Shown here: positions 1-64,000 of the stretch, in pieces
How positions within the stretch are numbered: the first letter of the stretch is position 1
Layout: each line of letters begins with the position of its first letter
Assembly (NCBI GenBank): GCA_964013565.1
Contig: CAXGWU010000001.1
Location: 93,601 to 157,600 of the forward strand
DNA length: 64,000 nucleotides
Direction: 5' to 3'
DNA from: an uncultured Oligoflexia bacterium
Lineage (GTDB): Bacteria > Bdellovibrionota > UBA1018 > UBA6935
Made by a program: the position numbers and the translations under genes
Notes under the pieces: generated by a model
Told to the model about the DNA's origin: nothing
Databases searched by the model: none
Seen by the model: only the letters and a program-made list of their open reading frames with translations

Positions 1-38
1 AACTCAAAAATCGAATAGAGCAGAAACGGAAGGAAAAA

Positions 39-416
39 ATGAAGCTTTTGTCTGAGGAAGAAATCTCTTCTAGATCTCATCTACAGTTTTCGGAATATCT
101 TTCCCAGCTTGGTGTTGCTCATCAAAATGAAATTTTATTAGAAAAGATATTTTTAGTTGATATTGTTTTTGATTCTTTTAAAGCGATTATTGAAGTCAAT
201 GGGATTCATCATTACTGGGAGGACCGTGATGGGGCTTTTTATTTGAAAGGACCTGATTTAGCTAAGTATAGAATGCTAAAAAAACAGGGATGGGTCATCA
301 TTGAGTTGAATCAATTTGATTATATTGAAAGGTATGGTCAACTCGGAGTCCAAGGTGGCGTTGATGTTTTTCGGATGTGGTTTGAAAACCAGTTGCGCTC
401 GCTCCCATCTCGTTAA
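39..416 (+). CDS. RAP/DUF559-like PD-(D/E)XK endonuclease-fold protein
   Basis: 125-aa ORF. Core LVDIVF..AIIEVNGIHHY..GPDLAKYRMLKKQGWVIIEL fits the D / E-x-(D/N)-G-x-H / K-x-R-x-L-x-x-G-W pattern of RAP and DUF559 (Vsr-like) domains. The frame stays open back to base 3, so the true start may lie upstream of the window. Confidence 0.5.
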   Translation: MKLLSEEEISSRSHLQFSEYLSQLGVAHQNEILLEKIFLVDIVFDSFKAIIEVNGIHHYWEDRDGAFYLKGPDLAKYRMLKKQGWVIIELNQFDYIERYGQLGVQGGVDVFRMWFENQLRSLPSR

Positions 417-495
417 AATTATAAGCTTTTTTAATCAACTCACGTAATTTGACCGAAAATATATTTTAACCTATGCCTTATGACAGAGGTGTCCG

Positions 496-1368
496 ATGAG
501 GTTTACTTTTTTTATTGGTTTATTATTGTTTTCAACGTCCCTTTTTGCAGAAACTCTGTCTCACCAAATGGATCGTTTTCGGGTTCAAATTTTGAAATCT
601 ACCGTAGAGCCTTATGAAGAATCGCTTGGTCCGATTGTCTTTATCAAAGCTCCAACAGTGTTAGAGCAGAGTGTTTGGTTTACTCAGCTTAAAAAAATGA
701 TGAATGAACTTCCTAAAGAAGTGAATGTTTCTGTCATTTTGTATGGACCTCAGACTAAACCTGAAGTGTTAGCATCTCCTCATCATTGGGTGAACACCTC
801 ACTAACCCCACCTTGGAGTATTCAAAAGAAATTTGAAGCAGTTTATCGGGAGAAGGTAGGAACCTCAGAAACTTCATTGAAGGAATTTTCTGAAGCGTTT
901 TTTAAGTTTCATTTCATGCATGGAAATTTAAATTATGTTCGAATAATCAGAAATGAAATTTCAACTCTTGTCGCAGGTTTTTATTTTTCAGAAGATCCAA
1001 AAGAAAGAAAAATTTATTTTGATCGAATGATTCAACTAGACGGTTTAGTTACAGGAAGTATTCATGAGCCTATCGTTCATTTTGTGACTGAACATATGAT
1101 TGAGGCATTGAAAACATCTATGAATAAAGCAATAGAAAGCTTCGTATTAGATTTATTGAAGAAATGGAAGCATACGTCTGCTTCAATGTATGTTGATTTA
1201 TTAGAGTCGTTTACGAAAGAACTCAAGACTCGTTTAAAAAATAAAGGTTTTGAATCTGATTTATCTTCAAAAAAAGTTCGAATGATTGTGAGTATGCATA
1301 AGGCTTTGATCATTATCCAAGCTAATCAACCTTGTCCGACTCATTTTAAAGCACTTAAAGATGATTAA
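496..1368 (+). CDS. hypothetical secreted protein with C-terminal CxxxF motif
   Basis: 290-aa ORF with signal peptide MRFTFFIGLLLFSTSLFA. Its single cysteine lies in the C-terminal QPCPTHFKALKDD. No family recognised. Confidence 0.6.
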   Translation: MRFTFFIGLLLFSTSLFAETLSHQMDRFRVQILKSTVEPYEESLGPIVFIKAPTVLEQSVWFTQLKKMMNELPKEVNVSVILYGPQTKPEVLASPHHWVNTSLTPPWSIQKKFEAVYREKVGTSETSLKEFSEAFFKFHFMHGNLNYVRIIRNEISTLVAGFYFSEDPKERKIYFDRMIQLDGLVTGSIHEPIVHFVTEHMIEALKTSMNKAIESFVLDLLKKWKHTSASMYVDLLESFTKELKTRLKNKGFESDLSSKKVRMIVSMHKALIIIQANQPCPTHFKALKDD

Positions 1369-1723
1369 GGAATGCTCCAGTTTTAAGTCCAAGGAGTCCC
1401 AGTAAAAGTCCGCCGATGACTGAAGCTCCAATATAGAAAATTGCAGGGCCGTTGAGTCCATTTTGAAGAAGACGAAGAGTGTCGATAGAGAAGGTTGAGA
1501 AAGTAGTAAAGCTTCCAAAAAAACCAACAGTGATTCCGATCACGAATGGAGATGGGGACTGAAAAAATGAAAGTGCTAATCCTAGGCCAAAAGCTCCAAT
1601 TAAATTAATGATTAAGGTTGTGAGTGGAAACTGAGAGGCGGGGAGGATAAACGATACTCCGTATCGACAGATTGCTCCCAAAGACCCAAACGTTCCGATA
1701 AAAAAAAGAGTTTTTACAGCCAT
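1355..1723 (-). CDS. crcB: fluoride ion channel CrcB/FluC
   Basis: 122 aa with four hydrophobic segments. Typical CrcB motifs GSLGAICRY and GFFGSFTTFSTF. Confidence 0.9.
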   Translation of the reverse strand: MAVKTLFFIGTFGSLGAICRYGVSFILPASQFPLTTLIINLIGAFGLGLALSFFQSPSPFVIGITVGFFGSFTTFSTFSIDTLRLLQNGLNGPAIFYIGASVIGGLLLGLLGLKTGAFLNHL

Positions 1724-2370
1724 TCAATTAACGTTTCGATCGATTTTTGAATTCCACTAAAAACATCTGAAAGTTTTGCATCATCATACATATATGCAGG
1801 ACTAGAAATGATTTTATGAGATTGATCGGTATGAATTTCGTTTGTAAGACAAACATGGTGTTTGTGTCCCATGGAGACGAGTGCGTCTGCAGCTTCTCCT
1901 TGGGGACCAAGTGTCATTTCAAAAGATTCGTTTTTGAAAATCATTCCAAGAAGAGCTGGGGCAATGCATAAGGCAACAATTGGTTTTTTGTTTTGATAGA
2001 AAGTTTCGATTTTAGATTTCACCAAAGGATGAACGGAGCCTTTTGGACCTTCAAAAGCAAATGTACAGAAGTTCTTTGCAACCCCAAATCCTCCAGGGAG
2101 TACAAGTGCATCATAAGATTTTGGATCACATTCTTCCAGTGACTTAATTTGACCTCGGGCAATCCTTGCGGATTCAATGAGTTGATTTCTTTGCTCAGAA
2201 ACAGCCTGCCCACTGAGGGTGTTGATAACTTCTTTCTGGTTTTCATTGAGGGCAAAAAGGTGGACATCGACTGGATGAGAGTCCAGTGCTAGTAGTGTAC
2301 AAATAGACTCTCTTATTTCGGCTCCATCTAAATAACCACACCCAGAAAGTAAGACTGCAATTTGTTTCAT
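1714..2370 (-). CDS. elbB: ElbB-type DJ-1/PfpI family protein (glyoxalase-like)
   Basis: From internal Met MKQIAVLLSGCGYLDGAEIRE..LVLPGGFGVAKN..CIAPALL the protein is collinear with E. coli ElbB. The 54-codon upstream extension of the ORF (to 2532) has no homology-like features. Confidence 0.85.
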   Translation of the reverse strand: MKQIAVLLSGCGYLDGAEIRESICTLLALDSHPVDVHLFALNENQKEVINTLSGQAVSEQRNQLIESARIARGQIKSLEECDPKSYDALVLPGGFGVAKNFCTFAFEGPKGSVHPLVKSKIETFYQNKKPIVALCIAPALLGMIFKNESFEMTLGPQGEAADALVSMGHKHHVCLTNEIHTDQSHKIISSPAYMYDDAKLSDVFSGIQKSIETLIEWL

Positions 2371-2448
2371 GAAGATCTCCCTCTTTAGAAACGATCCTGT
2401 CTCGAAAAGAGGTGCGAAGCAAGGAAAACTCTGGTAATTGTTGCGAAT

Positions 2449-3030
2449 ATGGAAAAAAATTCGCAACACGATCACGGGGGAGTGAATGATCCAGTCGGAT
2501 CTCATTCCGAATATTATCTTCACTTTCTTCAATCACAAAAGGATTCGGAAGGTCGACTGTTTTCTGATATTCAGACCGTTCTTGTTGTTCTCTCAGCGGC
2601 AGGAATGATTTTTGACCTTGAAGGCCTTCGGCAAAAAATTATCCATGCTTATCCTGGAGCGGCTGTTTTTTTTAAAAGTACCTCAGGAGATGATATGGGA
2701 ACTCCTGCTCCACAAAAGGTTGATCTTTTAATTGATTTAACTGGGCCACGACAACGTCAAGGATGGTTCTACGCAAAAAAATTAAGAAAACAGGCAAAGT
2801 ATGCTGTTGGTAGAAATGTGGGACTCTTTCGAAAAAAAATCTATGATCGCATTTACGATGAAAAGGCCCAGATCGGATTAACTAGAGATATTCTAAAAAG
2901 AGAAGAAATTGTTCAAAAAGAAGTTCTTTCCTTGGCTGGAATTTCTTTTGCTCCGGTGTCTTCTGCTACCCCTGATCGCTCAAAAGAGATTGCGAGGAAT
3001 TTACCTAAAACAGGTTACCTTCCTCGATAG
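2449..3030 (+). CDS. hypothetical protein resembling only the N-terminal half of a GT9 heptosyltransferase
   Basis: 193-aa ORF 24 nt upstream of resB. VLVVLSAAGM..AYPGAAVFF..VDLLIDLTGPRQRQ..AVGRN resembles the GT9 N-domain pattern (GD..YP..D-x-v-I-D-L-q-G). The C-terminal sugar-nucleotide domain is absent. Start uncertain. Confidence 0.35.
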   Translation: MEKNSQHDHGGVNDPVGSHSEYYLHFLQSQKDSEGRLFSDIQTVLVVLSAAGMIFDLEGLRQKIIHAYPGAAVFFKSTSGDDMGTPAPQKVDLLIDLTGPRQRQGWFYAKKLRKQAKYAVGRNVGLFRKKIYDRIYDEKAQIGLTRDILKREEIVQKEVLSLAGISFAPVSSATPDRSKEIARNLPKTGYLPR

Positions 3031-3054
3031 TAAGCCATTATTTCTGGAGTTTCT

Positions 3055-4455
3055 ATGAACGCATTGTTTCGTTTTTTAAGTTCTTTGAAGCTCGCGGTGA
3101 TCACCATCGTTGGGATTGCTATTGCACTGACAGTCGCTACTTTTCTGGAATCTTGGTATGACACTCGGACTGCGCGATTTTGGGTGTATCGGTCCTTTTG
3201 GTTTTATGGGATTTTGGCTTTATTAGGGGTAAATATTTTTGCGGTAATGGTTGATCGTTGGCCGTGGAAAAAACGACATCTTCCTTTCTTACTCGCACAT
3301 ATTGGAATTTTAATGTTGCTCTTTGGATCTTGGATGACCTATCAATCCGGACTCGATGGCTCTTTGATGTTGGAGGAGGGGCAGTCTTCTCCAAGAGTAG
3401 AACTCGAAGAAAACGTCCTCGTGCTTATTGATTCAATGAAAACCCAAATTCTACCCATTGAATGGAAGCCTGCTCATTATCCTTTTGAACCTTATTCTTT
3501 AGGTTCTTTCGATTTGGAAATGGATCAATGGATTTCTCATGCAGAACCTAAGATTCAATTTTCTAAAGCTCAGTCAGATGAACCTCCTGCAATTGAATTA
3601 GTAATTGAGGGAGGACCAATGAATTTTGAAAAGGCAATTTGGTTATTTGCTGGTGATCAAAATTGGAGCACTCTTTCTTTGGGACCGGCACAATTTACAC
3701 TGTTTCCAGTCAGTGTTGGTGTTGATGTGAAACAGTTATTTTCAGTACCGATTCGTAAAAATCATGCCTTTTTTTGGAGAGGAAAGAAAAACGAACTGCA
3801 TTATAGAATTTACTCAAAAGATGGAACTTATATGGGTGGAAGTCTATCTGAAAAATCTCAAGAAACTGTTTTGAGTACGGGCTGGATGAAGCAGATTAAA
3901 GAACTGAAACTACGCGTTCGTCAGTGGATGCCTCATGCATTAAACGAGACTTCCTATCATCCTGCAAGGGTTCAAAAAGGACCCGATGCTCCACCTTCAG
4001 CGATTCATTTAAGAGTGAAGGGAAAGTCCTCTGTGGGGGTATGGCTTGGTTTAGGAGATCGAGCAGTTTTAGATACGGGTGAAACAGAAATCCAAATTCA
4101 GTACCGTAGAAAACAAGTGATGCTTCCTTTTAGTTTGCACTTAGAAGAGTTTAAGATTCAAAATTATCAAGGAACTTATAATCCTGCGATGTACTCTTCA
4201 TTTGTAAGAGTCATTGACGAAAATGCACCTCAAGAAAAAATTGAAATTAAAATGAATGATCCATTAAAATGGAAGGGGTTCACTTTTTTTCAATCGAGTT
4301 ATGTTCCTGCACGACCTAGACCTACGATTTCGATTTTTACAGTGAATCAGGATCCAGGTCGATTCATGAAGTACTTGGGATCTATTTTGTTAGTTTTAGG
4401 TTCTGCACTTTTATTTATTCGAAAATACGTTGGAAAAAAGGGGAAAATATCATGA
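3055..4455 (+). CDS. resB: cytochrome c biogenesis protein ResB/Ccs1 (system II)
   Basis: N-terminus FRFLSSLKLAVITIVGIAIALTVATFLES, a large periplasmic domain and a C-terminal TM with the conserved FQSSY-like region. Overlaps ccsA by 4 nt. Confidence 0.85.
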   Translation: MNALFRFLSSLKLAVITIVGIAIALTVATFLESWYDTRTARFWVYRSFWFYGILALLGVNIFAVMVDRWPWKKRHLPFLLAHIGILMLLFGSWMTYQSGLDGSLMLEEGQSSPRVELEENVLVLIDSMKTQILPIEWKPAHYPFEPYSLGSFDLEMDQWISHAEPKIQFSKAQSDEPPAIELVIEGGPMNFEKAIWLFAGDQNWSTLSLGPAQFTLFPVSVGVDVKQLFSVPIRKNHAFFWRGKKNELHYRIYSKDGTYMGGSLSEKSQETVLSTGWMKQIKELKLRVRQWMPHALNETSYHPARVQKGPDAPPSAIHLRVKGKSSVGVWLGLGDRAVLDTGETEIQIQYRRKQVMLPFSLHLEEFKIQNYQGTYNPAMYSSFVRVIDENAPQEKIEIKMNDPLKWKGFTFFQSSYVPARPRPTISIFTVNQDPGRFMKYLGSILLVLGSALLFIRKYVGKKGKIS

Positions 4456-6119
4456 AAAGGTTAATTCTACTGGGGCTTTTAGTTTCTTCCTTTGTTTGGG
4501 CACAGCCCCAGCCTCATAATTTTAGTTTTTCACAAATAAAAAGAATTCCTATTCAAAATGGTGGGCGTTTAAAGCCTTTAGATTCATTTGCCAGAGAATG
4601 GGTTTTAGGAATTACAGGGTCTAGAACTTTTAAAGGTTTTGATTCGGTTGATTTAATTCTTTCATGGATTTCTTTTCCCAATGAATGGGAAAAAGAACCT
4701 TTTATCCGAATTAATCGTAAGGATGTAAAAAAACAACTTTTGTTGTCAGAAGACCGAAAATACTTCTCGCCACAAGAACTCACCCATAATGCGGCTTTTC
4801 TGCAGTATGCAGATCAGATTGCTAGTGAGATGGGAGGACAGGGAGTAAAAAAAGCTCAGGTGACAAAAACAGGAGTAAAAGAGGATGGTCGTCAGAGGGA
4901 ACTGAAGACGGTATTAGGAAGACTCACCTCTTTTCGTCGAGTGACTTCGGGGGAGGTGTGGACTCTCGTTCCAGATCCCCAAAAGTGGAAGTCAATTGCA
5001 GACTCCTCGTCCGCACCTGAAATTGAAAAAAGCTTTAAATCTCTTATTCGGGCCTACGTCGCTTCTGAGAAAGATGCTTTTAGTCAGGCAGCTGTTTTGT
5101 TGAAAGGGGCTGTCGAAGGAAAAATGAAAACTCAAGGTGCCGATATACAGACGGTTCAGTCTCGAGCAGGACTTGAAACGCTTAGCAATGAAATTCGCTT
5201 TTTTCAAAAAGCGTGGTCTTTGTATTTACTTGCAGGACTTTGTTTTTTGATGATGTGGGTAAGTCAAAGAAAGCGTTGGAAAGTTCTTGCGTGGGGCCTT
5301 GTTAGTTTAGGGTTTGTTTTTCATGTTTTAGGTTTTGGAATTCGAGTTTTTCTTACACAAAGAGCTCCTGTGACGAATATGTATGAGTCCATTGTTTGGG
5401 TAAGTTTCGGAGTGATGGTTTTTGCTTTTATTCTTTATCGACTTCAGAAGAAAAAGATTTTAATGACTACTGCTTGTTTTCTTTCTGCTTTAGCGTTGAT
5501 CGCTGCGGATGCCAATCCTACCATGTTAAATCCAGGACTGGATCCATTGGTTCCTGTTTTGAGAAGCAACTTTTGGCTTACCATTCATGTCCTGACCATT
5601 ACATTGGGGTACGCAGCATTTGCCCTGACTTATGGATTAGCAAATATTAATCTGTTTCATTTTTTAGCTGCAGCTTTGAAAGCTAAAAAAGAAAAGGTGA
5701 AACCTAAAGTTTCTCCTAAAATGGCTGATTTAAATCAACTGACCTATCGTGCGATGCAGTTTGGTGTGGTCTTACTCGCCGCAGGAACTATTTTGGGAGG
5801 AGTCTGGGCTGACTACTCCTGGGGAAGGTTTTGGGGATGGGACCCAAAAGAAGTGTGGGCTCTTATTGCTTTACTTTGCTACCTTGCTATTCTGCATGGT
5901 CGTTATGCGGGCTGGGTGAGACCTTTTGGCTTTGCTGCTTGGTCAGTGCTTGGGTTTACTTCAGTGGTAATGGCTTGGTATGGAGTGAACTTTGTGTTGG
6001 GAGTTGGACTTCACTCCTACGGGTTTGCGTCCGGTGGAATGGAGTGGGTGGCAACAGCTGTTTTGATACAAATTATTTTGGTTCTTCTTGTCTCTTTTTT
6101 TCATAAAAGAGCTTCTTAA
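4452..6119 (+). CDS. ccsA: cytochrome c biogenesis protein CcsA/ResC (system II heme handling)
   Basis: Trp-rich WWD motif WGRFWGWDPKEVWAL, multiple TM helices and conserved His residues. Carries a long N-terminal periplasmic extension. Confidence 0.9.
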   Translation: MKRLILLGLLVSSFVWAQPQPHNFSFSQIKRIPIQNGGRLKPLDSFAREWVLGITGSRTFKGFDSVDLILSWISFPNEWEKEPFIRINRKDVKKQLLLSEDRKYFSPQELTHNAAFLQYADQIASEMGGQGVKKAQVTKTGVKEDGRQRELKTVLGRLTSFRRVTSGEVWTLVPDPQKWKSIADSSSAPEIEKSFKSLIRAYVASEKDAFSQAAVLLKGAVEGKMKTQGADIQTVQSRAGLETLSNEIRFFQKAWSLYLLAGLCFLMMWVSQRKRWKVLAWGLVSLGFVFHVLGFGIRVFLTQRAPVTNMYESIVWVSFGVMVFAFILYRLQKKKILMTTACFLSALALIAADANPTMLNPGLDPLVPVLRSNFWLTIHVLTITLGYAAFALTYGLANINLFHFLAAALKAKKEKVKPKVSPKMADLNQLTYRAMQFGVVLLAAGTILGGVWADYSWGRFWGWDPKEVWALIALLCYLAILHGRYAGWVRPFGFAAWSVLGFTSVVMAWYGVNFVLGVGLHSYGFASGGMEWVATAVLIQIILVLLVSFFHKRAS

Positions 6120-8230
6120 GAGAGTTTAGATTTCATTTGTTCTAAAAAAGAAGACACCTTCTGTTCGTGTGCTTCTCGAAGAACTTGGCTTGAAAGATCA
6201 GGTGTAGATGAGACATCTTCTGTGAAAATTAAGTTTCCGGGTATTTCTGATAGGAATCGAGAAGGGTACCGAGGTACTGGTTTCCCGTATCGAATTCTAT
6301 TTTTTGCACGAGTCAGATAGAGTTTTTCTTTTGCACGAGTGATTCCAACGTAGCAAAGACGACGTTCTTCACTATAGTCTGTTGCTTCATCCATGACTCT
6401 TTGATGAGGAAGGTAACCATCCTCCATTCCCACTAAAAAGACAGTGGGGAATTCTAAGCCTTTTGAGCCATGTAAAGTCATGAGTGTCACTTCGTCTTTT
6501 TCCTTACTTTCCTCTTCTTCGCTTTCTTCTTCGGCATCAAGAGTCAATCGAGTGATGTATTCTCTTAAAAACATAAAGCTGTTTTCAGCAGGTTCTTCAA
6601 GTTTCATCTGTCCAAGGCCATGTGCGAGCTCTTGAACCATTTCCCATCGCTGAGATGCTTGTAGGGCATCATCAACGTCGTTTTCTATTCCAGTTCTCAT
6701 TCCTATCCATTCAAAAGTTTGCCTTGCCCAGTCCGCCATAGCCGTTGGTTCAGGCTCAATCTTTTCTAATGCGTTTCTCATCTTTTGGATAAGAGAAGCG
6801 AAGGTCATGACCGCTTGTTTGGGTTTAGTCTTTAAGTCTGCATCAGGAATTGACTCAAAAAAAGAACATTGGTTTTCTACTGAATGGCTATGAATGGTGT
6901 CGATGGTTTTTTTCCCGATTCCTCTTGCAGGCCAATTAATGATTCTTCGAAGTGCAGTTTCTTCATCTGGATTTAAAATCGTTTTCCAGTAACTGAGGGT
7001 ATCTTTGATTTCTTTTCGGTCTAGAAAAGAAAAAGATCCAACTAAACGATAAGGAATCCCTTTCATTCGGAGTGCTTCTTCGAAATGTCTACTTTGTGGA
7101 TTGGATCGAAATAGAATTGCAAAATCACTCCAGTTCATGAGTGTTTTGACTTCCCCTCCCTCGTGTTTTTTTGCGAGATCAAAAATTCGCTCGGCTACGG
7201 TAGTTGCTTCGTCATGATCATCTTCAGTTAAGATGAGTGTTATCGGAGGTCCATCTTCTTTTTGAGACCAAAGCGACTTAGGGTGCCTAACCGAATTATT
7301 TTGAATAACTTGATTTGCGGCATCTAAAATAGTTTGTGTGCTTCGATAATTTTGATCAAGAGTTACTGTTTTTGCTCCTGGGTAGTGTTTTCCAAAATTT
7401 AAAATGTGGGAAGGATCAGCCCCCCTCCAAGCATAAATAGATTGGTCATCGTCTCCCACCACGCAAATATTTTGTTGCTTTAGGGTAAGGAGTCGAATGA
7501 GTTCAAATTGGGCTTGATTGGTGTCTTGGTACTCATCAACAAGAATGTATTTAAATCGATCATTATAGGCGTCACAGACTTCAGGGTGTTTTTTTAATAA
7601 ATCAACAGCGTTGAATAATAAATCGTCAAAGTCCATCGCATTCATGGCCCGAAGTTGATCTTGATACTCCGGATAGGTGGTTGCCATTTCTAAAGCAATT
7701 GGAGAGGATGCCTCATTTCTAGCTGAATTCATAAAAAAAGCTTCAGATTGATGAGGGGGAATAAATCTGTTTTTTGCTTGTCCAATTCCAAACAAGATAA
7801 AAGAAGGATCGAACTTTTTATCATCCACACTATTTTTTCTTAGAATTTTTCTGATGATCTCAATTTGATCATTTTGATCTAAAATAGAAAATTGTGAAGT
7901 GTATCCTAAGCGACTCGCTTCTTGTCTTAAGATTTTAACGCAAAGACTATGAAAAGTAGAAACAGTTAGTCCTTGTGTTCTTTTTTGTGTGATTTTTCTC
8001 ACTTCTGAATAAACGCGGTCTCTGAGTTCTCCAGCAGCCTTATTTGTAAAGCTAAGTCCTAATATTTGGCGCGGAGAGACCTTCTTTTGAGTAATCAAAT
8101 GAATCATTCGATAGGTCATTGTGCTGGTCTTTCCACTCCCTGCTCCTGCTAGGACAAGAAGGGGACCTTCTTCGTGGAGAACGGCTTGGCGTTGATTTGG
8201 ATTGAGTTTTTTTAAGTACTTCGTTTGCAT
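6116..8230 (-). CDS. uvrD: UvrD/PcrA/Rep-family ATP-dependent DNA helicase
   Basis: Helicase SF1 motifs AGAGSGKT, DEYQDTN, QNYRS, LHGSKGLEF and VGITRAK. Confidence 0.9.
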   Translation of the reverse strand: MQTKYLKKLNPNQRQAVLHEEGPLLVLAGAGSGKTSTMTYRMIHLITQKKVSPRQILGLSFTNKAAGELRDRVYSEVRKITQKRTQGLTVSTFHSLCVKILRQEASRLGYTSQFSILDQNDQIEIIRKILRKNSVDDKKFDPSFILFGIGQAKNRFIPPHQSEAFFMNSARNEASSPIALEMATTYPEYQDQLRAMNAMDFDDLLFNAVDLLKKHPEVCDAYNDRFKYILVDEYQDTNQAQFELIRLLTLKQQNICVVGDDDQSIYAWRGADPSHILNFGKHYPGAKTVTLDQNYRSTQTILDAANQVIQNNSVRHPKSLWSQKEDGPPITLILTEDDHDEATTVAERIFDLAKKHEGGEVKTLMNWSDFAILFRSNPQSRHFEEALRMKGIPYRLVGSFSFLDRKEIKDTLSYWKTILNPDEETALRRIINWPARGIGKKTIDTIHSHSVENQCSFFESIPDADLKTKPKQAVMTFASLIQKMRNALEKIEPEPTAMADWARQTFEWIGMRTGIENDVDDALQASQRWEMVQELAHGLGQMKLEEPAENSFMFLREYITRLTLDAEEESEEEESKEKDEVTLMTLHGSKGLEFPTVFLVGMEDGYLPHQRVMDEATDYSEERRLCYVGITRAKEKLYLTRAKNRIRYGKPVPRYPSRFLSEIPGNLIFTEDVSSTPDLSSQVLREAHEQKVSSFLEQMKSKLS

Positions 8231-8310
8231 GGACGATCTTTACTTTAAGGATACGCGGTGCGCTAATCAATCAGAATTCCTTGATTTTATAAGAATCAAA
8301 AAGGAAAAGT

Positions 8311-9795
8311 TTATCGTTTACTGTTAAAAGACAAAAATACACGATTGCATTTTAAATTTTCCCAGCTTTTTTGGTGATCTTGATAAGATTTCACAAGGTT
8401 ATCCAGTATTCTGTTTTTGAAAGGAGCCTTTTCAGAGAAAATTCTTGTTACTTTTTTGCTTGTCATTGAAATTTTTTGAATCAATGTAAAAAGGGTTACC
8501 GAAGGCTGAACGTCTCTTAGAACAGTATTGAGAATGTTTTCAAATTCTTTAGAGGAGATTTTCTTGTTTTTTCGTGCTACGGCTGTTTGTTCAAGAACGA
8601 GAAGAGGGATCCAGCGGTTTTTATAGTTTTTTGAAATTCTATGATAGAATTCAAAAAATTTAGAAATATCTTGTTTTTTACTTTCTTTGTTGAATGGTTT
8701 GTAAAAATTAGCAATTTCAGAATTGATAGATTCAATGTTTATTTTTTCTTTTTCCATTTTTAAAAGTAAATCTTCTTCATAATTCTTTTTTGAGATTCTT
8801 TTTTTTGTCCTATTCTTGATTTTGAATTGGTAGCCTAGCGCTTGAGCTTTTTTTATGACTTCCGCTAAAAAAGAATCGCTTGTAACAAGTTCGTAAATCG
8901 CTTTTTGATATCTAAGGAGATTCATTCTTACATCCGAAGACTTGGGGCCGAGTGACTTGGCGTAGCTATGATTGTTTTTATCTGTTGTAATTTCTGCAAA
9001 GCTTTGATTCCACGCGCCTACATAATGTTCATATCCAACTTCAGCAAACTTTGTTGAGACTTGATCATAGTAGTGAAGAGGAACGATGTTTTTATGATAT
9101 TCTGTTTGATCTGCTTGTTCTAAATTTTTTAATGTAGTTTCTTGAATTTTTCTTTTTTCCTTTAGTTCATATATGGATTCTCGAAAGGTTGGGGCAACTA
9201 CGCCTATAAAATAAAGTCGAGAAATGATGTCTTTGAGGTTTCCCCCGGAGTTTTCGTAGAGTCGGTACATTGCAGCAAGACAAGCTCGTCCTTGTCGTCC
9301 ATTTCCTTTAGAAACGGTGTCTACGAGTATGAGAGGTCTACCATTCATTCCATTTTTTAAGTCAAACCCTTTGCTTTTAAAAAGGCTATAGATTTGTTCG
9401 TCTGTAGGGTTGAATTTTGGACTAAAATCAGGATCCATTCCAAAAGTTGCTTTACTCATCCCCACTCTAATTACTTTATTGGGTTCTCCGATGCTATTGA
9501 AAAACCCTTCAATAATATCTGAAAATATTAGACTATCTCGACCTAAGAAGCCAAAAACTGCGTCTGGATAGATAAAAGATAAATGAGCGATAAATCTTGG
9601 TGCCTCTTTTTCTATAAATTGAAACCAATCAGGAAAAGGATTGTTTCCAGGAATTTCTTTTAAAACAGATTCCACCTTCTTCATAGATGGTCTTACGTTT
9701 TGATTGATTAAATTATTAATATCTTGGTCTTTTTGAGTCCAAGATAACATAGGAGAAAATAAGATAAGTAAGGCAATATATATTTTTGTTTTCAT
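8311..9795 (-). CDS. exported hypothetical protein, GRD-family paralogue (PRTase-like motifs, tentative)
   Basis: Signal peptide MKTKIYIALLILFSPMLSW. FGFLGRDSLIFSDIIEGFF..GEPN..IRVG and GRPLILVDTVSKGNGRQG resemble the HGPRT-type VLKGGYKFFADLL and VLIVEDIIDTGKT loops. Full-length paralogue of 16931-18463. C-terminal KCNRVF motif. Confidence 0.45.
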   Translation of the reverse strand: MKTKIYIALLILFSPMLSWTQKDQDINNLINQNVRPSMKKVESVLKEIPGNNPFPDWFQFIEKEAPRFIAHLSFIYPDAVFGFLGRDSLIFSDIIEGFFNSIGEPNKVIRVGMSKATFGMDPDFSPKFNPTDEQIYSLFKSKGFDLKNGMNGRPLILVDTVSKGNGRQGRACLAAMYRLYENSGGNLKDIISRLYFIGVVAPTFRESIYELKEKRKIQETTLKNLEQADQTEYHKNIVPLHYYDQVSTKFAEVGYEHYVGAWNQSFAEITTDKNNHSYAKSLGPKSSDVRMNLLRYQKAIYELVTSDSFLAEVIKKAQALGYQFKIKNRTKKRISKKNYEEDLLLKMEKEKINIESINSEIANFYKPFNKESKKQDISKFFEFYHRISKNYKNRWIPLLVLEQTAVARKNKKISSKEFENILNTVLRDVQPSVTLFTLIQKISMTSKKVTRIFSEKAPFKNRILDNLVKSYQDHQKSWENLKCNRVFLSFNSKR

Positions 9796-9797
9796 TT

Positions 9798-11288
9798 CTA
9801 TTTTCCTCTCATGAGTGCAATTGCATCTTCTTCTGAATCAATAAGATGAATTCTTCTTTTTAACCATTCAGGGTAATGATCAGAGATTAAGTTTTTAAGT
9901 AACGGTTTATAGAATTCGCTATTTATAAAAGCTAATTGAGAGCGCTTATTTGGATTTCCAGAAAAATCAACAAAAGTTGTTGCTAGTTCTTTCATCGTTC
10001 CATTGCCTCCAGGTCCTACAAAAATAAGGTCTTTGTCGTGCAGTAAAAAAGGAATTCGTGTTTCATAATCCATTGATTCAATGACAAATCTTTTATTGCT
10101 AAAAGAATAAGATTTCCCAATGATAATATCGATGGCAGTTCCTCCATTATCAATGCTTGCATTTGCTGCGGCTTCCATGAGGCCACCCCCCCCACCGCTT
10201 GATAAGATATATTTATTTTTTGCAGAAACTTTAGCTACGAGTTGAACTAGTTGTCTCCAGCGATAGTCAAACGAACTAGACCCAAAAAAAACCGCTTTTT
10301 TATGATCTTTCAAACTTTCAGAAATATAATCTATATCTTCAATTCCAGCTAAGTAATTAGAGATGATTAATTTAAAACTATAATCAAATTGATGACTAAA
10401 CTTTTCTTCGTTGAAAGGAATAATGCTTTTATATCTATTGGGACCCGGAGTAATAAAACTTAAGTCATTTTTAATTTTTAAGTATGAAGACTTAAATTTT
10501 CCTAATGCTTTGAAATTTAAAAAGTCTGAATCCCATTCATTTTTATAGTTAATGAGGAAATCTAGTTTATCGATTAAATGAAGAGCTAAGGCTGTAACAG
10601 AACGAGTATCACCTACTGACTTTCCTATAGAAAAAGCTTTAAGTCTTAAGTAAGGATTTTCAATTGCAATGATGTTTTCATTTAAATTTTCTTTATTTGG
10701 GTCCGCAGTAATGCCTACTCCAAGTTTCCCTAATGTTTTTTGTATATCTTTCGCTGATATTGAATCTGCATCGTAGAAAAATATTTGAGAAAAATTAGAT
10801 AGTGTTTTTTTGAGTGAATTGAGATCGACTGTGGTTGGGTAATCGGTGGTTCCAAAAAGAAGAGTGTATGGATTCATATTGGAAAACGAATCTAACCACT
10901 TAAATCTCATAAGATCTGAAAGAAATGATTTTGATTGATCTTTTCTATCTAATTTAAAAATTTCCTCTATTGATAATTCTTGAGGTTTACTACTTTTTGA
11001 TGGAAGTTTTCTATTCTTGTTTTCGTAATGACTATTGGAATAACCTTTATAAGAATATGGGCTGTCTGTATCTAGACTTGTAACTGGAGATTGATAATCA
11101 AATTGGTATGTGTTGTTAACAGCAATCTCACTTATATCAGGAACTTCATCAATTTTAGGTGGTTTGATTCCGTGAATTCCAAAAACTAAAGCGCATTGAG
11201 AAGAAAATAAATGGTCCAAATTAGAAGTAGCGTTGGATGTTAATGTATAGATGATACCTACTATAGATATCAAAAAAAGATTTTTCAT
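9798..11288 (-). CDS. exported tandem LOG/TIGR00730-like protein (degenerate N-repeat plus intact C-repeat)
   Basis: Signal peptide MKNLFLISIVGIIYTLTS. The C-terminal domain carries both LOG signatures, SSGGGGGLMEAAANAS and VGPGGNGTMKELAT. Paralogue of 15189-16880 (YETRIPFLLHDK / YETRIPLLLHEK). The single Cys lies in an N-terminal CALVF. Confidence 0.65.
   Translation of the reverse strand: MKNLFLISIVGIIYTLTSNATSNLDHLFSSQCALVFGIHGIKPPKIDEVPDISEIAVNNTYQFDYQSPVTSLDTDSPYSYKGYSNSHYENKNRKLPSKSSKPQELSIEEIFKLDRKDQSKSFLSDLMRFKWLDSFSNMNPYTLLFGTTDYPTTVDLNSLKKTLSNFSQIFFYDADSISAKDIQKTLGKLGVGITADPNKENLNENIIAIENPYLRLKAFSIGKSVGDTRSVTALALHLIDKLDFLINYKNEWDSDFLNFKALGKFKSSYLKIKNDLSFITPGPNRYKSIIPFNEEKFSHQFDYSFKLIISNYLAGIEDIDYISESLKDHKKAVFFGSSSFDYRWRQLVQLVAKVSAKNKYILSSGGGGGLMEAAANASIDNGGTAIDIIIGKSYSFSNKRFVIESMDYETRIPFLLHDKDLIFVGPGGNGTMKELATTFVDFSGNPNKRSQLAFINSEFYKPLLKNLISDHYPEWLKRRIHLIDSEEDAIALMRGK
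10186..10193 (-). repeat. G8 homopolymer (C8 on the plus strand) inside the LOG GGGxG motif codons
   Basis: Direct read: ggccaccccccccaccgc. On the coding strand this is ggt ggg ggg ggt ggc, encoding GGGGG. Confidence 0.95.
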
Positions 11289-13237
11289 TTTATGTCCCCA
11301 ATAAAATTTTTCTCACATTTTTCCTCAATATCTCCATTAATTACTTCTTTTATAAATGTTTTTTTTATGTGAAGAGATTGAGCCCATTTATTTCCGAGTT
11401 CATCTAAATAGAGGAGTCTAGTTTCGGTATCTGTGGTTGTCGGAATGAGATGACCGTAGTACCAAAGGCTCCACGTTCCATTGTGAAAATATAAACTATC
11501 TGGAGTTAAACCGTGAATATATAGATTTAAATGAACTAGATGATCAAAAAAATCCGCAAGTGCTGTCCATGCAATTGTTTCATGAATTGGAACCGCTGCT
11601 TTATTTGAAAGCTCTCTTAAAGAAACTCCTTGTGGTTCATCTATCGCAACAAAATAAAGACTGTTTCTTATCTTAGAAACAATAATTCTATTCTCTTGTA
11701 GGTGCAATAGCTCATAGTATGAAGGTGTTCCTGGGTCAAACCTAAAGATCACTTGTTTTAAATTTTTTTCTTTTTGAATGATTTCATATTTTTTCAATTC
11801 TCCAATGTTCACTTTTTTTGGCGAAGAATTAATAAAAGGAGGCTCTTTTTTTATGTCATTATTTTCATAATTTAATTCATTACTTTTTTTTCGTCTTTTC
11901 TTTTTGGGACCTTTTGAATGATTTTGGAAGTTTTGTTTATCTAGTAATTCTTTCCAAAATAAATCAATTTCTTTTTTTTTGCTTTTAAGTTCTTCTCTTA
12001 ACCATTTTGTTTTTAGTTTGTTTGAGTATTCATTTAGAGTTCTATGTTTGCTGAAAAAAGTTCTAATTGGTCCGCTATCAACTATTTGCCATTCTTTTCC
12101 ATCAAAAATAAGATTGTCAGGGTTTAATCCGGAGACATAAATGTATTTTTCAGAAGCTTTAATGAAAAATTTTTCTAGTGCTAATTTTTTTGGGTTATTT
12201 TTTGTGTCTAAAATTTTTTCATCGAGAATCGCTTCTCTTAATCGAGTTCCTTCAATGAAATTCATAAGTAGAGACTTTTTATCTGTACTCCATTTCACAT
12301 TAACTGAAGACAGACCGTTTTTTCTCCATTCTTCTGATAGCTCTATCTGTTTTTTGAAACTTTTTTGAATATCCGCACTATCGTTTACTGGAACTTTCCA
12401 AGCCCATAGTTCTCCATTTGAGTCCTTTAACTGATGAACTCTACCTGTTTTTCCAACGCCTACGGCTTCTTTTTCTAATGAGTAACCTTCCGGAATATCG
12501 ACCTCTTTAACTGAGTTAATGAGAGCTAATAATTTTTCCCAGTTTTTTTCTTCAATCAAATCTTTGGCATTTTGTAAGAACTTTCTCCTTTGGCTAACTT
12601 CGGTAATGGTATTGGCTTTTTTTAGAACTTGAAAATGAATTGGTTCGAGATCAATTTTTGGGAAAACATACCGACTCAATCGCCTGAGAGTTTTTGTGTT
12701 TGCTCGGCTTGTGATAATCCAAATTAATTCAAAATCATCTCTATAAGAGGATAGAGGAAGGATATGTTTTGTAAAAGATTCTAATTCATCTAATGGTATG
12801 ATCGCTGCTGTATAACGAAGAGAAGGAAGTAAATTTTTTTCATTACTTTGAGTGAATAGTTTAAAGAGTGTAGAAAAGTTATAAATTTTTTTGTCGCTTA
12901 AAATGCCAATTAGAACATTGTTATTGTTTTTTCCTTTTTCTGAATGCAAATATTGATTAATAATGATGTCTCTTAGACAGAAACTTTCTGTCGCTAGTTT
13001 AATATAAAATTTATCAGGTGGGTTGTTTTGTGATTTAATGATTTCATCAATGATAGCTATATTCATCGCTTTATATTCATTGCTTTTCGCCAAAGATAGT
13101 TTTTTTATAACCTGAGAAATCGCCTCCCACTGTTGATTTTCGATTAGTTTTTTGAGTCGATGTGGAACCACGGTTTGAGCATGTGCTGGTATGATAAAAA
13201 ACAGACAAGCTAAATATAAGAAAATTTGTTTTTTCAT
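11285..13237 (-). CDS. exported protein with two atypical protein-kinase-like modules
   Basis: Signal peptide ending AHA-Q. Module 1: GVGKTGRV (G-loop), WAWKV, LLMNFIEG (hinge), GLNPDNLIF, IVDSG. Module 2: FVAIDEPQGVSL, IHGLTPDSLYF. Lys-rich linker KGPKKKRRKK. C-terminal KCEKNF. Confidence 0.45.
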   Translation of the reverse strand: MKKQIFLYLACLFFIIPAHAQTVVPHRLKKLIENQQWEAISQVIKKLSLAKSNEYKAMNIAIIDEIIKSQNNPPDKFYIKLATESFCLRDIIINQYLHSEKGKNNNNVLIGILSDKKIYNFSTLFKLFTQSNEKNLLPSLRYTAAIIPLDELESFTKHILPLSSYRDDFELIWIITSRANTKTLRRLSRYVFPKIDLEPIHFQVLKKANTITEVSQRRKFLQNAKDLIEEKNWEKLLALINSVKEVDIPEGYSLEKEAVGVGKTGRVHQLKDSNGELWAWKVPVNDSADIQKSFKKQIELSEEWRKNGLSSVNVKWSTDKKSLLMNFIEGTRLREAILDEKILDTKNNPKKLALEKFFIKASEKYIYVSGLNPDNLIFDGKEWQIVDSGPIRTFFSKHRTLNEYSNKLKTKWLREELKSKKKEIDLFWKELLDKQNFQNHSKGPKKKRRKKSNELNYENNDIKKEPPFINSSPKKVNIGELKKYEIIQKEKNLKQVIFRFDPGTPSYYELLHLQENRIIVSKIRNSLYFVAIDEPQGVSLRELSNKAAVPIHETIAWTALADFFDHLVHLNLYIHGLTPDSLYFHNGTWSLWYYGHLIPTTTDTETRLLYLDELGNKWAQSLHIKKTFIKEVINGDIEEKCEKNFIGDIK

Positions 13238-15192
13238 TTTTTAAGGTTTCCAGGTGTTCCAAATAGGATTTGACATGTCGAAGTACTGTTAGAACTAAAG
13301 CTCTTATTTTTACGACTGTCATGATAAAAGAACTCTTTTAAAAAATTCATATCTGAAAGCATTTCAGTTTGAGTTTTGTCTGTAAAAAAATAAGTATAAA
13401 ATCCTTTATTGAGACGTGGAGTGTAGTCTACATTAACAATTTGCTCAGCGTTATCGACCTGAAAATTTGCGGCTTTGAAGTCTAACCAAATGTTTTGTTC
13501 TGCTGCAATTTTTTTTGCGATAAGCCATTGTTCCAATACCTGGTTTTTTATTTTTTTCGGTATTTCTTCAATTGGATTTTGAGAATATTTTGCTTCTAAG
13601 TTTTTTCCGTCAAAGTAAGTTTGTTCTACAATTACCCCTGTTGGATGTGCATAAAGTATTTTTGCATGCCTAAAATTTGGATAATTTTTTAGAATTCTAT
13701 CTTGTGTCCATTTTTGCAAAAGAGATTTACGTGCATTTTTTGGGTTTTTTGTAATTTTAATAACTCTATTTTTATCACTTAAAAATACTTGTACATTTCT
13801 ACCTTCTCCTAGATATCCTTTTAACTTATAGAGGACTGCATTATTAGAGGTTAGAACCATTGGGTAATTTGGATCATCGCTTTTTTTGATTTCCAGAGAT
13901 GAAAAAAAGTCATTTGCTCCCTCTAATGGTTCCAGATATTGCCAATCTTTCATAGCACTGAAGCCTTTTTGATGGACTTCAGATATTTCCTGAAATAAGA
14001 GTTCGTTTTTGTTTAAGTCTTTTTTGTTTTTTCTTATTTTTTCTTGATTTTTAGTGGTCTTCTTTTTTACTGGAATAATTGTTTCAGCAAGTCGTAGATC
14101 AGATACTAGTCCAAGGAGTGATATAACTTTTTGAGATAGTTTTATAGGTTTGTCACTATAAATATGAAGTGACGGTTTTGTTTTAAATTTTAGTCCTGTT
14201 TGTATAAACTTATGACGATGCTCTAGTAGATTGTGAACATGATCAGCATCCCAGTGATTAATTGCTCCTGGAATAGCGATTTGAAATCGTTGAATAGAAA
14301 AAAAATAATCAGTTTCGGTGAGTTTTTTAATAGTCTCTGAAGAGAGTTCTTCGTTGTTCCTGGTGTAATTGTTGATAATATCTTTAAAAGAAGAGTTTCC
14401 ATCTACTCTTTTTGATCTCAAATATCTGAAATCTACAAGTTTCAGGAATTGAGTTGCTTCAGATTTATTTAGGTTTTCACAAATGGCTCTTAAAATTGCT
14501 CTGGGAATTTTTCCAGACATACTTGAATCCATAAATACTAAGCCATTTTTTAATAATCTCTCTTTTGTTAGTCCGATGGAATTTAATAAATGGTAAATTT
14601 CAGAAGTTTGATGGTTGAAGATTAAGTCTCTTATTTTCCTTGATACATTAAGGGTGTAAAGAAAATTTTTATCTATAGATTTTTTTAAAGAGATAAAAAG
14701 ATATGGAGCCGTAAAGTCTCTTCCTATAAAAAATAAATTTTTATTATTAAAATCTCTTTTGATTTCATTTTCTATTTGAGCGATTACAGGAATGATGACT
14801 TCTGTTTCGTATTCTTGAGTGTAACGAATAAGTTGATCTGTTATTTTTTTAGAATCAATTGAATCTAAAGAAACAACACCGATTTTTTTGTCTAATTCAA
14901 GAGCACTATTTTTAAGTTTTGAGCGTTTATTTGACCAATGAAAAAAGAGTTCATTGAAAAACTGAGTTTTTTCTTGAGTCGTTAGAGTTTTAACTTCTTC
15001 TAAAATTAAATAGATGTCATTACGAATTGACTCTAAAATATCGGTTTGAATCCATTTTTTAAGAAATTCATCGTAGCTATTAGAGTTTTGGGCTTGAAGA
15101 GCTGATTCATAGTGATTTTCTATTACATCGCTGGAAAATACATTAGTCTCAGTAAAGCAAAATAATAGAATAAATAAAATTAATTTATTCAT
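13234..15192 (-). CDS. exported fusion of a GRD-family (PRTase-like) N-domain and an ePK-like kinase C-domain
   Basis: Signal peptide MNKLILFILLFCF. N-half: LFFIGRDFTAPYLFISL and GLVFMDSSMSGKIPR. C-half: LGEGRNVQVF (GxGxxxxV), VIKITK (VAIK-like), VIVEQTYFDG (hinge), WLDFKAANFQV (DxKxxN), NVDY (DFG-like). C-terminal TCQILF. Confidence 0.55.
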   Translation of the reverse strand: MNKLILFILLFCFTETNVFSSDVIENHYESALQAQNSNSYDEFLKKWIQTDILESIRNDIYLILEEVKTLTTQEKTQFFNELFFHWSNKRSKLKNSALELDKKIGVVSLDSIDSKKITDQLIRYTQEYETEVIIPVIAQIENEIKRDFNNKNLFFIGRDFTAPYLFISLKKSIDKNFLYTLNVSRKIRDLIFNHQTSEIYHLLNSIGLTKERLLKNGLVFMDSSMSGKIPRAILRAICENLNKSEATQFLKLVDFRYLRSKRVDGNSSFKDIINNYTRNNEELSSETIKKLTETDYFFSIQRFQIAIPGAINHWDADHVHNLLEHRHKFIQTGLKFKTKPSLHIYSDKPIKLSQKVISLLGLVSDLRLAETIIPVKKKTTKNQEKIRKNKKDLNKNELLFQEISEVHQKGFSAMKDWQYLEPLEGANDFFSSLEIKKSDDPNYPMVLTSNNAVLYKLKGYLGEGRNVQVFLSDKNRVIKITKNPKNARKSLLQKWTQDRILKNYPNFRHAKILYAHPTGVIVEQTYFDGKNLEAKYSQNPIEEIPKKIKNQVLEQWLIAKKIAAEQNIWLDFKAANFQVDNAEQIVNVDYTPRLNKGFYTYFFTDKTQTEMLSDMNFLKEFFYHDSRKNKSFSSNSTSTCQILFGTPGNLKK

Positions 15193-16880
15193 CTTTTATT
15201 CCTCTTTTTATTAAAGAAATAAATTTCTTCATCTAAAAGGCCAAAGCTGAAGAGGGTCTCTATAGTGATTTTTAATTCAAAATCGTTTTTGACAAAATGA
15301 ATTCTATCTTTAATGAATTGCGGAATTGATGAGCTGTCGATTTGATTTTTTAAGCCACTGTAATAGTCATCACCCACAAAAATGATCTCTAATTTTTCTT
15401 TTGGGTTTTCTAGAAGTTTTAGAATCGTTATCCAAAATTCTTTCATGGTTCCAGAGCCTCCTGGAACAAAAACAACAAGTTGTTTTTCGTGAAGAAGGAG
15501 AGGGATTCGGGTTTCATATCCACTACTCGAAACGGTAAGAGAATGATGTTCTTTTTCTACTTTTTTTTCTGTTTTTAGAGTGTGTTTACCCGTGATAGGG
15601 ATCCCAACTGATGGAACATGAGATGATATTGCTGCAGTATTTGAAGTTTTCATGGCACCGCCAGCTCCGCCAGTCGTGATGCTAATATCAAGAGATCCTA
15701 AGGCGAGACCAGATTTGAAAATAAGGTTCTCAAAAGGATTCTCATCCCTTCCCGTTCCAAAAACTGCAGCTCCTCTTACTCCTGTTAAATCTTCTTGTCC
15801 GATTAGAAGTTCAGTAACTTCTTTGACGATATGATCAATTTGATAATCAGAAAGGTCTGAAAGAGTTATTTTTTTTGGTTTAAATTGTTTTGTAATTATT
15901 GGGAAAATTTCTGTCTCAACGTGAGGAGAGGTACGAATAGGCTCTCCTGCAAGGTCAAATTCTTGATTAAAGTAACTTTTACTGTAGATAGGAGATGAAG
16001 GGATTTTTTTAATCGCTGTAGTAACGGTTGTAGCTTGATCAAAAATAGGTATTTCTTTAGTTCGAACTCCCATGTTTATGTTCATAAGATCTAAGTCTTG
16101 TTTCCATTGATGAAGAGAAAAGTTCCATTCTTTTTTTGGATCAAAAATAATGTCTATTTCATTATTGAATAATCCCGCAAATCCAGTTGTGGAGTCAGGA
16201 GTTGTAATTATTTTTTCCGAGGTGTTAAATAAAGCCTGTGCTCTTAAGTAGGTGTTTTTAATGTAAACTTGGCCTCTTTGTTTTGTTGGTTGATTAGAGA
16301 TACCAAAAGATGATTTTTGAGCTAGAGATTGAATTAGTTTAGCGTAAGGACTATTTGATTCGTAGAGGATAAAATATCCACGAGAAATAAATTGAGAAAC
16401 TAATTCGGTCAATTCAGTTTGCATTTGAGGATCAGGCTGTGTTCCAGAAGTCCCTGCAAGAATCGTCACTGTTTGTTTTGAATTTAGTTTTTTTAATCTT
16501 TCTAGGTTGAGGTGATCTTGAATGTACTGACCTTCAGTAGTTAATAATACCAATTCAAGTGCTTTTAGGTTTTTTTCTCTGTTTGTTTTTTTTAGACGTT
16601 GAATCTCTGAAGTTATTTGAGCTATTTGCTTTTTTACCGATTGATTTTCTTTTTTTCCAGAATTACTAAAAATTTTTTTTAGTAATCCTCTTTGTTTTTT
16701 AGAAATTTTTTTAGTATTTAAAGACGTTAATTTTTTTTCTAATTCTTTAATCCGTTCTGACTCCTGATTTAGACTAGTTAGTCGTTCTAATGTGGATAGA
16801 CGACTTAAAAAATTTTCTTCACATCCGGCTAAAGAGAAGTGATGGGCAATTAAAGTTAAAATAATAATAAGTTTTTTCAC
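15189..16880 (-). CDS. exported (lipobox) coiled-coil plus tandem LOG/TIGR00730-like protein
   Basis: MKKLIIILTLIAHHFSLAGC (lipobox LAGC, then CEENF). Lys/Glu-rich coiled coil. Degenerate first repeat (TILAGTSG..ITTPDSTTGFAG). Intact second repeat with TTGGAGGAMK and VPGGSGTMKEF. Confidence 0.65.
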   Translation of the reverse strand: MKKLIIILTLIAHHFSLAGCEENFLSRLSTLERLTSLNQESERIKELEKKLTSLNTKKISKKQRGLLKKIFSNSGKKENQSVKKQIAQITSEIQRLKKTNREKNLKALELVLLTTEGQYIQDHLNLERLKKLNSKQTVTILAGTSGTQPDPQMQTELTELVSQFISRGYFILYESNSPYAKLIQSLAQKSSFGISNQPTKQRGQVYIKNTYLRAQALFNTSEKIITTPDSTTGFAGLFNNEIDIIFDPKKEWNFSLHQWKQDLDLMNINMGVRTKEIPIFDQATTVTTAIKKIPSSPIYSKSYFNQEFDLAGEPIRTSPHVETEIFPIITKQFKPKKITLSDLSDYQIDHIVKEVTELLIGQEDLTGVRGAAVFGTGRDENPFENLIFKSGLALGSLDISITTGGAGGAMKTSNTAAISSHVPSVGIPITGKHTLKTEKKVEKEHHSLTVSSSGYETRIPLLLHEKQLVVFVPGGSGTMKEFWITILKLLENPKEKLEIIFVGDDYYSGLKNQIDSSSIPQFIKDRIHFVKNDFELKITIETLFSFGLLDEEIYFFNKKRNKR

Positions 16881-16930
16881 CGTTTATTTAGTCCTTTTTT
16901 AAAAGTAAGATTTGCTTTTTTTAAAATGAT

Positions 16931-18463
16931 TTATTTTTTATCTATTTGTGTAAAAATTCGATTACATCCAGTTTTTGTAAGATAATCTGAGATGGTTTTA
17001 GTGTGTTCCGAAATTTTCCCTCCAAATTTGTCGGAGTTTTTAAATTCATCTTCTCTTTTTTCAAACATAGATCTGAATTTTTCATCGTTTTCATAAAGCT
17101 CCCGAATAGCTTTTAGTTGATCGTCAGAAAGAGAAGGAGTGTTGCCTAGGACATAACGATAAAGTCGTTTATAATCTCTTCCTTTAATTTTCTGAGAAGC
17201 TCTTGCTCTAGTGATAGCCTGCATAAATGGGACAATGATTTTGTCTTTAAAATCTGTATTTTGAAATTGCTTTAACCATTGAAGGTAGTGATTTCCGTTG
17301 TTTGAGAGTTTGTTTGTGATTTCTCCGGGTTCATTTAAAGATTGTTCTATTTCAAAAAGGTTTTTTAGATGTTCTTTAAGTTGTTCTTGTTTTTTCTCTT
17401 CTTGAAGAGCTAATTCTTTTTTTCTTTGTTTTTTTCTTTCATTGATTTGTTGTGACGTTAGTGATTGATAAAGTTTTGAATTTCCATCTAAATCAATTTT
17501 ATAGAGTTTTAGATATTCATCTAATTTGTCTTTAAATTCATTAGATTTAATGAGTTCGATAATTATATAAATTTCTTGTAAAACAGTTTTTTTTGAAATA
17601 TTCGAAAATTGCACGCCAGAAATTGGAATAAGTTTTTCGTTTATTTCTTTAAAACCTAGCCATGAATCATGCCACTCTGAAGTCCTATGATTTATCCTAA
17701 AAAAAGTTCCATAACTTGTGCTTAATCGTGGAACCGGTACGCCGTCTATATGAGATAGTGATGATACGTTTTCGAAAAAGTTTTCCTGATCAAAGTCTTC
17801 GTTGATAGTATGTTTTAGGTTGTTGTCGCTAATATTAACAAACGCAATTTTTCCAAGAAGATCTTTTGGGTCTTTTCCTAGATTTTTGTAGGTTTCATAG
17901 AGATATCTCATCGTTAGCCTGGATTGGCTTGCTTCTCCTCCTCCTCCTCCACTGGTATAAGTTGGGCTATAGCTACTAAAATCATAGAGAACCCAAGGGG
18001 CACTTTCTGTAATGGTATCGAAGTTAATGCCTAGAGACTGAGCATATCGAACAATGGTTTCTGAGGAAGAGTTTTTAAAACTTGGAGTACTTGCGTTGAA
18101 TCTTCCTGCGCGATTAGGCTCACCTCTCAGATAGTAAAACGCTTCCAGGGCTAGACTATTTTGGATGACATCTCTTCCAAGAGAAAAATATCTTCCTCCA
18201 GGAAAGGCTTTTTCAAAACTTACAATCATTCTGGCGATATTGTTTATAGCATTAGGGTAAGCATTAGCGATAAACTCTTGATTAAGCATTTTTTCATGAC
18301 TCGGCCATGGGTTGAGTACAGTGAGCATTTCTTCGATTGTGGGAACTGTTTTTTTTTGTACTAACTCATCAATTTGATTTTCTAATTGTGTTTGATCAGA
18401 AAAAGCAAAAGAAATGAAAAGAAAGTGGAGGCTAAAAAAAATAGATTTATTTATGAGTTTCAT
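16931..18463 (-). CDS. exported hypothetical protein, GRD-family paralogue (PRTase-like motifs, tentative)
   Basis: Start taken at internal Met MKLINKSIFFSLHFLFISFAF (signal peptide). This removes the overlap with the upstream gene. YFSLGRDVIQNSLALEAFYYLRGEPN and WVLYDFSSYSPTYTSGGGGGE. Single Cys in the C-terminal GCNRIF. Confidence 0.45.
   Translation of the reverse strand: MKLINKSIFFSLHFLFISFAFSDQTQLENQIDELVQKKTVPTIEEMLTVLNPWPSHEKMLNQEFIANAYPNAINNIARMIVSFEKAFPGGRYFSLGRDVIQNSLALEAFYYLRGEPNRAGRFNASTPSFKNSSSETIVRYAQSLGINFDTITESAPWVLYDFSSYSPTYTSGGGGGEASQSRLTMRYLYETYKNLGKDPKDLLGKIAFVNISDNNLKHTINEDFDQENFFENVSSLSHIDGVPVPRLSTSYGTFFRINHRTSEWHDSWLGFKEINEKLIPISGVQFSNISKKTVLQEIYIIIELIKSNEFKDKLDEYLKLYKIDLDGNSKLYQSLTSQQINERKKQRKKELALQEEKKQEQLKEHLKNLFEIEQSLNEPGEITNKLSNNGNHYLQWLKQFQNTDFKDKIIVPFMQAITRARASQKIKGRDYKRLYRYVLGNTPSLSDDQLKAIRELYENDEKFRSMFEKREDEFKNSDKFGGKISEHTKTISDYLTKTGCNRIFTQIDKK
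17936..17950 (-). repeat. (TCC)5 trinucleotide repeat, i.e. (GGA)5 on the coding strand, encoding GGGGG
   Basis: Direct read: tcctcctcctcctcc within gcttctcctcctcctcctccactgg. Confidence 0.95.
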
Positions 18464-18464
18464 T

Positions 18465-19850
18465 TTATTTAATCTTTCTGCGTATAAATAACGTTTTACA
18501 AAGTGGAGTCTTTTTTTCTCCTGAAAATACAGACTGTAAAGTTTCCGAAATTTCAAAACCTAAATTTAAAACTGATATATCTGGCTGAGTAATGTTAAAT
18601 GAATTCGTCACAACCATGAGATCAATGTCTGGCGAGTCAATTGCTTTTTGAGCGTTTCCTGCAAGATGGCTAACAACACCAAATATCTTATTTGCACCAT
18701 GCTTTTTAAGAAACTCTGCTGACTCGGCAAGTGTTCCTCCAGAGGCAGTTTCGTCATCAACAATCGCTACAGTATGCCCTTTTACAGAGTCTCCACTAAT
18801 CCCGAGAATACGAGTCTCTCCAGTGAGAGGATTTCTTTTCTTATTGATAATTGCGAGGGGTAGGTGAAGTTCTTCTGCATATAAAGTAGCATCTTTTTGA
18901 AAACCAGCGTCAGGAGAAACGATAATAGAAACTCCCAGTTTCTTGAGTTCTTTATTGATTGTTTCTCTTCCGTTGATTTCAAAAACAGGGATAGAAAAAA
19001 AACCTACACTCTGAGGTGCATGCGGTCTTACAATTGTTATTGTTTTTACTCCTAGTCCCTCAATGAGGTCAGCAGTGAGTCTTCCTGTTACAGTAATTCC
19101 AAATTGATCTATCTTATCTGATCGAGCATAAGGAAGGTAGGGAGAGATCAGGTGAACTTGTTGCCACTTTGATTGAGTGCTATATATTTTATGTAAAGTA
19201 TCAAAAAATGATTTGTTTATTGGAGACTCAAGAGAAGATACATAAAATATATTGTATCCAGAGAGCTTTTTATTGTTGGGGTTCCATTCAGATTCTTGAA
19301 TGACTGGGATATTGAGTTGTTTTGATAAGGTGTCTCTCAATGAAGGGTTTGTGTCTCCTACAATTGCAAACTTTTTTTTAAAATTTTTTGTTTTTGTTTG
19401 ATATTCTGGAAAGTCATAATCTTGGTTTGCAATACGGTAAGATTCCGCCCCCGAAATTTTGAAAAGTTTTAATACAAAAGTTGAAGGTAAGGATTCAGAT
19501 TCAAAATGAACGGATATTGATAAGGCACCCATTGTTTTAGCGGTGCGAACTTTAATGAGAGCTTCCATAAGAAGGTCATCATGATCTTCAATGTTGTTTG
19601 GAATATACAGAGTTAGTTTCTGATTGATAGGATTTTTTAAAAATCGAACAAAAGTATTTCCGTTGCTAAACTCCGTTGTTTTTGTCGGAAGAATTTTACT
19701 TTCAATAGTTTCAGAATACGATTGAGTCTTTGCCTCATATCCACGAATTCCAACAAGCCATGGCTTTTTAGAAGCGATACAAACATTTGAAAAGCTAAAG
19801 CTTAAAAGAAATAAAAGTCCAAATTGTATTTTTTTTTGTGCCCCACCCAT
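18465..19850 (-). CDS. ribose-phosphate pyrophosphokinase (PRPP synthetase) homologue with signal peptide and an extra degenerate N-half
   Basis: Prs motifs LISPYLPYARSDK, SPDAGF, the flexible loop KKRNPLTGETRILGISGDSVKGH, the PRPP loop VAIVDDETASGGTL, and VVTNS. The N-terminus MGGAQKKIQFGLLFLLSFSFSNVCIA looks like a signal peptide. Residues ~50-150 repeat the Prs N-half (FSNGNTFVRF..DDLLMEALIKV). C-terminal LCKTLF. Confidence 0.7.
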   Translation of the reverse strand: MGGAQKKIQFGLLFLLSFSFSNVCIASKKPWLVGIRGYEAKTQSYSETIESKILPTKTTEFSNGNTFVRFLKNPINQKLTLYIPNNIEDHDDLLMEALIKVRTAKTMGALSISVHFESESLPSTFVLKLFKISGAESYRIANQDYDFPEYQTKTKNFKKKFAIVGDTNPSLRDTLSKQLNIPVIQESEWNPNNKKLSGYNIFYVSSLESPINKSFFDTLHKIYSTQSKWQQVHLISPYLPYARSDKIDQFGITVTGRLTADLIEGLGVKTITIVRPHAPQSVGFFSIPVFEINGRETINKELKKLGVSIIVSPDAGFQKDATLYAEELHLPLAIINKKRNPLTGETRILGISGDSVKGHTVAIVDDETASGGTLAESAEFLKKHGANKIFGVVSHLAGNAQKAIDSPDIDLMVVTNSFNITQPDISVLNLGFEISETLQSVFSGEKKTPLCKTLFIRRKIK

Positions 19851-20214
19851 TAATACTTTTGATCCTTTCTTATGTGTTTCTAGGAGTCCTTAGAATTCGA
19901 ATTGCAATGTGTCAATCTGTATGGTTAAAAAAATTATAAGAAGAATTTGCTTTTTATAATTAAAACCAACTTAGATTGTTGTTTATGAATAGATTGATTT
20001 AATGAGATTTCTTTATAGATAACCGGTTATTTGATTTTAAAATCGGTTTGTTAATGCCTATTTTGTTGTTTAGAAGAATCCAATGATAAATTAATGCATA
20101 TTGCTAATCTAAATGGATGGAAGTTCTACAGTTTAATGAATAAAGACGAAGGATCTAAAGTTTATGAATGTGTCTGCCTTGTTCTAAATGAGGATCATGC
20201 TAGAGTACCATGCG

Positions 20215-21009
20215 ATGAAAAATTATCTCGAATTGATGGAAAAGGTTTTGGTAGAGGGGACTCATAAAGAAGATCGGACAGGAACTGGAACAATAAGCTT
20301 ATTTGGCCATCAGATGCGATTTGACCTCGAAGAAGGTTTTCCTTTGGTGACGACAAAAAAAGCTCATCTTAAGTCGATCATTTATGAACTTCTTTGGTTT
20401 TTAAGAGGTGAAGGGAATATTCAATATTTAAAAGATCACAAAGTCACCATCTGGGATGAGTGGGCGGATCAAAAAGGTGATTTAGGGCCAGTCTACGGTG
20501 TTCAGTGGCGTTCCTGGCCAAAGCCGGATGGTCAGGTTGTTGATCAAATTTCTACAGTGGTTAATCAAATAAAAACAAACCCGGATTCTCGGAGATTAAT
20601 TGTCAGTGCGTGGAATGTAGGAATGCTTGATAAAATGGCTCTTCCTCCATGTCATGCTTTTTTTCAATTTTATGTCGCAGAAGGAAAGCTTTCTTGCCAG
20701 CTTTATCAAAGAAGTGCGGACTTGTTTTTGGGGGTTCCTTTTAATATTGCCAGTTACAGCTTACTCGTGTTGATGATGGCTCAGGTTTGTGGATTAAAGC
20801 CAGGGAGTTTTGTACATACTTTTGGAGATGTACATCTTTATACGAATCATTTAGAGCAAGCAAAAACTCAGCTCTCTCGAATTCCAAGAAAAAAACCTCT
20901 GATGAAACTAAATCCTGAAGTCAAAAATATTTTTGACTTTAAGTATGAGGATTTTGAATTGGTTGATTATGATCCGTATCCTGCAATCAAAGCACCGGTA
21001 GCAGTATGA
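20215..21009 (+). CDS. thyA: thymidylate synthase ThyA
   Basis: From [26 protein letters not shown] the protein is collinear with E. coli ThyA (264 aa). Active-site PPCH. Confidence 0.95.
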
Positions 21010-21482
21010 TTTCATTAATTGCTGCAATGGCGGAAAACCGGGTGATCGGCAAAGATGGAACGCTTCCTTGGAATATCCCTAGTGAAATGAAGTATTTTAG
21101 GGAAACAACTTCTGGATGTCCGATCATCATGGGAAGAAAAACGTTGGAAGAGTTAGGTGGAAAGCCCCTACCTAAAAGACGTAATATTGTAATCACTAGA
21201 AATAGAGATCTAGTTGTAGACTCTCGGATTGAGGTTTTTCATTCTCTTAAGGAAGCGATTGAAAATATTTCCTCTCAGATAGAAGTTTTTGTCATTGGTG
21301 GTGCTCAAATGTATAAGGAAGCTCTTCCATACTGTGATCGAATTTATTTAACTTCTATTCATGAGACTTACGAGGGAGATACTTATTTTCCTGAATTTAA
21401 CGAAGAGAGTTATGAGATTATTCGTGAAACATTTGTTGAAGAAGATCCTTCTTATACGATTCGAGTCTACCAAAAAAAATAG
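21006..21482 (+). CDS. folA: dihydrofolate reductase
   Basis: [39 protein letters not shown] overlap with thyA. Confidence 0.92.
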
Positions 21483-21621
21483 TTCTCGTTTTATTCTGCA
21501 GACATTTGTAAACACATTTTTATGAATAGTCATTCATTTATGATGAATGGCTTGACGAAAAACGTATTTTTAGTTCTGATTTGGATGAATAAGTATAGAA
21601 TTAAAAGTGGGGGCATTGTTA

Positions 21622-22719
21622 ATGCGATTTCTTCTTATCGTATCTTTTTTATTTTTAAGTCAAAATAGTTTTGCTCATCCGATGATGATTCGTCATGGGT
21701 ATACGACCTGTGTGACTTGTCATCGATCTCCACTGGGTGGATCTTTGTTGACTGATTACGGAAAAGGAATTGCAGCATCTCTTTCGATCTCTCCTTCAGA
21801 ATATGATCCTGAAGAAAAGAGTTCATTTGAAAAAACGCTTACACTAAATGGTCGCATTCAGCATGGGCTCCAGTTTCGTGGTGTAGTTTTAGATAAGAAT
21901 GGTGAATGGTCGGCCTTTCCGATGCAACTTGATTATTTAAATTTTATTGATTTTGGAAAAGGACATGGTTTTCAGTTCGAAGTAGGGCGAACTCCAAATC
22001 GAAGTGATGGGACTCGTTCTTTTTTAAATACGCTTTTATTGAGACGAGCGGTTTACTCTTATCGTTGGAAAAAGAAGAAAAGAGGAGATCAAATTACTAT
22101 TGGTAGAGACTACCTTCCTTATGGAATTAGAATCGATGATCATCGTGCCTATATTCGATTTAGAAATCGACAGGATGTCAGTGATGTCGTTTCCACAATT
22201 AGATATGATTTTTGGAGAGAGAATGATCAATCTACCTTTTTTTTAGGGGCACCGAGTGGACAAGAAGTATCTCAAAATGGAGAGTGGTCTTTAGGGGGAA
22301 GATATGAGTATTATTTAGATTCTCACTTTTCTCTTGGGGGAATTGGTCTTTTTGCTCACTCAGAAGTATTAAATAGAACTCTGCTGGGTTTATTTTCTCG
22401 CTATGGAAATGAACAATATGGAGTTCTTTCCGAATATGATTTTAATTTTAGAAATATTTTAAATCGATCAGATGAATCTTTTTTTCAGCATTCGTTTTAT
22501 CTCAGGCCATTTTATTATCCAGTTGAATTTTTGGAAATCGCTTTTATTGGAGAACTTCTTTATGTTCAAAGTCCTTTTTTGGAGTTTAATAAGCGACTTG
22601 GTCTGGGGTTAGATTTGAAAATTTTAAGAAATCTAACTTTTAAAACAGACTTTAGGAAGGCGTGGAATCAATCTCTTTCTGAAGATTTATTGATGGCACA
22701 ATTGTTTTTGAATTTTTAG
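21622..22719 (+). CDS. predicted outer-membrane beta-barrel protein with an N-terminal CxxCH heme-binding motif
   Basis: Signal peptide MRFLLIVSFLFLSQNSFA, then HGYTTCVTCHRSPLGG. The rest shows alternating hydrophobic beta-strand patterns rich in G/Y/R/D. Ends in LFLNF, a terminal Phe typical of an OMP beta-signal. Confidence 0.45.
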   Translation: MRFLLIVSFLFLSQNSFAHPMMIRHGYTTCVTCHRSPLGGSLLTDYGKGIAASLSISPSEYDPEEKSSFEKTLTLNGRIQHGLQFRGVVLDKNGEWSAFPMQLDYLNFIDFGKGHGFQFEVGRTPNRSDGTRSFLNTLLLRRAVYSYRWKKKKRGDQITIGRDYLPYGIRIDDHRAYIRFRNRQDVSDVVSTIRYDFWRENDQSTFFLGAPSGQEVSQNGEWSLGGRYEYYLDSHFSLGGIGLFAHSEVLNRTLLGLFSRYGNEQYGVLSEYDFNFRNILNRSDESFFQHSFYLRPFYYPVEFLEIAFIGELLYVQSPFLEFNKRLGLGLDLKILRNLTFKTDFRKAWNQSLSEDLLMAQLFLNF

Positions 22720-22728
22720 GAGGAATTT

Positions 22729-23403
22729 ATGAAGAAGTTTTCTTTATTGCTTTTTTTATTCGTTGGAGCTTGTGCCAAAACGGGAACGGATGAAGCGTCT
22801 CAGTTTGGAGGACCTTCACAATCAGAATTATTGAATCGTCTGAAAGAAGTTTCCGCATATGAGAGAGTTCAAATGATTGTTCAGGAGAAATGTATTAATT
22901 GTCACACGGGATTTCATCGATCGTGGGCAAAGAATTTGCAAAAATCAATTTCAAAACGAATCAAGCCAGGAGATCCTATTCGATCCTCTCTTTATTGCAG
23001 AACAGACCCCAATTGTTCTCGGCGGTCGTTAATGCCTCTTAATTCAAGTCCTCTCAGTGATATTGAGAGGACTTATATTCGAGATTATATTTTGAGTTTA
23101 GAACAAACAGATCCAGATCCCGTTCCTCCTCCGGTTCTTAAGAAGGTGAGTTTTGTCGATTTGAAAAAAACGGTCTTAGATGTGAGTTGCGCTAAATGTC
23201 ACGGAGATCCAAGTCAAAATACAGAGGGTTTTGACCCTCCTCTTTATACTTATGATCAGGTAAAAGAGAAAATTGAGCTTGTGATCGACCGAGTTCAAAC
23301 GGCTAAAGACATGCCTCCAGAGTGGGATGATGAAGCTGTTTTCCCTTCGGAAAAACAGAGAAGTCTTTTCTTTCAATGGAAAGAGGGAGGATTTCTTCCT
23401 TAA
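22729..23403 (+). CDS. lipoprotein with two planctomycete-type cytochrome c (PSCyt1-like) heme domains
   Basis: Lipobox LFVGAC. Heme motifs CINCH and CAKCH, each followed by a PG/MP..W pattern (IKPGDPIRSSL..LMPL..DYI and DMPPEW..FFQW). Confidence 0.55.
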   Translation: MKKFSLLLFLFVGACAKTGTDEASQFGGPSQSELLNRLKEVSAYERVQMIVQEKCINCHTGFHRSWAKNLQKSISKRIKPGDPIRSSLYCRTDPNCSRRSLMPLNSSPLSDIERTYIRDYILSLEQTDPDPVPPPVLKKVSFVDLKKTVLDVSCAKCHGDPSQNTEGFDPPLYTYDQVKEKIELVIDRVQTAKDMPPEWDDEAVFPSEKQRSLFFQWKEGGFLP

Positions 23404-23479
23404 GTCATCTCTTTGACGTTATTGAGCTCGGCTTAATTTTCCTACTTTCTGTATGAAAAAACGTAGTTATAATTGAGGG

Positions 23480-24451
23480 ATGTCATTGCGAATTAAAATT
23501 TGGGGAGCGCGTGGCTCCCTCCCTACACCCCATCTTCCTTCTGAGTTAAATCAACGATTTACTCATTTGATGCATGACTTTTTCGAGTCCGGATACAAAA
23601 AGAAAAGTGATGTTCAAACTTTTTTAGAAGGACTTCCTCTTTATAAGTTAGGCGGCTATGGAGGAAACTCTCCTTGTATTGAAGTAAATAGTGATCGCGA
23701 TCAAATGATTATTGATGGTGGAAGTGGTATTCGGCTTTTAGGATATCAACTGATGAATGGACCCTGCGGTAAAGGAAAAGGAGAGGTTCATCTTTTCTTT
23801 ACTCACTTTCACTGGGATCATCTCATTGGCCTTCCTTTTTTTACCCCTCTTTTTATACCTGGGAATAAAATTCATGTTTATTCGGTTCAGAAAGATTTGC
23901 CTGAAGTTTTTCAAACCATTTTCAAAAAACCGTATTTTCCAGTTTCAATTGATAGTTTAGAAGCGGATATTATTTATCATCAGTTAGAGCCACGAAAACC
24001 TCTTAAGTTTGGGGATATGGTGATTACTCCTTATCAGCTAGATCACCCAGATCCATGTTGGGGGTACCGAGTTGAAAGTGGAGGAAAAGTCTATTCTCAT
24101 TGTGTTGATACTGAAGCGACTCGCATTTCAGAAAAAGAATTGGGTCTTGACCTCCCTCTTTATCAAAATGTTGATTTGATGTTGTTTGATGCTCAGTATA
24201 CGTTGATGGAGACGATCGAAAAAATCAATTGGGGTCATGCTACGGCTTCGATTGGACTTGATATTGCTATTCGAGAAAAAATCAAAAAAGTTCTTTTCAT
24301 GCATCATGATCCAGCTTCTTCAGATGAAAAAATAGCAGCTGCTGAAGCAGAAGCCAGAAGATATTATCAAATTCAGAAAAAAGCTGAAGAATCAGGTTTT
24401 TTTGAGGTGGATTGGTCTTTTGCATTTGAAGGCCAAGAGATTGAGTTGTAG
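23480..24451 (+). CDS. MBL-fold metallo-hydrolase
   Basis: FTHFHWDH (HxHxDH) motif, downstream DHPD and MHHD metal ligands. Confidence 0.8.
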   Translation: MSLRIKIWGARGSLPTPHLPSELNQRFTHLMHDFFESGYKKKSDVQTFLEGLPLYKLGGYGGNSPCIEVNSDRDQMIIDGGSGIRLLGYQLMNGPCGKGKGEVHLFFTHFHWDHLIGLPFFTPLFIPGNKIHVYSVQKDLPEVFQTIFKKPYFPVSIDSLEADIIYHQLEPRKPLKFGDMVITPYQLDHPDPCWGYRVESGGKVYSHCVDTEATRISEKELGLDLPLYQNVDLMLFDAQYTLMETIEKINWGHATASIGLDIAIREKIKKVLFMHHDPASSDEKIAAAEAEARRYYQIQKKAEESGFFEVDWSFAFEGQEIEL

Positions 24452-24462
24452 AAAGAAGGACA

Positions 24463-24771
24463 ATGAGTTCAGATGACTATTTTTTCTTAAGTCCAGAAGA
24501 CACAGATCCAGCTCGGATAAAAAAAGAACGAGAAAAAGCAAAAAAATTAAAGAAAACACAGTGGTGGCAGAATCAACTGAATCAAGGAGTTTGCCATTAT
24601 TGCGAAAAATCCTTTTCTGCTCAGCAGTTGACGATGGATCATGTCGTTCCACTCGCTCGAGGGGGGACGAGTTCAAAGGGGAATATCGTTCCTTGTTGTC
24701 GGGAGTGTAATCAAAAAAAGAAATTAGGAATTCCGGCCGAAGATTTGTTAAAAAATATACAAGATGAATAA
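24463..24771 (+). CDS. HNH endonuclease (small, McrA-like)
   Basis: CHYCEK..DHVVPLARGG..NIVPCCRECNQKK. Confidence 0.85.
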   Translation: MSSDDYFFLSPEDTDPARIKKEREKAKKLKKTQWWQNQLNQGVCHYCEKSFSAQQLTMDHVVPLARGGTSSKGNIVPCCRECNQKKKLGIPAEDLLKNIQDE

Positions 24772-25810
24772 GTTAATCCCTCTTTTTTTATTCTTAGGAA
24801 CGACTCTTTTATTTGCAGGGGGAGAGCAAATTGAGTTTTGTCCCGCATGTGGACCAGAGTCTGAATATATTGTTTATCCTGACGAAGGCCTTACCTTAAA
24901 CTTTTGTGCAAAATGGGATCCTGACTTTGCGTTTCGAGGAGGAAGATGTTGCGGAAAAATTCCTTGGAAATACCGAAGAAGAAGGATTCGGTGTAATCCT
25001 GCGAGGGCAAAAAGATCATTTTGTGATGAACAGACTCAAGAGCAAATGAATTACATTCGGTCTGTAAAAACAGGAAAAATTAAAGATATTTTAGCACATT
25101 TACTCATTGAGTCTGGAAAACGAGGTCCTCAGGCTTATTGTAAAGTGAATCAAGGGTTTTTGGCTTGGGGAAGGCCGATCGTCTCAACAGAAGAAAATCG
25201 ACTGATTGTTCGTAGAGAGCATCGTTGTGTACATTTTGGTACAGATCGCATGGTTGGAATGCTTGAATGGGTTGGAAGAGAAATTTCGAAAACTTACTTT
25301 TCAGTTTCAGAAAAAGGAATCAAGCTTTTAGTTGGTGATATTTCAGCGCCTCGCGGAGGCTGTCTTTTTGGCCGAGGAGGAAGGAGAGGTCATGCTTCTC
25401 ATATGACAGGGCAAGATGTGGACATCGGATTTTTACATGCAAACAAAGATCGAAAATCGCCTCTTTCCTTTTCAAGAAAATTTGATCCTGAGGCGAATTG
25501 GTGGTTAATAAAGAAATTTTTTCAAAACCCTTTTGCCTGTATTAAAGTAATTTTTATTGATCGAAGGTTGAAAAGAAGATTAAAACGAGTTGCTCAATCA
25601 GATCCGCTGTGGCCAAAAGTTTCTCGGTATTTGAGGCATGTGAGAAGTCATCGCAATCACATGCATGTGCGGATTGGGGATCGAGTGGGGGAGCCAGGGT
25701 GTGGGACTCCTGTTGATATTGAATATGAAGAAAGGTTCTTTGAGGATTTAAGAAAAGAGCTTTTAAAAGAGGGGAATGAGCTTGAAGAAGAAGAGTTTGA
25801 TCAAGACTGA
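24764..25810 (+). CDS. mepA: penicillin-insensitive murein endopeptidase (MepA/M74-like), secreted
   Basis: Signal peptide. HASHMTGQDVDI and HRNHMHVRI zinc-ligand blocks typical of MepA. Acidic tail. Confidence 0.75.
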   Translation: MNKLIPLFLFLGTTLLFAGGEQIEFCPACGPESEYIVYPDEGLTLNFCAKWDPDFAFRGGRCCGKIPWKYRRRRIRCNPARAKRSFCDEQTQEQMNYIRSVKTGKIKDILAHLLIESGKRGPQAYCKVNQGFLAWGRPIVSTEENRLIVRREHRCVHFGTDRMVGMLEWVGREISKTYFSVSEKGIKLLVGDISAPRGGCLFGRGGRRGHASHMTGQDVDIGFLHANKDRKSPLSFSRKFDPEANWWLIKKFFQNPFACIKVIFIDRRLKRRLKRVAQSDPLWPKVSRYLRHVRSHRNHMHVRIGDRVGEPGCGTPVDIEYEERFFEDLRKELLKEGNELEEEEFDQD

Positions 25811-26595
25811 GGAAGTTTTGGTTGAGATCGAGTTGCTCGTTGTCCTTGCATCACTGGAGCAATTGGATGAAGAGAAATAGGCTTCAATGCTTCCCGACGA
25901 TATCCTTTTGAAGTGCGAGTGATTCTTACGAGCTCCTGTGTTTTTCTCATCGGATCTTTTGCGACGGGCATAATCAGCCTTCCTCCCACTCGAAGTTGTT
26001 CTATGAGTGGACGAGGAATATGATCGGGAGCTGCGGATAAAATGATGACATCAAAAGGTGCATTACCTTTCCAACCCGCATATCCGTCTCCTGTTTTTGA
26101 TATAATATTCTGGTACCCTAGTTTTTGAAAAACTTTTTGAGCTGACTGGGCAAGTTGAGGAACAATTTCAATCGTAAAAACTTTTTGGGCTAATTTTCCA
26201 AGAACAGCAACGTGATATCCAGAACCAGTTCCCACATTGAGCACATGATCCGTTGGTTTAATTTTTGCTGAATCTGTTAAAAAAGCAACTAGATAAGGAT
26301 TTGCAACGGTTTGTCCAAAGCCAATAGGGATCGGAGTATCGTAATAAGCAAACTCCTGTCGAGCTTTTGGGACAAATTGTTCGCGGGGGACTTGTTTCAT
26401 TGCCCGAATGAGTTTTGGGTTGTGAATTCCTCGTCCGACTACTTGGGATCGAATCATGCGATTTCGAATGGTTTGCATGGGGTCAGAAGGAGCGGGGCGA
26501 GCCTCGCTGATTGATGTAAATCCCATGAATATTAAAAAAAAGAAAAGTCCCCGGTCCATTGATTTCTGGATAACTTTTTTCTTTGCATGTGGCAA
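25801..26595 (-). CDS. pcm: protein-L-isoaspartate O-methyltransferase, with a possible signal-peptide-like N-extension
   Basis: VPREQFVP, VLNVGTGSGYHVAVL (SAM motif I), GGRLIMPV. The alternative start at 26478 (MQTIRNRM) would give a canonical-length cytoplasmic Pcm. Confidence 0.85.
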   Translation of the reverse strand: MPHAKKKVIQKSMDRGLFFFLIFMGFTSISEARPAPSDPMQTIRNRMIRSQVVGRGIHNPKLIRAMKQVPREQFVPKARQEFAYYDTPIPIGFGQTVANPYLVAFLTDSAKIKPTDHVLNVGTGSGYHVAVLGKLAQKVFTIEIVPQLAQSAQKVFQKLGYQNIISKTGDGYAGWKGNAPFDVIILSAAPDHIPRPLIEQLRVGGRLIMPVAKDPMRKTQELVRITRTSKGYRREALKPISLHPIAPVMQGQRATRSQPKLPQS

Positions 26596-26709
26596 TTGTT
26601 AAAAGAAGGCTTGGTTTTTATTTGATTTTAAAAATATCTGATGAAATTTGTTTTTTTTAAAAATTAACTTCATTGTTTAAAAAAGACTCATTGTGTTACC
26701 TTTGTGCTC

Positions 26710-27030
26710 ATGAATTCAAAAAAGAAGATTTTCATTTTTCTCTTATTTTTTCTGGCTGCTTGTGAAGATCAAAAAACCGATGAAACCACTAAGAAACTAT
26801 GTGAAAAAAAGGTGGGACCGGAATTAAAAACGTCACTCATTGAGAGTTGTTTGCAGGGATTTGCTTTCAAAAAAGAGCTCGTTTCGGCAGAAAAAGCGAA
26901 AGAAGAGTGTAGAAAACGATATCGAGATGTTGCTTTTCAGCAAACGGTTGATGGAGAGAAGGATTTGACTTTGAGTGTATTAACGAGTGGAGAGCTTTAC
27001 CGAGCCTGTCTGAATGGGACAGATCTTTAA
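26710..27030 (+). CDS. small hypothetical lipoprotein
   Basis: MNSKKKIFIFLLFFLAAC lipobox. About 106 aa. No family recognised. Confidence 0.5.
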   Translation: MNSKKKIFIFLLFFLAACEDQKTDETTKKLCEKKVGPELKTSLIESCLQGFAFKKELVSAEKAKEECRKRYRDVAFQQTVDGEKDLTLSVLTSGELYRACLNGTDL

Positions 27031-27230
27031 GATGGCTTTTCTGTGTACTTCGGAAACATGACAATTCTGTAATCTTTTAAAAAAGATTTTTTCACAAAAG
27101 CGGGTAGAGTTTTTGTACAATGCAAGTTAATAAAATAGCAGGAATCATCAACCATTTATGAGGCTCGTTGTATTTCTTCTTTAATTTCAGAGAAGTTGCG
27201 ATGAGTTTCGGAAACTAGACGATTAACTTC

Positions 27231-27854
27231 GTGGAGATTGGTGCATCTATGTTGAGCATCCTTGGTAAGCTAACAAAATCCCAAATTCGTTTGGGTCTGT
27301 TTTTTGGTACATTGGTAGGACTTGCGATTGTGGTCGGAATTGTCTCGTTATTTCCGTCTGCGTCTGATCAGGGCTATTACCCTGAGCAACCTATTCCCTT
27401 TAGTCATAAGTTACATGCAGGAACAAATAAGATTGACTGTAAGTACTGTCACGTGGGTGTGACTCGTTCTCATCATGCAAGTATTCCTCCGATGAATGTT
27501 TGTATGAACTGTCATCGAGTTGTGAAGACGGATAGTCCTCATATTCAGAAACTTGCGCGGGCTTATCGAGATGGGAAACCAATTGAGTGGGTTCGAATCC
27601 ATCGTCTGCCCGATCATGTTTTTTTCAATCATAGACCTCATATCTCTGCTGGAGTTTCCTGTGAAACTTGTCATGGAGATATTAAGGAAATGGACCGAAT
27701 CTATCAATCAAAACCATTGACGATGGGGTGGTGTTTGAATTGTCACAGGGGTGAAACAACTCCTGAACAGGTCCTTGAAAATCTGGGTAAAAAGCGTGGA
27801 AAAGATGGTCGAGCGGATGTAGCTCCTGTGAACTGTTCCACTTGTCATTATTAA
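27231..27854 (+). CDS. actA: alternative complex III subunit ActA (pentaheme cytochrome c)
   Basis: N-terminal TM helix and five CxxCH motifs (CKYCH, CMNCH, CETCH, CLNCH, CSTCH). First gene of the act operon. Alternative ATG start at 27249. Confidence 0.88.
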   Translation: MEIGASMLSILGKLTKSQIRLGLFFGTLVGLAIVVGIVSLFPSASDQGYYPEQPIPFSHKLHAGTNKIDCKYCHVGVTRSHHASIPPMNVCMNCHRVVKTDSPHIQKLARAYRDGKPIEWVRIHRLPDHVFFNHRPHISAGVSCETCHGDIKEMDRIYQSKPLTMGWCLNCHRGETTPEQVLENLGKKRGKDGRADVAPVNCSTCHY

Positions 27855-27887
27855 AAACAACAAAGACGCGATTAGAGAGGCAAATTC

Positions 27888-30800
27888 ATGGCTCATCAGA
27901 AAAATTCAGATCAAAAAAAGTTTGAAAAACCACGTCACTGGGTAGCTCTAGAGGAACTTTCAGAGAGTTATTGGGGTGATGGAGGGTCACAGGAAAAGAG
28001 AGGGCAAGAGTTTCTTTTTAAACCTGTGGAAACGATAGCAAATATAGACAAAATTGATTCCAAAGGAATGGCCAGACGGGATTTTTTAACTGTGATGGGC
28101 GCTTCGATGGCCATGGCTTCTTTGTCTTGCGCAAGAAGACCGGTTTCAAAAATCATTCCCTACGTTAATAAACCAGAAGAAGTAACTCCTGGGGTACCTA
28201 ATTTTTATGCTTCAACTTTTGTTGATGGAACAGCTTCAACTGGAATTTTAGTGAAGACTAGAGAAGGTCGGCCCATTAAACTCGAAGGAAATCCTGATCA
28301 CCCTACAAGTTTAGGGGCGTTAAGCGCGAAGGCTCAAGGTTCGCTTCTTGGATTGTATGACCCAGATCGATTGAGAGCACCGCAGAAGGTTCAGTCTTTT
28401 CGAACCGCTCCGATGACGTGGTCTGAAATTGATCAGACCGTTGTTTCTCGATTAAAAAGTCTTGCTGTTGGAGATGGAGGGGTCCGTTTTTTAACTGCTC
28501 CACTGGTGTCGCCGAGTGCATCTCGACTGACTCAGGATTTTTTACAGGCGTTTAAAAATGCAAAACATGTGGAGTGGGATGTCGAGTGTTTCGATGATTT
28601 AAGGCTTTCACAAAAAGACAATTATGGAACCGACTCTATTCCAAACTATCACTTTGATCGAGCAGATGTGATTGTCTCTTTTGGTGCCAACTTTATTGAT
28701 GGATGGCTTTCTCCAACTGAGTATGCAAAAGCATGGTCAAAAAATAGAAAAGTAAAAAGTGAAGATTCGGCTCAGGCAAAAATGTCAGAGACTTATGTGT
28801 TTGAGTCAACCATGACTCCAACAGGAAGTAATGCAGATCATCGTTATGCGATTGCTCCGGGGGATGAGCTGAGTGTGGCTGCTGCAGTTGCATATGAAAT
28901 TGCTCGTAAAGCTGGAGTGAGCACTTCTGCTTTTTCAGAATATAGCCCTGAAGCGGTTGCTGCAGCGGTGGATGGTTTTTTAACGGCCAAGGATATTAAA
29001 AAAGTAGCGAAAACGTTGTGGGCTGCGAGAGGACGTTCTTTGGTTGTTGGTGGATCTTTGAATGCTTCAACTAAAAACGCTCATGCACTTCAGGCGACTA
29101 TTAATTTTCTGAATTCGACGTTGGAAAATGAAGGAAAGACAGTCGATGGAACAGGTGATGTTTTTACTGTCGGTGGAAGTTCTGAAGATTATTTAAAATT
29201 AAAGAAAGAGATGGCTTCAGGGAAAGTTGATCTTTTAGTTATTTCTGGACTGAATCCGGGGTACATGGATCCGACATGGGAAGCTGCTGTTGCAAAAGTT
29301 CCTATGGTTTTGGTAGTTACTGACCGCGTTGATGAAACAGCAAAGTTAGGTCATTATGTTCTTGCTTCTCACCATGCTCTTGAGGCTTGGGGAGATGTTC
29401 AAGTTCGAAAATCAATCATGAGTTTGGTACAACCAACCATTGCTCCTTTAGGTGACACTCGTTCCTATGAAGATCTTCTTTTAAATTGGGCTTCGAAAGC
29501 AGGTTTAAGAGTAGGAACATTAACTCAATCTTATCTTTCTCAAGAAAAAGAACCGACTACTCACACTTACTTAAAGTACTTTTGGAAAAAAGAAGTTTAC
29601 CCTGAGTGGGGACATTCTGAAGGATTCGAAATTTTTTGGGAGAACACTCTTCGGAAAGGTGTTGCGAATCGAACAACAAAACAAGGAGTTCGTAAGTTTA
29701 GTTGGGGTCGAACAAAAATTCCTTCATTGAAAAAAAATTCTGCAATGAAGCTTGCCCTTTATGAAATGGCACATTATGGGGATGGGGCTCATGCAAATAA
29801 TGCTTGGCTTCAAGAACTTCCGGATCCGGTGAGTTCTATTACTTGGGATAATTTTGCAAACATTGCTCCGTCTACGGCAAAAAAGATGGGAATTCGTCAA
29901 GATGATGTCATTGAAGTGACTTCAGGTTCGCTTCGAATGGAGCTTCCGGTGAATGTCCAACCGGGGATGCATCCTCGAACGATTTCAGTGGCGACTGGTT
30001 ATGGTCGATTTGCGGCTGGACGAGTTGGAAATGGAACAGGAGTGAATGTTTATCCATTTGCTTCTTGGGATGAGGAAGTTACTTTTTCTGGACGGGAGAT
30101 TGATATTCGTAAAACAGGACGTCGGTATCAATTGGCTGCGGTTCAAGGCCACCACCGTACAGAAGGAAGACCGATCATTAATGATATTACTTTAGAAGAA
30201 TTTCAAAATAATCCAAAAGCGGAAAATCATACAGACCCTCATTTGAGGTTAAAAACAGTCCCTACCATGTGGACTCAGCACAAATATCCTGGGTATCGAT
30301 GGGGAATGGCAATTGACTTAAATTCGTGTACGGGGTGTGGAGCATGTGTTGTTGCATGTCAGGCCGAAAATAATATTCCAGTTGTTGGGAGAGATCGGGT
30401 TCGGGTAGGACGAGAGATGCATTGGATTCGTGTGGATCGATACTACGCGGGATCTGAAGATCAACCTGATGTCGTTTATCAACCCTTGATGTGTCAGCAT
30501 TGTGAGAATGCTTCTTGCGAAACGGTGTGTCCGGTACTTGCCACTGTTCATGGCAGTGAAGGTTTGAATGAGCAAGCCTATAATCGATGTGTTGGAACTC
30601 GATACTGTTCGAATAACTGTCCTTATAAAGCACGTCGGTTTAACTTCTTTGATCATTGGAAGGATTATAAAGATTCAATGAATCTTGTGTGGAATCCCGA
30701 TGTGACGGTACGTTCTCGAGGAATTATGGAAAAGTGTACTTTCTGTGTACAAAGAATTAATTCTGCTAAAGATATTGCGAAAAAAGATGGGAGACGAAAG

Positions 30801-31016
30801 TTGCGAGACGGAGAATTAAAAACCGCTTGTCAACAGACTTGCCCGACAGACGCAATTACTTTTGGAAATACCAATGATGCAAACTCAATGGTTTCTCAAC
30901 AGAAAAAAGAGAAGCATGTTTTTCATTCTCTTGAAATTTTAAATAACTTACCGCAAGTGTCTTACCTTACTAAAGTAAGAAACAAAGAAGAAGGGGCTCA
31001 TCATGGAAAGCACTGA
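27888..31016 (+). CDS. actB: alternative complex III subunit ActB (fused molybdopterin-like and FeS domains)
   Basis: Tat motif [11 protein letters not shown]. MopB-like N-part. Ferredoxin cysteine clusters [38 protein letters not shown] and CTFCVQR. Confidence 0.92.
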
Positions 31017-32376
31017 GAGATTTCATCAGGACGTTCTTGTCACCGGTGGAAAACAGTACTCGGATTTAAATGACGATGTTGCAAAACCGTTGGAGAGTTT
31101 TCCTACGAAAAAATGGTGGGTCTGTTTTATTACAGCGGTACTTGTTTTTGCTTTTGGGGCGATGCTTGCAGCAAATATGTTTATGCAAGGACTAGGTGTT
31201 CTTGGATTAAACCAGCCTACCGGCTGGGGAACATTTATCGTAAACTTTGTTTTTTGGGTCGGTATTGGACATGCAGGAACATTGATTTCAGCAATTCTTT
31301 TTCTTTTTAGACAAAAGTGGAGAACGGCAATTAATCGTTCGGCTGAGGCAATGACAATCTTTGCGGTGATGACTGCATTGTTATTCCCTTTGATTCATAC
31401 GGGGCGACCGTGGTACGCGGCGTTTTGGTTATTGCCCTATCCCAATCAAAGAGAGTTGTGGGTGAATTTTAGGTCACCACTTTTATGGGACGTTTTTGCG
31501 GTATCCACCTATTTTACTATTTCAGCTATTTTTTGGTATGTGGGTTTGATTCCAGACTTGGCTTCCATTCGAGATCGAGCAAAGCATCCAATTCGAAAAT
31601 TAATTTATACTCTTTTGTCGATGGGATGGACGGGCTCCAATAAAAATTGGAGGCATTATGAAGTGGCTTATTTGTTATTTGCTGGACTTTCTACACCGTT
31701 GGTTCTTTCTGTGCATTCAGTCGTTTCGTTTGACTTTGCGGTTTCAAATCTTCCTGGTTGGCATACGACGATTTTTCCTCCCTACTTCGTAGCCGGAGCT
31801 ATTTTTTCTGGCTTTGCGATGGTGGTGACTTTGTTGACAATTGTTCGAGAAGTCTTTGAATTGAAAAACTATATTACTATTGACCATCTGGAGAAGATGA
31901 ACAAAATCATCATGGCGACAGGGATGTTGGTCGGTTACGCATATGCCTGTGAATTTTTCATTGCCTGGTACAGTGGTGCGGAATTTGAAAGATTTGCGTT
32001 TATTAATAGAGCTTTTGGCCCTTACTGGTGGGCTTATTGGACGATGGCGATTTGTAACGTGATTATTCCTCAGATTTTTTGGTGGAGACCTGCACGAAGA
32101 AATATTGCAATTATGTTTGTGATCTCCTTGTTTGTGAATATTGGGATGTGGTTTGAACGGTACGTCATTACCGTCACTTCACTTCATCGTGATTTTATTC
32201 CTGGAAATTGGAATATGTATATTCCAACTTGGTATGACTGGGGAATCACCCTTGGAAGTTTTGGTTGGTTCTTTATTTTCTTCTTACTTTTTTGTCGATT
32301 ATTACCAGCGTTGGCAATGTCTGAAATTAAAGGCGTGATGCCAAGTCCAAAGGGAGGAGCCGCTCATGTCGAGTAA
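31003..32376 (+). CDS. actC: alternative complex III subunit ActC (NrfD/PsrC-like quinol-interacting membrane subunit)
   Basis: About 10 TM helices with NrfD-like sequence ([22 protein letters not shown]). Operon position. Confidence 0.9.
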
Positions 32377-32929
32377 TGCTCAAATATTAGAGGGAGTTGT
32401 TGGATTTTTTGATGATCCTGAAACAACTCTAGAGGCGATGAAAAAAGTGACGGAGGCAAATTATGAATCTTATGATTCTTATACTCCGTATCCAATTCAT
32501 GGAATGGACGATGCGATGGGACTGAAAAGGTCTCCTCTTCCTTGGATTACTTTAGCGGCGGGTATTGCTGGAGTGTCCTTGGCTTTTGCGCTTCAGTATT
32601 GGACTTCTGTCGTTGATTGGCCTGTGAATGTAGGAGGAAAGCCTTTTAATTCTTGGCCGGCATTTGTTCCAGTGATGTTTGAGTTAACGATTTTGTTTTC
32701 TGGGATTTTTACGTTACTTGGACTTTTAGGGCTGTGTCGACTTCCAAATACTGGAAGGAAAGTCATTGATCCTTCGATTACTCGAGATCGATTTGCAATT
32801 ATGATCGATTTACCTAAAAAAGTAAGAAATTCTTCTTGTAAGCCATTTGAGGAGAGTGAAGTCACTCAATTCTTACAGTCTTTGGGAGCCAAGGATGTCC
32901 GAAAAGTTTATGAAGAAGGGTGGTTCTAA
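32366..32929 (+). CDS. actD: alternative complex III subunit ActD (DUF3341)
   Basis: [29 protein letters not shown] followed by two TM helices. Operon position. Confidence 0.85.
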
Positions 32930-33499
32930 GTGAAGGTTTTTTTCAAGAAATCACTTTTAGTGGCAGTCATGTTAGGAGGGTTGACCTCTTGTCGGCACGA
33001 TAAACCGAATATGACCTACATGCCAGATATGCATTACAGTCCTGCAGTCAAAGCTCAAGAGCAGACTCGGTGGAATTCAAAAACCCGGGTTCCTGTAGAA
33101 GGAACAATACCGAGAGGATATCATCCTTATCGGTACTCTGGTCAGCCAGAAAAAGCAGGTCAAATGTTAAAGAACCCACTTCGAAGGACAAAGACGGTCC
33201 TCAATCATGGGCGGGATTTATTTAATACCTACTGTATTGTCTGTCATGGGAAGTTTGGAGAGGGAGATGGTTACATTATTCCTAAGTATCCACGTCCACC
33301 AAGTTTACAGTCAGATAAAATTAGAAACTACCCTGATGGGAGAATTTATCACATCATTACAGAGGGTCAGAATTTAATGCCAAGTTATGCTTCTCAAATT
33401 TTACAAGAAGATCGATGGGCAATTATTCATTATATCCGAGTGCTACAACGAGCAAAAAAGCCAACCGCTTCGGATTTAAAGAAATTGGAGAATTGGTAA
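32930..33499 (+). CDS. actE: alternative complex III subunit ActE (monoheme cytochrome c lipoprotein)
   Basis: GTG start, lipobox LTSC, single CIVCH motif and an MP axial ligand region. Confidence 0.85.
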   Translation: MKVFFKKSLLVAVMLGGLTSCRHDKPNMTYMPDMHYSPAVKAQEQTRWNSKTRVPVEGTIPRGYHPYRYSGQPEKAGQMLKNPLRRTKTVLNHGRDLFNTYCIVCHGKFGEGDGYIIPKYPRPPSLQSDKIRNYPDGRIYHIITEGQNLMPSYASQILQEDRWAIIHYIRVLQRAKKPTASDLKKLENW

Positions 33500-33500
33500 G

Positions 33501-34709
33501 ATGAGTGCACATTCACACGTTGAAAAAGAGTTAGTGAATCCTGGAAGTTTTCATGCATCGGGACGGCTCAAAGGAGTTTTATTTTTGTGTGCCTTAGTTG
33601 GCTTAGCGGCAACTGCGGGAGCTTTTTTTACAGATACACACAGAGCCTGGCCAAGTTTTTTAATAAATCACTTTTATTTTCTTTGTTTAGGTTTAGGTGG
33701 GCTCTTCTTTGCAGCGATCCAGTGGTTGACAGGAGCGATGTGGAGTGCACCAGTGCGTAGAGTCAGTGAGTCTTTTACAGCTTATCTGCCTGTAGCCGTC
33801 TTAACGACAGTTGTTATTTTTATTGGAATGCACGACCTGTTTCATTGGACGCATCCTGAGGTGGTAAAAGGAGATATTGTTTTAGAAGGGAAAGCTCCTT
33901 ATCTCAATGAAGCTTTTTTTATCGTAAGAAACTGTGTCTTTCTTTTGGCCTGGTTGTTTTTTTCTCATAAAATGATTGGGAATAGTTTAGCTCAAGATCA
34001 AGATCCCGGGAATTATCGATTTAATTTAAAAAATAGAGTGTTAGCGCCTATTTTTCTTGTGGTATTTGGTTTTGGTTTCACTTTTACTTCGTTTGATCAG
34101 CTCATGTCTCTTGACCCTCATTGGTTTAGTACAATGTTTGGAGTTTATGCTTTTGCGGGGCTTTTTTATTCAAATCTTGCGATCACTTGTCTTTTAACTA
34201 TTTATTTGAGAAGAAAAGGACATCTTAAAGAATTTGTAAATGAAAACCATTTACATGACCTAGGGAAATTTATGTTCGCTTTTACAGTATTTTGGGCTTA
34301 CATCGGATTTTCTCAGTTTATGTTGATATGGTACGCAAACCTTCCTGAAGAAACAGGATACTTTTTAAGAAGAATGGATGATGCGTGGATGGGGTTCTCC
34401 CTGGTTTTGTTCTTCGGAAAATTTATTCTTCCATTCTTTTGGTTGCTTCCACGAGCAGCGAAGCGATCAGAATCAAGATTGATGATCGCTGGAATTTTTA
34501 TGTTGATTGCTCAGTGGGTTGATTTGGCTTGGCTTGTTCAGCCTGAGTTTTTTAAAGATGGCCCTCATATTGGATGGATTGAGATTGGTATGTTTGTTGG
34601 ATTCGCAGGTGTTTTTGGGCTGACTGTTTTACGGTTCTTGTCTAAAAATAACGTGGTAGCGATTGGTGATCCACGGTTACAGGAATCCGTTTTTCATCAT
34701 CATCAATAA
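33501..34709 (+). CDS. actF: alternative complex III subunit ActF (membrane subunit)
   Basis: Polytopic membrane protein following actE. Last gene before a strong terminator. Confidence 0.85.
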   Translation: MSAHSHVEKELVNPGSFHASGRLKGVLFLCALVGLAATAGAFFTDTHRAWPSFLINHFYFLCLGLGGLFFAAIQWLTGAMWSAPVRRVSESFTAYLPVAVLTTVVIFIGMHDLFHWTHPEVVKGDIVLEGKAPYLNEAFFIVRNCVFLLAWLFFSHKMIGNSLAQDQDPGNYRFNLKNRVLAPIFLVVFGFGFTFTSFDQLMSLDPHWFSTMFGVYAFAGLFYSNLAITCLLTIYLRRKGHLKEFVNENHLHDLGKFMFAFTVFWAYIGFSQFMLIWYANLPEETGYFLRRMDDAWMGFSLVLFFGKFILPFFWLLPRAAKRSESRLMIAGIFMLIAQWVDLAWLVQPEFFKDGPHIGWIEIGMFVGFAGVFGLTVLRFLSKNNVVAIGDPRLQESVFHHHQ

Positions 34710-34735
34710 GATAAAAGGGTAAAAGAATTAAAAAA

Positions 34736-34768
34736 AGCGAAGAAGATTTTCATCTCTTCGCTTTTTTT
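34736..34768. terminator. bidirectional rho-independent terminator between actF and the convergent gene
   Basis: A-run, then stem gcgaaga(a)ga / tctcttcgc (9 bp, one bulge) with loop ttttca, then a T7 run at 34762-34768. Reads as a hairpin plus U-tract on both strands. Confidence 0.8.
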
Positions 34769-35621
34769 ATAGAGTCCTGTTTCTTTTTTCTACTAATTTA
34801 AAATGCAAACTGTAGTTTTGAAGTGAGAGACCGTAAGATCCTGAATTTGCAATATATCCTTCTTTGTAGCGAATGCCACCTAAGTTTTTATGGACTTCTG
34901 GATTGAGTTTGTGTCTTAAAACACTGTGCCATTCTCCATTTTGATCTACAATTGCACCGGTCTGACTTTCTTCATTATAATAAGTTCCTTCAATTTTAGG
35001 CCCTCGATAAAAGAGAATGCTTGCTCGAGCACCAATACCGACGCGAGAATGAATTTCAATCAAGGGTCTAGCGTTAAAAGTTTCTTTCATTTTTTTGTAT
35101 TGTTCTTGAATTTGTTGAGAGAAGTTTTCGACGGCGGGTTGATTGGCGAGTACCTCACTAAGATTTTTTTCTAGTGCTTCATCGTATCCACTTGAGTAAA
35201 AAAAATGTTCTAAGAGAAGTTGAATTCTTGTAGAAGAAGTCTCAAAGGAGTGTTTGATCACTTCAAAAAGAACTGGTTTTTGAATGTCTTTTGGCCATTT
35301 TAATAGTTTGGATACAAAATCAGAGGTTGTAGTTCTGTTCTGAAACTCATAGAGATCAACAGAACGAATAACAAATGGAATTAATTCTTCACTTGGTAAG
35401 CTGAGTGAAGCTTCTCCAATTTTTTCTAAATAGTTTGAAAAATAAGAAAGATCATTAATTGAAGCGTCATGAGCTCTTGCTAAGTTCAGTCTTATGTCAC
35501 CGAGAAGTTTTTGTTTGATTCCTTTTAGGCCTGAGAATTGATAACGGCAAGTAATGGGTTTCGGTGGCTGAGCGTATGAATATAAAGAGAAAAGAGAAAT
35601 AAATAGAAGAAGCAGTTTCAT
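34767..35621 (-). CDS. hypothetical secreted protein (single Cys in N-terminal CRYQF)
   Basis: Signal peptide MKLLLLFISLFSLYSYA. 284 aa. ATGA overlap with the upstream gene. Confidence 0.55.
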   Translation of the reverse strand: MKLLLLFISLFSLYSYAQPPKPITCRYQFSGLKGIKQKLLGDIRLNLARAHDASINDLSYFSNYLEKIGEASLSLPSEELIPFVIRSVDLYEFQNRTTTSDFVSKLLKWPKDIQKPVLFEVIKHSFETSSTRIQLLLEHFFYSSGYDEALEKNLSEVLANQPAVENFSQQIQEQYKKMKETFNARPLIEIHSRVGIGARASILFYRGPKIEGTYYNEESQTGAIVDQNGEWHSVLRHKLNPEVHKNLGGIRYKEGYIANSGSYGLSLQNYSLHFKLVEKRNRTL

Positions 35622-36532
35622 CGTTTTTTACCCTTTTTGTCGTAAAATTCAGACTCACAGTGACCTAAAAGTCCACGGTGGAGTCGTTGAAATCCATTGA
35701 GTGAAGCACGGGTTGTTTTTCTAGGGAAAAAGAGGCGAACTCCTGTTTGATCAAGAGATGAAAAAATGGAAAGAACTTTGTTTTCTGTAGATGGTGAGAG
35801 ACTTGCTTGAAAAAGAACGCGTTCTCGTTGATTGATATAAATTTCAATAAGGTTTTCAGCAATGAATTGCTTTTTTTTCATTTGTTCTGAAGCTTTTTGT
35901 TCTGTCCTTATTTTTTCTAAAATAGAGACTTGTCTTCGAAGGATTTCAGCAATTTTCAAATGAAAATCTTCGACAGGACGGAGTTTGAATTCTGAAGTCA
36001 ACTCATATCCATGTTGAAGGAGTATAAGGGTATCATTAAAATAGCGAATAAAGCGACGACCATCATCTTTCAGAGCTTCTCGCTCAAGATGATTTAAGTA
36101 GGAGGGATCGCTAATGGGGAGGCGATTTCGTAAAGTGAGTCGACGGAGATAGTTTTTTCTTTGGATGACCTCTTCTTGAAGCGTTTCTTTTACCATTGAA
36201 GAAAAAGAGGGGGAGTAATCATGAATCGCATTAAGCGCAGTGATTGCTTGATTTTGTTTTCTGTGTTCAAATGCATTCATTATTTCATTTCCCATTTGAT
36301 AGAGAAGAAGAACTAATTTGTCTTTTCTTGTTTCACGGCGAATTTTTGGATCTAAAAAAAGCTCTGTAAATTCTTTAGATTTTAAGGACAATGCAATCGG
36401 ATGATTTGTGAGGACAGCGTAGACTTTTTCTTGCCATTGAATTTCGTATTCGATTTCAGGATGGGTTGAGTGTGCATGTAAGGGGAGGAGAGAGACGATG
36501 ATACCGGTAAAAAAGAGTGTTATCGTTTTCAT
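35618..36532 (-). CDS. hypothetical secreted protein (single Cys in C-terminal HCESEF)
   Basis: Signal peptide MKTITLFFTGIIVSLLPLHA. 304 aa, mostly helical-looking. C-terminal LLGHCESEFYDKKGKKR. Confidence 0.55.
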   Translation of the reverse strand: MKTITLFFTGIIVSLLPLHAHSTHPEIEYEIQWQEKVYAVLTNHPIALSLKSKEFTELFLDPKIRRETRKDKLVLLLYQMGNEIMNAFEHRKQNQAITALNAIHDYSPSFSSMVKETLQEEVIQRKNYLRRLTLRNRLPISDPSYLNHLEREALKDDGRRFIRYFNDTLILLQHGYELTSEFKLRPVEDFHLKIAEILRRQVSILEKIRTEQKASEQMKKKQFIAENLIEIYINQRERVLFQASLSPSTENKVLSIFSSLDQTGVRLFFPRKTTRASLNGFQRLHRGLLGHCESEFYDKKGKKR

Positions 36533-36710
36533 ACCCTAGTGGATAACACGTCTACTTCATTGATTCGAAGCAAAAAATGCTTAGCGTTATATTTTTCAGG
36601 TATTTTTGAATTCTGCAAGTAACTTATTGATTTTTAAGATTATTTGCAAAATATAACTCAATGAGTTAAAGAAAGGGCTGGGAATTTTAGGTGTGAATTG
36701 AGGAGTTTTT

Positions 36711-38612
36711 GTGAGATTTTACGCTTCGTTTTTGACCCTTCTTTTTCTGAACCTGAATTTAGCAAATGCTGCAAATTCTCAATCTTTCGATCTTTCTTGT
36801 GACGATTCAAATAAAGTTTTAGCTTATTCTTATGCAAAACATGTGAGAGATCGAGACGATCTTTGGGTTCTTCCAAGAGATTTAAAGAGAGCAGGGCTTC
36901 ATATCATTCAACGTGCTGATCCTCACCGAATTATTTGGTCACAAGCTGATGTTGATCACTTAATGAAAAGTCTTTCTTTTCAGGAATTTGAAAGTGAAGA
37001 GCATTGTCAATATAGGAATAAGTGGCTCTTCAACGTTCTTGAGATAAGGAAACTATGGGTAGTTACTCCGGAGTGGCTTGAAAATCATAAAGCAATTCTG
37101 ACATCAAATACGCCTTTTGAATTTATGGTCGATGAGGTTGAGGTTTCAAAAGAGCGTCCTTATGTTGCTTCAACTGACCTTTTAGAGAAGAGAAGACTTT
37201 GGATCCTGAGAAAAACTTATCGGGAACGATTAGCGAGCAAAAAGAATCCAAAAAAAGCGTGGGAGTCTCTGGTTCAATTAATTACTAATTATGCGGATCT
37301 GGATTTAGGAGATCCTGAGAAAGTCTGGTTAGATGCATTGCTCGCAGAGCTTGGTCCTCATACGAACTATTTTCCACCAGCTCAACAGAAAGCGTTTTCT
37401 GAGAGTACTTCAGCAACGATTGGAGGTGTTGGTGCCTTATTAACGCTGGATCACGGAAAAGTAAAAGTAAAAGAAACAACGGAAGGTTCATCATCAGCTG
37501 CTGAGGGAGGCTTGGTTTCCGGGGATCAAATTCTGGCTGTTGATCAAGTGAAAGTACAAAAGAAGTCATTAGTTGAAGTAGTCGCTATGATTAAAGGAGA
37601 GGTGGGAACGACCGTTGCTTTAAGTATTTTACGGCGTAGCAAAAAACTTGAAGTGAATTTGGTTCGTCAGAAAGTAGATACCTCCTCTTCAGAATACAGT
37701 GTTCGTTTTATTCAAGAGGAAGGGAAAAATTTAGCATGGATTTCTATTCATTCTTTTTTTGGAAATAGAATGAGAGGAGTGTCTAAATTGGTTCGAGAAG
37801 AGTTACAAAAAATTCAGGAGTCTCATAAGATTGATGGTGTGGTTTTTGATTTAAGGGGAAACCCTGGAGGCCTCTTACTTGAGGCAGATTTGTTGCTTGA
37901 TCAGTTTATTTCTACTGGAGTATTGACCGTTTTAAAGTCACGAAGTGTTGATCCTATTACTTTGAAAAAAAGTTGGCGATACGAACCTTATATCTCTGGA
38001 GATCAGGGTGCGATTTTATTTGATTTTCCAGTGGTAGTTTTGGTGAATCGATTAAGTGCAAGTGCTTCAGAAATTTTAGCCGGTGGACTTCAGGCGTATC
38101 GAAGAGCAATTGTAGTGAGTACTGATTCTCAAACTTTTGGAAAAGGAAGTGCCCAGGTCATTGAAAATGTGGGGAATGTTCCAGGTTCATTAAAGTTTAC
38201 TTCGTCGTATTATTATCTTCCAAATGGAATGAGCCCTCAAAATGTTGGAGTGGTTCCTGATGTTTTATTGGAAACTGATTCAGAAGTTCAAAAACGGAAA
38301 GAAAACTATGATGAGATGTTTTCTAAAAGAATATATAAAAAACTAAAAAGCCCAGAACGCATAAATGTATTTGTAAATGAAAACAACGAATATATGAATG
38401 GAGAGGATTGGGGGCTTTTAAAAAATCAATTGAAGCAACGAATGAGTCAACGACTCCAATTAGATGAATCTCAGTCTCATGACCATGGATTGAAGTTTTC
38501 TTCAGTGCCTGGAGTAGCTGAAGCAAGAGCGTTAGAGGTTTTATTAGACTGGGTTTCTGTTGATTCTCAAAAGAATGTCACTCGTGAATTAAAATCAGTT
38601 TGGTCTCCGTAA
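36711..38612 (+). CDS. ctp: C-terminal processing peptidase (S41, Ctp/Prc-like) with PDZ domain
   Basis: GTG start after GAGGAG. Signal peptide. PDZ segment GGLVSGDQILAVDQVKV. S41 blocks DLRGNPGGLL and SASASEILAGGLQ, then TFGKGS. Confidence 0.85.
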   Translation: MRFYASFLTLLFLNLNLANAANSQSFDLSCDDSNKVLAYSYAKHVRDRDDLWVLPRDLKRAGLHIIQRADPHRIIWSQADVDHLMKSLSFQEFESEEHCQYRNKWLFNVLEIRKLWVVTPEWLENHKAILTSNTPFEFMVDEVEVSKERPYVASTDLLEKRRLWILRKTYRERLASKKNPKKAWESLVQLITNYADLDLGDPEKVWLDALLAELGPHTNYFPPAQQKAFSESTSATIGGVGALLTLDHGKVKVKETTEGSSSAAEGGLVSGDQILAVDQVKVQKKSLVEVVAMIKGEVGTTVALSILRRSKKLEVNLVRQKVDTSSSEYSVRFIQEEGKNLAWISIHSFFGNRMRGVSKLVREELQKIQESHKIDGVVFDLRGNPGGLLLEADLLLDQFISTGVLTVLKSRSVDPITLKKSWRYEPYISGDQGAILFDFPVVVLVNRLSASASEILAGGLQAYRRAIVVSTDSQTFGKGSAQVIENVGNVPGSLKFTSSYYYLPNGMSPQNVGVVPDVLLETDSEVQKRKENYDEMFSKRIYKKLKSPERINVFVNENNEYMNGEDWGLLKNQLKQRMSQRLQLDESQSHDHGLKFSSVPGVAEARALEVLLDWVSVDSQKNVTRELKSVWSP

Positions 38613-38682
38613 GTTTATCATTCAACCGGGATCTATTTTGTTGTGAGAAAGAATATTCTCATAAAAAGCCGGAGTTTTTTAT

Positions 38683-39600
38683 TCACTGTGTGAGAGGGAT
38701 CCAAAGATAAATTCCCCAGTAATCGATTAGTGCTGCGGCAAGAATGAGAATAAGGCTGAAATTGACCCAGAGGAAAAATCTAAGCCATGACTTTTCTAGA
38801 TCTTTGGTTGAAAATCGTTTGAGTTCAAAAAGAATTTTTACTCCAATGAGAACGGAGGCTCCCATATAAAAAGCACCGACGTGTAAAAAAAGAGGACCAA
38901 TTAATAAGAGTGCAATATAGCCAAGGGACCATACGGCGATTTCTTGCACGGTGGTTTCCTCTCCTTGAGAAACAGGAAGAGTGGGAATGTTTCCGAGTTG
39001 ATAGTCTTTTTTAAATCGAATTGCTAGTGACCAAAAGTGAGGCATTTGCCAAAAAAATAAAATAAAGAAGAGGTACCAACCTGCAGGATCAAAAGGATGT
39101 CCTGAAGAAGAGAGGTGTCCCATCAGAATCGGAAGGGCTCCTGGAATAGCTCCTGGAATAGCGGCGTGAGCCCATCTGGGTTTCCACCAAAGGGTATAAA
39201 GAAAGTTGTAGGAGAGTACTGCAAATAGTCCAAAAATAAAAAGGGATCGGCTGAGAAAGAAAAGACATGATGCTCCAATGATTAAAAGTGTGGTGGCTAA
39301 GAGTTTCGCTTGCGTGGGAGTGATCCGTCCAGAGGGTAAGGGACGGTTCTGAGTTCGTGGCATTTTGGCGTCAATGATTGCTTCACTGATTTGGTTCCAT
39401 CCAGAAGATCCGGAAGCTAAAAAAAAGATCCCGATGAACGTTATTGAAAAACGAAACCAGTCAAGTTTTTTTTCAAGAGGATGACCTAGAAAATAGCCAC
39501 TAAGAACACTAATGAGAACAAGGGAGACGATTCCTCCTTTTGTAAATTCTCGAAAAGTTTTCAGTAGGTTTTGTTGAGGAATTGCTGTTTTCGTGGTCAT
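38683..39600 (-). CDS. ctaB: protoheme IX farnesyltransferase (heme O synthase)
   Basis: UbiA-family motifs DAKMPRTQNRPLPSGRI and WQMPHFWSLA. Start taken at the internal MTTKTA. Confidence 0.88.
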   Translation of the reverse strand: MTTKTAIPQQNLLKTFREFTKGGIVSLVLISVLSGYFLGHPLEKKLDWFRFSITFIGIFFLASGSSGWNQISEAIIDAKMPRTQNRPLPSGRITPTQAKLLATTLLIIGASCLFFLSRSLFIFGLFAVLSYNFLYTLWWKPRWAHAAIPGAIPGALPILMGHLSSSGHPFDPAGWYLFFILFFWQMPHFWSLAIRFKKDYQLGNIPTLPVSQGEETTVQEIAVWSLGYIALLLIGPLFLHVGAFYMGASVLIGVKILFELKRFSTKDLEKSWLRFFLWVNFSLILILAAALIDYWGIYLWIPLTQ

Positions 39601-39809
39601 TGGAAGGCGACTATATAACAGTTGACCACAATGAAAAGAGAATTTCTCATGCGCTTTTAAAGAATACAAAAAAGTCATCATTAAAAAAAACGACGTAAAA
39701 CGTTGACTTAGAGAGGTTTAAAAAATAGAAAATGAGTTCAACCTAAAAAAACTAAAGAAAGTTTTAGAAGATGGACGTCTTGCAGACAATAGAGCGCGGA
39801 GTAAAAGTG

Positions 39810-40646
39810 ATGGGGATACGAGCGCTCGTCGTCTTTTTCTTATTTAGCAGTTTATCTTCTTTTGCAGCTTCAGAAATTCCAGGTGAATTAAAGGGAGTTG
39901 GAATTGAGGAGAAATTAGGAAATCAAGTTCCAATTACCGAGTTAGAATTCAAAAACGAGGATTCTCAACCAGTTCGTTTAAGTCAATATTTTAAAAGTGG
40001 TAAACCAGTTGTTCTTGCTCTTGTTTATTATAACTGCCCTAATCTCTGTAATTTTCTTCTCAATGGCTTTTTGGATACGCTGAAAAAGTTTCAATGGTTA
40101 CCTGGACGCGAGTTTGAAATTGTAACGGTAAGTATTAATCCCAGAGAAGGTTCTTCTTTAGCTAAAGAAAAGAAGAAGCGATATATAGAGGCTCTTGGAA
40201 GAGATCCAGAGGTGGTTGCTCAGGGTTGGCATTTTTTGACCGGACAGGAAGATCAGATTAAGAAGCTGGCTGATTCTGTAGGGTTTGGTTTTCGGTTTGA
40301 TGAAAAAAGTGGCGAATTTGCTCATAGTTCGGCTCTTTTTGTATTAACTCCTTCTGGAAAGCTTTCTAGAAATCTTTATGGGATTGAATTTCCTCAAAAA
40401 GACTTTAAGCTCGCTTTATTAGAGGCATCTGACGGAAAAATTGGTACTATAGTAGACCGAGTCCTTTTATTTTGTTTCCATTATGATCCAGATTCACGGG
40501 GATATTCCCTCTATGTCTGGAGATTAATGCGTCTTGGCAGTGCGGGAACCCTCTTTGCTGTAGGTGGTTATCTCGCTGTTTTTTGGAGACGTCAGAGAAG
40601 GAAAGAAGAAGAGGACGAAGAGACTGTGAATGAAGGAGATGTGTAA
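39810..40646 (+). CDS. SCO1/SenC copper chaperone
   Basis: Signal/anchor. Thioredoxin-like CPNLC (CxxxC) plus a downstream His (FAHSS). Immediately precedes coxB. GGAG 9 nt before ATG 39810. Confidence 0.85.
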   Translation: MGIRALVVFFLFSSLSSFAASEIPGELKGVGIEEKLGNQVPITELEFKNEDSQPVRLSQYFKSGKPVVLALVYYNCPNLCNFLLNGFLDTLKKFQWLPGREFEIVTVSINPREGSSLAKEKKKRYIEALGRDPEVVAQGWHFLTGQEDQIKKLADSVGFGFRFDEKSGEFAHSSALFVLTPSGKLSRNLYGIEFPQKDFKLALLEASDGKIGTIVDRVLLFCFHYDPDSRGYSLYVWRLMRLGSAGTLFAVGGYLAVFWRRQRRKEEEDEETVNEGDV

Positions 40647-41669
40647 ATGATATCCATTGCGAATGCCGCAGATAAATTTGCTGGAACCCTACCGATCCAA
40701 GGGACAAATGTCGCTACAGGTTGGGACATGCTATATTGGTTCTTAATTGGCGTAAGTGTCTTTTTCTTTGTGGGAACCATGGCTGCAATGGTTTTTTTCG
40801 CTTGGAAATATCGAGCAAGTTCGGGCGCAAAACCAGTTGATTTTCGAGGAAATCACCTTATTGAGATTATTTGGACGGTTATTCCAACTGCACTGGTTCT
40901 TTTGATTTTTGCATGGGGATGGGTTGTTTACAAACAAATGGTACATGTTCCTGGTGACGCGATGGAAATTCGAGTCATTGGAAAACAGTGGCTTTGGCAG
41001 TTTATTTATGACGATGGTCGTAAGACAGTCGGTGAAGTTTATGTTCCTGTGAATCGTCCTGTTAAACTGATTCTGACTTCAGATGACGTGATTCACGGAT
41101 TTTTTATTCCAAACTTTCGAGTGAAAAAGGATGTTGTTCCTGGGATGTATACTTCTGTTTGGTTTCAGGCAAAGGTACCGGGGCGGCATCAGGTTTTTTG
41201 TACTGAATACTGTGGAGGCGCTCACTCAGGGATGTTAGCTAAAATTTATGCACTTCCAGAAGCGGATTTTCAGGCATGGAAGCGTGGCAAAAAAGTGGAA
41301 GTCAAAGGATTTGATGCCGAGCTTGCAAATAAAGAAATTTCTGGTGGGGCTTCTTCGGGAGGTCAATTAAAGAAAGTTTCTCTTGCCGACCAAGGAAAGA
41401 AACTCACTGAGACTAAAGGATGTATTGCTTGTCATAGCTCAGATGGTTCAAAATTAATTGGTCCTTCTTATAAAGGGCTTTTTGGTAGTAAAAGAGTCTT
41501 TACTGATGGGAGCTCTGTTGTCGCCGATGAGAATTATATTCGTGAGTCCATTGAGAATCCCGGTAAAAAGGTGGTTCAGGGATTTGCTCCGTCGATGCCA
41601 ACCTTTAAAGGTTTAGTTAACGAAGAAGAGTTAAATGCGATTATCTCTTATATTAAGAGTTTGAAATAA
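40647..41669 (+). CDS. ctaC: cytochrome c oxidase subunit II with fused C-terminal cytochrome c (caa3-type)
   Basis: Two N-terminal TM helices. CuA site HGFFIP..CTEYCGGAHSGM. C-terminal CIACH heme c domain. Confidence 0.92.
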   Translation: MISIANAADKFAGTLPIQGTNVATGWDMLYWFLIGVSVFFFVGTMAAMVFFAWKYRASSGAKPVDFRGNHLIEIIWTVIPTALVLLIFAWGWVVYKQMVHVPGDAMEIRVIGKQWLWQFIYDDGRKTVGEVYVPVNRPVKLILTSDDVIHGFFIPNFRVKKDVVPGMYTSVWFQAKVPGRHQVFCTEYCGGAHSGMLAKIYALPEADFQAWKRGKKVEVKGFDAELANKEISGGASSGGQLKKVSLADQGKKLTETKGCIACHSSDGSKLIGPSYKGLFGSKRVFTDGSSVVADENYIRESIENPGKKVVQGFAPSMPTFKGLVNEEELNAIISYIKSLK

Positions 41670-41680
41670 AGGAGACAGAT

Positions 41681-43282
41681 GTGAGTAGTGAACACCACGG
41701 AGATGTCAATTACCTGAATCATGAAAAAGGATTAAAATCCTGGTTGACGACTGTTGACCATAAACGGATTGGAATGATGTATCTTTTCACCGTTTTGTTC
41801 ATGTTTTTAATTGGGGGGATTTTTGCCCTTTTGGTTCGATTGGAGCTATTTTCAACAGGCCCAACGATTATTGATATGAATACTTATAATCAGTATTTCA
41901 CTTATCATGGGACGATTATGGTATTCATGGTGGTCATTCCATTGATCCCTGCCGCGATTGGGAACTTTGTTTTACCAATTATGTTGGGGGCAAAAGATGT
42001 TGCCTTTCCAAGATTGAATCTAGCTACTTATTATATCTATCTTGTAGGTGTTTTGGTTGCTTGTACAACGTTGTTTTTAAATGGAGTAGATACGGGCTGG
42101 ACTTTTTATACTCCTTATTCGATCCGAACGAGTACTTCTACAACATTGGTTATTTTAGGCGCCTTTATTCTTGGGTTTTCTGGAATTTTTACGGCACTTA
42201 ATTTTATTGTTAGTATTCACAAGTTAAGAGCACCCGGACTGACATGGGATCGACTCCCTCTTTTTGTTTGGGCATCTTATGCCACAAGTATTGTGCAGAT
42301 GTTGGCAACTCCGGTTCTTGCTATTACTCTTTTCTTATTAATTTTTGAGAGACTAACTGGGATTGGGATTTTTGATCCAAAGCTGGGTGGAGACCCTGTA
42401 ATGTTTCAACATTTCTTTTGGTTTTATTCTCATCCTGCGGTGTATATTATGGCACTTCCTGCCATGGGAATTGTTTCAGAGGTCATTCCCGTTCATTCTC
42501 AAAAGCCGATTTTTGGCTATAAAGCGATTGCGATGGCAACTTTTGGGATTGCTCTTGTTGCCTTCATTGTTTGGGGACATCATATGTTTGTTTCTGGACA
42601 GTCTGAGTTAGCAAACTTTGTATTCTCTTTGCTAACGATGTTTGTGGCGGTTCCTACAGGAGTGAAAGTTTTTAGTTGGATAGGGACAATGTATAAAGGT
42701 TCGATCCGATTTAATGCCCCCATGCTTTACGCAATGGCATTTTTGTTTATTTTTACGATCGGTGGTTTGACTGGAATCTTTTTAGCGACCGTTGCAACCA
42801 ATGTTCATTTAACGGATACGTACTTTGTTGTGGCTCACTTTCACTATGTAATGGTGGGTGGAACGTTGATGGGCTTTATGGCTGGATTCCATCATTGGTT
42901 TCCTAAAATGTTTGGAAGAATGTACAACGAGTCTGCCGCATTAGTTTCGGGTTTTTTAGTATTTGTTGGCTTTAATGTAACTTTCTTTCCTCAGTTTATT
43001 TTGGGGGCACAGGGAATGCCGAGAAGGTACTATGATTACCTTCCTGAGTTTGAAGCTCTTAACCGGGTTTCTACCGTTGGTTCAATGATGATTGGGTTAG
43101 GTTTTGTTTTTTCAGCAATTTACTTATTTAAAGCAATGAAATCAGGACCAAAAGCTTCGGCGAATCCGTGGAATGGAAAATCGTTGGAATGGGAAACGAC
43201 TTCCCCTCCACATCCTCATAACTTTCATGATCAGCCTGTTGTGACTCATGGACCTTACGACTTTATTGAGCAGGGAGAATAA
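41681..43282 (+). CDS. ctaD: cytochrome c oxidase subunit I
   Basis: GTG start after AAGGAG. Canonical WFYSHPAVY, GHHMF and HFHYV motifs. Confidence 0.95.
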   Translation: MSSEHHGDVNYLNHEKGLKSWLTTVDHKRIGMMYLFTVLFMFLIGGIFALLVRLELFSTGPTIIDMNTYNQYFTYHGTIMVFMVVIPLIPAAIGNFVLPIMLGAKDVAFPRLNLATYYIYLVGVLVACTTLFLNGVDTGWTFYTPYSIRTSTSTTLVILGAFILGFSGIFTALNFIVSIHKLRAPGLTWDRLPLFVWASYATSIVQMLATPVLAITLFLLIFERLTGIGIFDPKLGGDPVMFQHFFWFYSHPAVYIMALPAMGIVSEVIPVHSQKPIFGYKAIAMATFGIALVAFIVWGHHMFVSGQSELANFVFSLLTMFVAVPTGVKVFSWIGTMYKGSIRFNAPMLYAMAFLFIFTIGGLTGIFLATVATNVHLTDTYFVVAHFHYVMVGGTLMGFMAGFHHWFPKMFGRMYNESAALVSGFLVFVGFNVTFFPQFILGAQGMPRRYYDYLPEFEALNRVSTVGSMMIGLGFVFSAIYLFKAMKSGPKASANPWNGKSLEWETTSPPHPHNFHDQPVVTHGPYDFIEQGE

Positions 43283-43285
43283 TCA

Positions 43286-43930
43286 ATGGCAATAGTTGCA
43301 AGTGAAAGAAAACATTCAGAACACTTTAATAGTGCGGAACATGAATTTGTTTCGAGTAAGCAGGGAATGTGGTTATTTCTGCTTCAAGAGGTCTTGTTTT
43401 TTGCGGGTCTTTTTGTTGCTTATGGAATTTTTAGGGCTCTAAACCCGGAAATGTTTCATGCAGCATCACAAATGCTCGATGTAAAAATGGGTGCTTTGAA
43501 TACTGTGGTTTTGATTTGTAGTAGTTTGACGATGGCTTTTGCCGTTCGTTCTGCTCAAACAAATCAGACTAAAAAGACAACGATGTATTTGATTGTCACT
43601 TTTCTACTCGCATCCGTTTTCTTGGTGGTGAAGTATTTTGAATATAGCCACAAATTTCATGTCGGACTTCTTCCTGGTCAATATTTTACGAACACAGAAT
43701 TGACGGATCCAAAGTCAGGACTCTTTTTCTCATTGTACTTTATGATGACGGGGGTTCATGGATTGCACATTATTTTAGGAATGCTTGTGATTCTTTGGTT
43801 GGTTAGAAGATCATCCAGAAATGAGTTTGGCTCGAATTATTATACACCTGTTGAACTATTTGGTTTGTATTGGCACTTTGTCGATTTAATTTGGATTTAT
43901 TTATTCCCATTATTGTATCTTATTGATTAA
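43286..43930 (+). CDS. ctaE: cytochrome c oxidase subunit III
   Basis: FYFMMTGVHGLHI and YWHFVDLIW motifs. Confidence 0.92.
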   Translation: MAIVASERKHSEHFNSAEHEFVSSKQGMWLFLLQEVLFFAGLFVAYGIFRALNPEMFHAASQMLDVKMGALNTVVLICSSLTMAFAVRSAQTNQTKKTTMYLIVTFLLASVFLVVKYFEYSHKFHVGLLPGQYFTNTELTDPKSGLFFSLYFMMTGVHGLHIILGMLVILWLVRRSSRNEFGSNYYTPVELFGLYWHFVDLIWIYLFPLLYLID

Positions 43931-43943
43931 GGCGAGGAAAAGC

Positions 43944-44741
43944 ATGAGTAATCAACACGAACATCATGAACATTTTATTTTACCAGTGAAACTAGGAATT
44001 TTTGTTTGGTTCGCTTTGATCATTGGTACGATTATTACGGTATTAGTCGCTCAGGTTCACTTAGGTGAGTGGAATTTTGCTGTGGCAATGGCCATTGCAA
44101 CTGTAAAGGCGGCGCTTGTCGTTACTTACTTTATGGGAATGAAGTATGAAACAAACGATAATAGAGTAATTGCAGTCAGTGCGATTATTTTTAGTGTCAT
44201 CTTTTTCGTTCTTACAGCAACAGATCTGTTTTTTAGGAAAGATGGGGTCTATGTTCAAAAGGGTGATCTAGAAGCATGGGCCGCTTTGGGAGCAGACTCT
44301 CAAACTCTTAAATTTAAAAAACCTTGGGTATCTAGCGATGAGCTCGTTGCTCATGGGAAAAAGTTATTTGATATGCAATGTGCCACTTGCCACGGTTCTG
44401 CTGGGAAAGGTGATGGTCCTGCTTCAGGTGCACTTAATCCGAAACCAAGGAATTTCACACAGGCATCTGGATGGAAAAATGGACGAAAACCCGCACAGAT
44501 TTACGGAACTCTTCAAAAAGGGTTAGGAACAATGCCTTCGTTCGGATCTCTTCCTAAGGATGACCTTTGGGCATTGGCTCATTATGTCTCGCATTTTGGA
44601 CCAGATGTCTTAAAAGATAGCAATGCAGACTTGAAAAAAGTTGGAATTGACCCATCAAAAGAAGATGGTGGTCTTGGGGGAGCAGGGTCTAAGGTTCTTC
44701 CAATTGACTTCGCAATTGAATTGATGTCAGAAGATTCATAA
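43944..44741 (+). CDS. cytochrome c oxidase subunit IV-like membrane domain fused to a C-terminal cytochrome c domain
   Basis: N-part: three TM helices with AxxKAALVVxYFM, typical of bacterial subunit IV. C-part: CATCHGSAGKGDG..MPSF class I cytochrome c. GAGGAAA before ATG 43944. Confidence 0.75.
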   Translation: MSNQHEHHEHFILPVKLGIFVWFALIIGTIITVLVAQVHLGEWNFAVAMAIATVKAALVVTYFMGMKYETNDNRVIAVSAIIFSVIFFVLTATDLFFRKDGVYVQKGDLEAWAALGADSQTLKFKKPWVSSDELVAHGKKLFDMQCATCHGSAGKGDGPASGALNPKPRNFTQASGWKNGRKPAQIYGTLQKGLGTMPSFGSLPKDDLWALAHYVSHFGPDVLKDSNADLKKVGIDPSKEDGGLGGAGSKVLPIDFAIELMSEDS

Positions 44742-44756
44742 AAACTAGAAAAAATT

Positions 44757-44870
44757 AAAGAGGAGATTGATTACTTTTCATCTTCGGGTGAACAGTGTTC
44801 TTCAAAGCTTTTCATCATGATTTGTTCGGATGGGGATGAAGAGTAATCAATCTCCTCTTCTTTTTTCTTT
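44757..44870. terminator. long inverted repeat (about 25-bp arms, 52-nt loop) with flanking T/A runs; probable bidirectional terminator
   Basis: Arm 44758-44782 (aagaggagattgattacttttcatc) pairs with 44835-44859 (gatgaagagtaatcaatctcctctt), with a single T-G wobble position. T-run at 44861-44866. Lies between convergent genes. Confidence 0.6.
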
Positions 44871-45750
44871 AGAATAATTTTTTTATTTTTAACCATTCTC
44901 TAATCGCTTGATCTTTAGATCCTCGATTAAACATTTCTACTTGATGATCTTCCCCTCCATAACGAAAAGTGAGAACGTCTAAAGATGGATCGTTCTTTAA
45001 CGCTTTTGCTACTCCATCGCAGTGATGTCTATGGTCATCTATAAAGAGGATAGATTTAAGCTTTTTTTTCGCATGATTTAAAAAAAGCTTAAGCATTGCT
45101 CCTTTATGTTGTCCTTCTGAAAAAAAAATACCTTCTCGATAAAGAACTTTTCGTGGAGAGGTAAGTAGATGAAAATTTTTAATTTCTTTTAAAGAAAATC
45201 CTTCTTTTTGAAGAGTTGAATATTGATACGGTAAAAAAGTATTTTTTGGAAAAGATGAAGGTATTGCGTTTTGACTTAAGTCCACTTGAATTGAAGTCAG
45301 ATGCCTCATGGTGTACGGGTAAAAACGAGGCCCCCGACTGGTTAAAATGAGAATAGGGTATCCTTGATTTTGAAGGGAGCGGATGAGAGTCGATGTGTTT
45401 TTCTGAGTAGGTCGAGCTGCGGCGAGCGCATGCAGTTTCCCTTGTACTTCTAATAGCCCCATAAAAGACTGAGCGACAGCAAAAGGAAAGTGAGGCTGAT
45501 TTAGATGTTCATATTGCCAACGAAACCATTGATCACTTCCAATCGATTGTTGATAAGCAAGTAGAGTATTGTCGAGATCAAAAACGACAAGAGTTTGAAA
45601 AATACTGTGAGTGTTTGACTGTATTTTGGAATATTTGACGACTTCTTCGAGATGGTTGATTTCATAGTGATGAGATGAAGCATATGAGAGTTGAAAAATA
45701 ATCTGAAAAAATAAGATCAAGACAAATTCTCTTTCATTTGTGGCTCCCAT
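44869..45750 (-). CDS. HAD-superfamily phosphatase-like protein, probably exported
   Basis: VVFDLDNTLL (DxDxT motif I), LTSRG (motif II-like), FIDDHRHH (motif IV-like). Hydrophobic N-terminus. Confidence 0.55.
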   Translation of the reverse strand: MGATNEREFVLILFFQIIFQLSYASSHHYEINHLEEVVKYSKIQSNTHSIFQTLVVFDLDNTLLAYQQSIGSDQWFRWQYEHLNQPHFPFAVAQSFMGLLEVQGKLHALAAARPTQKNTSTLIRSLQNQGYPILILTSRGPRFYPYTMRHLTSIQVDLSQNAIPSSFPKNTFLPYQYSTLQKEGFSLKEIKNFHLLTSPRKVLYREGIFFSEGQHKGAMLKLFLNHAKKKLKSILFIDDHRHHCDGVAKALKNDPSLDVLTFRYGGEDHQVEMFNRGSKDQAIREWLKIKKLF

Positions 45751-46895
45751 TTTTTTTGTACTACTTTAGCTAATACGAATGCCAAAAGGAGAACCCCAGA
45801 AGCTGCTATAAAGGGAGTTCCTGCACCTAGATGATCAAAAAGGTATCCACTCATGGGAGGTCCTACAATTCTGGCTAGGCTTGACGATGAATGAAAAATT
45901 CCCATAGTGACCCCTCTTCTGGAAGGGGCTGCGCCTTGAGAGCAAAGACTTGAGAGGGTTGGGTGTAAAATTCCATGTCCGAATGCCATAAGAATCATTG
46001 CATAAATAAGGTGAGTATAATCAAATGTTTGACCAAACCAACTCATTCCGGCTGACATTAAAACAGTACCGATTAAGACTAATCGAATATCTCCAAATAA
46101 TTTTGAGAGTTTTCCAATCAGTCCTCCTTGAATAAAAGCCATGATCAGTCCCATGGTACCGAGCAGGTATCCTGCTTGTAGAGCTGTTTTAGAAAAACGA
46201 GTCTTTAAGTAAAGAGCAAATGACACTTCCATTTGAACAACCGCTAAGGTGAGAAGAAAAAATAAGAAAGTTGTACTTCCAGTGAGAGGATGGCTTAAAA
46301 CTTCTTTTAAGGTTGTTCGGTTGAATTTACGATCCCGATTTGCTTTTCTTTGCTCGTGAGTGAGGGGAGGCTCTTTTAAAATAAATATTGCTAAGATCAA
46401 GTTTAAAGCAGAGAGTCCAGCCGCAAAGAATAAAGGAGTGGAGTATCCATGTTGGGACAGAATCCCTCCAATGGCGGGTCCAAAGATAAATCCCAATCCA
46501 AACCCGGCACCAATCAGTCCCATTCCTTTTGAGCGGTTCTCTTGAGTAGTTACATCTGCTACGTAAGCATAGGCTGTGGAAATATTTGCCGTCATGATTC
46601 CTGCACAGAATCGAGCAATAAATAGCCAAACGAGAGAAGATGCAAATCCTAGACCGGTAAGACTAAGGACCGTTCCAAAAATACTGATTAAGAGAACTTT
46701 TCTTCTTCCGATTCTGTCGGAGAGTTGCCCCCAAAGGGGAGCAAAAAGAAATTGCATAAGTGAGTAAATAGTCATTAACCAACCGAGGTCCCAGGCGGTA
46801 GCTCCAAAGCTCTCCGCATAATAAGGGAGAATTGGGATGACGATTCCAAAACCGAGAAGGTCAATAAATAGGACCAAAAAAAGAGTAAGTAACAT
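45717..46895 (-). CDS. MFS transporter (drug:H+ antiporter-like)
   Basis: 12 TM helices with the MFS motif A, GQLSDRIGRRKVLL. Confidence 0.85.
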   Translation of the reverse strand: MLLTLFLVLFIDLLGFGIVIPILPYYAESFGATAWDLGWLMTIYSLMQFLFAPLWGQLSDRIGRRKVLLISIFGTVLSLTGLGFASSLVWLFIARFCAGIMTANISTAYAYVADVTTQENRSKGMGLIGAGFGLGFIFGPAIGGILSQHGYSTPLFFAAGLSALNLILAIFILKEPPLTHEQRKANRDRKFNRTTLKEVLSHPLTGSTTFLFFLLTLAVVQMEVSFALYLKTRFSKTALQAGYLLGTMGLIMAFIQGGLIGKLSKLFGDIRLVLIGTVLMSAGMSWFGQTFDYTHLIYAMILMAFGHGILHPTLSSLCSQGAAPSRRGVTMGIFHSSSSLARIVGPPMSGYLFDHLGAGTPFIAASGVLLLAFVLAKVVQKKWEPQMKENLS

Positions 46896-46906
46896 GGGAA
46901 TAAGGT

Positions 46907-47614
46907 TTATCTTGATTCAGGGGGGCCATGCAAGAACGCAATGAGTGATGCGAAAAAGAATCCAAAAAAACCGCCAAAAACTACATCAGTCGGATAATGT
47001 CGCCCCGCCCAGACTCGAAGAACTCCTGTTGAAATGGTGAGAAAGAGGCTGAGAAAGAAGATCATTTTTTGCGCTCTTGAGTTTAGATTCCGCCTTACAC
47101 CAAAATAAATGAGGGAAACACAGGAAGCCGCAGCAAAACTCGTATGTCCTGAGAAAAAGGAACTATAATCGTGAACGTTATTTGCTTGATGCCACGGTTT
47201 AAGAAATAAGTAAGGGCGAGGACGGTTGGTTACGATTTTTGTGATCTCTGTAAACATTCCTGTGATGAGAACAGATTGAGCAAAAATAGTGAAATCAAAT
47301 AAAAAGTCTTTTGAGGTACTCTTTTCAAAAGGAGGAAGTTTTTGGATTTTTCGGTAGAGGTGAATACTTAAAGGAATAAATACAGCACAAAGACCAGCAA
47401 GATCTTGAGTCCAAAATGATGCAATATCAGCGAGATCATGAATGGGATGAATTGCAAGTTGATCAATGAAATTAATTTCTGAAGCTGAGCATGCTCCTTC
47501 TTTTGCGCAGGGAGTGTTCATCCATTGATCTCTATTTTTGACTAGAAAAATCCAGAGCAAACCTGGAATCAGAATAAGCCATGCATCTACTTTAAAAAAT
47601 AAGCTTCGTTTCAT
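46907..47614 (-). CDS. PAP2-family (acid / lipid phosphate) phosphatase, membrane
   Basis: The three PAP2 motifs: KIVTNRPRPY, SFFSGHTS and VWAGRHYPTDV. Confidence 0.85.
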   Translation of the reverse strand: MKRSLFFKVDAWLILIPGLLWIFLVKNRDQWMNTPCAKEGACSASEINFIDQLAIHPIHDLADIASFWTQDLAGLCAVFIPLSIHLYRKIQKLPPFEKSTSKDFLFDFTIFAQSVLITGMFTEITKIVTNRPRPYLFLKPWHQANNVHDYSSFFSGHTSFAAASCVSLIYFGVRRNLNSRAQKMIFFLSLFLTISTGVLRVWAGRHYPTDVVFGGFFGFFFASLIAFLHGPPESR

Positions 47615-47659
47615 TTTAAGTCACTTTAACATAATTCGTTTTTGACTGGTAAATTTCAT

Positions 47660-48553
47660 TTATTCAAGCGCCCAATCAAAAATTCCATGGATTCTTAATC
47701 TTCTGACTTCTTCTTTGAGTCGATCTACTTCAATTTGAAGGTCTTCGATTCTGTTGATGAACGTTGAAGCCGTAAAAAACAGGGTTTCAACGTCAATGCT
47801 TATTTGAAGAAGTGCTTTTGAGTGATTTTGCAATAACACTCGATAGTAAATTCGGGCATTTTTGAGTTCATCAATACGGTAGTTATCAATACTTAAGGCG
47901 AGATCAAAAAGTTCTTTTTCAGTAGATTCAATAATGTCGAGTTGAGTGCTTTCTAAGAGTTCAAATGGGTTGAGATAGTTTCTTCTTAAATGTTCAATGA
48001 TGAATGCGTCAATTCCCCCAATGATTCCACCTGTAAGATAGACTTGAGTTCTACCAATGAGGGTTTTTGGAAGCTCATGAGAGACAACCTTCAGTCGTCG
48101 AGAGAATTGCTCTAGGTTTGTCTTTCCTGCAGAAACCCAAGCAGATTTTTTAAATAAACCACGAGTCCATTTAAATCCATAAAACAAAGTCCAGTATACA
48201 GCAATATCTTTAAAGATAATCATGACGGGATGACGTTTCTCTTGTTCATCCAGTTCTCTTTGAATCATTGATTGTATTTGAGAGAGAAGTAAAACGGTAT
48301 TTGCTCGGTCAATCGGATTCCAGCGATAATGACTTATTAAATTAAGAAGCGTTTCATTAAAATCTTCTTTTGAAAGAGATTTAATTCTTCTGGAGAGAGC
48401 ACGGGCATGTCTGAGTTGTAGATCTTCACTCGAGGGAGAGTCGTTTTCATTTGATGAATAAGTATTAAAATAATCTTGAATCATTTGATCTGACCAAGGA
48501 GCTGCATAAGAAAATCCATGAAATAAAAAAATTCCTAATAAAAATTGAATCAT
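47660..48553 (-). CDS. hypothetical secreted/membrane protein (third gene of a coupled trio)
   Basis: Start at MIQFLLGIFLFHGFSYA gives an ATGA overlap with the upstream stop. Hydrophobic segments VMIIFKDIAVYWTLFYGF and YLTGGIIGGIDAFII. Confidence 0.5.
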   Translation of the reverse strand: MIQFLLGIFLFHGFSYAAPWSDQMIQDYFNTYSSNENDSPSSEDLQLRHARALSRRIKSLSKEDFNETLLNLISHYRWNPIDRANTVLLLSQIQSMIQRELDEQEKRHPVMIIFKDIAVYWTLFYGFKWTRGLFKKSAWVSAGKTNLEQFSRRLKVVSHELPKTLIGRTQVYLTGGIIGGIDAFIIEHLRRNYLNPFELLESTQLDIIESTEKELFDLALSIDNYRIDELKNARIYYRVLLQNHSKALLQISIDVETLFFTASTFINRIEDLQIEVDRLKEEVRRLRIHGIFDWALE

Positions 48554-50019
48554 GGGGTCTCTTCTTTCCATTCATAAGTCATTTGAAGAAATTGATTAAG
48601 CATTTGATTGATTGAATGCATGTCTTGAGTCAAACGAGTAATGAGAGTTTGTTTACCTGGGAATGTATATTGGTGAAGATTTGCTATAGCATGAAGAAAA
48701 ACCGAGTTGGGATGGGAGAAGCTAGTTTGAGGTAATAAGCTATTTAAATAGCGTAGATTCATTTTTTCTACCCACTTCGAATAAAGATCTTCTTTTAGAG
48801 AAAGAAGCATGGATGATTGAATTTGTTCTTCTTGATGGGGTTTTATTTTTTGAAGGTAAAAATCTCTATAGAACCATGCAAGTTCCTTTAGGTGAGGTTC
48901 AAATGCGGCTAAAGAATACCAGTCTTTGTGAATGATGCGTTCTCGAGTTAAAAATCCAGAGTAGCCAAAATGTGAGAGCATTTTATGTTTATTAAATACA
49001 TGAAGGAGTTCTAGGAAAAGCTCATTTGATTCCTTTTTTGAAAGTTCAGTGGGGTTTTCAAATGCCTCACTGGTGAGCTCTATGGTTTCTTCATAAACAG
49101 GTTGAAATAAAAAATAAGCAAGTTTTTGAGCGTCTTTGGCGATTCTGTGTCCATAAATGGCTCTTTGATGTGGGGTAGTTGCTAATTTAAATTCATCAAT
49201 TGAACTAAGGTAATCTTTAGTGTGATTTGATTTTTTATGTTTTTGATAACGGGCATATGCTTGTTCTTCTACGAGTACGCCTGCAACAATGCTTCCAGCA
49301 AAAACAAGTGGATGAGCTTTTGCTGGTGTTGCAGCTCGATTGACTCCTCCGAACAGAAGAGCACCTCGTTGAATCATTTTTCCTATGAGTGCTTCTGCTA
49401 AGAAGCTACCGCTAACAAAACTTCCTAGTTTAAAAAATAAGTCTGTCGTTACAGGGCCATTAAGAAGAGGAAAGGGATCAGAGGGAAGAGCTTCTAATTG
49501 AATGAGATGAGAAGGGGGGGCTTTCTCTGTTGCAGATCGAGAAAGAAATTCTCCAGTAGATTTTCCAGCAACAAAGCCAACAACTGGGAGTGTGCCTCTT
49601 AAAAATTTAAAATAAGAACTTATTTTTTCTGGGTGTTTTTTTAGAATGAAGTAAAAAGCAAGGGCAAGTCCTATTCCACTTACAGTTCCAATTCCCGCTC
49701 CCGCATCGATTGTTAAATTTCGAATTCTTTGAGAGCCTTTGGCACAATGACTTTCCCAGTGTGTTTGTAGATCGATAGCAATGGATGGAAGTTTATTGGG
49801 ATCTATTTTTTCACTTAAAATGAGTAACGCATTTGAGTAGTTTTCATTGTCTAGTGAGAATACTTTTTGAATAAGTAAATCAGAAGAAATTAAGTTTTCT
49901 GTGGTTGTTTGAGCTGAGTTTACTCTAGTTATGATTTCTTCAAGTGAGTTATTAAGTGCTTTAGTTTTACAAATTCCGAAAGCGAGTTGTGGAATAAAAA
50001 AAAGAAAAAATAATTTCAT
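48550..50019 (-). CDS. hypothetical secreted/membrane protein with Gly-rich hydrophobic segments
   Basis: Start at MKLFFLFFIPQLAFG (ATGA overlap with the upstream stop). Segments AGAGIGTVSGIGLALAFYFIL, LPVVGFVAGKSTG and LVFAGSIVAGVLV. Confidence 0.5.
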   Translation of the reverse strand: MKLFFLFFIPQLAFGICKTKALNNSLEEIITRVNSAQTTTENLISSDLLIQKVFSLDNENYSNALLILSEKIDPNKLPSIAIDLQTHWESHCAKGSQRIRNLTIDAGAGIGTVSGIGLALAFYFILKKHPEKISSYFKFLRGTLPVVGFVAGKSTGEFLSRSATEKAPPSHLIQLEALPSDPFPLLNGPVTTDLFFKLGSFVSGSFLAEALIGKMIQRGALLFGGVNRAATPAKAHPLVFAGSIVAGVLVEEQAYARYQKHKKSNHTKDYLSSIDEFKLATTPHQRAIYGHRIAKDAQKLAYFLFQPVYEETIELTSEAFENPTELSKKESNELFLELLHVFNKHKMLSHFGYSGFLTRERIIHKDWYSLAAFEPHLKELAWFYRDFYLQKIKPHQEEQIQSSMLLSLKEDLYSKWVEKMNLRYLNSLLPQTSFSHPNSVFLHAIANLHQYTFPGKQTLITRLTQDMHSINQMLNQFLQMTYEWKEETP

Positions 50020-52649
50020 AAACTGGCCTCCAGAGTTTTTAGAGTGCCCGGTTGTTTTAAGATCCATCTTTCATTTAAAAGAGTTTTTTCACTGAGTCTA
50101 AAATAGGCCTTTTCAATAGATTTAAGTTCTTCTTGAGTTAGGTTCTGAGGTTTTTTTCTGAGGTGATCAAGTTGTTTTTTTAATTGTTCTAAATTCCAGC
50201 TTTTAGAATTTCCTGGTTTTATTTTTAAAGTTTTAAAAGCTTCAATATCTTTAATGATTTCTTTGAATCTTAACGCCGATCCAGATTCAAATTCAATAAA
50301 ATGAGCAATGGGTTTGTATCGAGATACTTTGATCCACTGTAAAAGTCTGCTAGCCCAAGATAAGCCAAAAAGTAATCCAATATCTACGATTAAAAATTTT
50401 ATTTTTTGGCTTTGGTATATTTTCTTTGCTGAATCGAGATTAATAAAGCTTATAAAGGCATCTTTTTTAACTTGAGAACGATATATTTTTTTGATCTTAT
50501 TTTTCTTTATTCGTGTGTCATAAAAAGTGTTTTTTGCTTGATAAGCGATTTCTCCAATGAGCATCCAAGCAATTACTTTTTTTAAACGTTCTGTAAATGG
50601 CATTTTTAAAATCAGTTTAGAGAAAGGACCTAGTTTTTTTGAAAAGAAACTCACACTTTCAAGGATGATGAGTCCTGTTGCTAAGTTGATCATTTCATCG
50701 GAAAGAGTTTCTCCTGCAATTTGATCTAAAAGGGTTTGTTCTTGAAGTCTTTTTTTCTCGTTTTGAATGATCTTGTTATAGTTTGGGTAATTTTCAATAA
50801 ATGATTCTGTGATTTGGGATTCTAAAAAAATGATTTTTAAATCATCTATTTTTTTTGCAGATTGAACTCGATTGATGAGTTGAAATAGGTTTTTTTTAGC
50901 GATTTCAATCGATGCTTCAATCGGAGCCCAAGGGGTATAGGCTGCGAGGTTTTCAGATAAATATTTTCCTTCAGAAGTGTTTGTGTTTAGAAGTGGATGT
51001 CTGAGTCGAGTATTTTCTCTTTTTTCTTCATAGTCTTCTGTAGAGAGGTTTTTAAAAAAATCGAGAGAAGGGCTTTGTTCTGGATGAAACGGTCTAAGAA
51101 ATCCCATCCATTTTCCGAAATGGTAAAGACTATAAAGGTCTCTTCTTATTTCTGATTTAATTTCATGAATCATTCGATGTGTTTTTAAAGACTCTTTTTG
51201 GGACTTTATTTTAGCAGGAAGTGAAATTTTTCCGTTCTCTAAAAAATGAATAAATCTGACTTTGTCAATTTTCCCTTCGTAAAAACACCATGGAGGAAGA
51301 AATAGTTCTAGAGATGACTGGTAGTTGTTGAAGGACTCAGAATAAGAGTTTGATTGAACGATTTTCTGAAAAATTTGTTTTGCAAATAGTGATGGGTTGT
51401 CTTTTAGAAAAAAAGGAAGATAGTGTTTTCCCAGAAGAAGGGGTTGGATAAAGGTTTGTCTTGCAAATGATTTTTTTATTTGGATTAATTCAGATTTAAA
51501 TTCTTCTCTTTTTATTTGTGTGTTGTCACTTTTTAAAGTTTTATTTGATTCATTAATCCAATTTTCAATTTGATCAGAAGGAATTTTTTTTAAAAAATTG
51601 TTACTGATTTCATGTATTTTTTCAGTAAGAGATTCTTCGATAGATTGATCTAAATCAAACGCGATGTGGGTAAATGATAGTCTTAAGGTTTCTTCTAATG
51701 CGAGGGCAATCCACCTTTTTAGTAATGGGATCCACGTTTCTTGCGGGCTTTTAGAAAATAAAAACGATGTATTGAAGATTTGAGTTTTTGTAGCTTTTAT
51801 TGCCACATCTTGGATGTATTTTATTTTTTCTTTTTTAAAGAGATTATTTACTCTTTTGTCTTGTGCAATGCGAATAAGGTCTGCTCTGTCTTCTTCATCT
51901 AAAAAAAGAGGTAAATTAAGTGTGTCAATGCTCTTTGACAGTGCATTACGTGTTTCGTTTTCTTTATTTGATTCGTTTATTTGTGTAAAATAAGCTAATC
52001 CATTTTGTTGTGGTGAAACGTTTATAGATTTTAAAGTGTCTTGAATGTCTCTTTTGTTTTTTTCAGAAACAATTTCATTCATAACAAATAGTTGCTCTAT
52101 TGCCTGTTCTATAACTTTTTGTTTAAAAATTTTGAAGAAGTTTTTTTTATTTGGATTTTGTTTGAGTTTATAATTTTTTGCTTCTTGAGAAAAGTCACTA
52201 AGGAGTTTAAGTCGATATTTGTTGTCTTCTTTTTGAATTTTTATTGGAAAGGGCCGGTCTTGGTTTGCTTGAAATTTTAACCAGGCAAACAAGCGTTCTT
52301 CAGAAAGAGGGATGCTCCAATCAATACTGGAAGGGGAGGAGTGGAGCTGAGAGGTGATCAAGAAGATTTCAATGATTTCTAGATATTTTTGTAACGGATC
52401 AGATTCATCGCTCAGTGGATCTTTAATGATTTGAGTTTTCCATTGGAGCAATTCCGATTCAATTTCTACAAGGGAATGAGAGGGAGTCATTGAAGTCCAG
52501 CGATCAGGGTGAATTACTTGCTTCATTTGAAGCACAATTTGTCGATGAAGCTCATTTGGAACTAATGCTGCCATTGAATTCAAAGGAAAAACAAAGAGTT
52601 TTGCCAGAATCACAATTGTGAAGCGTGTACCCCAAGGAAGTCTTTTCAT
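50016..52649 (-). CDS. large hypothetical Lys/Asn/Ile-rich protein with C-terminal TM segments
   Basis: The ORF is open to 52736. The more likely start is MKRLPWGTRFTIVILAKLFVFPLNSMA at 52649. C-terminal hydrophobic segments LATGLIILESVSFF, VIAWMLIGEIAY and FLIVDIGLLFGLSWA. Confidence 0.5.
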   Translation of the reverse strand: MKRLPWGTRFTIVILAKLFVFPLNSMAALVPNELHRQIVLQMKQVIHPDRWTSMTPSHSLVEIESELLQWKTQIIKDPLSDESDPLQKYLEIIEIFLITSQLHSSPSSIDWSIPLSEERLFAWLKFQANQDRPFPIKIQKEDNKYRLKLLSDFSQEAKNYKLKQNPNKKNFFKIFKQKVIEQAIEQLFVMNEIVSEKNKRDIQDTLKSINVSPQQNGLAYFTQINESNKENETRNALSKSIDTLNLPLFLDEEDRADLIRIAQDKRVNNLFKKEKIKYIQDVAIKATKTQIFNTSFLFSKSPQETWIPLLKRWIALALEETLRLSFTHIAFDLDQSIEESLTEKIHEISNNFLKKIPSDQIENWINESNKTLKSDNTQIKREEFKSELIQIKKSFARQTFIQPLLLGKHYLPFFLKDNPSLFAKQIFQKIVQSNSYSESFNNYQSSLELFLPPWCFYEGKIDKVRFIHFLENGKISLPAKIKSQKESLKTHRMIHEIKSEIRRDLYSLYHFGKWMGFLRPFHPEQSPSLDFFKNLSTEDYEEKRENTRLRHPLLNTNTSEGKYLSENLAAYTPWAPIEASIEIAKKNLFQLINRVQSAKKIDDLKIIFLESQITESFIENYPNYNKIIQNEKKRLQEQTLLDQIAGETLSDEMINLATGLIILESVSFFSKKLGPFSKLILKMPFTERLKKVIAWMLIGEIAYQAKNTFYDTRIKKNKIKKIYRSQVKKDAFISFINLDSAKKIYQSQKIKFLIVDIGLLFGLSWASRLLQWIKVSRYKPIAHFIEFESGSALRFKEIIKDIEAFKTLKIKPGNSKSWNLEQLKKQLDHLRKKPQNLTQEELKSIEKAYFRLSEKTLLNERWILKQPGTLKTLEASL

Positions 52650-52861
52650 GGAGTTTTTATAACGCAATAAGTCATTGTTTTCAATGAAGAAGGTTCGTAG
52701 GGCCTTTGATTCAAATTTCAGGTTCGACCCATGCATTTATTTGAAATTACTATTAAAATTGTAACGATTTAGTCTGGAACTTCGAATAAGTTCTATTACA
52801 GGCGAAAAATAGTACTTCTAAAAAGGAAAGTTTGTTTCGATTGACTCGATTATCAATCTTT

Positions 52862-54757
52862 TTAGACTTTCCCTTCTTTAAGCTCTTCCACAATCTGAGG
52901 GTCCAAGAGGGTACTGGTGTCACCGAGGTTTTCAGTTTCTCCAGAAGCAATTTTTCTTAAAATTCTTCTCATAATTTTTCCAGACCGTGTTTTTGGAAGT
53001 CCAGAGACGATTTGAATTTTGTCTGGTTTTGCTATGGGACCGATTTGTTGAGTGACCGTTTTTAAAATACTCTTTTTTATTTCTTCTTGATCTAAAAGAG
53101 TTTGATCACAAATTAAAAAAGCATAAATTCCTTGTCCTTTGATGTCGTGAGGATATCCTACCACCGCACTTTCAATGACGTGAGGGTTAAGGTCAATCGC
53201 ATCTTCAACTTCAGCGGTTCCAATTCGGTGACCAGAAACATTAATGACGTCATCCACTCTCCCTGTAATTCGATAGAGTCCATTTTCATCTTTTTTGCAT
53301 CCATCCCCTGTAAAGTAATAACCTTCGTAGGTGGAAAAATAAGTTTGTTTAAAGCGGTCGTGATCTCTAAAAACGGTTCGAGCAATTCCTGGCCAGGATC
53401 GTTTGATACATAAATTTCCTTCAATATTATTTCCAGTTAGGTCTGTGCCCTTGTCATTTTTAAGAACGATTTCGACTCCGGGAAGTGGAAGGGTTGCGTA
53501 ACTGGGTTTCATTGGCGTGACTCCCGCAAGATTAGAAATCATGATTCCACCGGTTTCTGTTTGCCACCACGTATCGACAACAGGGCACTTTTTTCTTCCT
53601 ACAATATCGTGGTACCAAATCCACGCTTCTTCGTTGATAGGTTCGCCTACAGTACCTAATACTTTTAAAGAACTGAGTTCGGCTCTTTCAACCCAGTGGT
53701 CTCCCTGTCCCATAAGGGCTCGAATTGCTGTTGGAGCAGTGTAGAAATGTGAGACTTTATGCTTTTCAATCACATTCCAAAACCTCCCTGGATGCGGATA
53801 GTTTGGAACTCCTTCAAACATGACTGTTGTGATTCCATTAATTAAAGGAGCATATGTAAGATAGGTATGACCAGTAACCCATCCGATATCTGCGCTACAC
53901 CAGTAAATGCTTTTGTCATTGATTTGAAAAACATTTCTAAAAGTATACGCACCCCAAACCATATATCCTGCGGTAGTGTGAACGACGCCCTTGGGTTTTC
54001 CTGTGGAACCAGAAGTATAAAGAATAAAAAGAGGGTCTTCGCTTTGCATGGGTTCAGCAGGACATTCGGAAGCAGCGGAGCTTTGAAGATCATGCCACCA
54101 AAAGTCCCTTCCATTTTGAAGTGAAATATCAGAATAGGTTCTTCGATGGATGATCACTTTAGAAATAGATGGGCAAGTTTTTAACGCCTCGTCAGCAATT
54201 TCCTTAAGAGGAATAGTCTTTTCACCTCGAAACCCACCATCATTAGTGATCAGTAGACTACATTCGCAGTCATTGATTCGATCACTGAGGGCTTTTGCTG
54301 AAAAACCACCAAAAACAACAGTATGGACTGCTCCAATACGAGCACATGCAAGGAGGCTGATTAATAGTTCAGGGACCATCGACATATAGAGACAGACGCG
54401 GTCTCCTTTTTTTACACCACTGCTTTTTAGCATATTTGCGGTCTTACAAACCTCAGTATAAAGCTCTTGAAAGGTATATTTTTTTGTTTCAGAGTTTTCT
54501 TCATTTGGTTCAAAAATAAGAGCAGTGTGATTTCCGCGTTTTTCTAAATGACGATCGAGTGCATTTTCTGTGATATTTAGAATTCCACCTTCAAACCATT
54601 TTACATCCACTTTTTTGAAGTCTCCACTTTGAACGGAATCAAATTCCTTTTTCCATTGAAAACTTTTGGCAATTTCTCCCCAAAATTCTTCCGGTTCGGA
54701 AAGACTTTTTTTGTAAGCGTTTTGATATTCTTCGTAGGATTTGATTTGCCAGAACAT
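52862..54757 (-). CDS. acs: acetyl-CoA synthetase
   Basis: YTSGSTGKPKG AMP-binding motif, WWQTETGG, and GDGCKKDENGLYRITGRVDDVINVSGHR. Collinear with Acs. Confidence 0.93.
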   Translation of the reverse strand: MFWQIKSYEEYQNAYKKSLSEPEEFWGEIAKSFQWKKEFDSVQSGDFKKVDVKWFEGGILNITENALDRHLEKRGNHTALIFEPNEENSETKKYTFQELYTEVCKTANMLKSSGVKKGDRVCLYMSMVPELLISLLACARIGAVHTVVFGGFSAKALSDRINDCECSLLITNDGGFRGEKTIPLKEIADEALKTCPSISKVIIHRRTYSDISLQNGRDFWWHDLQSSAASECPAEPMQSEDPLFILYTSGSTGKPKGVVHTTAGYMVWGAYTFRNVFQINDKSIYWCSADIGWVTGHTYLTYAPLINGITTVMFEGVPNYPHPGRFWNVIEKHKVSHFYTAPTAIRALMGQGDHWVERAELSSLKVLGTVGEPINEEAWIWYHDIVGRKKCPVVDTWWQTETGGIMISNLAGVTPMKPSYATLPLPGVEIVLKNDKGTDLTGNNIEGNLCIKRSWPGIARTVFRDHDRFKQTYFSTYEGYYFTGDGCKKDENGLYRITGRVDDVINVSGHRIGTAEVEDAIDLNPHVIESAVVGYPHDIKGQGIYAFLICDQTLLDQEEIKKSILKTVTQQIGPIAKPDKIQIVSGLPKTRSGKIMRRILRKIASGETENLGDTSTLLDPQIVEELKEGKV

Positions 54758-55010
54758 AAACGAGCCCCTTTAGCGTTTTGTTTGTGATTTCAATAGTTAA
54801 CCTATCAAAGCTTTAAGAAAAGCAAAAGGAGTGGGGGTGTTTTGAGGTATTTATTATAAAAAACAATAAGTTATATGAATACTGTTGAAAAATAACCTTA
54901 AAAGTCAGATATTAAGGTTAAGGATCACTTCTATTACTCCGATAGGAAGTTAAGGTTTTATGGGCTTTTTGGTGTCCATGAATCTAAAAGTAAAAAAAAG
55001 GTTTAAGATC

Positions 55011-58000
55011 ATGAAAATACAACATTTCATTTTACCGCTCTCAGTGGTCTTTTTTGGGTTGATGGGAATAAGTCAGGCTTCTGGTGGACCTGCAACCCAA
55101 GAGGAAAAAGAAGCTCTTGTTTTTTTCAAGAACAATGGCCTGGAGTTAACTCTAAAAGAACTACGAGAAAATGAAAAAGATGCACAAAAAATAGCAGATA
55201 TGTGCACGAGCATTAAGGAAGACTATCAGCAGATTCCAGAAAGAGTAAAACAACGCTGTATTCATAGTGGGTCTGCAGGAACTTATATGCGGAATAAGTA
55301 CATTGTTAAATACACTCAAAGATTATTTAAAAAAGCAAACTGTGAAGGTGCAGATACCAAAGAATCGGTGATCGACTGTTATCAAAACATCCAAAATAAA
55401 TTGATTGATAAAAAAAATAAGTCAAAAAAGTCAGGGATTACCGGATATGGAAGACATTTCTCTAAGGTAAGACCGACTTTTAAAGAAGTTGCAGTGGATA
55501 AGTACTGCCATTCGATTGCACGAAAAAGAAGTGAAAACGGGGCTGCATTGCCTCCAACGTTTGTTACGGATTGTGTCGCTCTTGAGTATGGGCATTTAGC
55601 GGTCCTCGTAGAGGGACTTGATGTTAGAGATGATGAAAGTCTTTCTGGGACAAATATGATGCAAAAAAATGTTTCTCGTTTTGTGAGTCATTTACAAAAT
55701 CCAAAAGCATTTGAAGAAATCTTTAAAAAAGCCAGAGAGAAAGCAATTCGCCTTTCTAAAACTCCAGGGCAAAGTTTTCAAAAAGCTAATCTTGAATATC
55801 GAAGATTGGCTCGAATAGGTGCAGTCTTAAAGGAACTTGATGCCGTATGTAAAGGACTCAAAGGACAAAAGGCAAGAGCATGCGTACGTGAACAGCTGGG
55901 AGATATGAAGTATGAGCTCAGTCGTGGAGTGATGGAAAATGGTCTTGGTAATGAATTAGATTACGCAACCGCATGGGATTGGGCGAGAAGAGATTGTGTC
56001 GCTGCTTTGATTCAGCTCGATGGAAGTGAAGTTTCAGATACTAAAATAAGACAAAAAGAACTGAGAGATCAGTGTACTTCTCCTAAAGTGATTCAAGACA
56101 GGCTTTGGGAAGTTCCGAGCTTAGCTTTTGTTCCTCTAAAAAAAGGAGGAGGAGCAGGAGGTTCTGATGAGGACGGTGAGGGCTCAGGAGGAAGTGGCTC
56201 AGATGGGGAAAAGGGCGGAAGTTTTGGTGGCGTTGCTGGCGGTGGAAATGCAGACGCAGCTTCTTCCTCTGGTAATGTCGTTTTAGCTGATGATAAAGAT
56301 CATTGGAGTATTACCAATGATATTGCTTCTTTAAGAAATTTAATCAGTGAAAAAGTTTTTGACTCTAGTTCAGTTTGCCAAAGAGTCGCTTCAAAAGATG
56401 CAAACTTAAAGTATAAGAAAGAAGCAGCGTCCAGTCTTGGTGTTCCTGATGATGGCGTTTGTGTCGAATGTAAAAAAAGTGGAACGGGATTTTTAGGTAC
56501 CACTGTAGGTGACTTAGCTGAACACCTTGCTCATGAAAAAGCCGATGTGACTGTGGGTGAATATGACCGAATGCTTCGAAGGAAGTTTTTAAAAGTACTT
56601 TCCGATTCCTATAAAGAAGATTTTTTAGAAGATCTTCCTATTGAGAAAGAGGGAGCTTTTCCTGCTTCGAGGAAGAAAACATTTGGATCCTTGGGGCTTG
56701 ATGGATCGATGTGTGAAATTAATCCAAGTCTTTTAGATGCGATGGGTTTTGAGAAAGACGAAAAAGGGAACATTCAACCTGTGGTTCCTTTCCGAAAAAA
56801 CCAACTTGAAAAAGAGGATAGAATCGATCCTAAAAGAATTCGTTCATGCGCAAAAAGAATTTCTGATGCAAGAAATGCAGTGAGGACACGACTGTTTGGA
56901 AAAGACCCAGACGCTCTTCTTGACATGGTTTCTCAAGAAGATAAAGAGTTTGTGATTCAAAAAACAAAGCTTTATGAAGAAGTTGCGCAAGAGTGTCCAG
57001 AAGTCAAATGGGGTGCTCCTGGTGCTTCTCAGTTTCTTGGAAACCCTGGAAGCGAAGAAAAAGCGATGAAGTGGTATGACATCGAATTTAAAGGTTGGGG
57101 ATTTACTAAAGATAAAATTTCAAGAGATGGTCTTCCTTTTGTTACTCAATTTGGAGATTCATCTCTGAGTGATGCAGAGATTTCTTCTCGATTAACAAAA
57201 ATTAGAAAAGAAAGAAAAGATGCATATTTGAAACTGATCCATTCCACATGTGATCCTGATTTAAAACAAGCTGGGAAAATCACTTCTTATTTAAATAATA
57301 TGGCAGCTTTAGTTTCCGTGGATGATCCTGGTCATTTAAAAGATGAAAGAAGAGTGGGTGCGGACGGAAAAATTACCGCTTATGGAAAAATGAGAGATGC
57401 TCACGAGTGTGTCAATTTGACCAATAATGCAGATTTTAAACATGACGCATTTCAGACGTTTACGATGGTGGCGTGTACACTTGGAGAAGTGGCAGTGGGA
57501 GCATCAGGTGTGGGATTACCGATCACTGTTGGAATAGGTGCTGCGTGTTTTGGTGGAGAAGCATTAGAGCTTCTTGATCATATGAACCACAAATCTCAGA
57601 AAGCATCCTTTTTGTCGGCATGTGAACTCCTAAATGCGGGAAGAAAAGGAGTATGTGACTATGATTCTGCTCAAAAGGCAGCCCAAGAAGTTGAAGCGAT
57701 TTACGATGAATTAGTTCTAAGTGCTGCAATGAATGGAGTTGGGGTTTTGGGTGGAGACGTCCTAGGAAAAGGGTATGCGAAGGCAAAGCAGCTGAAGGGG
57801 GCTGCTCGTCGAATTAAGGATTGGAATACCTTATCTAAAGTGACTGGAGAGCTTGCTACCGCAAAGGGGCTTCAAAAGAAAATGAGCCGCTTGAAAAGGA
57901 TTGAAGATCAAATCGTGTCTCATCGAGGGCGGATCAGTCGACGAAAAATGAAAGCTCTTGAAAATGAAGCAGCTCGATTGAATAAGGAAATTTCAAGAGA

Positions 58001-58487
58001 TCTTGATGATGTGACCAATGCGATGATTGCTCAGATTAAGGTTAACGATCCAGCTCTTTATAAAGAAATGATTGCGGATGCGGCAGTTAAAAATAAAACG
58101 AATAAAATTGAACTTTTTGAAGATCTTTCTAGAAGAATGGATCAGAATGAAGCTTTTGCTAATAAAATGAGAGCTCAAGCAAAAGAGGCTCGAGAACGCT
58201 TGGCGGATACTCATCCAAATGTGCGGATGTACGACCCGGATCGGCAGCCTGCTGAGATTTTAGCGATTCAATCTAGAGTTGATGAAATCAAAAGTGGTTT
58301 AAAAGCAGATGAGAATCGACATTATTTTGAATTAGTCGAAGCTCATAAAAAGAAGCATGGAAGGAAACCAAGATTGCTTCAGCGAAGAAAGTATAAAAAA
58401 CAGGCTCGAGAACGCGCTGAGCTTGATATGAAACGAAAAGACGTTGACTTGGACAAACGTATCGTGAGTTGTCACGGAAAACGCTAA
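55011..58487 (+). CDS. very large hypothetical secreted protein (Cys-rich N-part, G/S/D linker, Gly-zipper-like hydrophobic hairpin, basic coiled-coil tail)
   Basis: Signal peptide MKIQHFILPLSVVFFGLMGISQA. Linker GGGAGGSDEDGEGSGGSGSDGEKGGSFGGVAGGG. Hydrophobic segment ACTLGEVAVGASGVGLPITVGIGAACFGGEA. K/R/E-rich C-terminus. Confidence 0.55.
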   Translation: MKIQHFILPLSVVFFGLMGISQASGGPATQEEKEALVFFKNNGLELTLKELRENEKDAQKIADMCTSIKEDYQQIPERVKQRCIHSGSAGTYMRNKYIVKYTQRLFKKANCEGADTKESVIDCYQNIQNKLIDKKNKSKKSGITGYGRHFSKVRPTFKEVAVDKYCHSIARKRSENGAALPPTFVTDCVALEYGHLAVLVEGLDVRDDESLSGTNMMQKNVSRFVSHLQNPKAFEEIFKKAREKAIRLSKTPGQSFQKANLEYRRLARIGAVLKELDAVCKGLKGQKARACVREQLGDMKYELSRGVMENGLGNELDYATAWDWARRDCVAALIQLDGSEVSDTKIRQKELRDQCTSPKVIQDRLWEVPSLAFVPLKKGGGAGGSDEDGEGSGGSGSDGEKGGSFGGVAGGGNADAASSSGNVVLADDKDHWSITNDIASLRNLISEKVFDSSSVCQRVASKDANLKYKKEAASSLGVPDDGVCVECKKSGTGFLGTTVGDLAEHLAHEKADVTVGEYDRMLRRKFLKVLSDSYKEDFLEDLPIEKEGAFPASRKKTFGSLGLDGSMCEINPSLLDAMGFEKDEKGNIQPVVPFRKNQLEKEDRIDPKRIRSCAKRISDARNAVRTRLFGKDPDALLDMVSQEDKEFVIQKTKLYEEVAQECPEVKWGAPGASQFLGNPGSEEKAMKWYDIEFKGWGFTKDKISRDGLPFVTQFGDSSLSDAEISSRLTKIRKERKDAYLKLIHSTCDPDLKQAGKITSYLNNMAALVSVDDPGHLKDERRVGADGKITAYGKMRDAHECVNLTNNADFKHDAFQTFTMVACTLGEVAVGASGVGLPITVGIGAACFGGEALELLDHMNHKSQKASFLSACELLNAGRKGVCDYDSAQKAAQEVEAIYDELVLSAAMNGVGVLGGDVLGKGYAKAKQLKGAARRIKDWNTLSKVTGELATAKGLQKKMSRLKRIEDQIVSHRGRISRRKMKALENEAARLNKEISRDLDDVTNAMIAQIKVNDPALYKEMIADAAVKNKTNKIELFEDLSRRMDQNEAFANKMRAQAKEARERLADTHPNVRMYDPDRQPAEILAIQSRVDEIKSGLKADENRHYFELVEAHKKKHGRKPRLLQRRKYKKQARERAELDMKRKDVDLDKRIVSCHGKR

Positions 58488-59092
58488 AAAAGATCAATGA
58501 GAACAATCTGTTCGTTTTGTTTGAGATACTTTAAAACAATCTGAGTGAGCATTTCAGCATAATCTTTAGGAGAGATTTCCTGGGGGTCTGGGGGATTGTT
58601 TAAATTAAATTCTGACTCTATAGAATGAAAGTAGTGATCAAAAGATTGAGGGTGAATCCCCAGGTCGTTGTCTTTAATGCCAAGAAGTTTTCCTGTGAAA
58701 TAGTATGTAATTTCCATACTGAAAATATCATATTGAAACTCTGTAAGATGAAGCTTTGGGATCTCTCCATGAAGAAATTTTTTAATTTCATCTAAAGTCA
58801 GTTCTATTTTTTCTTCCTCTGCAAGGAGGAGGTCATTGTTTTGATGTTCAAAAATGACAGCAGAAAAATCAAAAGTCGACCCTGAGACTTTTGTAAATGC
58901 TTCTTGAATGAATCTAAGGTCCGCCTTTTTTCTTTCTTGATCAATCATTGATTGAGGTTTTTGATTGGCTGGAACTAATCTGCTGTTTGGATCTTCAATT
59001 TCAAAAAGCTCGTTACAGAAAAAATCATCAGCAAAAGAGGTTCCTGATAGCAGAAAAAAGACCGTAAGTATCGAAAACTTCATGAGTTGCAT
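58484..59092 (-). CDS. hypothetical secreted acidic protein (single Cys in N-terminal CNELF)
   Basis: Signal peptide MKFSILTVFFLLSGTSFA. 202 aa. Confidence 0.55.
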   Translation of the reverse strand: MQLMKFSILTVFFLLSGTSFADDFFCNELFEIEDPNSRLVPANQKPQSMIDQERKKADLRFIQEAFTKVSGSTFDFSAVIFEHQNNDLLLAEEEKIELTLDEIKKFLHGEIPKLHLTEFQYDIFSMEITYYFTGKLLGIKDNDLGIHPQSFDHYFHSIESEFNLNNPPDPQEISPKDYAEMLTQIVLKYLKQNEQIVLIDLF

Positions 59093-59139
59093 ATATCACA
59101 TCAGTTTTGTTTGAAAAGGACGTCTTTGAATAATGGCTC

Positions 59140-59395
59140 TTTTTGAAAGAATAAGTGGAGAAAGGATCATCTTTAAAATTCTTTTATCCTCCTCATCCAT
59201 TTAAAACAGGTGAACTCGTGTCAGAAGACCAGTCCCGTATGGGGACTGGTCTTCTGGGGAGGAGCGTACAACTTCTAGCTGTACATGCCTGGTCTAGGCA
59301 ACTCTTTGAAACTTTTCTTAAGGACATAGAAGGAGGAGCTGATCCTGGCAAGTGATCCTCAGGGATGAGGCGTAGATTCTTGATTACGGAATTTT
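59140..59395 (+). ncRNA. candidate structured RNA (unidentified); strand uncertain
   Basis: A locally GC-rich island in an AT-rich divergent intergenic region. Perfect 15-bp hairpin 59222-59236 / 59242-59256 (cagaagaccagtccc-gtatg-gggactggtcttctg). Repeated GGAGGAGC boxes with complementary CCTCCTC and CCTCATCC / GGATGAGG pairs. Possible TTGTTT-16-AATAAT promoter at 59106-59133. Weak hairpin plus T-rich tail near 59369-59395. Confidence 0.25.
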
Positions 59396-59523
59396 ATTTA
59401 TTAACTATTTATTTTTATTGATAAAATATTAGTCACTTAAGTTGATTTTTTTGGTTTATTATTGCGCGGCAGGTCTTTATTGCTGAGAAGAGAGAAAATT
59501 ACCAGAAGGATAGAAGAGAATGA

Positions 59524-59552
59524 TTGAAGCCAGAGCAGCTTTGTTCTATATA
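59524..59552 (+). promoter_or_regulatory. sigma70-like promoter for the small basic protein gene
   Basis: TTGAAG (59524-59529), a 17-nt spacer, then TATATA (59547-59552). AAGGAG at 59569-59574 and ATG at 59580. Confidence 0.45.
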
Positions 59553-59579
59553 AGGGGTTTGTTTTTATAAGGAGTTTTT

Positions 59580-59768
59580 ATGTCTGAAGCGGCAACTGTT
59601 GATAAAAGTAAATTTTCTAGAAAAACTTTAAAGAAGCTTTTCAGAAAAGCACTTTCAAAAAAAATTCACGAAGATCGTGATTTTGCAAAAACCTTTTTCG
59701 AAGAAAAGTCAAAGCGTTCTACTGAAAGAAAAGTGGCTTATCGAAGAAGACACGTAGCTAAGAAGTAA
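59580..59768 (+). CDS. small highly basic (Lys/Arg-rich) hypothetical protein
   Basis: 62 aa, strong RBS AAGGAG 5 nt upstream, with its own promoter-like element. Confidence 0.5.
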   Translation: MSEAATVDKSKFSRKTLKKLFRKALSKKIHEDRDFAKTFFEEKSKRSTERKVAYRRRHVAKK

Positions 59769-59799
59769 TTCTAAGCTTTTATTTATACGTTCGGGGGGA

Positions 59800-60336
59800 A
59801 TGATGGGTCTTTCTAAAGGCGGGCGTTCGTCTATTCAATCAAAAGTACAGAAGCTGTTATCTCCGCTTCCTGAGAACCTTAGGAATACGCTCTATTTAAG
59901 AGTGTTTTCTTTGATGCAAATCCCTGTTCTTTTTTTTATTAGGCCTAAGGTTCTCCGAGTTGATGAAAAAGGCTGTACGGTAGTTATTCCTTTAAATCGA
60001 CGAACGAAAAACCATTTAGGATGTATGTATTTTGGGGTTCTTGCCTGTGGTGCAGATATCGCAGGAGGACTCGTGGCTATGAAAGCCATTGATGAAAGCG
60101 GAGAAAAGATTTCTCTGATCTTTAAAGATTTTCAAGCTCAGTTTTTAAAAAGAGTCGAAGGAGATTGTCATTTTGTGAGTGATGATGCCGATCGAGTCAA
60201 AGCATTAGTCCAAGAAGCAATACAGACCGGAGATCGAGTGGAAACTTCTGTATCTGTAGTTGCTCATGTTCCAGGTGTTTTAGACGAACCTGCCGCAACT
60301 TTCCAATTGACTCTGTCCCTGAAAAAGAAAAGCTAA
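59800..60336 (+). CDS. DUF4442/PaaI-like hotdog-fold thioesterase family protein
   Basis: LRVDEKGCTVVIPLNRRTKNHLGCMYFGVLACGADIAGG is typical of YiiD_C/DUF4442 hotdog proteins. Confidence 0.6.
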   Translation: MMGLSKGGRSSIQSKVQKLLSPLPENLRNTLYLRVFSLMQIPVLFFIRPKVLRVDEKGCTVVIPLNRRTKNHLGCMYFGVLACGADIAGGLVAMKAIDESGEKISLIFKDFQAQFLKRVEGDCHFVSDDADRVKALVQEAIQTGDRVETSVSVVAHVPGVLDEPAATFQLTLSLKKKS

Positions 60337-61004
60337 GATTGAATGAGTTGATTTGCTCTGTGAAAAACTTCATCGAACATGGGTTCAGTCAGTCTCTTTG
60401 TAAAGGTGTTTTGTTGGCTTGGATGATAAGACATTAAAATCACCCTTCCATCTGGAAGGCGGTGTTCTCCGAGGTGTTTGAATTTTGGTTTTTTTTGATT
60501 TGGACTAAGTGTCTTCCAAAGTGAATTTAAAGCAATTTGTCCTAGAACTAAATAAACTTTTATTGGAATCCATTTGATTTCATTTTCTAAATAAGGAAGA
60601 CAGTTTTTAATTTCCTCTGGAGTAGGTTTGTTTTGGGGAGGAGCACAATGGGCTGTTGCAGTGATGTATGCATTTTTTAATTTTAAAGAATCTGTAGAAT
60701 GAACCGATTCCATCTGATTTGAAAACCCCGCTTTGTAAAGGGCTCGGTAAAGCCATTCTCCTGAGCGATCTCCTGTAAACATACGTCCGGTACGGTTTGC
60801 CCCATGGGCTGCAGGAGCTAATCCTAGAATAAAGAGTTTTGCTTTTGGATCGCCAAAGCTAGGGACTGGTTTGCCCCAATACTTTTCATTGATGAATGCT
60901 TTTCTTTTTTTTTCTGAAATATTTTTACAGTGTTCGATGAGCCTTGGGCAAAGAGTACATTGTGGAATTTTAATGTTTTGGTTTTTTATTTTTTGTAAAT
61001 TCAT
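60333..61004 (-). CDS. uracil-DNA glycosylase, family 5 (UdgB-like, FeS)
   Basis: CTLCPRLIEHC cysteines. GLAPAAHGANRTGRMFTGDRSG (GLAPA motif of family 5). HPSQQN. Confidence 0.8.
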   Translation of the reverse strand: MNLQKIKNQNIKIPQCTLCPRLIEHCKNISEKKRKAFINEKYWGKPVPSFGDPKAKLFILGLAPAAHGANRTGRMFTGDRSGEWLYRALYKAGFSNQMESVHSTDSLKLKNAYITATAHCAPPQNKPTPEEIKNCLPYLENEIKWIPIKVYLVLGQIALNSLWKTLSPNQKKPKFKHLGEHRLPDGRVILMSYHPSQQNTFTKRLTEPMFDEVFHRANQLIQS

Positions 61005-61723
61005 GACTTCTTTTTTGGAATCATTTGATCCAGATCGGTAACTTCTTTTTCTGAAAGAATTCTAAATTCTCCAGAAGCGAGGTGAGAAAGTTCTAGAGGT
61101 CCTTGTTCTATTCTTTTGAGTTTTAAAACCTCATATCCTTGATTTTGAAACATCCTTCGAACAAAGCGATTTCTTCCTTCGCTGACTTCTACCTCATAGA
61201 CTTTTTTTGAGAGTGTATGAAGTCCTTCAAAGTGTCCTGGACCATCTTCGAGAAGAATTTGAGAAAGAAGGTGGTGTCGATCGACTTCATCGAGTTCTTT
61301 GTCTAAATGAACTTCGTAAGTTTTTCTTACACCAAAGCTTGGATGCATGAGTCTATTTCCTAGGTCGCCATCGTTAGTGAGTAAAAGAAGTCCTTCAGAT
61401 TCATAATCAAGTCTTCCCACGGGATTGAGATGATGATATTTTTTTGGAATCCAATCATAAATAGTCTTTCTGCCGTGAGGATCGTGTTTAGTGGTTAAGC
61501 ATTGAATCGGTTTATGAAAAAGTAGAAATTCCTTTTTTTTATCAAGAATCACTTTTTGATGGTCAAGTTCAATCAAATCGGTTGTTGGATCTGCTTTGAC
61601 TCCTAATTCAGTAATCACGTTTCCATTTATTTTTACTCTGCCGGATTCAATTGCTTTTTCAGCCGCTCTTCGACTAAGAAGCCCTGCTTGGGATAGGATT
61701 TTTTGAATTCGCAATTTACTCAT
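61001..61723 (-). CDS. RsuA/RluB-family pseudouridine synthase
   Basis: S4 domain RIQKILSQAGLLSRRAAEKAIESGRVKING. Catalytic GRLDYESEGLLLLTNDG. Confidence 0.88.
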   Translation of the reverse strand: MSKLRIQKILSQAGLLSRRAAEKAIESGRVKINGNVITELGVKADPTTDLIELDHQKVILDKKKEFLLFHKPIQCLTTKHDPHGRKTIYDWIPKKYHHLNPVGRLDYESEGLLLLTNDGDLGNRLMHPSFGVRKTYEVHLDKELDEVDRHHLLSQILLEDGPGHFEGLHTLSKKVYEVEVSEGRNRFVRRMFQNQGYEVLKLKRIEQGPLELSHLASGEFRILSEKEVTDLDQMIPKKKS

Positions 61724-62493
61724 TTTTTTGTGATTTCACTTTCGTAGAAGGTAAATTGATCTTTAAAACCAATTTGATGATAAAGGTCGATTGCTTTTTT
61801 ATTTTTACTTAGAACATTGAGTCCAATCCATTGACACTCGTTCATGAGTTCTAAACAAAGAGCTGTAATTACCTCGTATCCATACCCTTGGTTTCGGTGG
61901 AGAGGATGAGTAGCAATGTTTCCTAGCGCTGCTGTTTTATAATCAGGAGAGTAAGTGTGAATTCCAGCAACAGAAAGAATTTGATCATCTTTGATGATTG
62001 CTTTGAATTTTCCGGTCTCAATCATAAATGAATCATACCAATGATCTGGATAGGAGAGGGTATAAAAATCAAGGAGTTGTTGAGAATGAGAATGATTTAA
62101 GCTTTGGATTAAAAGGGAAGGGTTTCTTCTTTTTAAAGAAGGATTTTGAAGTAACATGCGCTGATGAGGGTGAGAGAATCCAATCGTAAAATTTCTATCG
62201 GCTTTGGGGCGGGCTGGAGAGTCGAGGTAAAACCGTTCAGGTAGAACAAAAGAAAGTTCAGAAAGGATTTCTGATAGCGTGCTGGAATCTTGAATTTTTG
62301 GTGTAATTAGAATGGAGTGTTTTTCTGCTTGATAGAGTAAGAAAACACTTGGAAGTCCTTTAATGGTAAACCAACGGGTTTTCGGAAAATAAAAAGGATC
62401 AAGATCCCCGATAAGGTATAGGTACGCGCATGGATCCTTTTTCATGAGCTCCCAGAGTTTATTTTTTTCTTTGATTTCTCGTACTAAAGACAC
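61720..62493 (-). CDS. GNAT-family N-acetyltransferase
   Basis: C-terminal acetyl-CoA motif IATHPLHRNQGYGYEV. 4-nt overlaps with both neighbours. Confidence 0.7.
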   Translation of the reverse strand: MSLVREIKEKNKLWELMKKDPCAYLYLIGDLDPFYFPKTRWFTIKGLPSVFLLYQAEKHSILITPKIQDSSTLSEILSELSFVLPERFYLDSPARPKADRNFTIGFSHPHQRMLLQNPSLKRRNPSLLIQSLNHSHSQQLLDFYTLSYPDHWYDSFMIETGKFKAIIKDDQILSVAGIHTYSPDYKTAALGNIATHPLHRNQGYGYEVITALCLELMNECQWIGLNVLSKNKKAIDLYHQIGFKDQFTFYESEITKK

Positions 62494-62513
62494 TCCGTGT
62501 CTTTAGCATGACT

Positions 62514-63002
62514 TTATTTTTTTGCAAAGAAGTGATCAATGTGTTTTAGCGCCTTTTGGTAGGAAAGGGAGTAGGGGCATAGGCTTTGCTGTTGATTTGT
62601 ACAATCTGTTTGAATTTGTGCTGCCATCTTTTTAAAGACGGGAACATATTTCTTGAGTTGTACCTTTGCTTCTGTTGAACCTTGATGGACCTTTTCTATA
62701 AGAGCTTTGGTCGTGTTATAGAGGAGAATGCTGATGTCAGCTTTGTTTTTAAGGGGACTTCTTAGGTATGAACTTGTGACCACACGATTGCATTGGACGT
62801 ACTCTTCTATGTCTAGCTCCATGAGGTCTGCTTGCAAAAAAGCTCCTTGAGAAATAAGGTCGTTGACCACTTTTTGATCACAAGAAGCTCCTTTTTTTCC
62901 TTCAATACTTAGAGCATGAGAAAGTTCTTTGAGATCTTTGGCAAATGCAAAAGTTTTGAAATGAATAAGAATCAGAAAACTATAAAAAAAGAATCGCATC
63001 AA
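62514..63002 (-). CDS. hypothetical secreted protein
   Basis: Signal peptide MMRFFFYSFLILIHFKTFAFA. 162 aa. Confidence 0.5.
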   Translation of the reverse strand: MMRFFFYSFLILIHFKTFAFAKDLKELSHALSIEGKKGASCDQKVVNDLISQGAFLQADLMELDIEEYVQCNRVVTSSYLRSPLKNKADISILLYNTTKALIEKVHQGSTEAKVQLKKYVPVFKKMAAQIQTDCTNQQQSLCPYSLSYQKALKHIDHFFAKK

Positions 63003-63420
63003 GAGAATATCTCCCTGGTCCTATTACAAAAAAGACCATTAATATCACAGCAAGATTAATAGTATATTCGGCTCCTGGAGGATTATTGGTAATTAAGTAC
63101 CCTCCTCCTTTATGTCCAATCAGTCCAGCAACCACCATTGTAAAAAAAAGAACAATTGCGGCAGGTCTCATCAAAAGCCCAAGGGCAAGTGCAGCTCCTC
63201 CGACAAGCTCACTCAGCATCGCTAAATAAGCTTGCAGTTTTGGCATGGGAACTCCCAGGCTTTTTAGCCAGCCTGCAAATCCTTTCATGCTTCCTCCTGG
63301 ACCAACCCAGCCGAGCTTTCCAAACGCATGAATCATAAAACAGACACCGATAAAGATTCGTCCTATGAGTATTGCAATATGAATCCATTCACCATGACTT
63401 TTAAGGAGATAAATTGACAT
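62980..63420 (-). CDS. DoxX-family membrane protein
   Basis: Four TM helices with GRIFIGVCFMIHAFGKL, typical of DoxX. Confidence 0.75.
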   Translation of the reverse strand: MSIYLLKSHGEWIHIAILIGRIFIGVCFMIHAFGKLGWVGPGGSMKGFAGWLKSLGVPMPKLQAYLAMLSELVGGAALALGLLMRPAAIVLFFTMVVAGLIGHKGGGYLITNNPPGAEYTINLAVILMVFFVIGPGRYSLDAILFL

Positions 63421-63434
63421 TCTTCAAAAGTAAC

Positions 63435-64000
63435 TTAGTTCTGAAGGGCTGGCAAAAGGTATTTTTCACGGTCTTTTAAGTAACTTTCAATATTCTGGAT
63501 AACTACTCTTCTTTGCTTTGACTCTATATCGTTTTCTAGGCGCTCAGAGAGTTCTCCTTGAATACTTACGTATTCAAGCGTGAGAATATGAAAAAGAGAT
63601 TCAAGCAAGGGGTCAATTTCAAAGGAAATTTCTCTTTTCTTCTCTTTAAAAGAACGAGTATTGTCAAAGAGGAGTTCAAGTTCTCTTCGTTTTGAGGAAT
63701 AGAGAGATTCAATTACCCAAATCGCATTTCTGACAGACCAGGTATACATTTGAAGACCGGAGTTCGAAGCTTCTTGGGCTTTGTTTTGTAAAAGGTATAA
63801 AATCTCCCACTGGCGTTGAATATAAGATCTGAGCTCTTTTGAGTCGTAAGGGTCTTTTTGTTGAAATAAAGTTGAATTTTTTTGAATTCGATCCAGTACT
63901 GTTTTTCCATTTTTTTTCTTTTTTTGATAAAAACGAGCAAGTTTTTCAACTCTCTCAAATCCATAAGGCTTTTTTAGATCTTTATTTTTAGATTGAAGAT
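63435..64000 (-). CDS. hypothetical protein, 5-prime partial (continues beyond the window)
   Basis: My manual translation of the 63435-63749 frame stays open upstream of Met 63749 to the window edge (..ERVEKLARFYQKKKKNGKTVLDRIQ..QMYTWSVRN..). The gene is therefore longer than the Met-initiated ORF in the track. Confidence 0.5.
   Translation of the reverse strand, partial: LQSKNKDLKKPYGFERVEKLARFYQKKKKNGKTVLDRIQKNSTLFQQKDPYDSKELRSYIQRQWEILYLLQNKAQEASNSGLQMYTWSVRNAIWVIESLYSSKRRELELLFDNTRSFKEKKREISFEIDPLLESLFHILTLEYVSIQGELSERLENDIESKQRRVVIQNIESYLKDREKYLLPALQN

Follow-up and report, generated by a model that had tools for sequence, protein, structure and literature searches.

The AT-rich block at positions 8311 to 19850 of the window (the whole 64,000-nucleotide stretch of DNA analysed here) is an operon of seven genes, g1 to g7. 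Its proteins, all with export signals, form an enzyme set that has not been described before and that centres on the sugar-phosphate donor PRPP. On balance, we consider it to be a native, long-resident and rapidly evolving Bdellovibrionota operon that encodes an exported, PRPP-centred module and was not recently imported. As judged from the families and folds predicted for its products, the operon would most likely serve the PRPP-dependent transfer of phosphoribosyl groups, or the processing of nucleotides, by exported enzymes. The genes are tightly packed, with junctions of +2, -4, -4, -4, +50 and +1 nt, and both independent assemblies of the contig in public databases give the same gene calls (Table 1). 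For g6, the most likely start is the ATG at 18463 and not the TTG at 18556; the resulting product of 510 aa agrees with the public gene call and has its signal peptide at the very N-terminus. The intergenic region 19851–20187 matched no Rfam family.

Table 1. Features of the window discussed in the text
Feature	Position	Strand	Basis or remark
UvrD-family helicase	6116-8230		Pfam domains
Seven-gene operon (low-GC block)	8311..19850	-	ORFs; GC 0.321
g1, exported gPRT-like family member	8311..9795	-	motifs; structural model
g2, exported LOG/SLOG-domain protein	9798..11288	-	PF18306; blastp vs g5
g3, exported kinase-like protein	11285..13237	-	PADLOC PD-T4-6; homolog L003_1002
g4, exported gPRT-like + protein-kinase-like fusion	13234..15192	-	motifs; hhalign of N-domain
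g5, exported, C-terminal LOG/SLOG domain	15189..16880	-	PF03641, PF18306, PDB LOG enzymes
g6, exported gPRT-like family member	16931..18463	-	blastp vs g1; family alignments
g7, exported PRPP-synthetase homolog	18465..19850	-	TIGR01251, Pfam Prs domains, PDB Prs
AT-rich divergent intergenic region, g7/thyA	19851..20187	.	GC 0.27; operon promoter and leader presumed
ThyA and DHFR	20188-21482		recognisable from translations
Second low-GC stretch, three genes	47660..52736	-	GC 0.355, 0.362, 0.322; not part of the module

The initial annotation had described the block, by eye, as more AT-rich than its flanks and its proteins as rich in Lys, Asn, Ile, Phe and Tyr, and the computed values bear out both observations. 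Measured against the rest of the 64-kb window, which is the only background used for composition, the GC of the block is 0.321 vs 0.384, and the 1-kb profile dips to 0.29–0.34 between 8 and 20 kb. Per-gene GC ranges from 0.296 to 0.354 (mean 0.324, vs 0.387 for the other 48 ORFs; P = 4e-7, Mann–Whitney test), six of the seven lowest-GC genes of the window belong to the block, and all seven block genes are within the 11 lowest of 55. The combined fraction of F, Y, N, K and I (FYNKI) is 0.32–0.38 in the block genes vs mostly 0.22–0.30 in the other ORFs. GC is lower at each codon position, GC1 being 0.417 vs 0.494 (P = 1e-4), GC2 0.318 vs 0.364 (P = 0.013) and GC3s 0.219 vs 0.275 (P = 2e-5). Codon usage, named together with GC3 as the check to be made, also differs: the synonymous-codon heterogeneity of the block (chi2 292) is the highest of all seven-gene blocks tested, one control reaching 260.

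Combining the amino acids of the block with the codon preferences of the other genes reproduced approximately 73% of its GC deficit. We attribute the skew mainly to the seven lineage-specific, exported proteins: being under weak constraint, they would drift with the AT mutational bias of the genome, which would make the block AT-rich and K/N/I/F/Y-rich. In addition, codons ending in A or T are somewhat more frequent in its genes than in the housekeeping flanks. The lower GC3s, the codon chi2 and a slightly reduced tetranucleotide correlation with the rest of the window (0.88, controls 0.91–0.94) indicate that some signal not due to amino acids remains. Most other low-GC genes of the window likewise lack a family match. 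Of the second region said to share the skew, 47660–52736, the claim holds strongly for the gene at 50016–52736 (GC 0.322, FYNKI 0.362) and only weakly for those at 47660–48571 (GC 0.355) and 48550–50067 (GC 0.362). None of the three matched a Pfam or NCBIfam family, and their products show no similarity to the block proteins.

The alternative to a native origin is a genomic island recently acquired from an AT-richer donor, whose source composition has not yet ameliorated and still shows as low GC and GC3. Like classical islands, the block is a contiguous set of accessory genes with GC and GC3 below the flanks and a rare, patchy distribution, its surroundings being different in every genome; its significant departure in GC, GC3s and codon usage and its tetranucleotide correlation would also fit such an origin. 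We nevertheless regard recent import as improbable. The deviation is mostly driven by amino acids, and unrelated, family-less genes of the window show the same skew. The GC-normalised dinucleotide signature (delta* × 1000 = 30.7) is inside the range of same-sized control windows (19.9–44.4). In contrast to classical islands, we found no tRNA or tmRNA gene in the 64 kb and no repeats bracketing the block, the repeats in the window being short, A/T-rich and of low identity, and viral homologs of the block proteins were not found. The earlier statement that no mobility mechanism is evident thus largely stands, the immediate neighbours being UvrD, CcsA/ResB, ThyA and DHFR, and the flanks are housekeeping as described, with the UvrD-family helicase on one side and ThyA and DHFR on the other. 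Homologous clusters elsewhere have GC contents of 0.34, 0.40, 0.42 and 0.49, following their own hosts as if ameliorated to each, with FYNKI of 0.245–0.33, and in two of the four the cluster is again ~5 GC points below its housekeeping flanks. Together, the amino-acid share, the native-like signature, the lack of tRNA, flanking repeats and viral copies, and the host-following GC of the clusters do not support recent horizontal transfer, and the suggestion of horizontal acquisition is not upheld as a recent event. Orthologs of the block proteins are only 31–41% identical, so any transfer would be ancient; such a transfer among Bdellovibrionota is conceivable. The two other suggestions, accessory and fast-evolving content, agree with our data: the protein families are very rare and the neighbourhood of the module is different in every locus, and in two related loci (L006 and L007), the module proteins are 49–77% identical vs 82–86% for the flanking enzymes. 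The contig comes from a Tara Oceans MAG, which could point to an error of assembly or binning, but such an artefact, or a chance fluctuation, can practically be dismissed. Both are refuted by the per-gene statistics (seven consecutive genes all in the lowest GC fifth of the window; P = 4e-7), the native-like signature and the fact that two public assemblies made independently, of 186 and 271 kb, show the same contig structure.

We assign g7 at the family level to the PRPP synthetases (ribose-phosphate diphosphokinases, Prs). It matches TIGR01251 over the full length of Prs with 180.4 bits (cutoff 113), three Pfam Prs domains and the PDB Prs 7pn0 (E 6.5e-29). The catalytic and substrate-binding motifs align with canonical Prs and are invariant in five orthologs. 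They comprise YAR-x-DK, HAPQ..GFF, SPD-G, the NK-x-R flexible loop and the DDE-x-x-SGGT ribose-5-phosphate loop; we take R-x-D-K/R, the His of HAPQ, the Asp of SPD-G, K-x-R and DD....GGT to have the roles known from Prs structures, and the catalytic motifs thus appear intact. Characterised PRPP synthetases convert ribose-5-phosphate and ATP to PRPP and AMP. The class I enzymes described by TIGR01251 are housekeeping, cytoplasmic proteins with a single N-domain, whereas in g7 a signal peptide is followed by an extra, partial copy of the Prs N-domain (residues ~37–116, with an EFSNGN flag motif) and then by the whole Prs body (~165–445), in which the segment corresponding to the duplicated flag-motif part is shortened; g7 gives two separate matches to a canonical Prs HMM. 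It also differs in its conserved C-terminal Cys tail (C451, in CKTLF) and in lying inside an accessory operon rather than as a standalone housekeeping gene.

The paralogs g2 and g5 (blastp E 1e-27) carry C-terminal LOG/SLOG domains that exceed the Pfam thresholds, g2 with 32.5 for PF18306 (cutoff 26.3) and g5 with 33.1 for PF03641 (cutoff 27) and 29.4 for PF18306, and the alignments of g5 with LOG enzymes of the PDB, which reach E 2.4e-8, bring GGxGxM, R and PGGxGTxxE into register. The NCBIfam LOG and PpnN models scored far under their cutoffs for both proteins. As this catalytic signature is intact, and invariant in nine SLOG proteins of the module, we assign both at the family level as LOG-type phosphoribohydrolase domains. 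Characterised LOG enzymes cleave nucleoside 5'-monophosphates to the base and ribose-5-phosphate. Unlike known LOG and PpnN proteins, g2 and g5 are predicted to be exported, have a ~330-residue N-terminal region without family assignment ahead of the LOG domain, and each have only one Cys, which is conserved and lies at the N-terminus of the mature protein (C32 of g2, in CALVF; C20 of g5, in a lipobox-like LAGC).

The family that includes g1 and g6 is undescribed and counts 343 clusters in 1.84 billion proteins. The two are paralogs (blastp E 2e-15): g1 shows G85-R86-D87, S114, D159, Q168 and W262 followed by a helical C-terminal region, g6 has the GRD, S and hhhhD motifs, and both end with a Cys tail (C483 in CNRVF and C500 in CNRIF). 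The N-terminal half of g4 is related to them (hhalign E 1.7e-5) and has the motifs IGRDF, NVSR and FMDSSMSGKIP within residues ~110–300; homologs of g4 itself are very rare, with three among 5.8 billion sequences and one match among ~185,000 species genomes. The g1 and g4 N-domain models (AF2 mean pLDDT 62–64, built from alignments of four to five sequences) have the PRPP-dependent glycan phosphoribosyltransferases (gPRTs) 8a0c and 7shg as their best structural matches, while HGPRT ranks only 52nd for the g1-family model. Across the family, G-R-D, S-[K/R] 26–28 residues on and an acidic residue ending the next-but-one strand are near-invariant. In CriT, PRPP is bound by S678-R679-D680, S707-R708 and E818 (PMC10299916), and the family motif spacing agrees with these residue numbers, an equivalence judged by eye rather than by structural superposition. 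From these models and motifs, we infer at the fold level that g1, g6 and the N-half of g4 each contain a copy of a putative new, gPRT-like domain of PRTase fold. The likeness to the known gPRTs, the CriT domain of H. influenzae Bcs3 (8a0c) and the ribofuranosyltransferase of Thermobacillus composti (7shg), would include a PRTase-like alpha/beta core with helical bundles at its sides, x-R-D after the first strand, the spaced S-[R/K], the acidic residue on a later strand and an available source of PRPP, here the operon itself. The two groups differ in that no sequence homology was detectable: a profile of 88 family sequences did not recover 7shg or 8a0c from the PDB sequences at E ≤ 10, Foldseek gave nothing significant, and Pfam annotations of family members showed neither a recurrent family nor a link to Pfam PRTases.

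The C-terminal domain of g4 (~430–625) keeps the full set of protein-kinase features, with a Gly-rich loop (LGEGRNV), the ATP-anchoring Lys (K479), a catalytic D571-x-K-x-x-N576 and the metal-binding Asp (D589), and the protein ends with the Cys C640. The kinase-like core of g3 (~235–445) is supported by the PADLOC kinase-type model PD-T4-6 (E 9e-6) and by the homolog L003_1002 (E 2e-40), which matches the part of L010_4576 annotated, by a weak match, as Pkinase. As read from its sequence, g3 keeps the G-loop, the Lys and VDSG, but its catalytic loop SGLNPDN lacks the usual Asp, and g3 may therefore be inactive as a kinase; its C-terminal ~190 aa, with C641, have no assignment.

Signal-peptide-like N-termini, called with a crude home-made heuristic, are found in seven of seven block genes vs 15 of 48 others (P = 8e-4, Fisher's test) and in all orthologs of the block proteins as well. 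The module proteins moreover follow a cysteine rule, with counts of 41/41 and 13/13: the SLOG proteins each contain a single Cys, located close to the N-terminus of the mature protein, and in every other protein a Cys lies 5–13 residues from the C-terminus. The invariance of these terminal residues suggests the hypothesis that SLOG proteins and their partners are covalently assembled, through disulfides, after export.

At least 10 loci from metagenomes carry this module, and their flanks differ. Genes for Prs-like, SLOG, gPRT-like and kinase proteins occur together in the window and in L003, L006, L007, L010/11, L012, L015, L033 and L034, in unrelated surroundings. L010 contains an independent fusion of kinase and gPRT-like domains in the reverse order, and L003 has an additional exported pyrophosphokinase of the RelA/SpoT family. 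L031 is different, its Prs-like gene lying directly beside one for an exported, canonical PRTase of the APRT type (PF00156, E 1e-20) that is fused to an NTPase.

The synthetase releases AMP, on which LOG enzymes can act, and the synthetase, LOG and transferase activities could therefore form a cycle, with ATP and acceptor giving adenine, PPi and phosphoribosyl-acceptor as the net outcome. The three PRTase-fold domains, going by their predicted fold, active-site-like motifs and neighbourhood, would transfer 5-phosphoribose from PRPP onto an acceptor, and the kinase-like domains of g4 and g3 would phosphorylate the acceptor or the product. A periplasm is not known to have ATP available. All proteins have signal peptides of the Sec type, but three of the activities depend on ATP or nucleotides; the module would therefore most likely act in a place that supplies these substrates beyond the cytoplasm of the producer, with a prey cell under attack, or the envelope of that cell, as the most likely site. 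That this MAG is predatory is presumed from its phylum, Bdellovibrionota (PMC8067016). We tentatively propose that the operon may encode a secreted and self-sufficient machine for phosphoribosylation, the first of its kind in predatory bacteria. After export, SLOG proteins and partners would be joined one-to-one by disulfides through their terminal cysteines. In or on the attacked prey cell, the cycle of LOG and Prs would turn adenylates of the prey into PRPP, with which a diversified set of PRTase-fold transferases, together with kinases, would phosphoribosylate and phosphorylate prey macromolecules or parts of the envelope. If true, such a machine would represent a biochemical weapon or a marking system of a new kind, and ATP would in effect be the donor of the phosphoribosyl group.

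A set that scavenges nucleotides or destroys nucleotide pools outside the cytoplasm, without a macromolecular acceptor, appears unlikely but has specific points in its favour. The LOG domains would strip the bases of prey NMPs, the Prs-like protein would burn ATP into PRPP and the PRTase-like proteins would act on free bases or nucleotides, feeding the producer or poisoning the prey. Such a set would be consistent with the intact LOG and Prs motifs, the adenine-PRTase-type enzyme of L031 and the RelA/SpoT-family enzyme of L003, and poisoning has a precedent in PRTase toxins such as ShosT, which act inside cells. ShosTA and PsyrTA combine a PRTase toxin with a SLOG/DprA-like partner and act on nucleotide metabolism (PMC11961720), and the pairing of PRTase-type and SLOG-superfamily proteins is shared with the present operon. 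In PADLOC, g7 weakly matched ShosT/PsyrT and g2 PsyrA, but these matches are marginal (E 1e-4 to 7e-3) and far below the family level, covering 40–60 residues of the generic PRPP loop. Those systems are moreover cytoplasmic, of two genes and with canonical PRTase domains, whereas here seven genes, all exported, include Prs and kinases. The opposite directions of the LOG and APRT reactions make a purely salvage-based logic doubtful. The expanded paralog family is best matched by glycan (O-linking) phosphoribosyltransferases and not by base-salvage PRTases, and the presence of multiple divergent paralogs, as well as of fusions to kinases, points to more than one acceptor or to larger ones.

Synthesis of a ribofuranose-containing capsule or O-antigen of the producer, by analogy with the gPRT-PRP ribofuranosyltransferases, is very unlikely: the known gPRTs are cytoplasmic, use cellular PRPP and are fused or adjacent to a HAD-type phosphatase (PRP) within glycan-assembly and ABC-transporter loci, whereas no HAD phosphatase, glycosyltransferase or polysaccharide-export domain is annotated on the cluster genes of the window operon, L003, L006, L007, L010, L033 and L034, and every protein here has a signal peptide and belongs to a set with expanded gPRT-like paralogs, kinases and kinase fusions, LOG companions and a private Prs.

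In a sliding-window profile, GC content drops at 8–20 kb from ~0.37–0.42 to 0.29–0.34, and the low-GC block is filled exactly by seven co-directional ORFs, g1–g7 (see the table). The DNA of the block has a GC content of 0.321 in comparison with 0.384 for the rest of the window, and its genes range from 0.296 to 0.354 (mean 0.324), whereas the other 48 ORFs average 0.387 (P value = 4e-7, Mann–Whitney test). All codon positions are GC-poorer (GC1 0.417 vs. 0.494, GC2 0.318 vs. 0.364, GC3s 0.219 vs. 0.275), and no other contiguous seven-gene block shows as much synonymous-codon heterogeneity against the rest (chi-squared 292, 3,819 codons), although one control reaches 260. The summed fraction of Phe, Tyr, Asn, Lys, and Ile (FYNKI) is 0.32–0.38 in the block proteins and mostly 0.22–0.30 in those of the other ORFs. 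Given these differences in per-gene GC, codon-position GC, and FYNKI, the AT-rich block with K/N/I/F/Y-rich proteins described in the initial annotation is confirmed and far exceeds what chance would give. A second region had been said to share this skew: there it is strong in one part only (GC 0.322), the two neighbors being mildly low (0.355 and 0.362). None of the three genes of this region has a Pfam or NCBIfam family, and, of 10 scanned genes among those lowest in GC outside the block, 6 lack a Pfam family. Within the window, low GC accompanies lineage-specific genes. Several of the low-GC genes without a Pfam or NCBIfam family (see the table) have signal-peptide-like N-termini; they are unrelated to the recurring gene set of the block (hereafter, the module) and follow the same composition trend.

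Coordinates of features in the window and in homologous or related metagenomic loci
Feature	Sequence	Position	Strand	Description
g1–g7	window	8311–19850	minus	low-GC seven-gene operon
g3	window	11285–13237	minus	kinase-like protein
g7	window	18465–19850	minus	PRPP synthetase homolog; TIGR01251 180 bits vs. cutoff 113
Second region	window	47660–52736	minus	low GC, no family
Second region, strongly skewed part	window	50016–52736	minus	low GC
Low-GC gene	window	496–1368		no Pfam/NCBIfam family
Low-GC gene	window	34767–36532		no Pfam/NCBIfam family
Low-GC gene	window	58484–59092		no Pfam/NCBIfam family
RAP-type protein, C-terminal end	window	39–416	plus	full-length form in L001
RAP-type protein	L001	17815–20385		856 aa
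DUF2608-family protein	window	44869–45750	minus	E 1e-44
RelA/SpoT-family protein	L003	12006–13013	minus	335 aa
Prs-like gene and NTPase + adenine-PRTase-type fusion	L031	8686–9816, 9824–11269		fusion matches PF00156, E 1e-20

The block had been suggested to be accessory, fast-evolving, or horizontally acquired. Re-coding its proteins with the synonymous codons preferred by the other window genes gave a predicted GC of 0.341; amino acid composition therefore accounts for ~73% of the GC deficit and codon choice for ~27%. The GC-normalized dinucleotide signature distance between the block and the rest (delta* × 1,000 = 30.7) lies within the range of 17 same-sized control windows (19.9–44.4), and the tetranucleotide correlation is slightly below the controls (0.88 vs. 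0.91–0.94). As first noted by eye, there are no flanking tRNA genes or direct repeats: the 64-kb window contains no tRNA or tmRNA genes, and only short A/T-rich chance matches were found in the search for repeats bracketing the block. A scan for promoters and terminators gave no enrichment over shuffles, the block and its leader gave no Rfam match, whether to a riboswitch or to another RNA, and scans of viral contigs found no module genes. The immediate neighbors are housekeeping genes (UvrD, CcsA/ResB, ThyA, and DHFR), and UvrD with the same neighbors is also present on a 186-kb contig of the metagenome-assembled genome (MAG) GCA_002722705.1 and on a 271-kb Tara Oceans scaffold, so the arrangement is not an assembly accident. 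A comparative study assigns the genome GCA_002722705.1 to the phylum Bdellovibrionota, within the marine "Bdello-group1" (PMC8067016).

Across homologous clusters in other metagenomic loci, cluster GC tracks that of the host: 0.494 in L003 (locus overall 0.49), 0.416 in L007 (flanks 0.465), 0.395 in L006 (flanks 0.445), and 0.337 in L010 (flanks 0.342). With the FYNKI of these clusters ranging over 0.245–0.33, the same protein families thus change their amino acid make-up with genomic GC, and in two other genomes the clusters again lie ~5 points under their housekeeping flanks. The native-like delta*, the predominance of the amino acid effect, the lack of tRNA genes, repeats, and viral copies, and the dependence of cluster GC on the host together argue against recent horizontal acquisition, and that reading is not supported. 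The description as accessory and fast-evolving is supported: the families are rare, the flanks unrelated, and between the related loci L006 and L007 the module proteins are 49–77% identical, whereas two flanking enzymes are 82–86% identical and one paralog differs in presence. The skew is what would be expected of weakly constrained, lineage-specific proteins in an AT-biased genome. As a compositional island, the block is ordinary and instructive: a 6-point GC dip can come mostly from amino acid drift in weakly constrained secreted proteins, and so it should not be taken as evidence for gene transfer.

The content of the block, as judged from sequence, models of moderate quality, and gene neighborhood, appears to be of real interest. 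The cytoplasm is the normal location of PRPP synthetases (Prs), LOG nucleosidases, PRTase-fold transferases, and protein-kinase-like enzymes alike; here one conserved module combines these enzyme types, and every one of them bears an export signal. The gene junctions are 4-nt overlaps or 1–2-nt gaps, plus one 50-nt gap. All seven products start with one or more basic residues followed by a hydrophobic stretch and a small-residue cleavage-type site, and a simple heuristic finds such signal-peptide-like N-termini in 7/7 block products versus 15/48 other ORFs (P value = 8e-4, Fisher test). The orthologs in every other locus have N-termini of the same kind, and g5 carries a lipobox-like LAGC.

Two of the enzyme types are readily recognized. 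The best PDB match of g7 to a Prs has an E-value of 6.5e-29, and the Prs motifs do not vary across five orthologs. Compared with an HMM built from ordinary Prs genes, g7 matches twice, residues ~37–116 corresponding to Prs positions ~15–94 (with the EFSNGN flag motif) and residues ~165–445 to the whole enzyme; g7 thus combines a full Prs with a signal peptide and a partly duplicated N-domain. The main body is shortened at the segment equivalent to the duplicated N-domain, an arrangement kept in five orthologs. The paralogous g2 and g5 (E 1e-27) have C-terminal domains above the Pfam thresholds for LOG/SLOG families and align (E down to 2.4e-8) with cytokinin-riboside 5'-monophosphate phosphoribohydrolases of solved structure; both keep the GGxGxM, Arg, and PGGxGTxxE elements, which are invariant in nine module proteins. 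Their N-terminal and middle region of ~330 residues is conserved within the family; a tandem SLOG domain in the middle region was unsupported (hhalign E 0.21).

The family of the paralogous g1 and g6 (E 2e-15) is matched by no Pfam, NCBIfam, or PADLOC model. In an exhaustive HMMER search of 1.84 billion proteins, it comprised 343 representative clusters at 50% identity, of which 205 scored below E 1e-30. Cluster look-ups gave no functional names, all sampled members being metagenomic proteins, and Pfam scans found no informative partner domain among 88 members and none recognizable in eight long fusion members. Positions invariant or nearly so across the 88 members are, in g1 numbering, G85-R86-D87, S114, D159, Q168, and W262. 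CriT (PDB 8a0c), a PRPP-dependent glycan phosphoribosyltransferase (gPRT), binds PRPP at its diphosphate and ribose through S678-R679-D680, S707-R708, and E818 (PMC10299916). By eye, the g1 and g4 domains show an equivalent G-R-D, an S-[K/R] at +28 (g1) or +26 (g4), and, at the end of a later strand, an acidic residue. A Foldseek comparison of the g1 model with PDB structures yielded no significant match, and profile searches gave no sequence link of the g1 family to CriT, to the gPRT 7shg, or to Pfam PRTases; the domains of g1 and g6 and the N-domain of g4 are therefore called gPRT-like at the level of predicted fold and motif only, not as family members. The N-domain of g4 is linked to the g1 family solely by the 88-sequence profile, which gave no link to SLOG proteins, g3, or Prs. 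Shallow profile–profile comparisons among the operon families gave no link, a word-indexed homolog search with the family alignment found nothing further, and no relatives were found among PDB sequences for g3, g4, or the g4 and g1 family profiles. A 25-residue resemblance of g1 family profile positions 307–331 (g1 ~305–330, "F..V...A..LGY.FP") to the Legionella effector-like lpg1496 (PDB 5bq9/5btw) was marginal and not significant (E 0.16).

In the kinase-like C-domain of g4, a Gly-rich loop, K479, D571-x-K-x-x-N576, and D589 are all invariant in the family. The kinase-like core of g3 matches the PADLOC model PD-T4-6 (E 9e-6) and is connected by a homology chain to a Pkinase-annotated protein. 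Kinases normally carry a catalytic H/Y-R-D motif; the catalytic loop of g3 lacks the usual Asp, and g3 is possibly a pseudokinase, or its catalytic residue may lie at a shifted position. In place of the kinase catalytic motif, g3 has two GL-x-PD-[NS]-L loops at residues ~380–400 and ~590–610.

The g4 fusion is rare, with only three homologs among 5.8 billion sequences (31–32% identity) and one true relative among ~185,000 species-representative genomes, an "uncultured Bdellovibrio sp." MAG. Around these and further relatives, the same kinds of genes are clustered and the flanks are unrelated. Metagenome pattern scans were run with the Prs-like alignment. The module is kept in at least 10 loci of uncultured Bdellovibrionota-type genomes. 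The gPRT-like genes (2–5 per locus) always occur with SLOG proteins (1–3 per locus) in the window, L003, L006, L007, L010/L011, L012, L015, L033, and L034, usually joined, where the contig is long enough, by one Prs-like gene and a g4-type fusion. In L010, the two kinds of domain have been fused independently and the other way round, with a g3-type kinase preceding the gPRT-like domain, which gives a Rosetta-stone argument for kinase and transferase acting together. In L029 and L031, the Prs-like gene has no SLOG or gPRT-like partners within 10 kb; in L031, and also in L029, it lies 8 nt downstream of a gene for an exported fusion of an NTPase, with an NTPase_I-T (ITPase/XTPase-like) domain, and a canonical adenine-PRTase-type domain. 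The exported Prs subfamily is thus tied in two ways to PRPP-using enzymes. In L003, the module of the uncultured Bdellovibrio MAG includes, beside a 1,298-aa exported protein, a RelA/SpoT-family (alarmone-synthetase-type pyrophosphokinase) protein with a signal peptide and a SLOG-type N-terminal Cys.

Module proteins are poor in Cys (0.2–0.3%), and the few residues are strictly placed. Each of the 41 non-SLOG module proteins examined, from four families with tails not alignable between them, has a Cys located 5–13 residues before the C-terminus, mostly within a C-x-x-aliphatic-L/F/Y motif; 4.8% per protein would be expected by chance (uncorrected binomial P value ~6e-55). Each of the 13 SLOG proteins has exactly one Cys, at residue 16–60 just after the signal peptide, and none has one near the C-terminus. 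In the window, the Cys residues are at the C-termini of g1, g3, g4, g6, and g7, at residue 20 of g5, and at residue 32 of g2; the rule also holds in L003, L006, L007, L010–L012, L015, L033, and L034. The exported RelA/SpoT protein obeys the SLOG rule, and no C-terminal Cys is present in the Prs-like variant of L031, which stands without partners. Among the N-terminal Cys residues, only that of g5 can be read as a lipoprotein signal. The C-terminal Cys suits neither a CaaX box nor a sortase-type sorting signal: it lies short of the very end, its tail is too short, and a hydrophobic segment is missing. Our hypotheses, drawn from this placement, are that the residues may allow one-to-one disulfide coupling after export or mark a shared processing tag.

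LOG enzymes hydrolyze nucleoside 5'-monophosphates to base and ribose-5-phosphate, and Prs converts ribose-5-phosphate and ATP to PRPP and AMP. Because this AMP is a LOG substrate, a cycle is in principle possible: the gPRT-like domains would use up PRPP by phosphoribosylating an acceptor, giving a net reaction of ATP + acceptor to adenine + PPi + phosphoribosyl-acceptor, and the kinase domains would modify the acceptor or the product. The attacked prey cell or its envelope would be the most plausible site of action, since the exported components need ATP or nucleotides and the phylum is predatory; this is the least supported step. Alternatively, the operon could be purely nucleotide-scavenging or nucleotide-poisoning, a role to which the APRT-type partner in L031 and the analogy with the PRTase toxin ShosT (PMC11961720) point. 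Synthesis of a ribofuranose-containing surface glycan is disfavored by the export signals on every protein and by the lack of phosphatase, glycosyltransferase, and polysaccharide export genes.

All of the catalytic domains fall within known superfamilies or resemble them, the gPRT-like family itself being uncharacterized, and that the module is a new kind of prey-directed modification machine is a minority possibility. The literature searched contains no report of PRPP synthetase or PRTase systems that are exported, whether in Bdellovibrio or in other organisms, and no account of Prs, LOG nucleosidases, PRTase-fold transferases, and kinases exported and encoded together. PRPP-dependent phosphoribosyl transfer was recently discovered for capsule and O-antigen ribofuranose; if the module proteins are active outside the cell, this chemistry would reach a new biological setting, and predators would export ATP- and PRPP-dependent chemistry that bears on killing, marking, or digesting prey. 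The sizeable uncharacterized family and the unusually strict terminal-cysteine rule defined here are both directly testable.

Elsewhere in the window, the DUF2608-family protein has a hydrophobic N-terminus and adjoins cytochrome oxidase genes. The protein whose C-terminal end lies at the start of the window has RAP, FAST_1, and RESC6-type domain matches; unusual in bacteria, such domains typically occur in organellar RNA-binding (FASTK-like) proteins of eukaryotes.

Follow-up and report, generated by a model that had tools for sequence, protein, structure and literature searches.

Glycan-type, PRPP-dependent phosphoribosyltransferases (gPRTs) are found in gPRT-PRP enzymes, such as those of Thermobacillus composti (7SHG) and Haemophilus influenzae (Bcs3 CriT-CrpP, 8A0C), in which the transferase is fused to a HAD phosphatase. 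Reduced or specialized kinase-like proteins have been described in several settings: OspG, NleH and HopBF1 are type III effectors that act on eukaryotic host proteins and have kinase cores of ~200 amino acids (aa) without the activation segment and the lower C-lobe, Fam20B and POMK act in the secretory compartment, and ILK, HER3 and STRAD are pseudokinases without the catalytic Asp. For access to PRPP, the known gPRT-PRP enzymes are stated to depend on a cytoplasmic location (PMC11127046).

We analysed a window of 64,000 nucleotides from an uncultured Oligoflexia bacterium (assembly GCA_964013565.1, contig CAXGWU010000001.1, positions 93,601 to 157,600), in which a kinase-like domain is fused to a gPRT-like domain; all coordinates below are those of the window. 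A preliminary description of this DNA had proposed secreted kinases among nucleotide-related genes. That proposal is supported in part; it missed that the genes form a predicted operon for phosphoribosyl transfer, with the kinase as one of several modules.

A seven-gene operon with export signals

Genes G-F-E-D-C-B-A form a tightly packed operon on the minus strand, extending from 19850 to 8311. Five of the six junctions consist of a 4-nt start/stop overlap or a gap of 1-2 nt, the exception being the 50-nt gap from F to E, and housekeeping genes flank the operon (thyA, folA and a gene for a UvrD-like helicase). A Sec-type signal peptide was recognized by inspection at the N-terminus of all seven products; the calls were made by eye from the sequence, and all seven proteins and their orthologues have a short signal peptide of n-h-c layout with an AxA-like site for cleavage. 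The signal peptides attributed to D and C in the preliminary description were of the typical Sec type, namely MNKLILFILLFCFTETNVFS in D (aa 1-20; 15133..15192, minus strand) and MKKQIFLYLACLFFIIPAHA in C.

The first gene of the operon, G (18465..19850, minus strand), encodes a PRPP synthetase-like protein that carries a signal peptide and scored 180.4 bits against TIGR01251 (cut-off 113, E 3.9e-53), with all equivalog models below their cut-offs, and matched the Pfam families Pribosyltran_N, Pribosyl_synth and Pribosyltran. Two further genes encode LOG/SLOG-like proteins. E (15189..16880, minus strand), which carries a lipoprotein signal (LAGC), is a predicted nucleotide 5'-monophosphate phosphoribohydrolase (Pfam Lysine_decarbox 33.1, cut-off 27; LDcluster4 29.4, cut-off 26.3), and B (9798..11288, minus strand) is its exported paralogue (blastp 1.7e-27; LDcluster4 32.5, cut-off 26.3); the motifs GGGxGxM and PGGxGTxxE are visible in both. 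The scores above cut-off for B, E and G, which make the neighbours LOG-like and PRPP-related, support the earlier description of LOG-like and PRTase-like genes.

F (16931..18463, minus strand), whose start is likely an internal ATG at 18463, one base past the stop of G, and A (8311..9795, minus strand), the last gene of the operon, encode exported gPRT-like paralogues of each other (blastp 7e-14) and of the N-terminal domain of D (A/F family against the D domain: hhalign 82.5%, E 1e-5, 209 columns; GRD, S and D invariant). The residues that do not vary in the family correspond to G85-R86-D87, S114 and D159 of A. No HAD-type phosphoribose phosphatase was found with Pfam or NCBIfam in D or in any other operon protein, and the chemistry after transfer may therefore differ from that of the known systems.

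A predicted transferase domain and a kinase-like domain in gene D

Gene D (13234..15192, minus strand), the fourth gene, encodes a protein of 652 aa in which the reading frame, homologues, models and fold searches delineated, behind a signal peptide, a phosphoribosyltransferase domain of gPRT/CriT-like type and, across a disordered linker, a minimal kinase domain. The N-terminal domain (aa ~25-375; 14068..15120, minus strand) was modelled with a pLDDT of 93.8 and shows a catalytic core of PRTase-like alpha/beta type, flanked by helical bundles. Its motifs G157-R158-D159, S184-R185 and D222-SSMSG227, which are invariant or nearly so among relatives, sit after strands 152-156, 178-181 and 218-222, respectively. 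In motif order and strand position, compared against the published description, they mirror the loops of the CriT PRPP pocket, S678-R679-D680, S707-R708 and E818 with the main chain of the loop behind it (PMC10299916). The domain shares its fold with PRPP-dependent gPRT/CriT enzymes, carries motifs that by order and position would match their loops, and is a predicted transferase; its fusion to the kinase domain is kept in ~20 full-length relatives.

The C-terminal domain (aa ~433-640; 13273..13896, minus strand) had been credited with a full ordered kinase signature, and all five motifs were located: LGEGRNVQVF (aa 461-470), VIKITK (aa 477-482), VIVEQTYFDG (aa 520-529), WLDFKAANF (aa 569-577) and NVDY (aa 587-590). 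The key residues of the domain are G462xG464, K479, hinge E523, D571-x-K573-x-x-N576 and D589. A motif order not conserved in orthologues had been named in advance as a possible refutation; instead, each motif residue is kept by 38-47 of the 47 members of the family. For the Gly-rich loop (G462/G464), the beta3 Lys (K479), the catalytic Asp (D571), the Asn (N576) and the metal-binding Asp (D589), the figure is 43-47 of 47 (D571 in 47, D589 and G464 in 46, K479 and N576 in 45), and these residues are invariant in the 19 full-length members. The spacings from Asp to Asn (5) and from Asn to Asp (13) are the same as those in PKA (D166/N171/D184).

Searches beyond the family led to kinases as well. 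In a library of 1.84 billion proteins, the D profile matched P0057 and P0058 at 2e-4, both of which are true Pkinase proteins (Pfam Pkinase 9e-32 and 4e-37), and the D family member P0040 passed the ABC1 gathering score. The fold search, a check suggested in the preliminary description, returned almost only kinases: nearly all of the best 50 Foldseek PDB matches were kinases or APH, and the domain displayed the bilobal fold of the PKL superfamily, with a pLDDT in the full-length model that is only moderate in this part (50-77). Among 15 sub-threshold PDB sequence matches, 13 were STE20-type protein kinases. D itself had no Pfam match at E 1 or below and did not reach the PF00069 gathering threshold; neither D nor C directly matched Pfam, NCBIfam or PDB sequence models, and no Pfam kinase family matched the 19 full-length relatives at E <=0.1 except Kinase-PolyVal (0.082).

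The third Gly of the G-loop is replaced by Asn466, no conserved alphaC Glu was seen in the domain, and the APE motif, the alphaF Asp and the lower C-lobe (alphaG-alphaI) were not found in D. Only ~60 residues follow D589, the DFG-equivalent Asp, with a single helix in the model (aa 614-627), and a conserved P592-R593-x-N595 stands there in place of APE, alphaF and the later helices. The C-terminal domain is apparently a minimal protein-kinase-like fold with an intact ATP-binding and catalytic set and is predicted to be active, so that D, judged by its predicted domains, is bifunctional, with one gPRT-like and one kinase-like part.

A predicted pseudokinase in gene C

Gene C (11285..13237, minus strand), the fifth gene, encodes 650 aa, in which a signal peptide and an N-terminal region precede kinase-like module 1, and a linker rich in Lys leads on to the degenerate module 2. 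A TARA fragment (P0004) is identical to C, and the sole orthologue of C (L001:1002-3383, minus strand) shares 27% identity (E 2e-39). Module 1 (aa ~248-416; 11990..12496, minus strand) keeps its residues for nucleotide and metal binding (G260xG262xxG265, K281, N375 and D387), and the previously described G-loop GVGKTGRV (aa 260-267), WAWKV lysine (aa 278-282) and IVDSG (aa 385-389) were all located in the sequence. It aligned with the D kinase profile (hhalign 91.8%, E 7e-7, 128 columns); in addition, C matched the PADLOC kinase-type model PD-T4-6 (9.3e-6), and the orthologue scored 24.4 bits against Pfam Pkinase (E 2.3e-5), short of the 31.7 set as gathering score. Within YVSGLNPDNLIF (aa 367-378), Gly370 aligns with D571 of D, and the same Ser-Gly occurs in the orthologue. 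Because the catalytic Asp is Gly in both proteins, module 1, a kinase-like domain related to that of D, is predicted to be a pseudokinase, in agreement with the earlier suspicion of an atypical kinase or pseudokinase.

C had also been described as containing two kinase modules. The resemblance between them is real (Smith-Waterman score 73, against a mean of 33 and a maximum of 61 for shuffles, Gumbel p 6e-5; hhalign 68%, E 4.7e-5), but module 2 (aa ~520-620; 11378..11680, minus strand) is not a second atypical kinase: it repeats only the hinge-to-C-lobe part of module 1, in degenerate form. It has no recognisable G-loop or beta3 Lys and no match to the D kinase profile, and G576, S581 and Y593 replace Asp, Asn and Asp, the first two within LYIHGLTPDSLYF (aa 572-584). 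The catalytic-Asp position, given earlier as Gly or Leu, is Gly in both modules (G370 and G576), and the nearby Asp, said to lie three residues on, is four residues on (D374 and D580). This Asp aligns with the Glu of HRDLKPEN, so it is not clearly a catalytic base that has moved.

Occurrence in other lineages

The D family is rare, unnamed and outside Pfam coverage. PRS, SLOG, A/F-like and D genes are clustered in L001/L005, L007, L008 and L009, all with signal-peptide-like N-termini. The set thus occurs again in four assemblies from three further lineages, one of which is a MAG labelled Bdellovibrio. G orthologues with signal peptides adjoin D homologues in L001, L007, L008 and L009. N-termini resembling signal peptides are also found in many D homologues; D relatives without a signal peptide occur in virus-like contigs.

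Discussion

The fusion of a kinase-like domain to a sugar-type phosphoribosyltransferase-like domain, within an operon of predicted exported PRPP-making enzymes, points to ribose-phosphate chemistry outside the cytoplasm of the producer that has so far not been described and whose setting would probably be prey cells. With moderate confidence, we favour an exported pathway in which PRPP is made from nucleotides and ATP, ribose-5-phosphate is put on a hydroxyl acceptor and the D kinase acts on the same substrate. The LOG-like enzymes would convert nucleoside monophosphates to base and ribose-5-phosphate, G would make PRPP from ribose-5-phosphate and ATP, and ribose-5-phosphate would then be attached to a hydroxyl acceptor. 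The kinase domain of D would phosphorylate the same acceptor or the product, taking the place held by the HAD phosphatase in the known gPRT-PRP enzymes. These steps would proceed outside the producer cytoplasm where ATP and nucleotides are available, most plausibly inside prey, given that one of the three related lineages is the MAG labelled Bdellovibrio. The periplasm is not known to hold ATP or PRPP, so the pathway presupposes a delivery, as yet hypothetical, to prey or to some other compartment that contains ATP. The D-x-K-x-x-N loop, which is the Ser/Thr-kinase form, and the STE20-type nearest matches favour a protein over a sugar as the substrate of the kinase.

The same two features would suit a secreted protein-kinase effector acting on prey or host proteins, in which the fused transferase serves only for targeting or has an independent activity, as would the signal peptide, the protein kinases found as best fold matches, and the small size of the domain, ~200 aa as in the known minimal effector kinases. 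We nevertheless consider this unlikely: D ends shortly after its DFG-equivalent, without the APE and alphaF-alphaI substrate platform, the gPRT-like fusion persists across the full-length relatives, and the constant neighbours are PRPP/ribose-phosphate enzymes, not secretion systems.

The LOG-like and PRPP synthetase-like genes of the operon might alternatively indicate that the kinase domains phosphorylate a small molecule, as the preliminary description had suggested. With ribose, a nucleoside or a sugar phosphate as substrate, they would supply the ribose-5-phosphate/PRPP pathway or lengthen it. This is improbable, since LOG-type enzymes give ribose-5-phosphate directly and a ribokinase step is thus unnecessary; moreover, a Lys in D-x-K typifies protein kinases rather than the APH family, and the presence of a glycan-type transferase in the same protein suggests that both domains act on one macromolecular acceptor.

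SLOG and PRTase domains are frequent in nucleotide-centred conflict systems, and the cluster could be read as an intracellular anti-phage defence composed of a SLOG sensor, a PRTase and a kinase, with the hydrophobic N-termini as membrane anchors. Weak PADLOC matches (C to PD-T4-6, G to ShosT and PsyrT) and the signal-peptide-free relatives of D in virus-like contigs are in keeping with such a role. It is, however, very improbable, because no PADLOC system was matched as a whole, D, A, E and F had no PADLOC match, the signal peptides with AxA-like sites place the catalytic parts of all seven proteins and their orthologues outside, and the flanking genes are housekeeping genes. Finally, a chance resemblance of the motifs to kinases in AT-rich, Lys/Asn-rich reading frames, to which the missing direct model matches of D and C and the near-absence of Pfam kinase matches in the 19 relatives might be ascribed, is scarcely credible, being contradicted by the conservation of the motifs in 47 relatives, the reach of the D profile to true kinases, the kinases returned by independent fold searches and the profile-profile links of C to kinases.

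Comparison with known systems

In the exported ribose-phosphate pathway that we prefer, C may be a non-catalytic, nucleotide-binding partner or regulator. Like ILK, HER3 and STRAD, its module 1 keeps the G-loop, beta3 Lys, Asn and DFG-type Asp and has lost the HRD Asp, here to Gly; it differs from them in being bacterial and exported, in being followed by a decayed second copy and in lying in a metabolic-looking operon. OspG, NleH and HopBF1 resemble D in core size and in lacking the activation segment and the lower C-lobe, and D, like them, would be exported to act in another cell, but D has a Sec signal, a transferase fusion and a ribose-phosphate operon.

WaaP and the Kdo kinases of the LPS core, the WbdD-type O-antigen terminating kinase, Fam20B and POMK use a protein-kinase-like fold to place phosphate on a hydroxyl group of a glycan sugar. 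In K. pneumoniae O7, a gPRT-PRP enzyme has a methyltransferase-kinase module working alongside it (PMC11231755). The similarity of D to these glycan kinases is no higher than to other kinases, and a sugar substrate for D would be hypothetical. With eukaryotic-type Ser/Thr kinases (Pkinase; STE20-group STK24/25, PknB), D has in common the N-lobe and C-lobe core fold and the G-loop, beta3 Lys, hinge, D-x-K-x-x-N and metal-binding Asp in like order and spacing. It departs from them in the absence of a Pfam match at E <=1, in Asn466, in lacking a conserved alphaC Glu, APE, alphaF and the later helices, and in having P592-R593-x-N595.

By order and strand position, the motifs of D would match the active-site loops of the gPRT-PRP enzymes of T. 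composti and H. influenzae, where strands 1-3 lead into [S/G]-R-D, into S-R, and into an acidic residue with a phosphate loop behind it; sequence similarity to D is undetectable by HMMER. In both cases, the transferase is fused to a second phosphate-handling enzyme, which is a HAD phosphatase in the known enzymes and a kinase in D. Whereas the known enzymes are stated to depend on the cytoplasm for PRPP (PMC11127046), D has a signal peptide, and its gene neighbours are not those of a polysaccharide export locus but encode exported PRPP synthetase-like and LOG-like proteins of its own operon.

The C-terminal half of D is a minimal kinase-like domain

The kinase motifs quoted in the preliminary description for the C-terminal half of D (13234-15192, minus strand; 652 aa) were all found in the protein, with LGEGRNVQVF at residues 461-470, VIKITK at 477-482, VIVEQTYFDG at 520-529, WLDFKAANF at 569-577 and NVDY at 587-590. 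Because neither D nor C gave a direct match to Pfam, NCBIfam or PDB sequences, these motifs needed testing by other routes. When 5.8 billion proteins were searched by word index, only three D homologues (~31% identity) were returned, and a four-sequence D profile retrieved 58 proteins (36 below 1e-30) from 1.84 billion cluster representatives. The two halves of D are either fused or separate in this family, whose members are unnamed or annotated as 'hypothetical protein' throughout. Among the 47 relatives carrying the C-terminal half, D571 was invariant, G464 and D589 were each kept in 46, K479 and N576 in 45 and G462 in 43. In its Asp-5-Asn-13-Asp spacing, D matches protein kinase A (D166, N171, D184).

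The D profile matched two true protein kinases, P0057 and P0058 (Pfam Pkinase, 9e-32 and 4e-37), as its weakest hits. P0040, a clear member of the D family, exceeded the gathering score of ABC1, an atypical kinase family. When a 19-sequence profile was compared with PDB sequences, only sub-threshold matches were obtained (E ~0.3), 13 of 15 being STE20-type Ser/Thr kinases, which aligned with D from the hinge through HRDIKAAN/WLDFKAAN to the DFG Asp. The AlphaFold2 model of whole D was mediocre (pLDDT 62; 50-77 in the kinase part); in a Foldseek search of the PDB with this model, protein kinases and aminoglycoside phosphotransferases nonetheless made up nearly all of the top 50 matches. The earlier reading of this half as a kinase was thus borne out by both fold matches and conservation of the motif residues, and, with its catalytic set intact, the domain looks active.

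Compared with canonical kinases, the domain is minimal: just ~60 residues follow D589, the APE motif and the lower C-lobe are missing, and the family has no conserved alphaC Glu. None of the 19 full-length D relatives reached the Pfam kinase families. Taken together, the conserved motifs, the fold matches and these departures indicate that the D kinase forms a small new family in the kinase-like superfamily.

The N-terminal domain of D resembles glycan phosphoribosyltransferases

Modelled alone with 28 sequences, residues 21-385 of D gave a pLDDT of 93.8 and a pTM of 0.92. The CriT domain of Bcs3 is a PRTase-like core that transfers ribofuranose-5-phosphate from PRPP to a glycan hydroxyl, and its pocket is formed by S678-R679-D680 in loop 1, S707-R708 and R712 in loop 2, and E818 with the following main chain in loop 3 (PMC10299916). 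After its first three parallel strands, D has G157-R158-D159, S184-R185 and D222-SSMSG227, all invariant or nearly so; judged by order and position, these would correspond to the three CriT pocket loops.

Two further genes of the neighbourhood, A (8311-9795) and F (16931-18556 as listed), encode proteins that are related to each other (7e-14) and have relatives that include several proteins adjoining D homologues in other loci. A 16-sequence alignment of the A/F family matched the D N-domain profile over 209 columns (hhalign 82.5%, E 1e-5; 59% in a test with a smaller alignment), with GRD, the loop-2 Ser and the loop-3 Asp invariant in A/F and in register with D. The first, four-sequence D profile did not pick up A, F or C, for which deeper profiles and hhalign were needed. 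We regard the fusion of the D kinase to a glycan-type phosphoribosyltransferase-like domain, together with the predicted exported, PRPP-generating operon, as the more important content of this region.

C is a predicted pseudokinase

C (11285-13237, minus strand; 650 aa) contains GVGKTGRV at residues 260-267, WAWKV at 278-282, YVSGLNPDNLIF at 367-378 and IVDSG at 385-389, with a second copy, LYIHGLTPDSLYF, at 572-584, as the preliminary description had reported. Residues 256-393 matched the D kinase profile over 128 columns (hhalign 91.8%, E 7e-7), the G-loop, K281, hinge, N375 and D387 being in register and Gly370 lying opposite the catalytic D571. The loop VSGLNPDN resembles YRDLKPEN with Asp replaced by Gly and Lys by Asn; the nearby Asp noted in the preliminary description aligns with the Glu of YRDLKPEN and is not an evident replacement for the catalytic base. 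C also matched the kinase-type PADLOC model PD-T4-6 (9.3e-6). Its sole orthologue (793 aa; locus L001; 27% identity, 2e-39) has the identical Ser-Gly at the catalytic-Asp position and matched Pfam Pkinase at 2.3e-5, under the gathering score.

Module 2 of C (~residues 520-620) resembles module 1 from the hinge on (local score 73, with shuffles reaching 61 at most, p 6e-5; hhalign 68%), carries Gly, Ser and Tyr at the Asp, Asn and Asp positions, lacks a G-loop and the Lys, and did not match the D kinase profile. Of the two atypical modules proposed earlier, the first is therefore pseudokinase-like, whereas the second is a decayed partial copy, and C is best described as a conserved predicted pseudokinase followed by a decayed partial duplicate.

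In a word-indexed search, the sole match to C was a 100% identical 410-aa fragment (residues 1-410) from surface water of TARA Oceans station 125, in the 0.22-0.45 um fraction, pointing to a marine bacterium of very small size as the source of the window. Repeating the search with a two-sequence alignment returned the same fragment and nothing more, and a metagenome scan found no relatives of C.

A probable operon encoding seven predicted exported proteins

D and C belong to a run of seven ORFs called at 8311-19850 of the window, every one on the minus strand, in the transcription order G (18465-19850), F, E (15189-16880), D, C, B (9798-11288) and A. Four-base overlaps occur at E/D, D/C and C/B, the B-A gap is 2 bases and the F-E gap 50 nt; if the internal ATG at 18463 is taken as its start, F begins one base past the G stop. 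With this tight spacing, the seven genes look like a single operon. Its G+C content (8000-20000) is ~31%, against 38-40% in both flanks, which may reflect foreign origin or merely proteins rich in Lys, Asn and Ile. The flanks contain ordinary chromosomal genes, including those for a UvrD-like helicase, thymidylate synthase, dihydrofolate reductase and cytochrome c assembly proteins. A promoter and terminator scan of the operon was uninformative, yielding fewer sites than in shuffles, and Rfam and tRNA scans of the whole window found nothing. An 81-aa ORF in another frame of the same strand (13077-13322, minus) spans the D/C junction and is most likely spurious. Elsewhere in the window, three large ORFs without a Pfam match encode 906 aa (50016-52736, minus), 505 aa (48550-50067, minus) and 1175 aa (54960-58487, plus), the first lying within a second low-G+C patch (31% at 50001-52000).

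The N-termini of all seven proteins, from which signal peptides were assigned by reading the sequences, have a short basic stretch, 10-15 hydrophobic residues and a cleavage region of small residues; the lipobox LAGC is present in E. Some members of the D family lack a signal peptide as called. For at least one of these, P0009 (start region L009:9949-10001), the called start is too far downstream, and translation from a Met further upstream in the same frame adds the signal peptide MLQTWLFSSILFFTLFS; annotation artefacts may therefore account for some of the apparently signal-less members.

The D family is linked to predicted enzymes of PRPP formation

G scored 180 bits against the ribose-phosphate diphosphokinase family TIGR01251 (curated cut-off 113) and matched Pfam Pribosyltran_N in two stretches, its ~120 extra N-terminal residues resembling a degenerate copy of the N-terminal half-domain. 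PRPP synthetase-like proteins with a Sec-type signal peptide are encoded in the window (18465-19850, minus) and at L001:3677-5125, L007:5645-7042, L008:5636-7060 and L009:5167-6573; no description of an exported PRPP synthetase was found in the literature searched.

B and E exceed the Pfam thresholds of LOG/SLOG families; LOG-type enzymes convert nucleoside 5'-monophosphates into base and ribose-5-phosphate. B and E also share a conserved N-terminal region of ~300 aa (similarity from residue 98 on, 1.7e-27) that matched no family; a G-rich strand-loop pattern in that of E may represent a second, degenerate SLOG-like domain.

The same set is clustered in four other assemblies, represented by L001/L005 (a MAG titled 'uncultured Bdellovibrio sp.'), L007 and L008, and L009. 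There, a D homologue lies together with a PRPP synthetase-like gene, between one and three LOG/SLOG genes and between one and five A/F-like genes, and every protein of these linked sets has a signal-peptide-like start. In addition to its C orthologue, L001 encodes, directly adjoining the D homologue, a 335-aa RelA/SpoT-domain protein with a signal peptide (L001:12006-13013, minus; Pfam 1.6e-09), a further pyrophosphokinase-type enzyme in the exported set that has no counterpart in the window. On another contig, L011, a LOG/SLOG gene lies near the D homologue, and no PRPP synthetase gene was called inside its 10-kb flanks.

Two D-family proteins, P0017 (L010:1276-3156) and P0021 (L012:10001-11899), have no signal peptide as called and are encoded on contigs with many small unannotated genes. 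A NUDIX hydrolase gene adjoins each of them and both contigs encode a GMC oxidoreductase; collagen-like tail-fibre proteins, a DnaB-like helicase and a 1175-aa family-2 glycosyltransferase are encoded near P0021. These contigs look viral, suggesting a role for the transferase-kinase fusion inside infected cells as well, where PRPP is available.

Possible function of the operon

The analysis shows the domain identities, the complete catalytic set of the D kinase, the loss of the catalytic Asp in C, the operon layout and the conserved gene linkage. As to mechanism, we hypothesize that the LOG-like enzymes would release ribose-5-phosphate from nucleotides and that G would convert it with ATP into PRPP, the released AMP being available to be split anew. 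F, A and the N-domain of D would then transfer ribose-5-phosphate to hydroxyl acceptors, the D kinase would phosphorylate the same acceptor or the product, and C would serve as a nucleotide-binding regulator or scaffold. As predicted exported proteins that all depend on ATP or PRPP, they would have to work where these compounds are available, most plausibly inside prey. We tentatively propose, as a possibility held with rather low confidence, that a predatory or cell-invading bacterium exports a self-contained PRPP economy, in which gPRT-like transferases, including the transferase-kinase fusion, decorate a macromolecule with ribose-5-phosphate and phosphate. PRPP would be made outside the producer's cytoplasm from the victim's nucleotides and ATP by the LOG-like enzymes and the PRPP synthetase; the decorated macromolecule, perhaps cell-wall glycan, LPS, protein or nucleic acid, would belong to the victim or the invaded compartment; and the signal-peptide-less relatives in virus-like contigs would act likewise inside infected cells.

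The D-x-K-x-x-N loop and the STE20-like matches speak for a protein-kinase effector; the lack of a substrate platform in D and the constant fusion and gene linkage speak against it. That the kinase acts on a small molecule, as the preliminary description suggested, is possible but found no specific support. A defence system is unlikely given the signal peptides, and PADLOC gave weak domain-level matches only, without a system match. Chance occurrence of the kinase motifs is excluded.

If an exported PRPP economy is correct, PRPP could be both formed and consumed beyond the producing cell, prey would undergo a modification of an undescribed kind, glycan or effector chemistry would gain a new transferase-kinase architecture, and a gene set conserved in a Bdellovibrio-labelled MAG and related assemblies would acquire a concrete biochemical activity. 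For kinase biology, the region adds a rare minimal-kinase family outside Pfam coverage, represented by 58 of 1.84 billion proteins, as well as a predicted pseudokinase partner with a conserved Asp-to-Gly change.

Comparison with known systems

The discovery of PRPP-dependent sugar transferases dates only from 2022-2023. Our searches of the literature on exported PRPP synthetases, Bdellovibrio kinases and the operon gene set returned nothing relevant; the folds are all known, but in the literature searched we found no account of the architecture, the location or the gene set. A loose precedent for a kinase beside a gPRT enzyme is the methyltransferase-kinase terminator of the Klebsiella pneumoniae O7 antigen (PMC11231755). 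The known PRPP-dependent sugar transferases are described as restricted to the cytoplasm, since PRPP is located there (PMC11127046). The operon would challenge this rule, which makes a set exported along with a PRPP synthetase of its own unusual. Compared with these enzymes, the D branch is divergent, carries signal peptides, has a kinase in place of a phosphatase as fusion partner, and travels with exported PRPP synthetase-like and LOG-like enzymes, the latter a possible supply of ribose-5-phosphate.

Follow-up and report, generated by a model that had tools for sequence, protein, structure and literature searches.

PRPP synthase (Prs) is a textbook cytoplasmic housekeeping enzyme. The locus described here raises the question of what a Prs homologue would be doing behind a signal peptide, with a second copy of one of its own domains, at the head of a row of genes whose products begin with signal peptides as well. 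The gene lies on a 271-kb scaffold, within the 64-kb stretch of DNA that was analysed (the window).

18465..19850, minus strand: long-form PRPP synthase, whole ORF; 461 aa plus stop, ATG start

The same 461-aa product is present in public data as MBN20591.1, which was obtained by independent gene calls from a marine Bdellovibrionaceae MAG of Tara Oceans and is labelled "hypothetical protein." Its score of 180.4 bits against TIGR01251 (ribose-phosphate diphosphokinase) exceeds the family cutoff of 113, and solved Prs structures are matched with an E value of 6.5e-29. The earlier note had proposed alignment with the Prs profiles PF13793 and PF14572, and both score above cutoff (59.5 versus 25 and 41.5 versus 27, respectively), as does PF00156. 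The AF2 model (pLDDT 92.6, pTM 0.90) was superposed by Foldseek onto Prs of E. coli, M. smegmatis, T. thermophilus, and B. subtilis with TMt values of 0.81 to 0.84. What the long form has in common with class I Prs (T. thermophilus 7pn0/5t3o, E. coli 6asv, and B. subtilis 1dku; TMt about 0.82) is the two-domain core fold, which is followed by a short tail.

18981..19400, minus strand: core N-domain, residues 151-290, containing His277 and the regulatory flexible loop but no flag hairpin of its own (deleted or replaced; ESEWNPNNKKL)
19113..19130, minus strand: YARSDK regulatory flexible (RF) loop, residues 241-246; R243 and D245 are invariant
18513..18980, minus strand: C-domain, residues 291-446, type I PRT fold, with the PP loop, catalytic loop, and R5P loop
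18732..18758, minus strand: DDETASGGT ribose-5-phosphate/PRPP loop, residues 365-373; D365, D366, E367, and G371 are invariant
18468..18512, minus strand: C-terminal tail KTPLCKTLFIRRKIK, residues 447-461, a single-Cys motif with C451

Every catalytic loop of class I Prs is kept in the core: the RF loop (YARxDK in class I Prs, YARSDK here), the His (His277), the PP loop (SPDxG, here SPDAGFQK at residues 312-319), the K-x-R catalytic loop (N-K-x-R, here INKKRN at residues 335-340), and the DDxxxxGGT R5P loop (DDETxxGGT). Across 81 relatives, with identities of only 32 to 43%, R243, D245, H277, Q280, D314, G316, K319, R339, D365, D366, E367, G371, and H395 are invariant. Alignment with canonical Prs indicated that the class I tail, of the ESxSxLF type, has been replaced in the long form by the Cys-containing motif, and C451 is the sole cysteine of the mature protein in the window.

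Upstream of these conserved domains, the reading frame opens with a candidate export signal.

19773..19850, minus strand: Sec-type signal peptide (predicted) MGGAQKKIQFGLLFLLSFSFSNVCIA, residues 1-26, with an n-region of charge +2, an h-region, and a cleavage site between CIA and S

By a signal-peptide heuristic, an uncharged h-region of at least 8 residues runs from residue 8, small residues occupy positions -3 and -1, and candidate cleavage sites include the one after CIA (26/27); the AF2 model contains a helix at residues 2-24. The same heuristic found signal-peptide features in 106 of 110 full-length relatives and in 3 of 57 canonical Prs proteins, and those 3 resemble false positives. An alternative is that the protein is an ordinary cytoplasmic housekeeping Prs, either because the N-terminus is not translated and the start has been miscalled or because the hydrophobic stretch tethers the enzyme to the cytoplasmic face of the membrane. 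Elsewhere, Prs is cytoplasmic without exception, no second prs was found within the 64-kb window, and the window protein carries lysines after its h-region, at +2 and +3 past the predicted cleavage site. Lysines so placed are less than ideal for Sec export; at these positions most relatives have neutral or acidic residues. The n/h/c pattern, however, recurs in the family despite diverged sequences. Moreover, the next in-frame ATG does not occur before residue 95, independent gene callers agree on the start, and the net positive charge of the n-region predicts an outside location for the C-terminal part. The six co-directional neighbors and their homologues likewise carry signal peptides, and the family occurs in a single phylum, with 61 other loci lacking it at their canonical-Prs positions. 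We consider a cytoplasmic housekeeping role very improbable. As the N-terminal signal sequence is conserved in more than 100 relatives, the N-terminus appears to be translated and under selection, and we infer from these sequence features that the long-form PRPP synthase is exported.

The results thus far agree with what the earlier note had read from the letters. The motifs that it quoted are all in place (MGGAQKKIQFGLLFLLSFSFSNVCIA at residues 1-26, EFSNGNTFVRF at 60-70, DDLLMEALIKVRTAK at 91-105, YARSDK at 241-246, and DDETASGGT at 365-373), its Prs homologue with intact catalytic elements is supported by TIGR01251, Pfam, structures, and invariant loops, and the charged n-region and hydrophobic h-region that it described are found family-wide. 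The note had named an untranslated N-terminus as grounds for abandoning its view; conservation and the shared start of the public gene calls argue for translation.

Between the predicted signal peptide and the core lies a further domain.

19401..19772, minus strand: extra Prs N-domain copy, residues 27-150, identified by hhalign and by alignment with canonical Prs; pLDDT 94 to 98
19641..19673, minus strand: flag-region beta-hairpin EFSNGNTFVRF, residues 60-70; conservation is at least 90% for F61, N63, N65, and V68

When residues 27-150 were compared, profile against profile, with the N-domain of the same protein (residues 151-290), hhalign returned a probability of 94.9% and an E value of 4.4e-8 over 101 columns; against the C-domain there was no match. 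A repeat of the Prs N-half, as claimed in the earlier note, is thus established beyond chance. The note had further called the repeat degenerate and what follows it the complete enzyme. The repeat does lack the YARSDK loop, but it is not a mere appendage, as it retains both the LMEALI helix and the flag hairpin, and the latter is found nowhere else in the protein. The enzyme that follows is not complete, as the core N-domain has kept its RF loop and lost its flag hairpin, the reverse of the extra domain. Canonical Prs has its flag hairpin (F-S-D/N-G-E/N) in the N-domain of the enzyme itself. In 49 of 57 canonical Prs proteins an F-x-N-x-N motif lies about 59 aa ahead of the RF loop, within the same N-domain, an arrangement that the long form does not have; in 81 of 96 long forms, the motif lies a median of 189 aa upstream of the single RF loop, and never at the canonical distance. 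We conclude that the 461-aa protein is Prs derived and has three domains behind a predicted Sec-type signal peptide.

The complementary losses in the two N-domains suggest that the extra domain has a function. In Prs, a subunit contributes its flag hairpin to complete the active site of the subunit facing it (PMC5395218), and flag residue E39 of the human enzyme recognizes adenine jointly with R96 of the RF loop (preprint 10.64898/2026.06.01.728777). Canonical Prs is a two-domain protein of about 315 aa that forms bent dimers and hexamers and has an allosteric ADP/Pi site, whereas the long form has 461 aa, adds a signal peptide and a third domain, and carries its flag hairpin in that third domain instead of in the core. 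Judged by the pattern of retained and missing motifs, the extra N-domain would be a cis-acting pseudo-subunit, or fused half-subunit, that replaces the contribution of the neighboring subunit. The nearest parallels are PRPSAP1/2 and the yeast Prs1/Prs5-type chains, in which a catalytically incompetent Prs-derived module is likewise retained through intersubunit interfaces with an active one. Those proteins, however, are separate, full-length, cytoplasmic chains of eukaryotes, whereas the long form fuses only half a subunit, the N-domain, in cis. Moreover, pseudoenzyme paralogues of PRPS are regulators of complex assembly (2026 PRPS survey), whereas the extra N-domain appears to be needed to supply a missing active-site element.

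One way in which a Prs scaffold could be exported and yet not make PRPP is if it has been re-purposed. It might be a diphosphoryl-transferase with another phosphosugar or nucleotide as its substrate, catalyze the reverse reaction from PRPP and AMP to ATP and ribose-5-phosphate, or bind nucleotides or phosphosugars as a subunit of the exported complex. The equivalog-level HMMs for housekeeping Prs are not reached (NF002320, 143.9 versus 297; NF002844, 139.2 versus 438), and scores so far under the cutoffs would allow for a change of substrate or product. The long form is just 23 to 31% identical to canonical Prs, flag residue N65 places an Asn at the position of human E39, the ESxSxLF-type tail has been replaced, and the compartment would be unusual. 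Conversely, the loops for the ATP phosphates, Mg, and ribose-5-phosphate are all invariant, and the F-S-N-x-N flag, a type seen in the Thermus-like subgroup, is shared by bona fide bacterial Prs, both the closest canonical matches and the Thermus-type enzyme. Consistent with a PRPP producer, PRPP-consuming PRTase domains accompany the long form in relatives: in loci L012 and L019, the adjoining gene encodes a signal peptide followed by NTPase_I-T and type I PRTase domains, and in P0092, these two domains are fused to the long Prs itself. We therefore regard re-purposing as unlikely.

A scan of a genome collection found the three-domain long form only in Bdellovibrionota, and architecture, signal peptide, and gene neighborhood are conserved across that phylum. 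The relatives are known solely from MAGs or metagenomes, and no cultured predator of known lifestyle is among their sources. No earlier description of a periplasmic or otherwise exported PRPP synthase, or of prs in Bdellovibrio, turned up in literature searches.

Whereas class I Prs genes occur in a housekeeping context, the long form is the first gene of a conserved, co-directional cluster of seven, all of whose products have signal peptides. The other six are as follows.

16931..18463, minus strand: 510-aa protein (public record MBN20592.1) with a signal peptide, a "GRD" domain, and a C-terminal Cys motif (C500)
15189..16880, minus strand: 563-aa lipoprotein-type protein with an LAGC lipobox and a C-terminal LOG/SLOG domain (TGGAGGAM, PGGSGTMKE)
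13234..15192, minus strand: 652-aa protein with a signal peptide, a helical region, a GRD domain at about residues 143-259, a protein-kinase-like C-terminal domain, and a Cys motif (C640)
11285..13237, minus strand: 650-aa protein with a signal peptide, kinase-like domain(s), and a C-terminal Cys motif (C641)
9798..11288, minus strand: 496-aa protein with a signal peptide, an N-terminal Cys motif (C32, CALVF), and a C-terminal LOG/SLOG domain (SGGGGGLM, PGGNGTMKE)
8311..9795, minus strand: 494-aa protein, paralogous to the 510-aa one, with a signal peptide, a GRD domain, and a C-terminal Cys motif (C483)

The gene for the 510-aa protein starts 1 nt past the Prs stop, synteny of the cluster is retained in 10 of 19 long-form loci, and signal-peptide-like starts are found throughout the seven proteins and their homologues in loci L001 to L011. 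A terminal single-cysteine motif is common to all five protein families of the cluster; literature searches for a C-terminal cysteine sorting signal returned no earlier description, and the motif is a candidate for a new signal in sorting or assembly. At positions 8000 to 20300, scans for promoters and terminators gave fewer matches than shuffled sequence and were uninformative, and Rfam and tRNA scans of the 64-kb window gave no matches. A reading of the cluster as a defense system was rejected, as PADLOC returned weak matches to PRT loops (ShosT, PsyrT) and one weak kinase match.

Enzymes of the LOG/PpnN type are nucleotide 5'-monophosphate phosphoribohydrolases, which release ribose-5-phosphate from nucleotides. 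Both LOG proteins of the cluster share with them the LOG domain and the GGGxGxM and PGGxGTxxE motifs, and they score above the domain cutoffs (PF03641, 33.1 versus 27 for the 563-aa protein; PF18306, 32.5 versus 26.3 for the 496-aa protein) and far below the PpnN and TIGR00730 equivalog cutoffs. Unlike LOG/PpnN enzymes, LOG proteins of such clusters are large (496 to 808 aa) and have signal peptides, an extra N-terminal region, and an N-terminal Cys motif. The C-terminal part of the 652-aa protein has a kinase-like fold with the G-loop, the beta3 Lys, the catalytic D-x-K-x-x-N, and the Mg-binding Asp. A homologue search with that protein found 3 matches, and its AF2 model, which rests on 4 sequences, is mediocre for that reason. 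The hhalign comparison of the kinase-like and LOG families with the Prs domains detected no relationship.

The GRD family comprises 242 representatives and has no Pfam or PDB match by sequence. A homologue search for the family returned 1 match; the paucity of homologues here and for the 652-aa protein is probably due to AT-rich, low-complexity composition. Among large multidomain representatives, a Pfam scan found one Pkinase fusion and nothing else, and PDB sequence and profile searches with the neighbors of unknown function gave only chance or low-complexity matches. Assignment of GRD as a classical type I PRTase has no sequence support, as hhalign found no relation between GRD and the Prs domains. 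In a mediocre model (pLDDT 62), the GRD domain may resemble PRPP-dependent ribofuranosyltransferases such as CriT (H. influenzae Bcs3, 8a0c) and the T. composti enzyme (7shg): conserved loops appear to follow beta1, beta2, and beta3 in the same order, with [S/G]-R-D first, then a Ser, and then an acidic residue and a phosphate loop. Similarity of sequence profiles is not detectable, however, as searches with GRD profiles of 25 and of 86 sequences did not retrieve 7shg or 8a0c at an E value of 10 or below. CriT-type enzymes would be logical consumers of PRPP. They are nonetheless cytoplasmic and paired with a HAD phosphatase, whereas GRD proteins have signal peptides and the terminal Cys motif, and one of them is fused to a kinase-like domain.

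A possible CriT-like activity bears on a further alternative, in which the enzyme is exported for the benefit of the bacterium's own envelope, and periplasmic PRPP feeds CriT-like transferases and kinases that decorate its own surface glycans and not prey. PRPP-dependent ribofuranosyltransferases do build capsules and O-antigens (PMC10299916, PMC11231755), and one LOG protein is a predicted lipoprotein. Known PRPP ribofuranosylation is nevertheless cytoplasmic, and the extracytoplasmic route runs through polyprenyl-phosphate carriers (PMC11127046). Moreover, glycan-export and polymerase genes were looked for in the cluster and none was found, the bacterium's own periplasm has no known source of ATP, and the LOG enzymes and kinases would be left unexplained. 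We think an own-envelope role quite unlikely.

The reading that we prefer, and to which we give slightly better than even confidence, is that of a lineage-specific exported PRPP synthase that acts in cis-complemented form on prey or host ATP, together with co-exported proteins. The extra domain would probably be the bent-dimer partner in cis, its flag hairpin completing the ATP site of the core, and the polypeptide would amount to a pseudo-dimer complete in a single chain, with one active site, that can do without hexameric assembly and its allosteric regulation. Once exported through Sec, it would act outside the predator cytoplasm alongside the six exported products of the same transcript. 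LOG-type phosphoribohydrolases would split nucleoside monophosphates into base and ribose-5-phosphate, and Prs would convert ribose-5-phosphate and ATP to PRPP and AMP. The AMP could then reenter the LOG reaction, for a net conversion of ATP and H2O to adenine and PRPP in which ribose-5-phosphate is catalytic. PRPP would be used by exported phosphoribosyltransferases, which in Oligoflexia-type loci would be the adjacent or fused type I PRTases and in the window perhaps the CriT-like GRD proteins.

Outside the cytoplasm, ATP is normally lacking. The model consequently depends on a postulated prey or host source, and the nucleotide pool of prey (or host) during attack would be the only plausible one. 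We infer, as the earlier note had ventured, that the enzyme works where prey supplies ATP; the idea is made more plausible by an operon of seven signal-peptide products that includes LOG enzymes and kinase-like proteins with intact ATP-site motifs. Tas1, a (p)ppApp-synthetase toxin, is a secreted nucleotide-depleting effector, and Legionella Ceg14 is a secreted ATP/dATPase effector (PMC12092593). The likeness to both lies in the idea that a bacterium exports an enzyme to use up the ATP of a target cell. Their folds are unrelated to that of long-form Prs, however, they are delivered by T4SS and T6SS and not by a Sec signal peptide, and effectors of this type make no PRPP.

A broader version of the model, which we put forward as a speculation more likely wrong than right, is an "extracytoplasmic PRPP economy." The pseudo-dimeric Prs and the LOG enzymes would turn ATP and AMP of the victim into PRPP and adenine, exported CriT-like phosphoribosyltransferases and kinases would spend PRPP and ATP on modifying or dismantling prey components, and the Cys tag on all components would serve sorting, tethering, or assembly. 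If true, such an economy would collapse the energy charge of the victim and capture phosphoanhydride energy.

An exported Prs across a predatory phylum would represent both a new localization and a new architecture for the family, and a 2026 survey that covered 35,000 PRPS sequences does not describe the long form. The complementary loss in the two N-domains offers a clear natural case of a dimer-dependent active site rebuilt within one chain. Two pieces of protein "dark matter" are also exposed, the GRD domain family and the shared terminal-cysteine motif. The cluster is an unusual system of predicted exported proteins, possibly a new one, and it suggests nucleotide chemistry outside the predator's own cytoplasm. 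The operon provides candidates for the exploitation or destruction of prey nucleotide pools by a predator, namely kinases, LOG enzymes, and possible PRPP-consuming transferases, and thereby touches a long-standing question, that of the unusually energy-efficient intraperiplasmic growth of Bdellovibrio and its reuse of nucleotides.

The long-form Prs, which is homologous to PRPP synthase and carries a signal peptide and an extra N-domain, is encoded by a single ORF:

18465..19850, minus strand: long-form Prs, 461 codons, ATG start

Public records hold the same 461-aa product, its gene called independently, as MBN20591.1 ("hypothetical protein CL678_04815") from a marine Bdellovibrionaceae/Pseudobdellovibrionaceae MAG (271-kb Tara Oceans scaffold), which places the source organism among marine Bdellovibrionota. 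NCBI annotation of the gene has never been other than hypothetical. The Pfam domains Pribosyltran_N, Pribosyl_synth, and Pribosyltran each scored above cutoff, as did the Prs subfamily model TIGR01251 (180 bits versus a cutoff of 113). The protein fell far below cutoff for all housekeeping-Prs equivalog models, it matched solved Prs structures with an E value of 6.5e-29, and no second prs was found within the window. An AlphaFold2 model from 81 family members was very confident (pLDDT, 92.6; pTM, 0.90) and superposed on Prs of E. coli, M. smegmatis, T. thermophilus, and B. subtilis with a target-normalised TM of ~0.82; because the pTM was high, the domains are placed confidently relative to each other. 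In a conservation alignment of 81 sequences, which were only 32 to 43% identical to the query, the invariant set was exactly the residues of known functional loops.

Residues invariant in the 81 sequences
R243 and D245: YARSDK regulatory flexible (RF) loop
H277 and Q280
D314, G316, and K319: pyrophosphate loop
R339, with K337: catalytic loop
D365, D366, E367, and G371: ribose-5-phosphate loop

The peptide strings quoted in the earlier note were all found at their positions, and its reading of the gene as a Prs homologue that keeps the catalytic elements was borne out by the Pfam and TIGR01251 scores and by these residues. We conclude that, as judged from conservation, the catalytic apparatus is intact.

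Ahead of the enzyme, an N-half-like repeat had been described. In profile-profile comparison, residues 27 to 150 matched the protein's own N-domain (residues 151 to 290) with 94.9% probability (E value of 4.4e-8 over 101 columns) and gave no match to its own C-domain. In a joint alignment with canonical Prs, the extra domain aligned along the entire N-domain, keeping both the motif of the ATP-site beta-hairpin, or flag hairpin (EFSNGNTFVRF versus canonical RFSNGNLSVQI), and the helix that follows (LMEALIKVRTAK versus IMELFIIIDALR), and lacking the YARSDK loop. The core N-domain has the YARSDK loop, and its flag hairpin is replaced and shortened (ESEWNPNNKKL). The repeat is thus a genuine extra Prs N-domain, but the core behind it is not the complete enzyme that had been supposed. 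Compared with canonical Prs, the long form lies within the superfamily but is missing its own flag hairpin, and it departs from the two-domain cytoplasmic architecture. In 81 of 96 long forms, the motif F-x-N-x-N preceded the only RF loop by a median of 189 residues, and none of the 96 had it at the canonical spacing, which was ~59 residues (49 of 57 canonical Prs). We conclude from these motif positions that domain loss is complementary between the two N-domains family-wide. In ordinary Prs, the active site of one subunit is completed by the flag hairpin of the subunit opposite (PMC5395218), and adenine is recognised by the flag together with an RF-loop arginine from the neighbouring subunit (preprint 10.64898/2026.06.01.728777). 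We infer that the extra domain may be a fused half-subunit giving the flag in cis, so that a single chain would act as a pseudo-dimer having one active site. A Prs that is exported with its reaction changed, or in a noncatalytic role, is rather unlikely.

The proposed signal peptide was also upheld. At the N-terminus, two lysines in the n-region are followed by a hydrophobic, uncharged stretch that begins at residue 8, the residues at −3 and −1 are small (CIA↓S), and residues 2 to 24 form a detached helix in the AlphaFold2 model. The same physicochemical pattern, without sequence conservation, occurred in 106 of 110 full-length relatives, 103 of which also had the (−3,−1) site, versus 3 of 57 canonical Prs, all three apparently false positives. 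No twin-arginine motif was present in the n-region of the window protein (MGGAQKK), and one blemish for the signal peptide reading is that, once cleaved as predicted, the protein would have lysines at +2 and +3. That the N-terminus is untranslated, an alternative raised in the earlier note, is very unlikely because the pattern is conserved in relatives and rare in canonical Prs. An ordinary cytoplasmic Prs with a misread N-terminus is highly unlikely, contradicted as it is by the family-wide signal peptide and by an operon whose products all appear exported.

Approximately 116 database proteins of 426 to 500 aa share the full long-form architecture. A search of representative genomes from 185,579 species found the long form at 19 loci, all in Bdellovibrionota MAGs (Bdellovibrio, Pseudobdellovibrionaceae, Bdellovibrionales, Oligoflexia, and Oligoflexales). 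After these, the best-matching loci came from other phyla and are ordinary Prs, as they matched the core only, from about residue 150 to 200 onward. A 2026 survey of >35,000 PRPS sequences makes no mention of Bdellovibrio, signal peptides, secretion, fusions, or tandem domains, and no description of an exported or periplasmic PRPP synthase was found in the literature searched.

The Prs gene leads a tight run of seven genes, all on the minus strand (8311-19850); at four of the six junctions, neighbouring genes either overlap by 4 nt (ATGA) or lie 1 to 2 nt apart. All seven products have signal peptide-like starts, one with a LAGC lipobox, and 10 of the 19 loci have homologues of the cluster families next to long-form Prs, all of them bearing signal peptides. 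A mechanical ORF list began the 510-aa gene (16931-18556) at a TTG at 18556, overlapping the Prs gene end by 92 nt. The overlap is a listing artefact, as an ATG at 18463, 1 nt past the Prs stop, yields a 510-aa product that has a signal peptide at its start and is identical to public MBN20592.1. G+C content was 0.296 to 0.354 per cluster gene versus a window average of 0.373, and was higher (0.37 to 0.40) in the flanking thyA, folA, and uvrD-like genes; the low values may stem from a composition rich in Lys and Asn or from a foreign origin. thyA and folA (20188-21482, 4-nt mutual overlap) lie divergently upstream of Prs across a 337-bp intergenic region. Neither was found by tblastn near long-form Prs in the 19 related loci, and it is thus probably a coincidence that Prs adjoins genes for thymidylate synthesis.

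Two cluster products (563 and 496 aa) carry a C-terminal LOG/SLOG domain with the motifs GGGxGxM and PGGxGTxxE. LOG enzymes split the N-glycosidic bond of nucleotides, freeing ribose-5-phosphate, the substrate of Prs. Two further signal peptide-bearing products have a protein-kinase-like domain:

13234-15192, minus strand: 652-aa product
11285-13237, minus strand: 650-aa product

The 652-aa product keeps the G-loop, the beta3 Lys, D-x-K-x-x-N, and the second Asp, and from these motifs appears to be an exported, active ATP-dependent kinase. Its N-terminal part shares with the 494-aa and 510-aa products an uncharacterised domain, called GRD, in which G-R-D, a Ser, and an Asp are invariant. The GRD domain had 242 representatives in a 1.84-billion-protein library and no Pfam, NCBIfam, or PDB match by sequence. 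Bcs3-CriT, a PRPP-dependent ribofuranosyl-phosphate transferase of H. influenzae, holds PRPP through three loops: S678-R679-D680 after the first strand; S707, R708, and R712 after the second; and E818 plus the phosphate loop after the third (PMC10299916). As a tentative lead on the GRD domain, its invariant G-R-D, Ser, and Asp-x-[ST]-S follow modelled strands in the same order. Export of Prs to serve glycan ribofuranosylation by the cell itself is distinctly unlikely.

Each of the five families encoded by the exported cluster has a terminal single-Cys motif, C-x-x-[LIVA]-[LFYV].

Terminal single-Cys motif
18468-18512: Prs, C451
16931-16975: 510-aa GRD protein, C500
8311-8355: 494-aa GRD protein, C483
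13234-13280: 652-aa kinase-like protein, C640
11285-11325: 650-aa kinase-like protein, C641
16821-16823: 563-aa LOG protein, C20
11193-11195: 496-aa LOG protein, C32

The motif lies 4 to 16 residues from the C-terminus in the Prs, GRD, and kinase-like proteins, and directly after the signal peptide instead in the LOG proteins (12 of 12). It was present in 80 of 106 Prs relatives, versus ~8% expected from composition and 2 of 57 canonical Prs; in 122 of 149 GRD-protein representatives and 15 of 15 in related loci; and in 6 of 6 and 3 of 4 kinase-like proteins. The mature cluster proteins are otherwise nearly without Cys. No match was found among known sorting-signal models or papers, and the motif may act as a new tag for sorting or attachment, or else as a disulfide tether.

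Two more divergent, Oligoflexia-type loci (L012 and L019), whose long-form Prs both lack the C-terminal Cys motif, encode beside Prs a protein with a signal peptide, a YjjX-type NTPase, and a type I phosphoribosyltransferase (PRTase). Other relatives carry fusions or extensions.

Prs-associated variants
L012:9062-10201: separate signal peptide-bearing NTPase and PRTase gene, directly upstream of long-form Prs
L019:8707-9822: separate signal peptide-bearing NTPase and PRTase gene, directly upstream of long-form Prs
P0092 (ORF L014:1917-4226): long Prs fused to NTPase_I-T (YjjX-like) and type I PRTase
P0109: long Prs fused to a Ppx/GppA domain
P0083: long Prs with an unassigned 200-aa C-terminal extension

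We conclude that, of the contextual evidence, the strongest sign of PRPP being produced and consumed beyond the cytoplasm is that a second lineage encodes a predicted exported PRPP consumer beside Prs or fused to it. The L012 locus, from an Oligoflexia MAG, also encodes a TonB-dependent receptor (L012:11883-13976) and a RING-finger protein that is eukaryote-like and has Lcl as its C-terminal domain (L012:7121-8281, minus strand); the latter hints that some family carriers may interact with eukaryotic hosts, not bacterial prey.

After Sec export, the pseudo-dimeric Prs would convert ribose-5-phosphate and ATP to PRPP and AMP. The LOG enzymes would remake ribose-5-phosphate from AMP and other NMPs, so that the pair would convert ATP and H2O to adenine and PRPP with ribose-5-phosphate catalytic. 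PRPP would pass to exported phosphoribosyltransferases, which in one lineage are type I PRTases and in the window possibly the GRD proteins, and the exported kinase-like proteins would need ATP too. To our knowledge, ATP is not available in the bacterium's own periplasm, and the likeliest site of action would thus be the nucleotide pool of prey (or host) during attack, where energy charge would be drained and ribose-phosphate and bases salvaged. Exported ATP-consuming effectors are known in other bacteria, such as Legionella Ceg14 (PMC12092593), but none of those makes PRPP. We put forward as a tentative possibility an exported, Cys-tagged "PRPP economy" acting on prey nucleotides. The operon brings together an exported PRPP synthase with LOG enzymes and kinase-like proteins, along with a dark-matter domain and a terminal Cys motif common to its families, and as a whole it may be more novel than the Prs variant alone.
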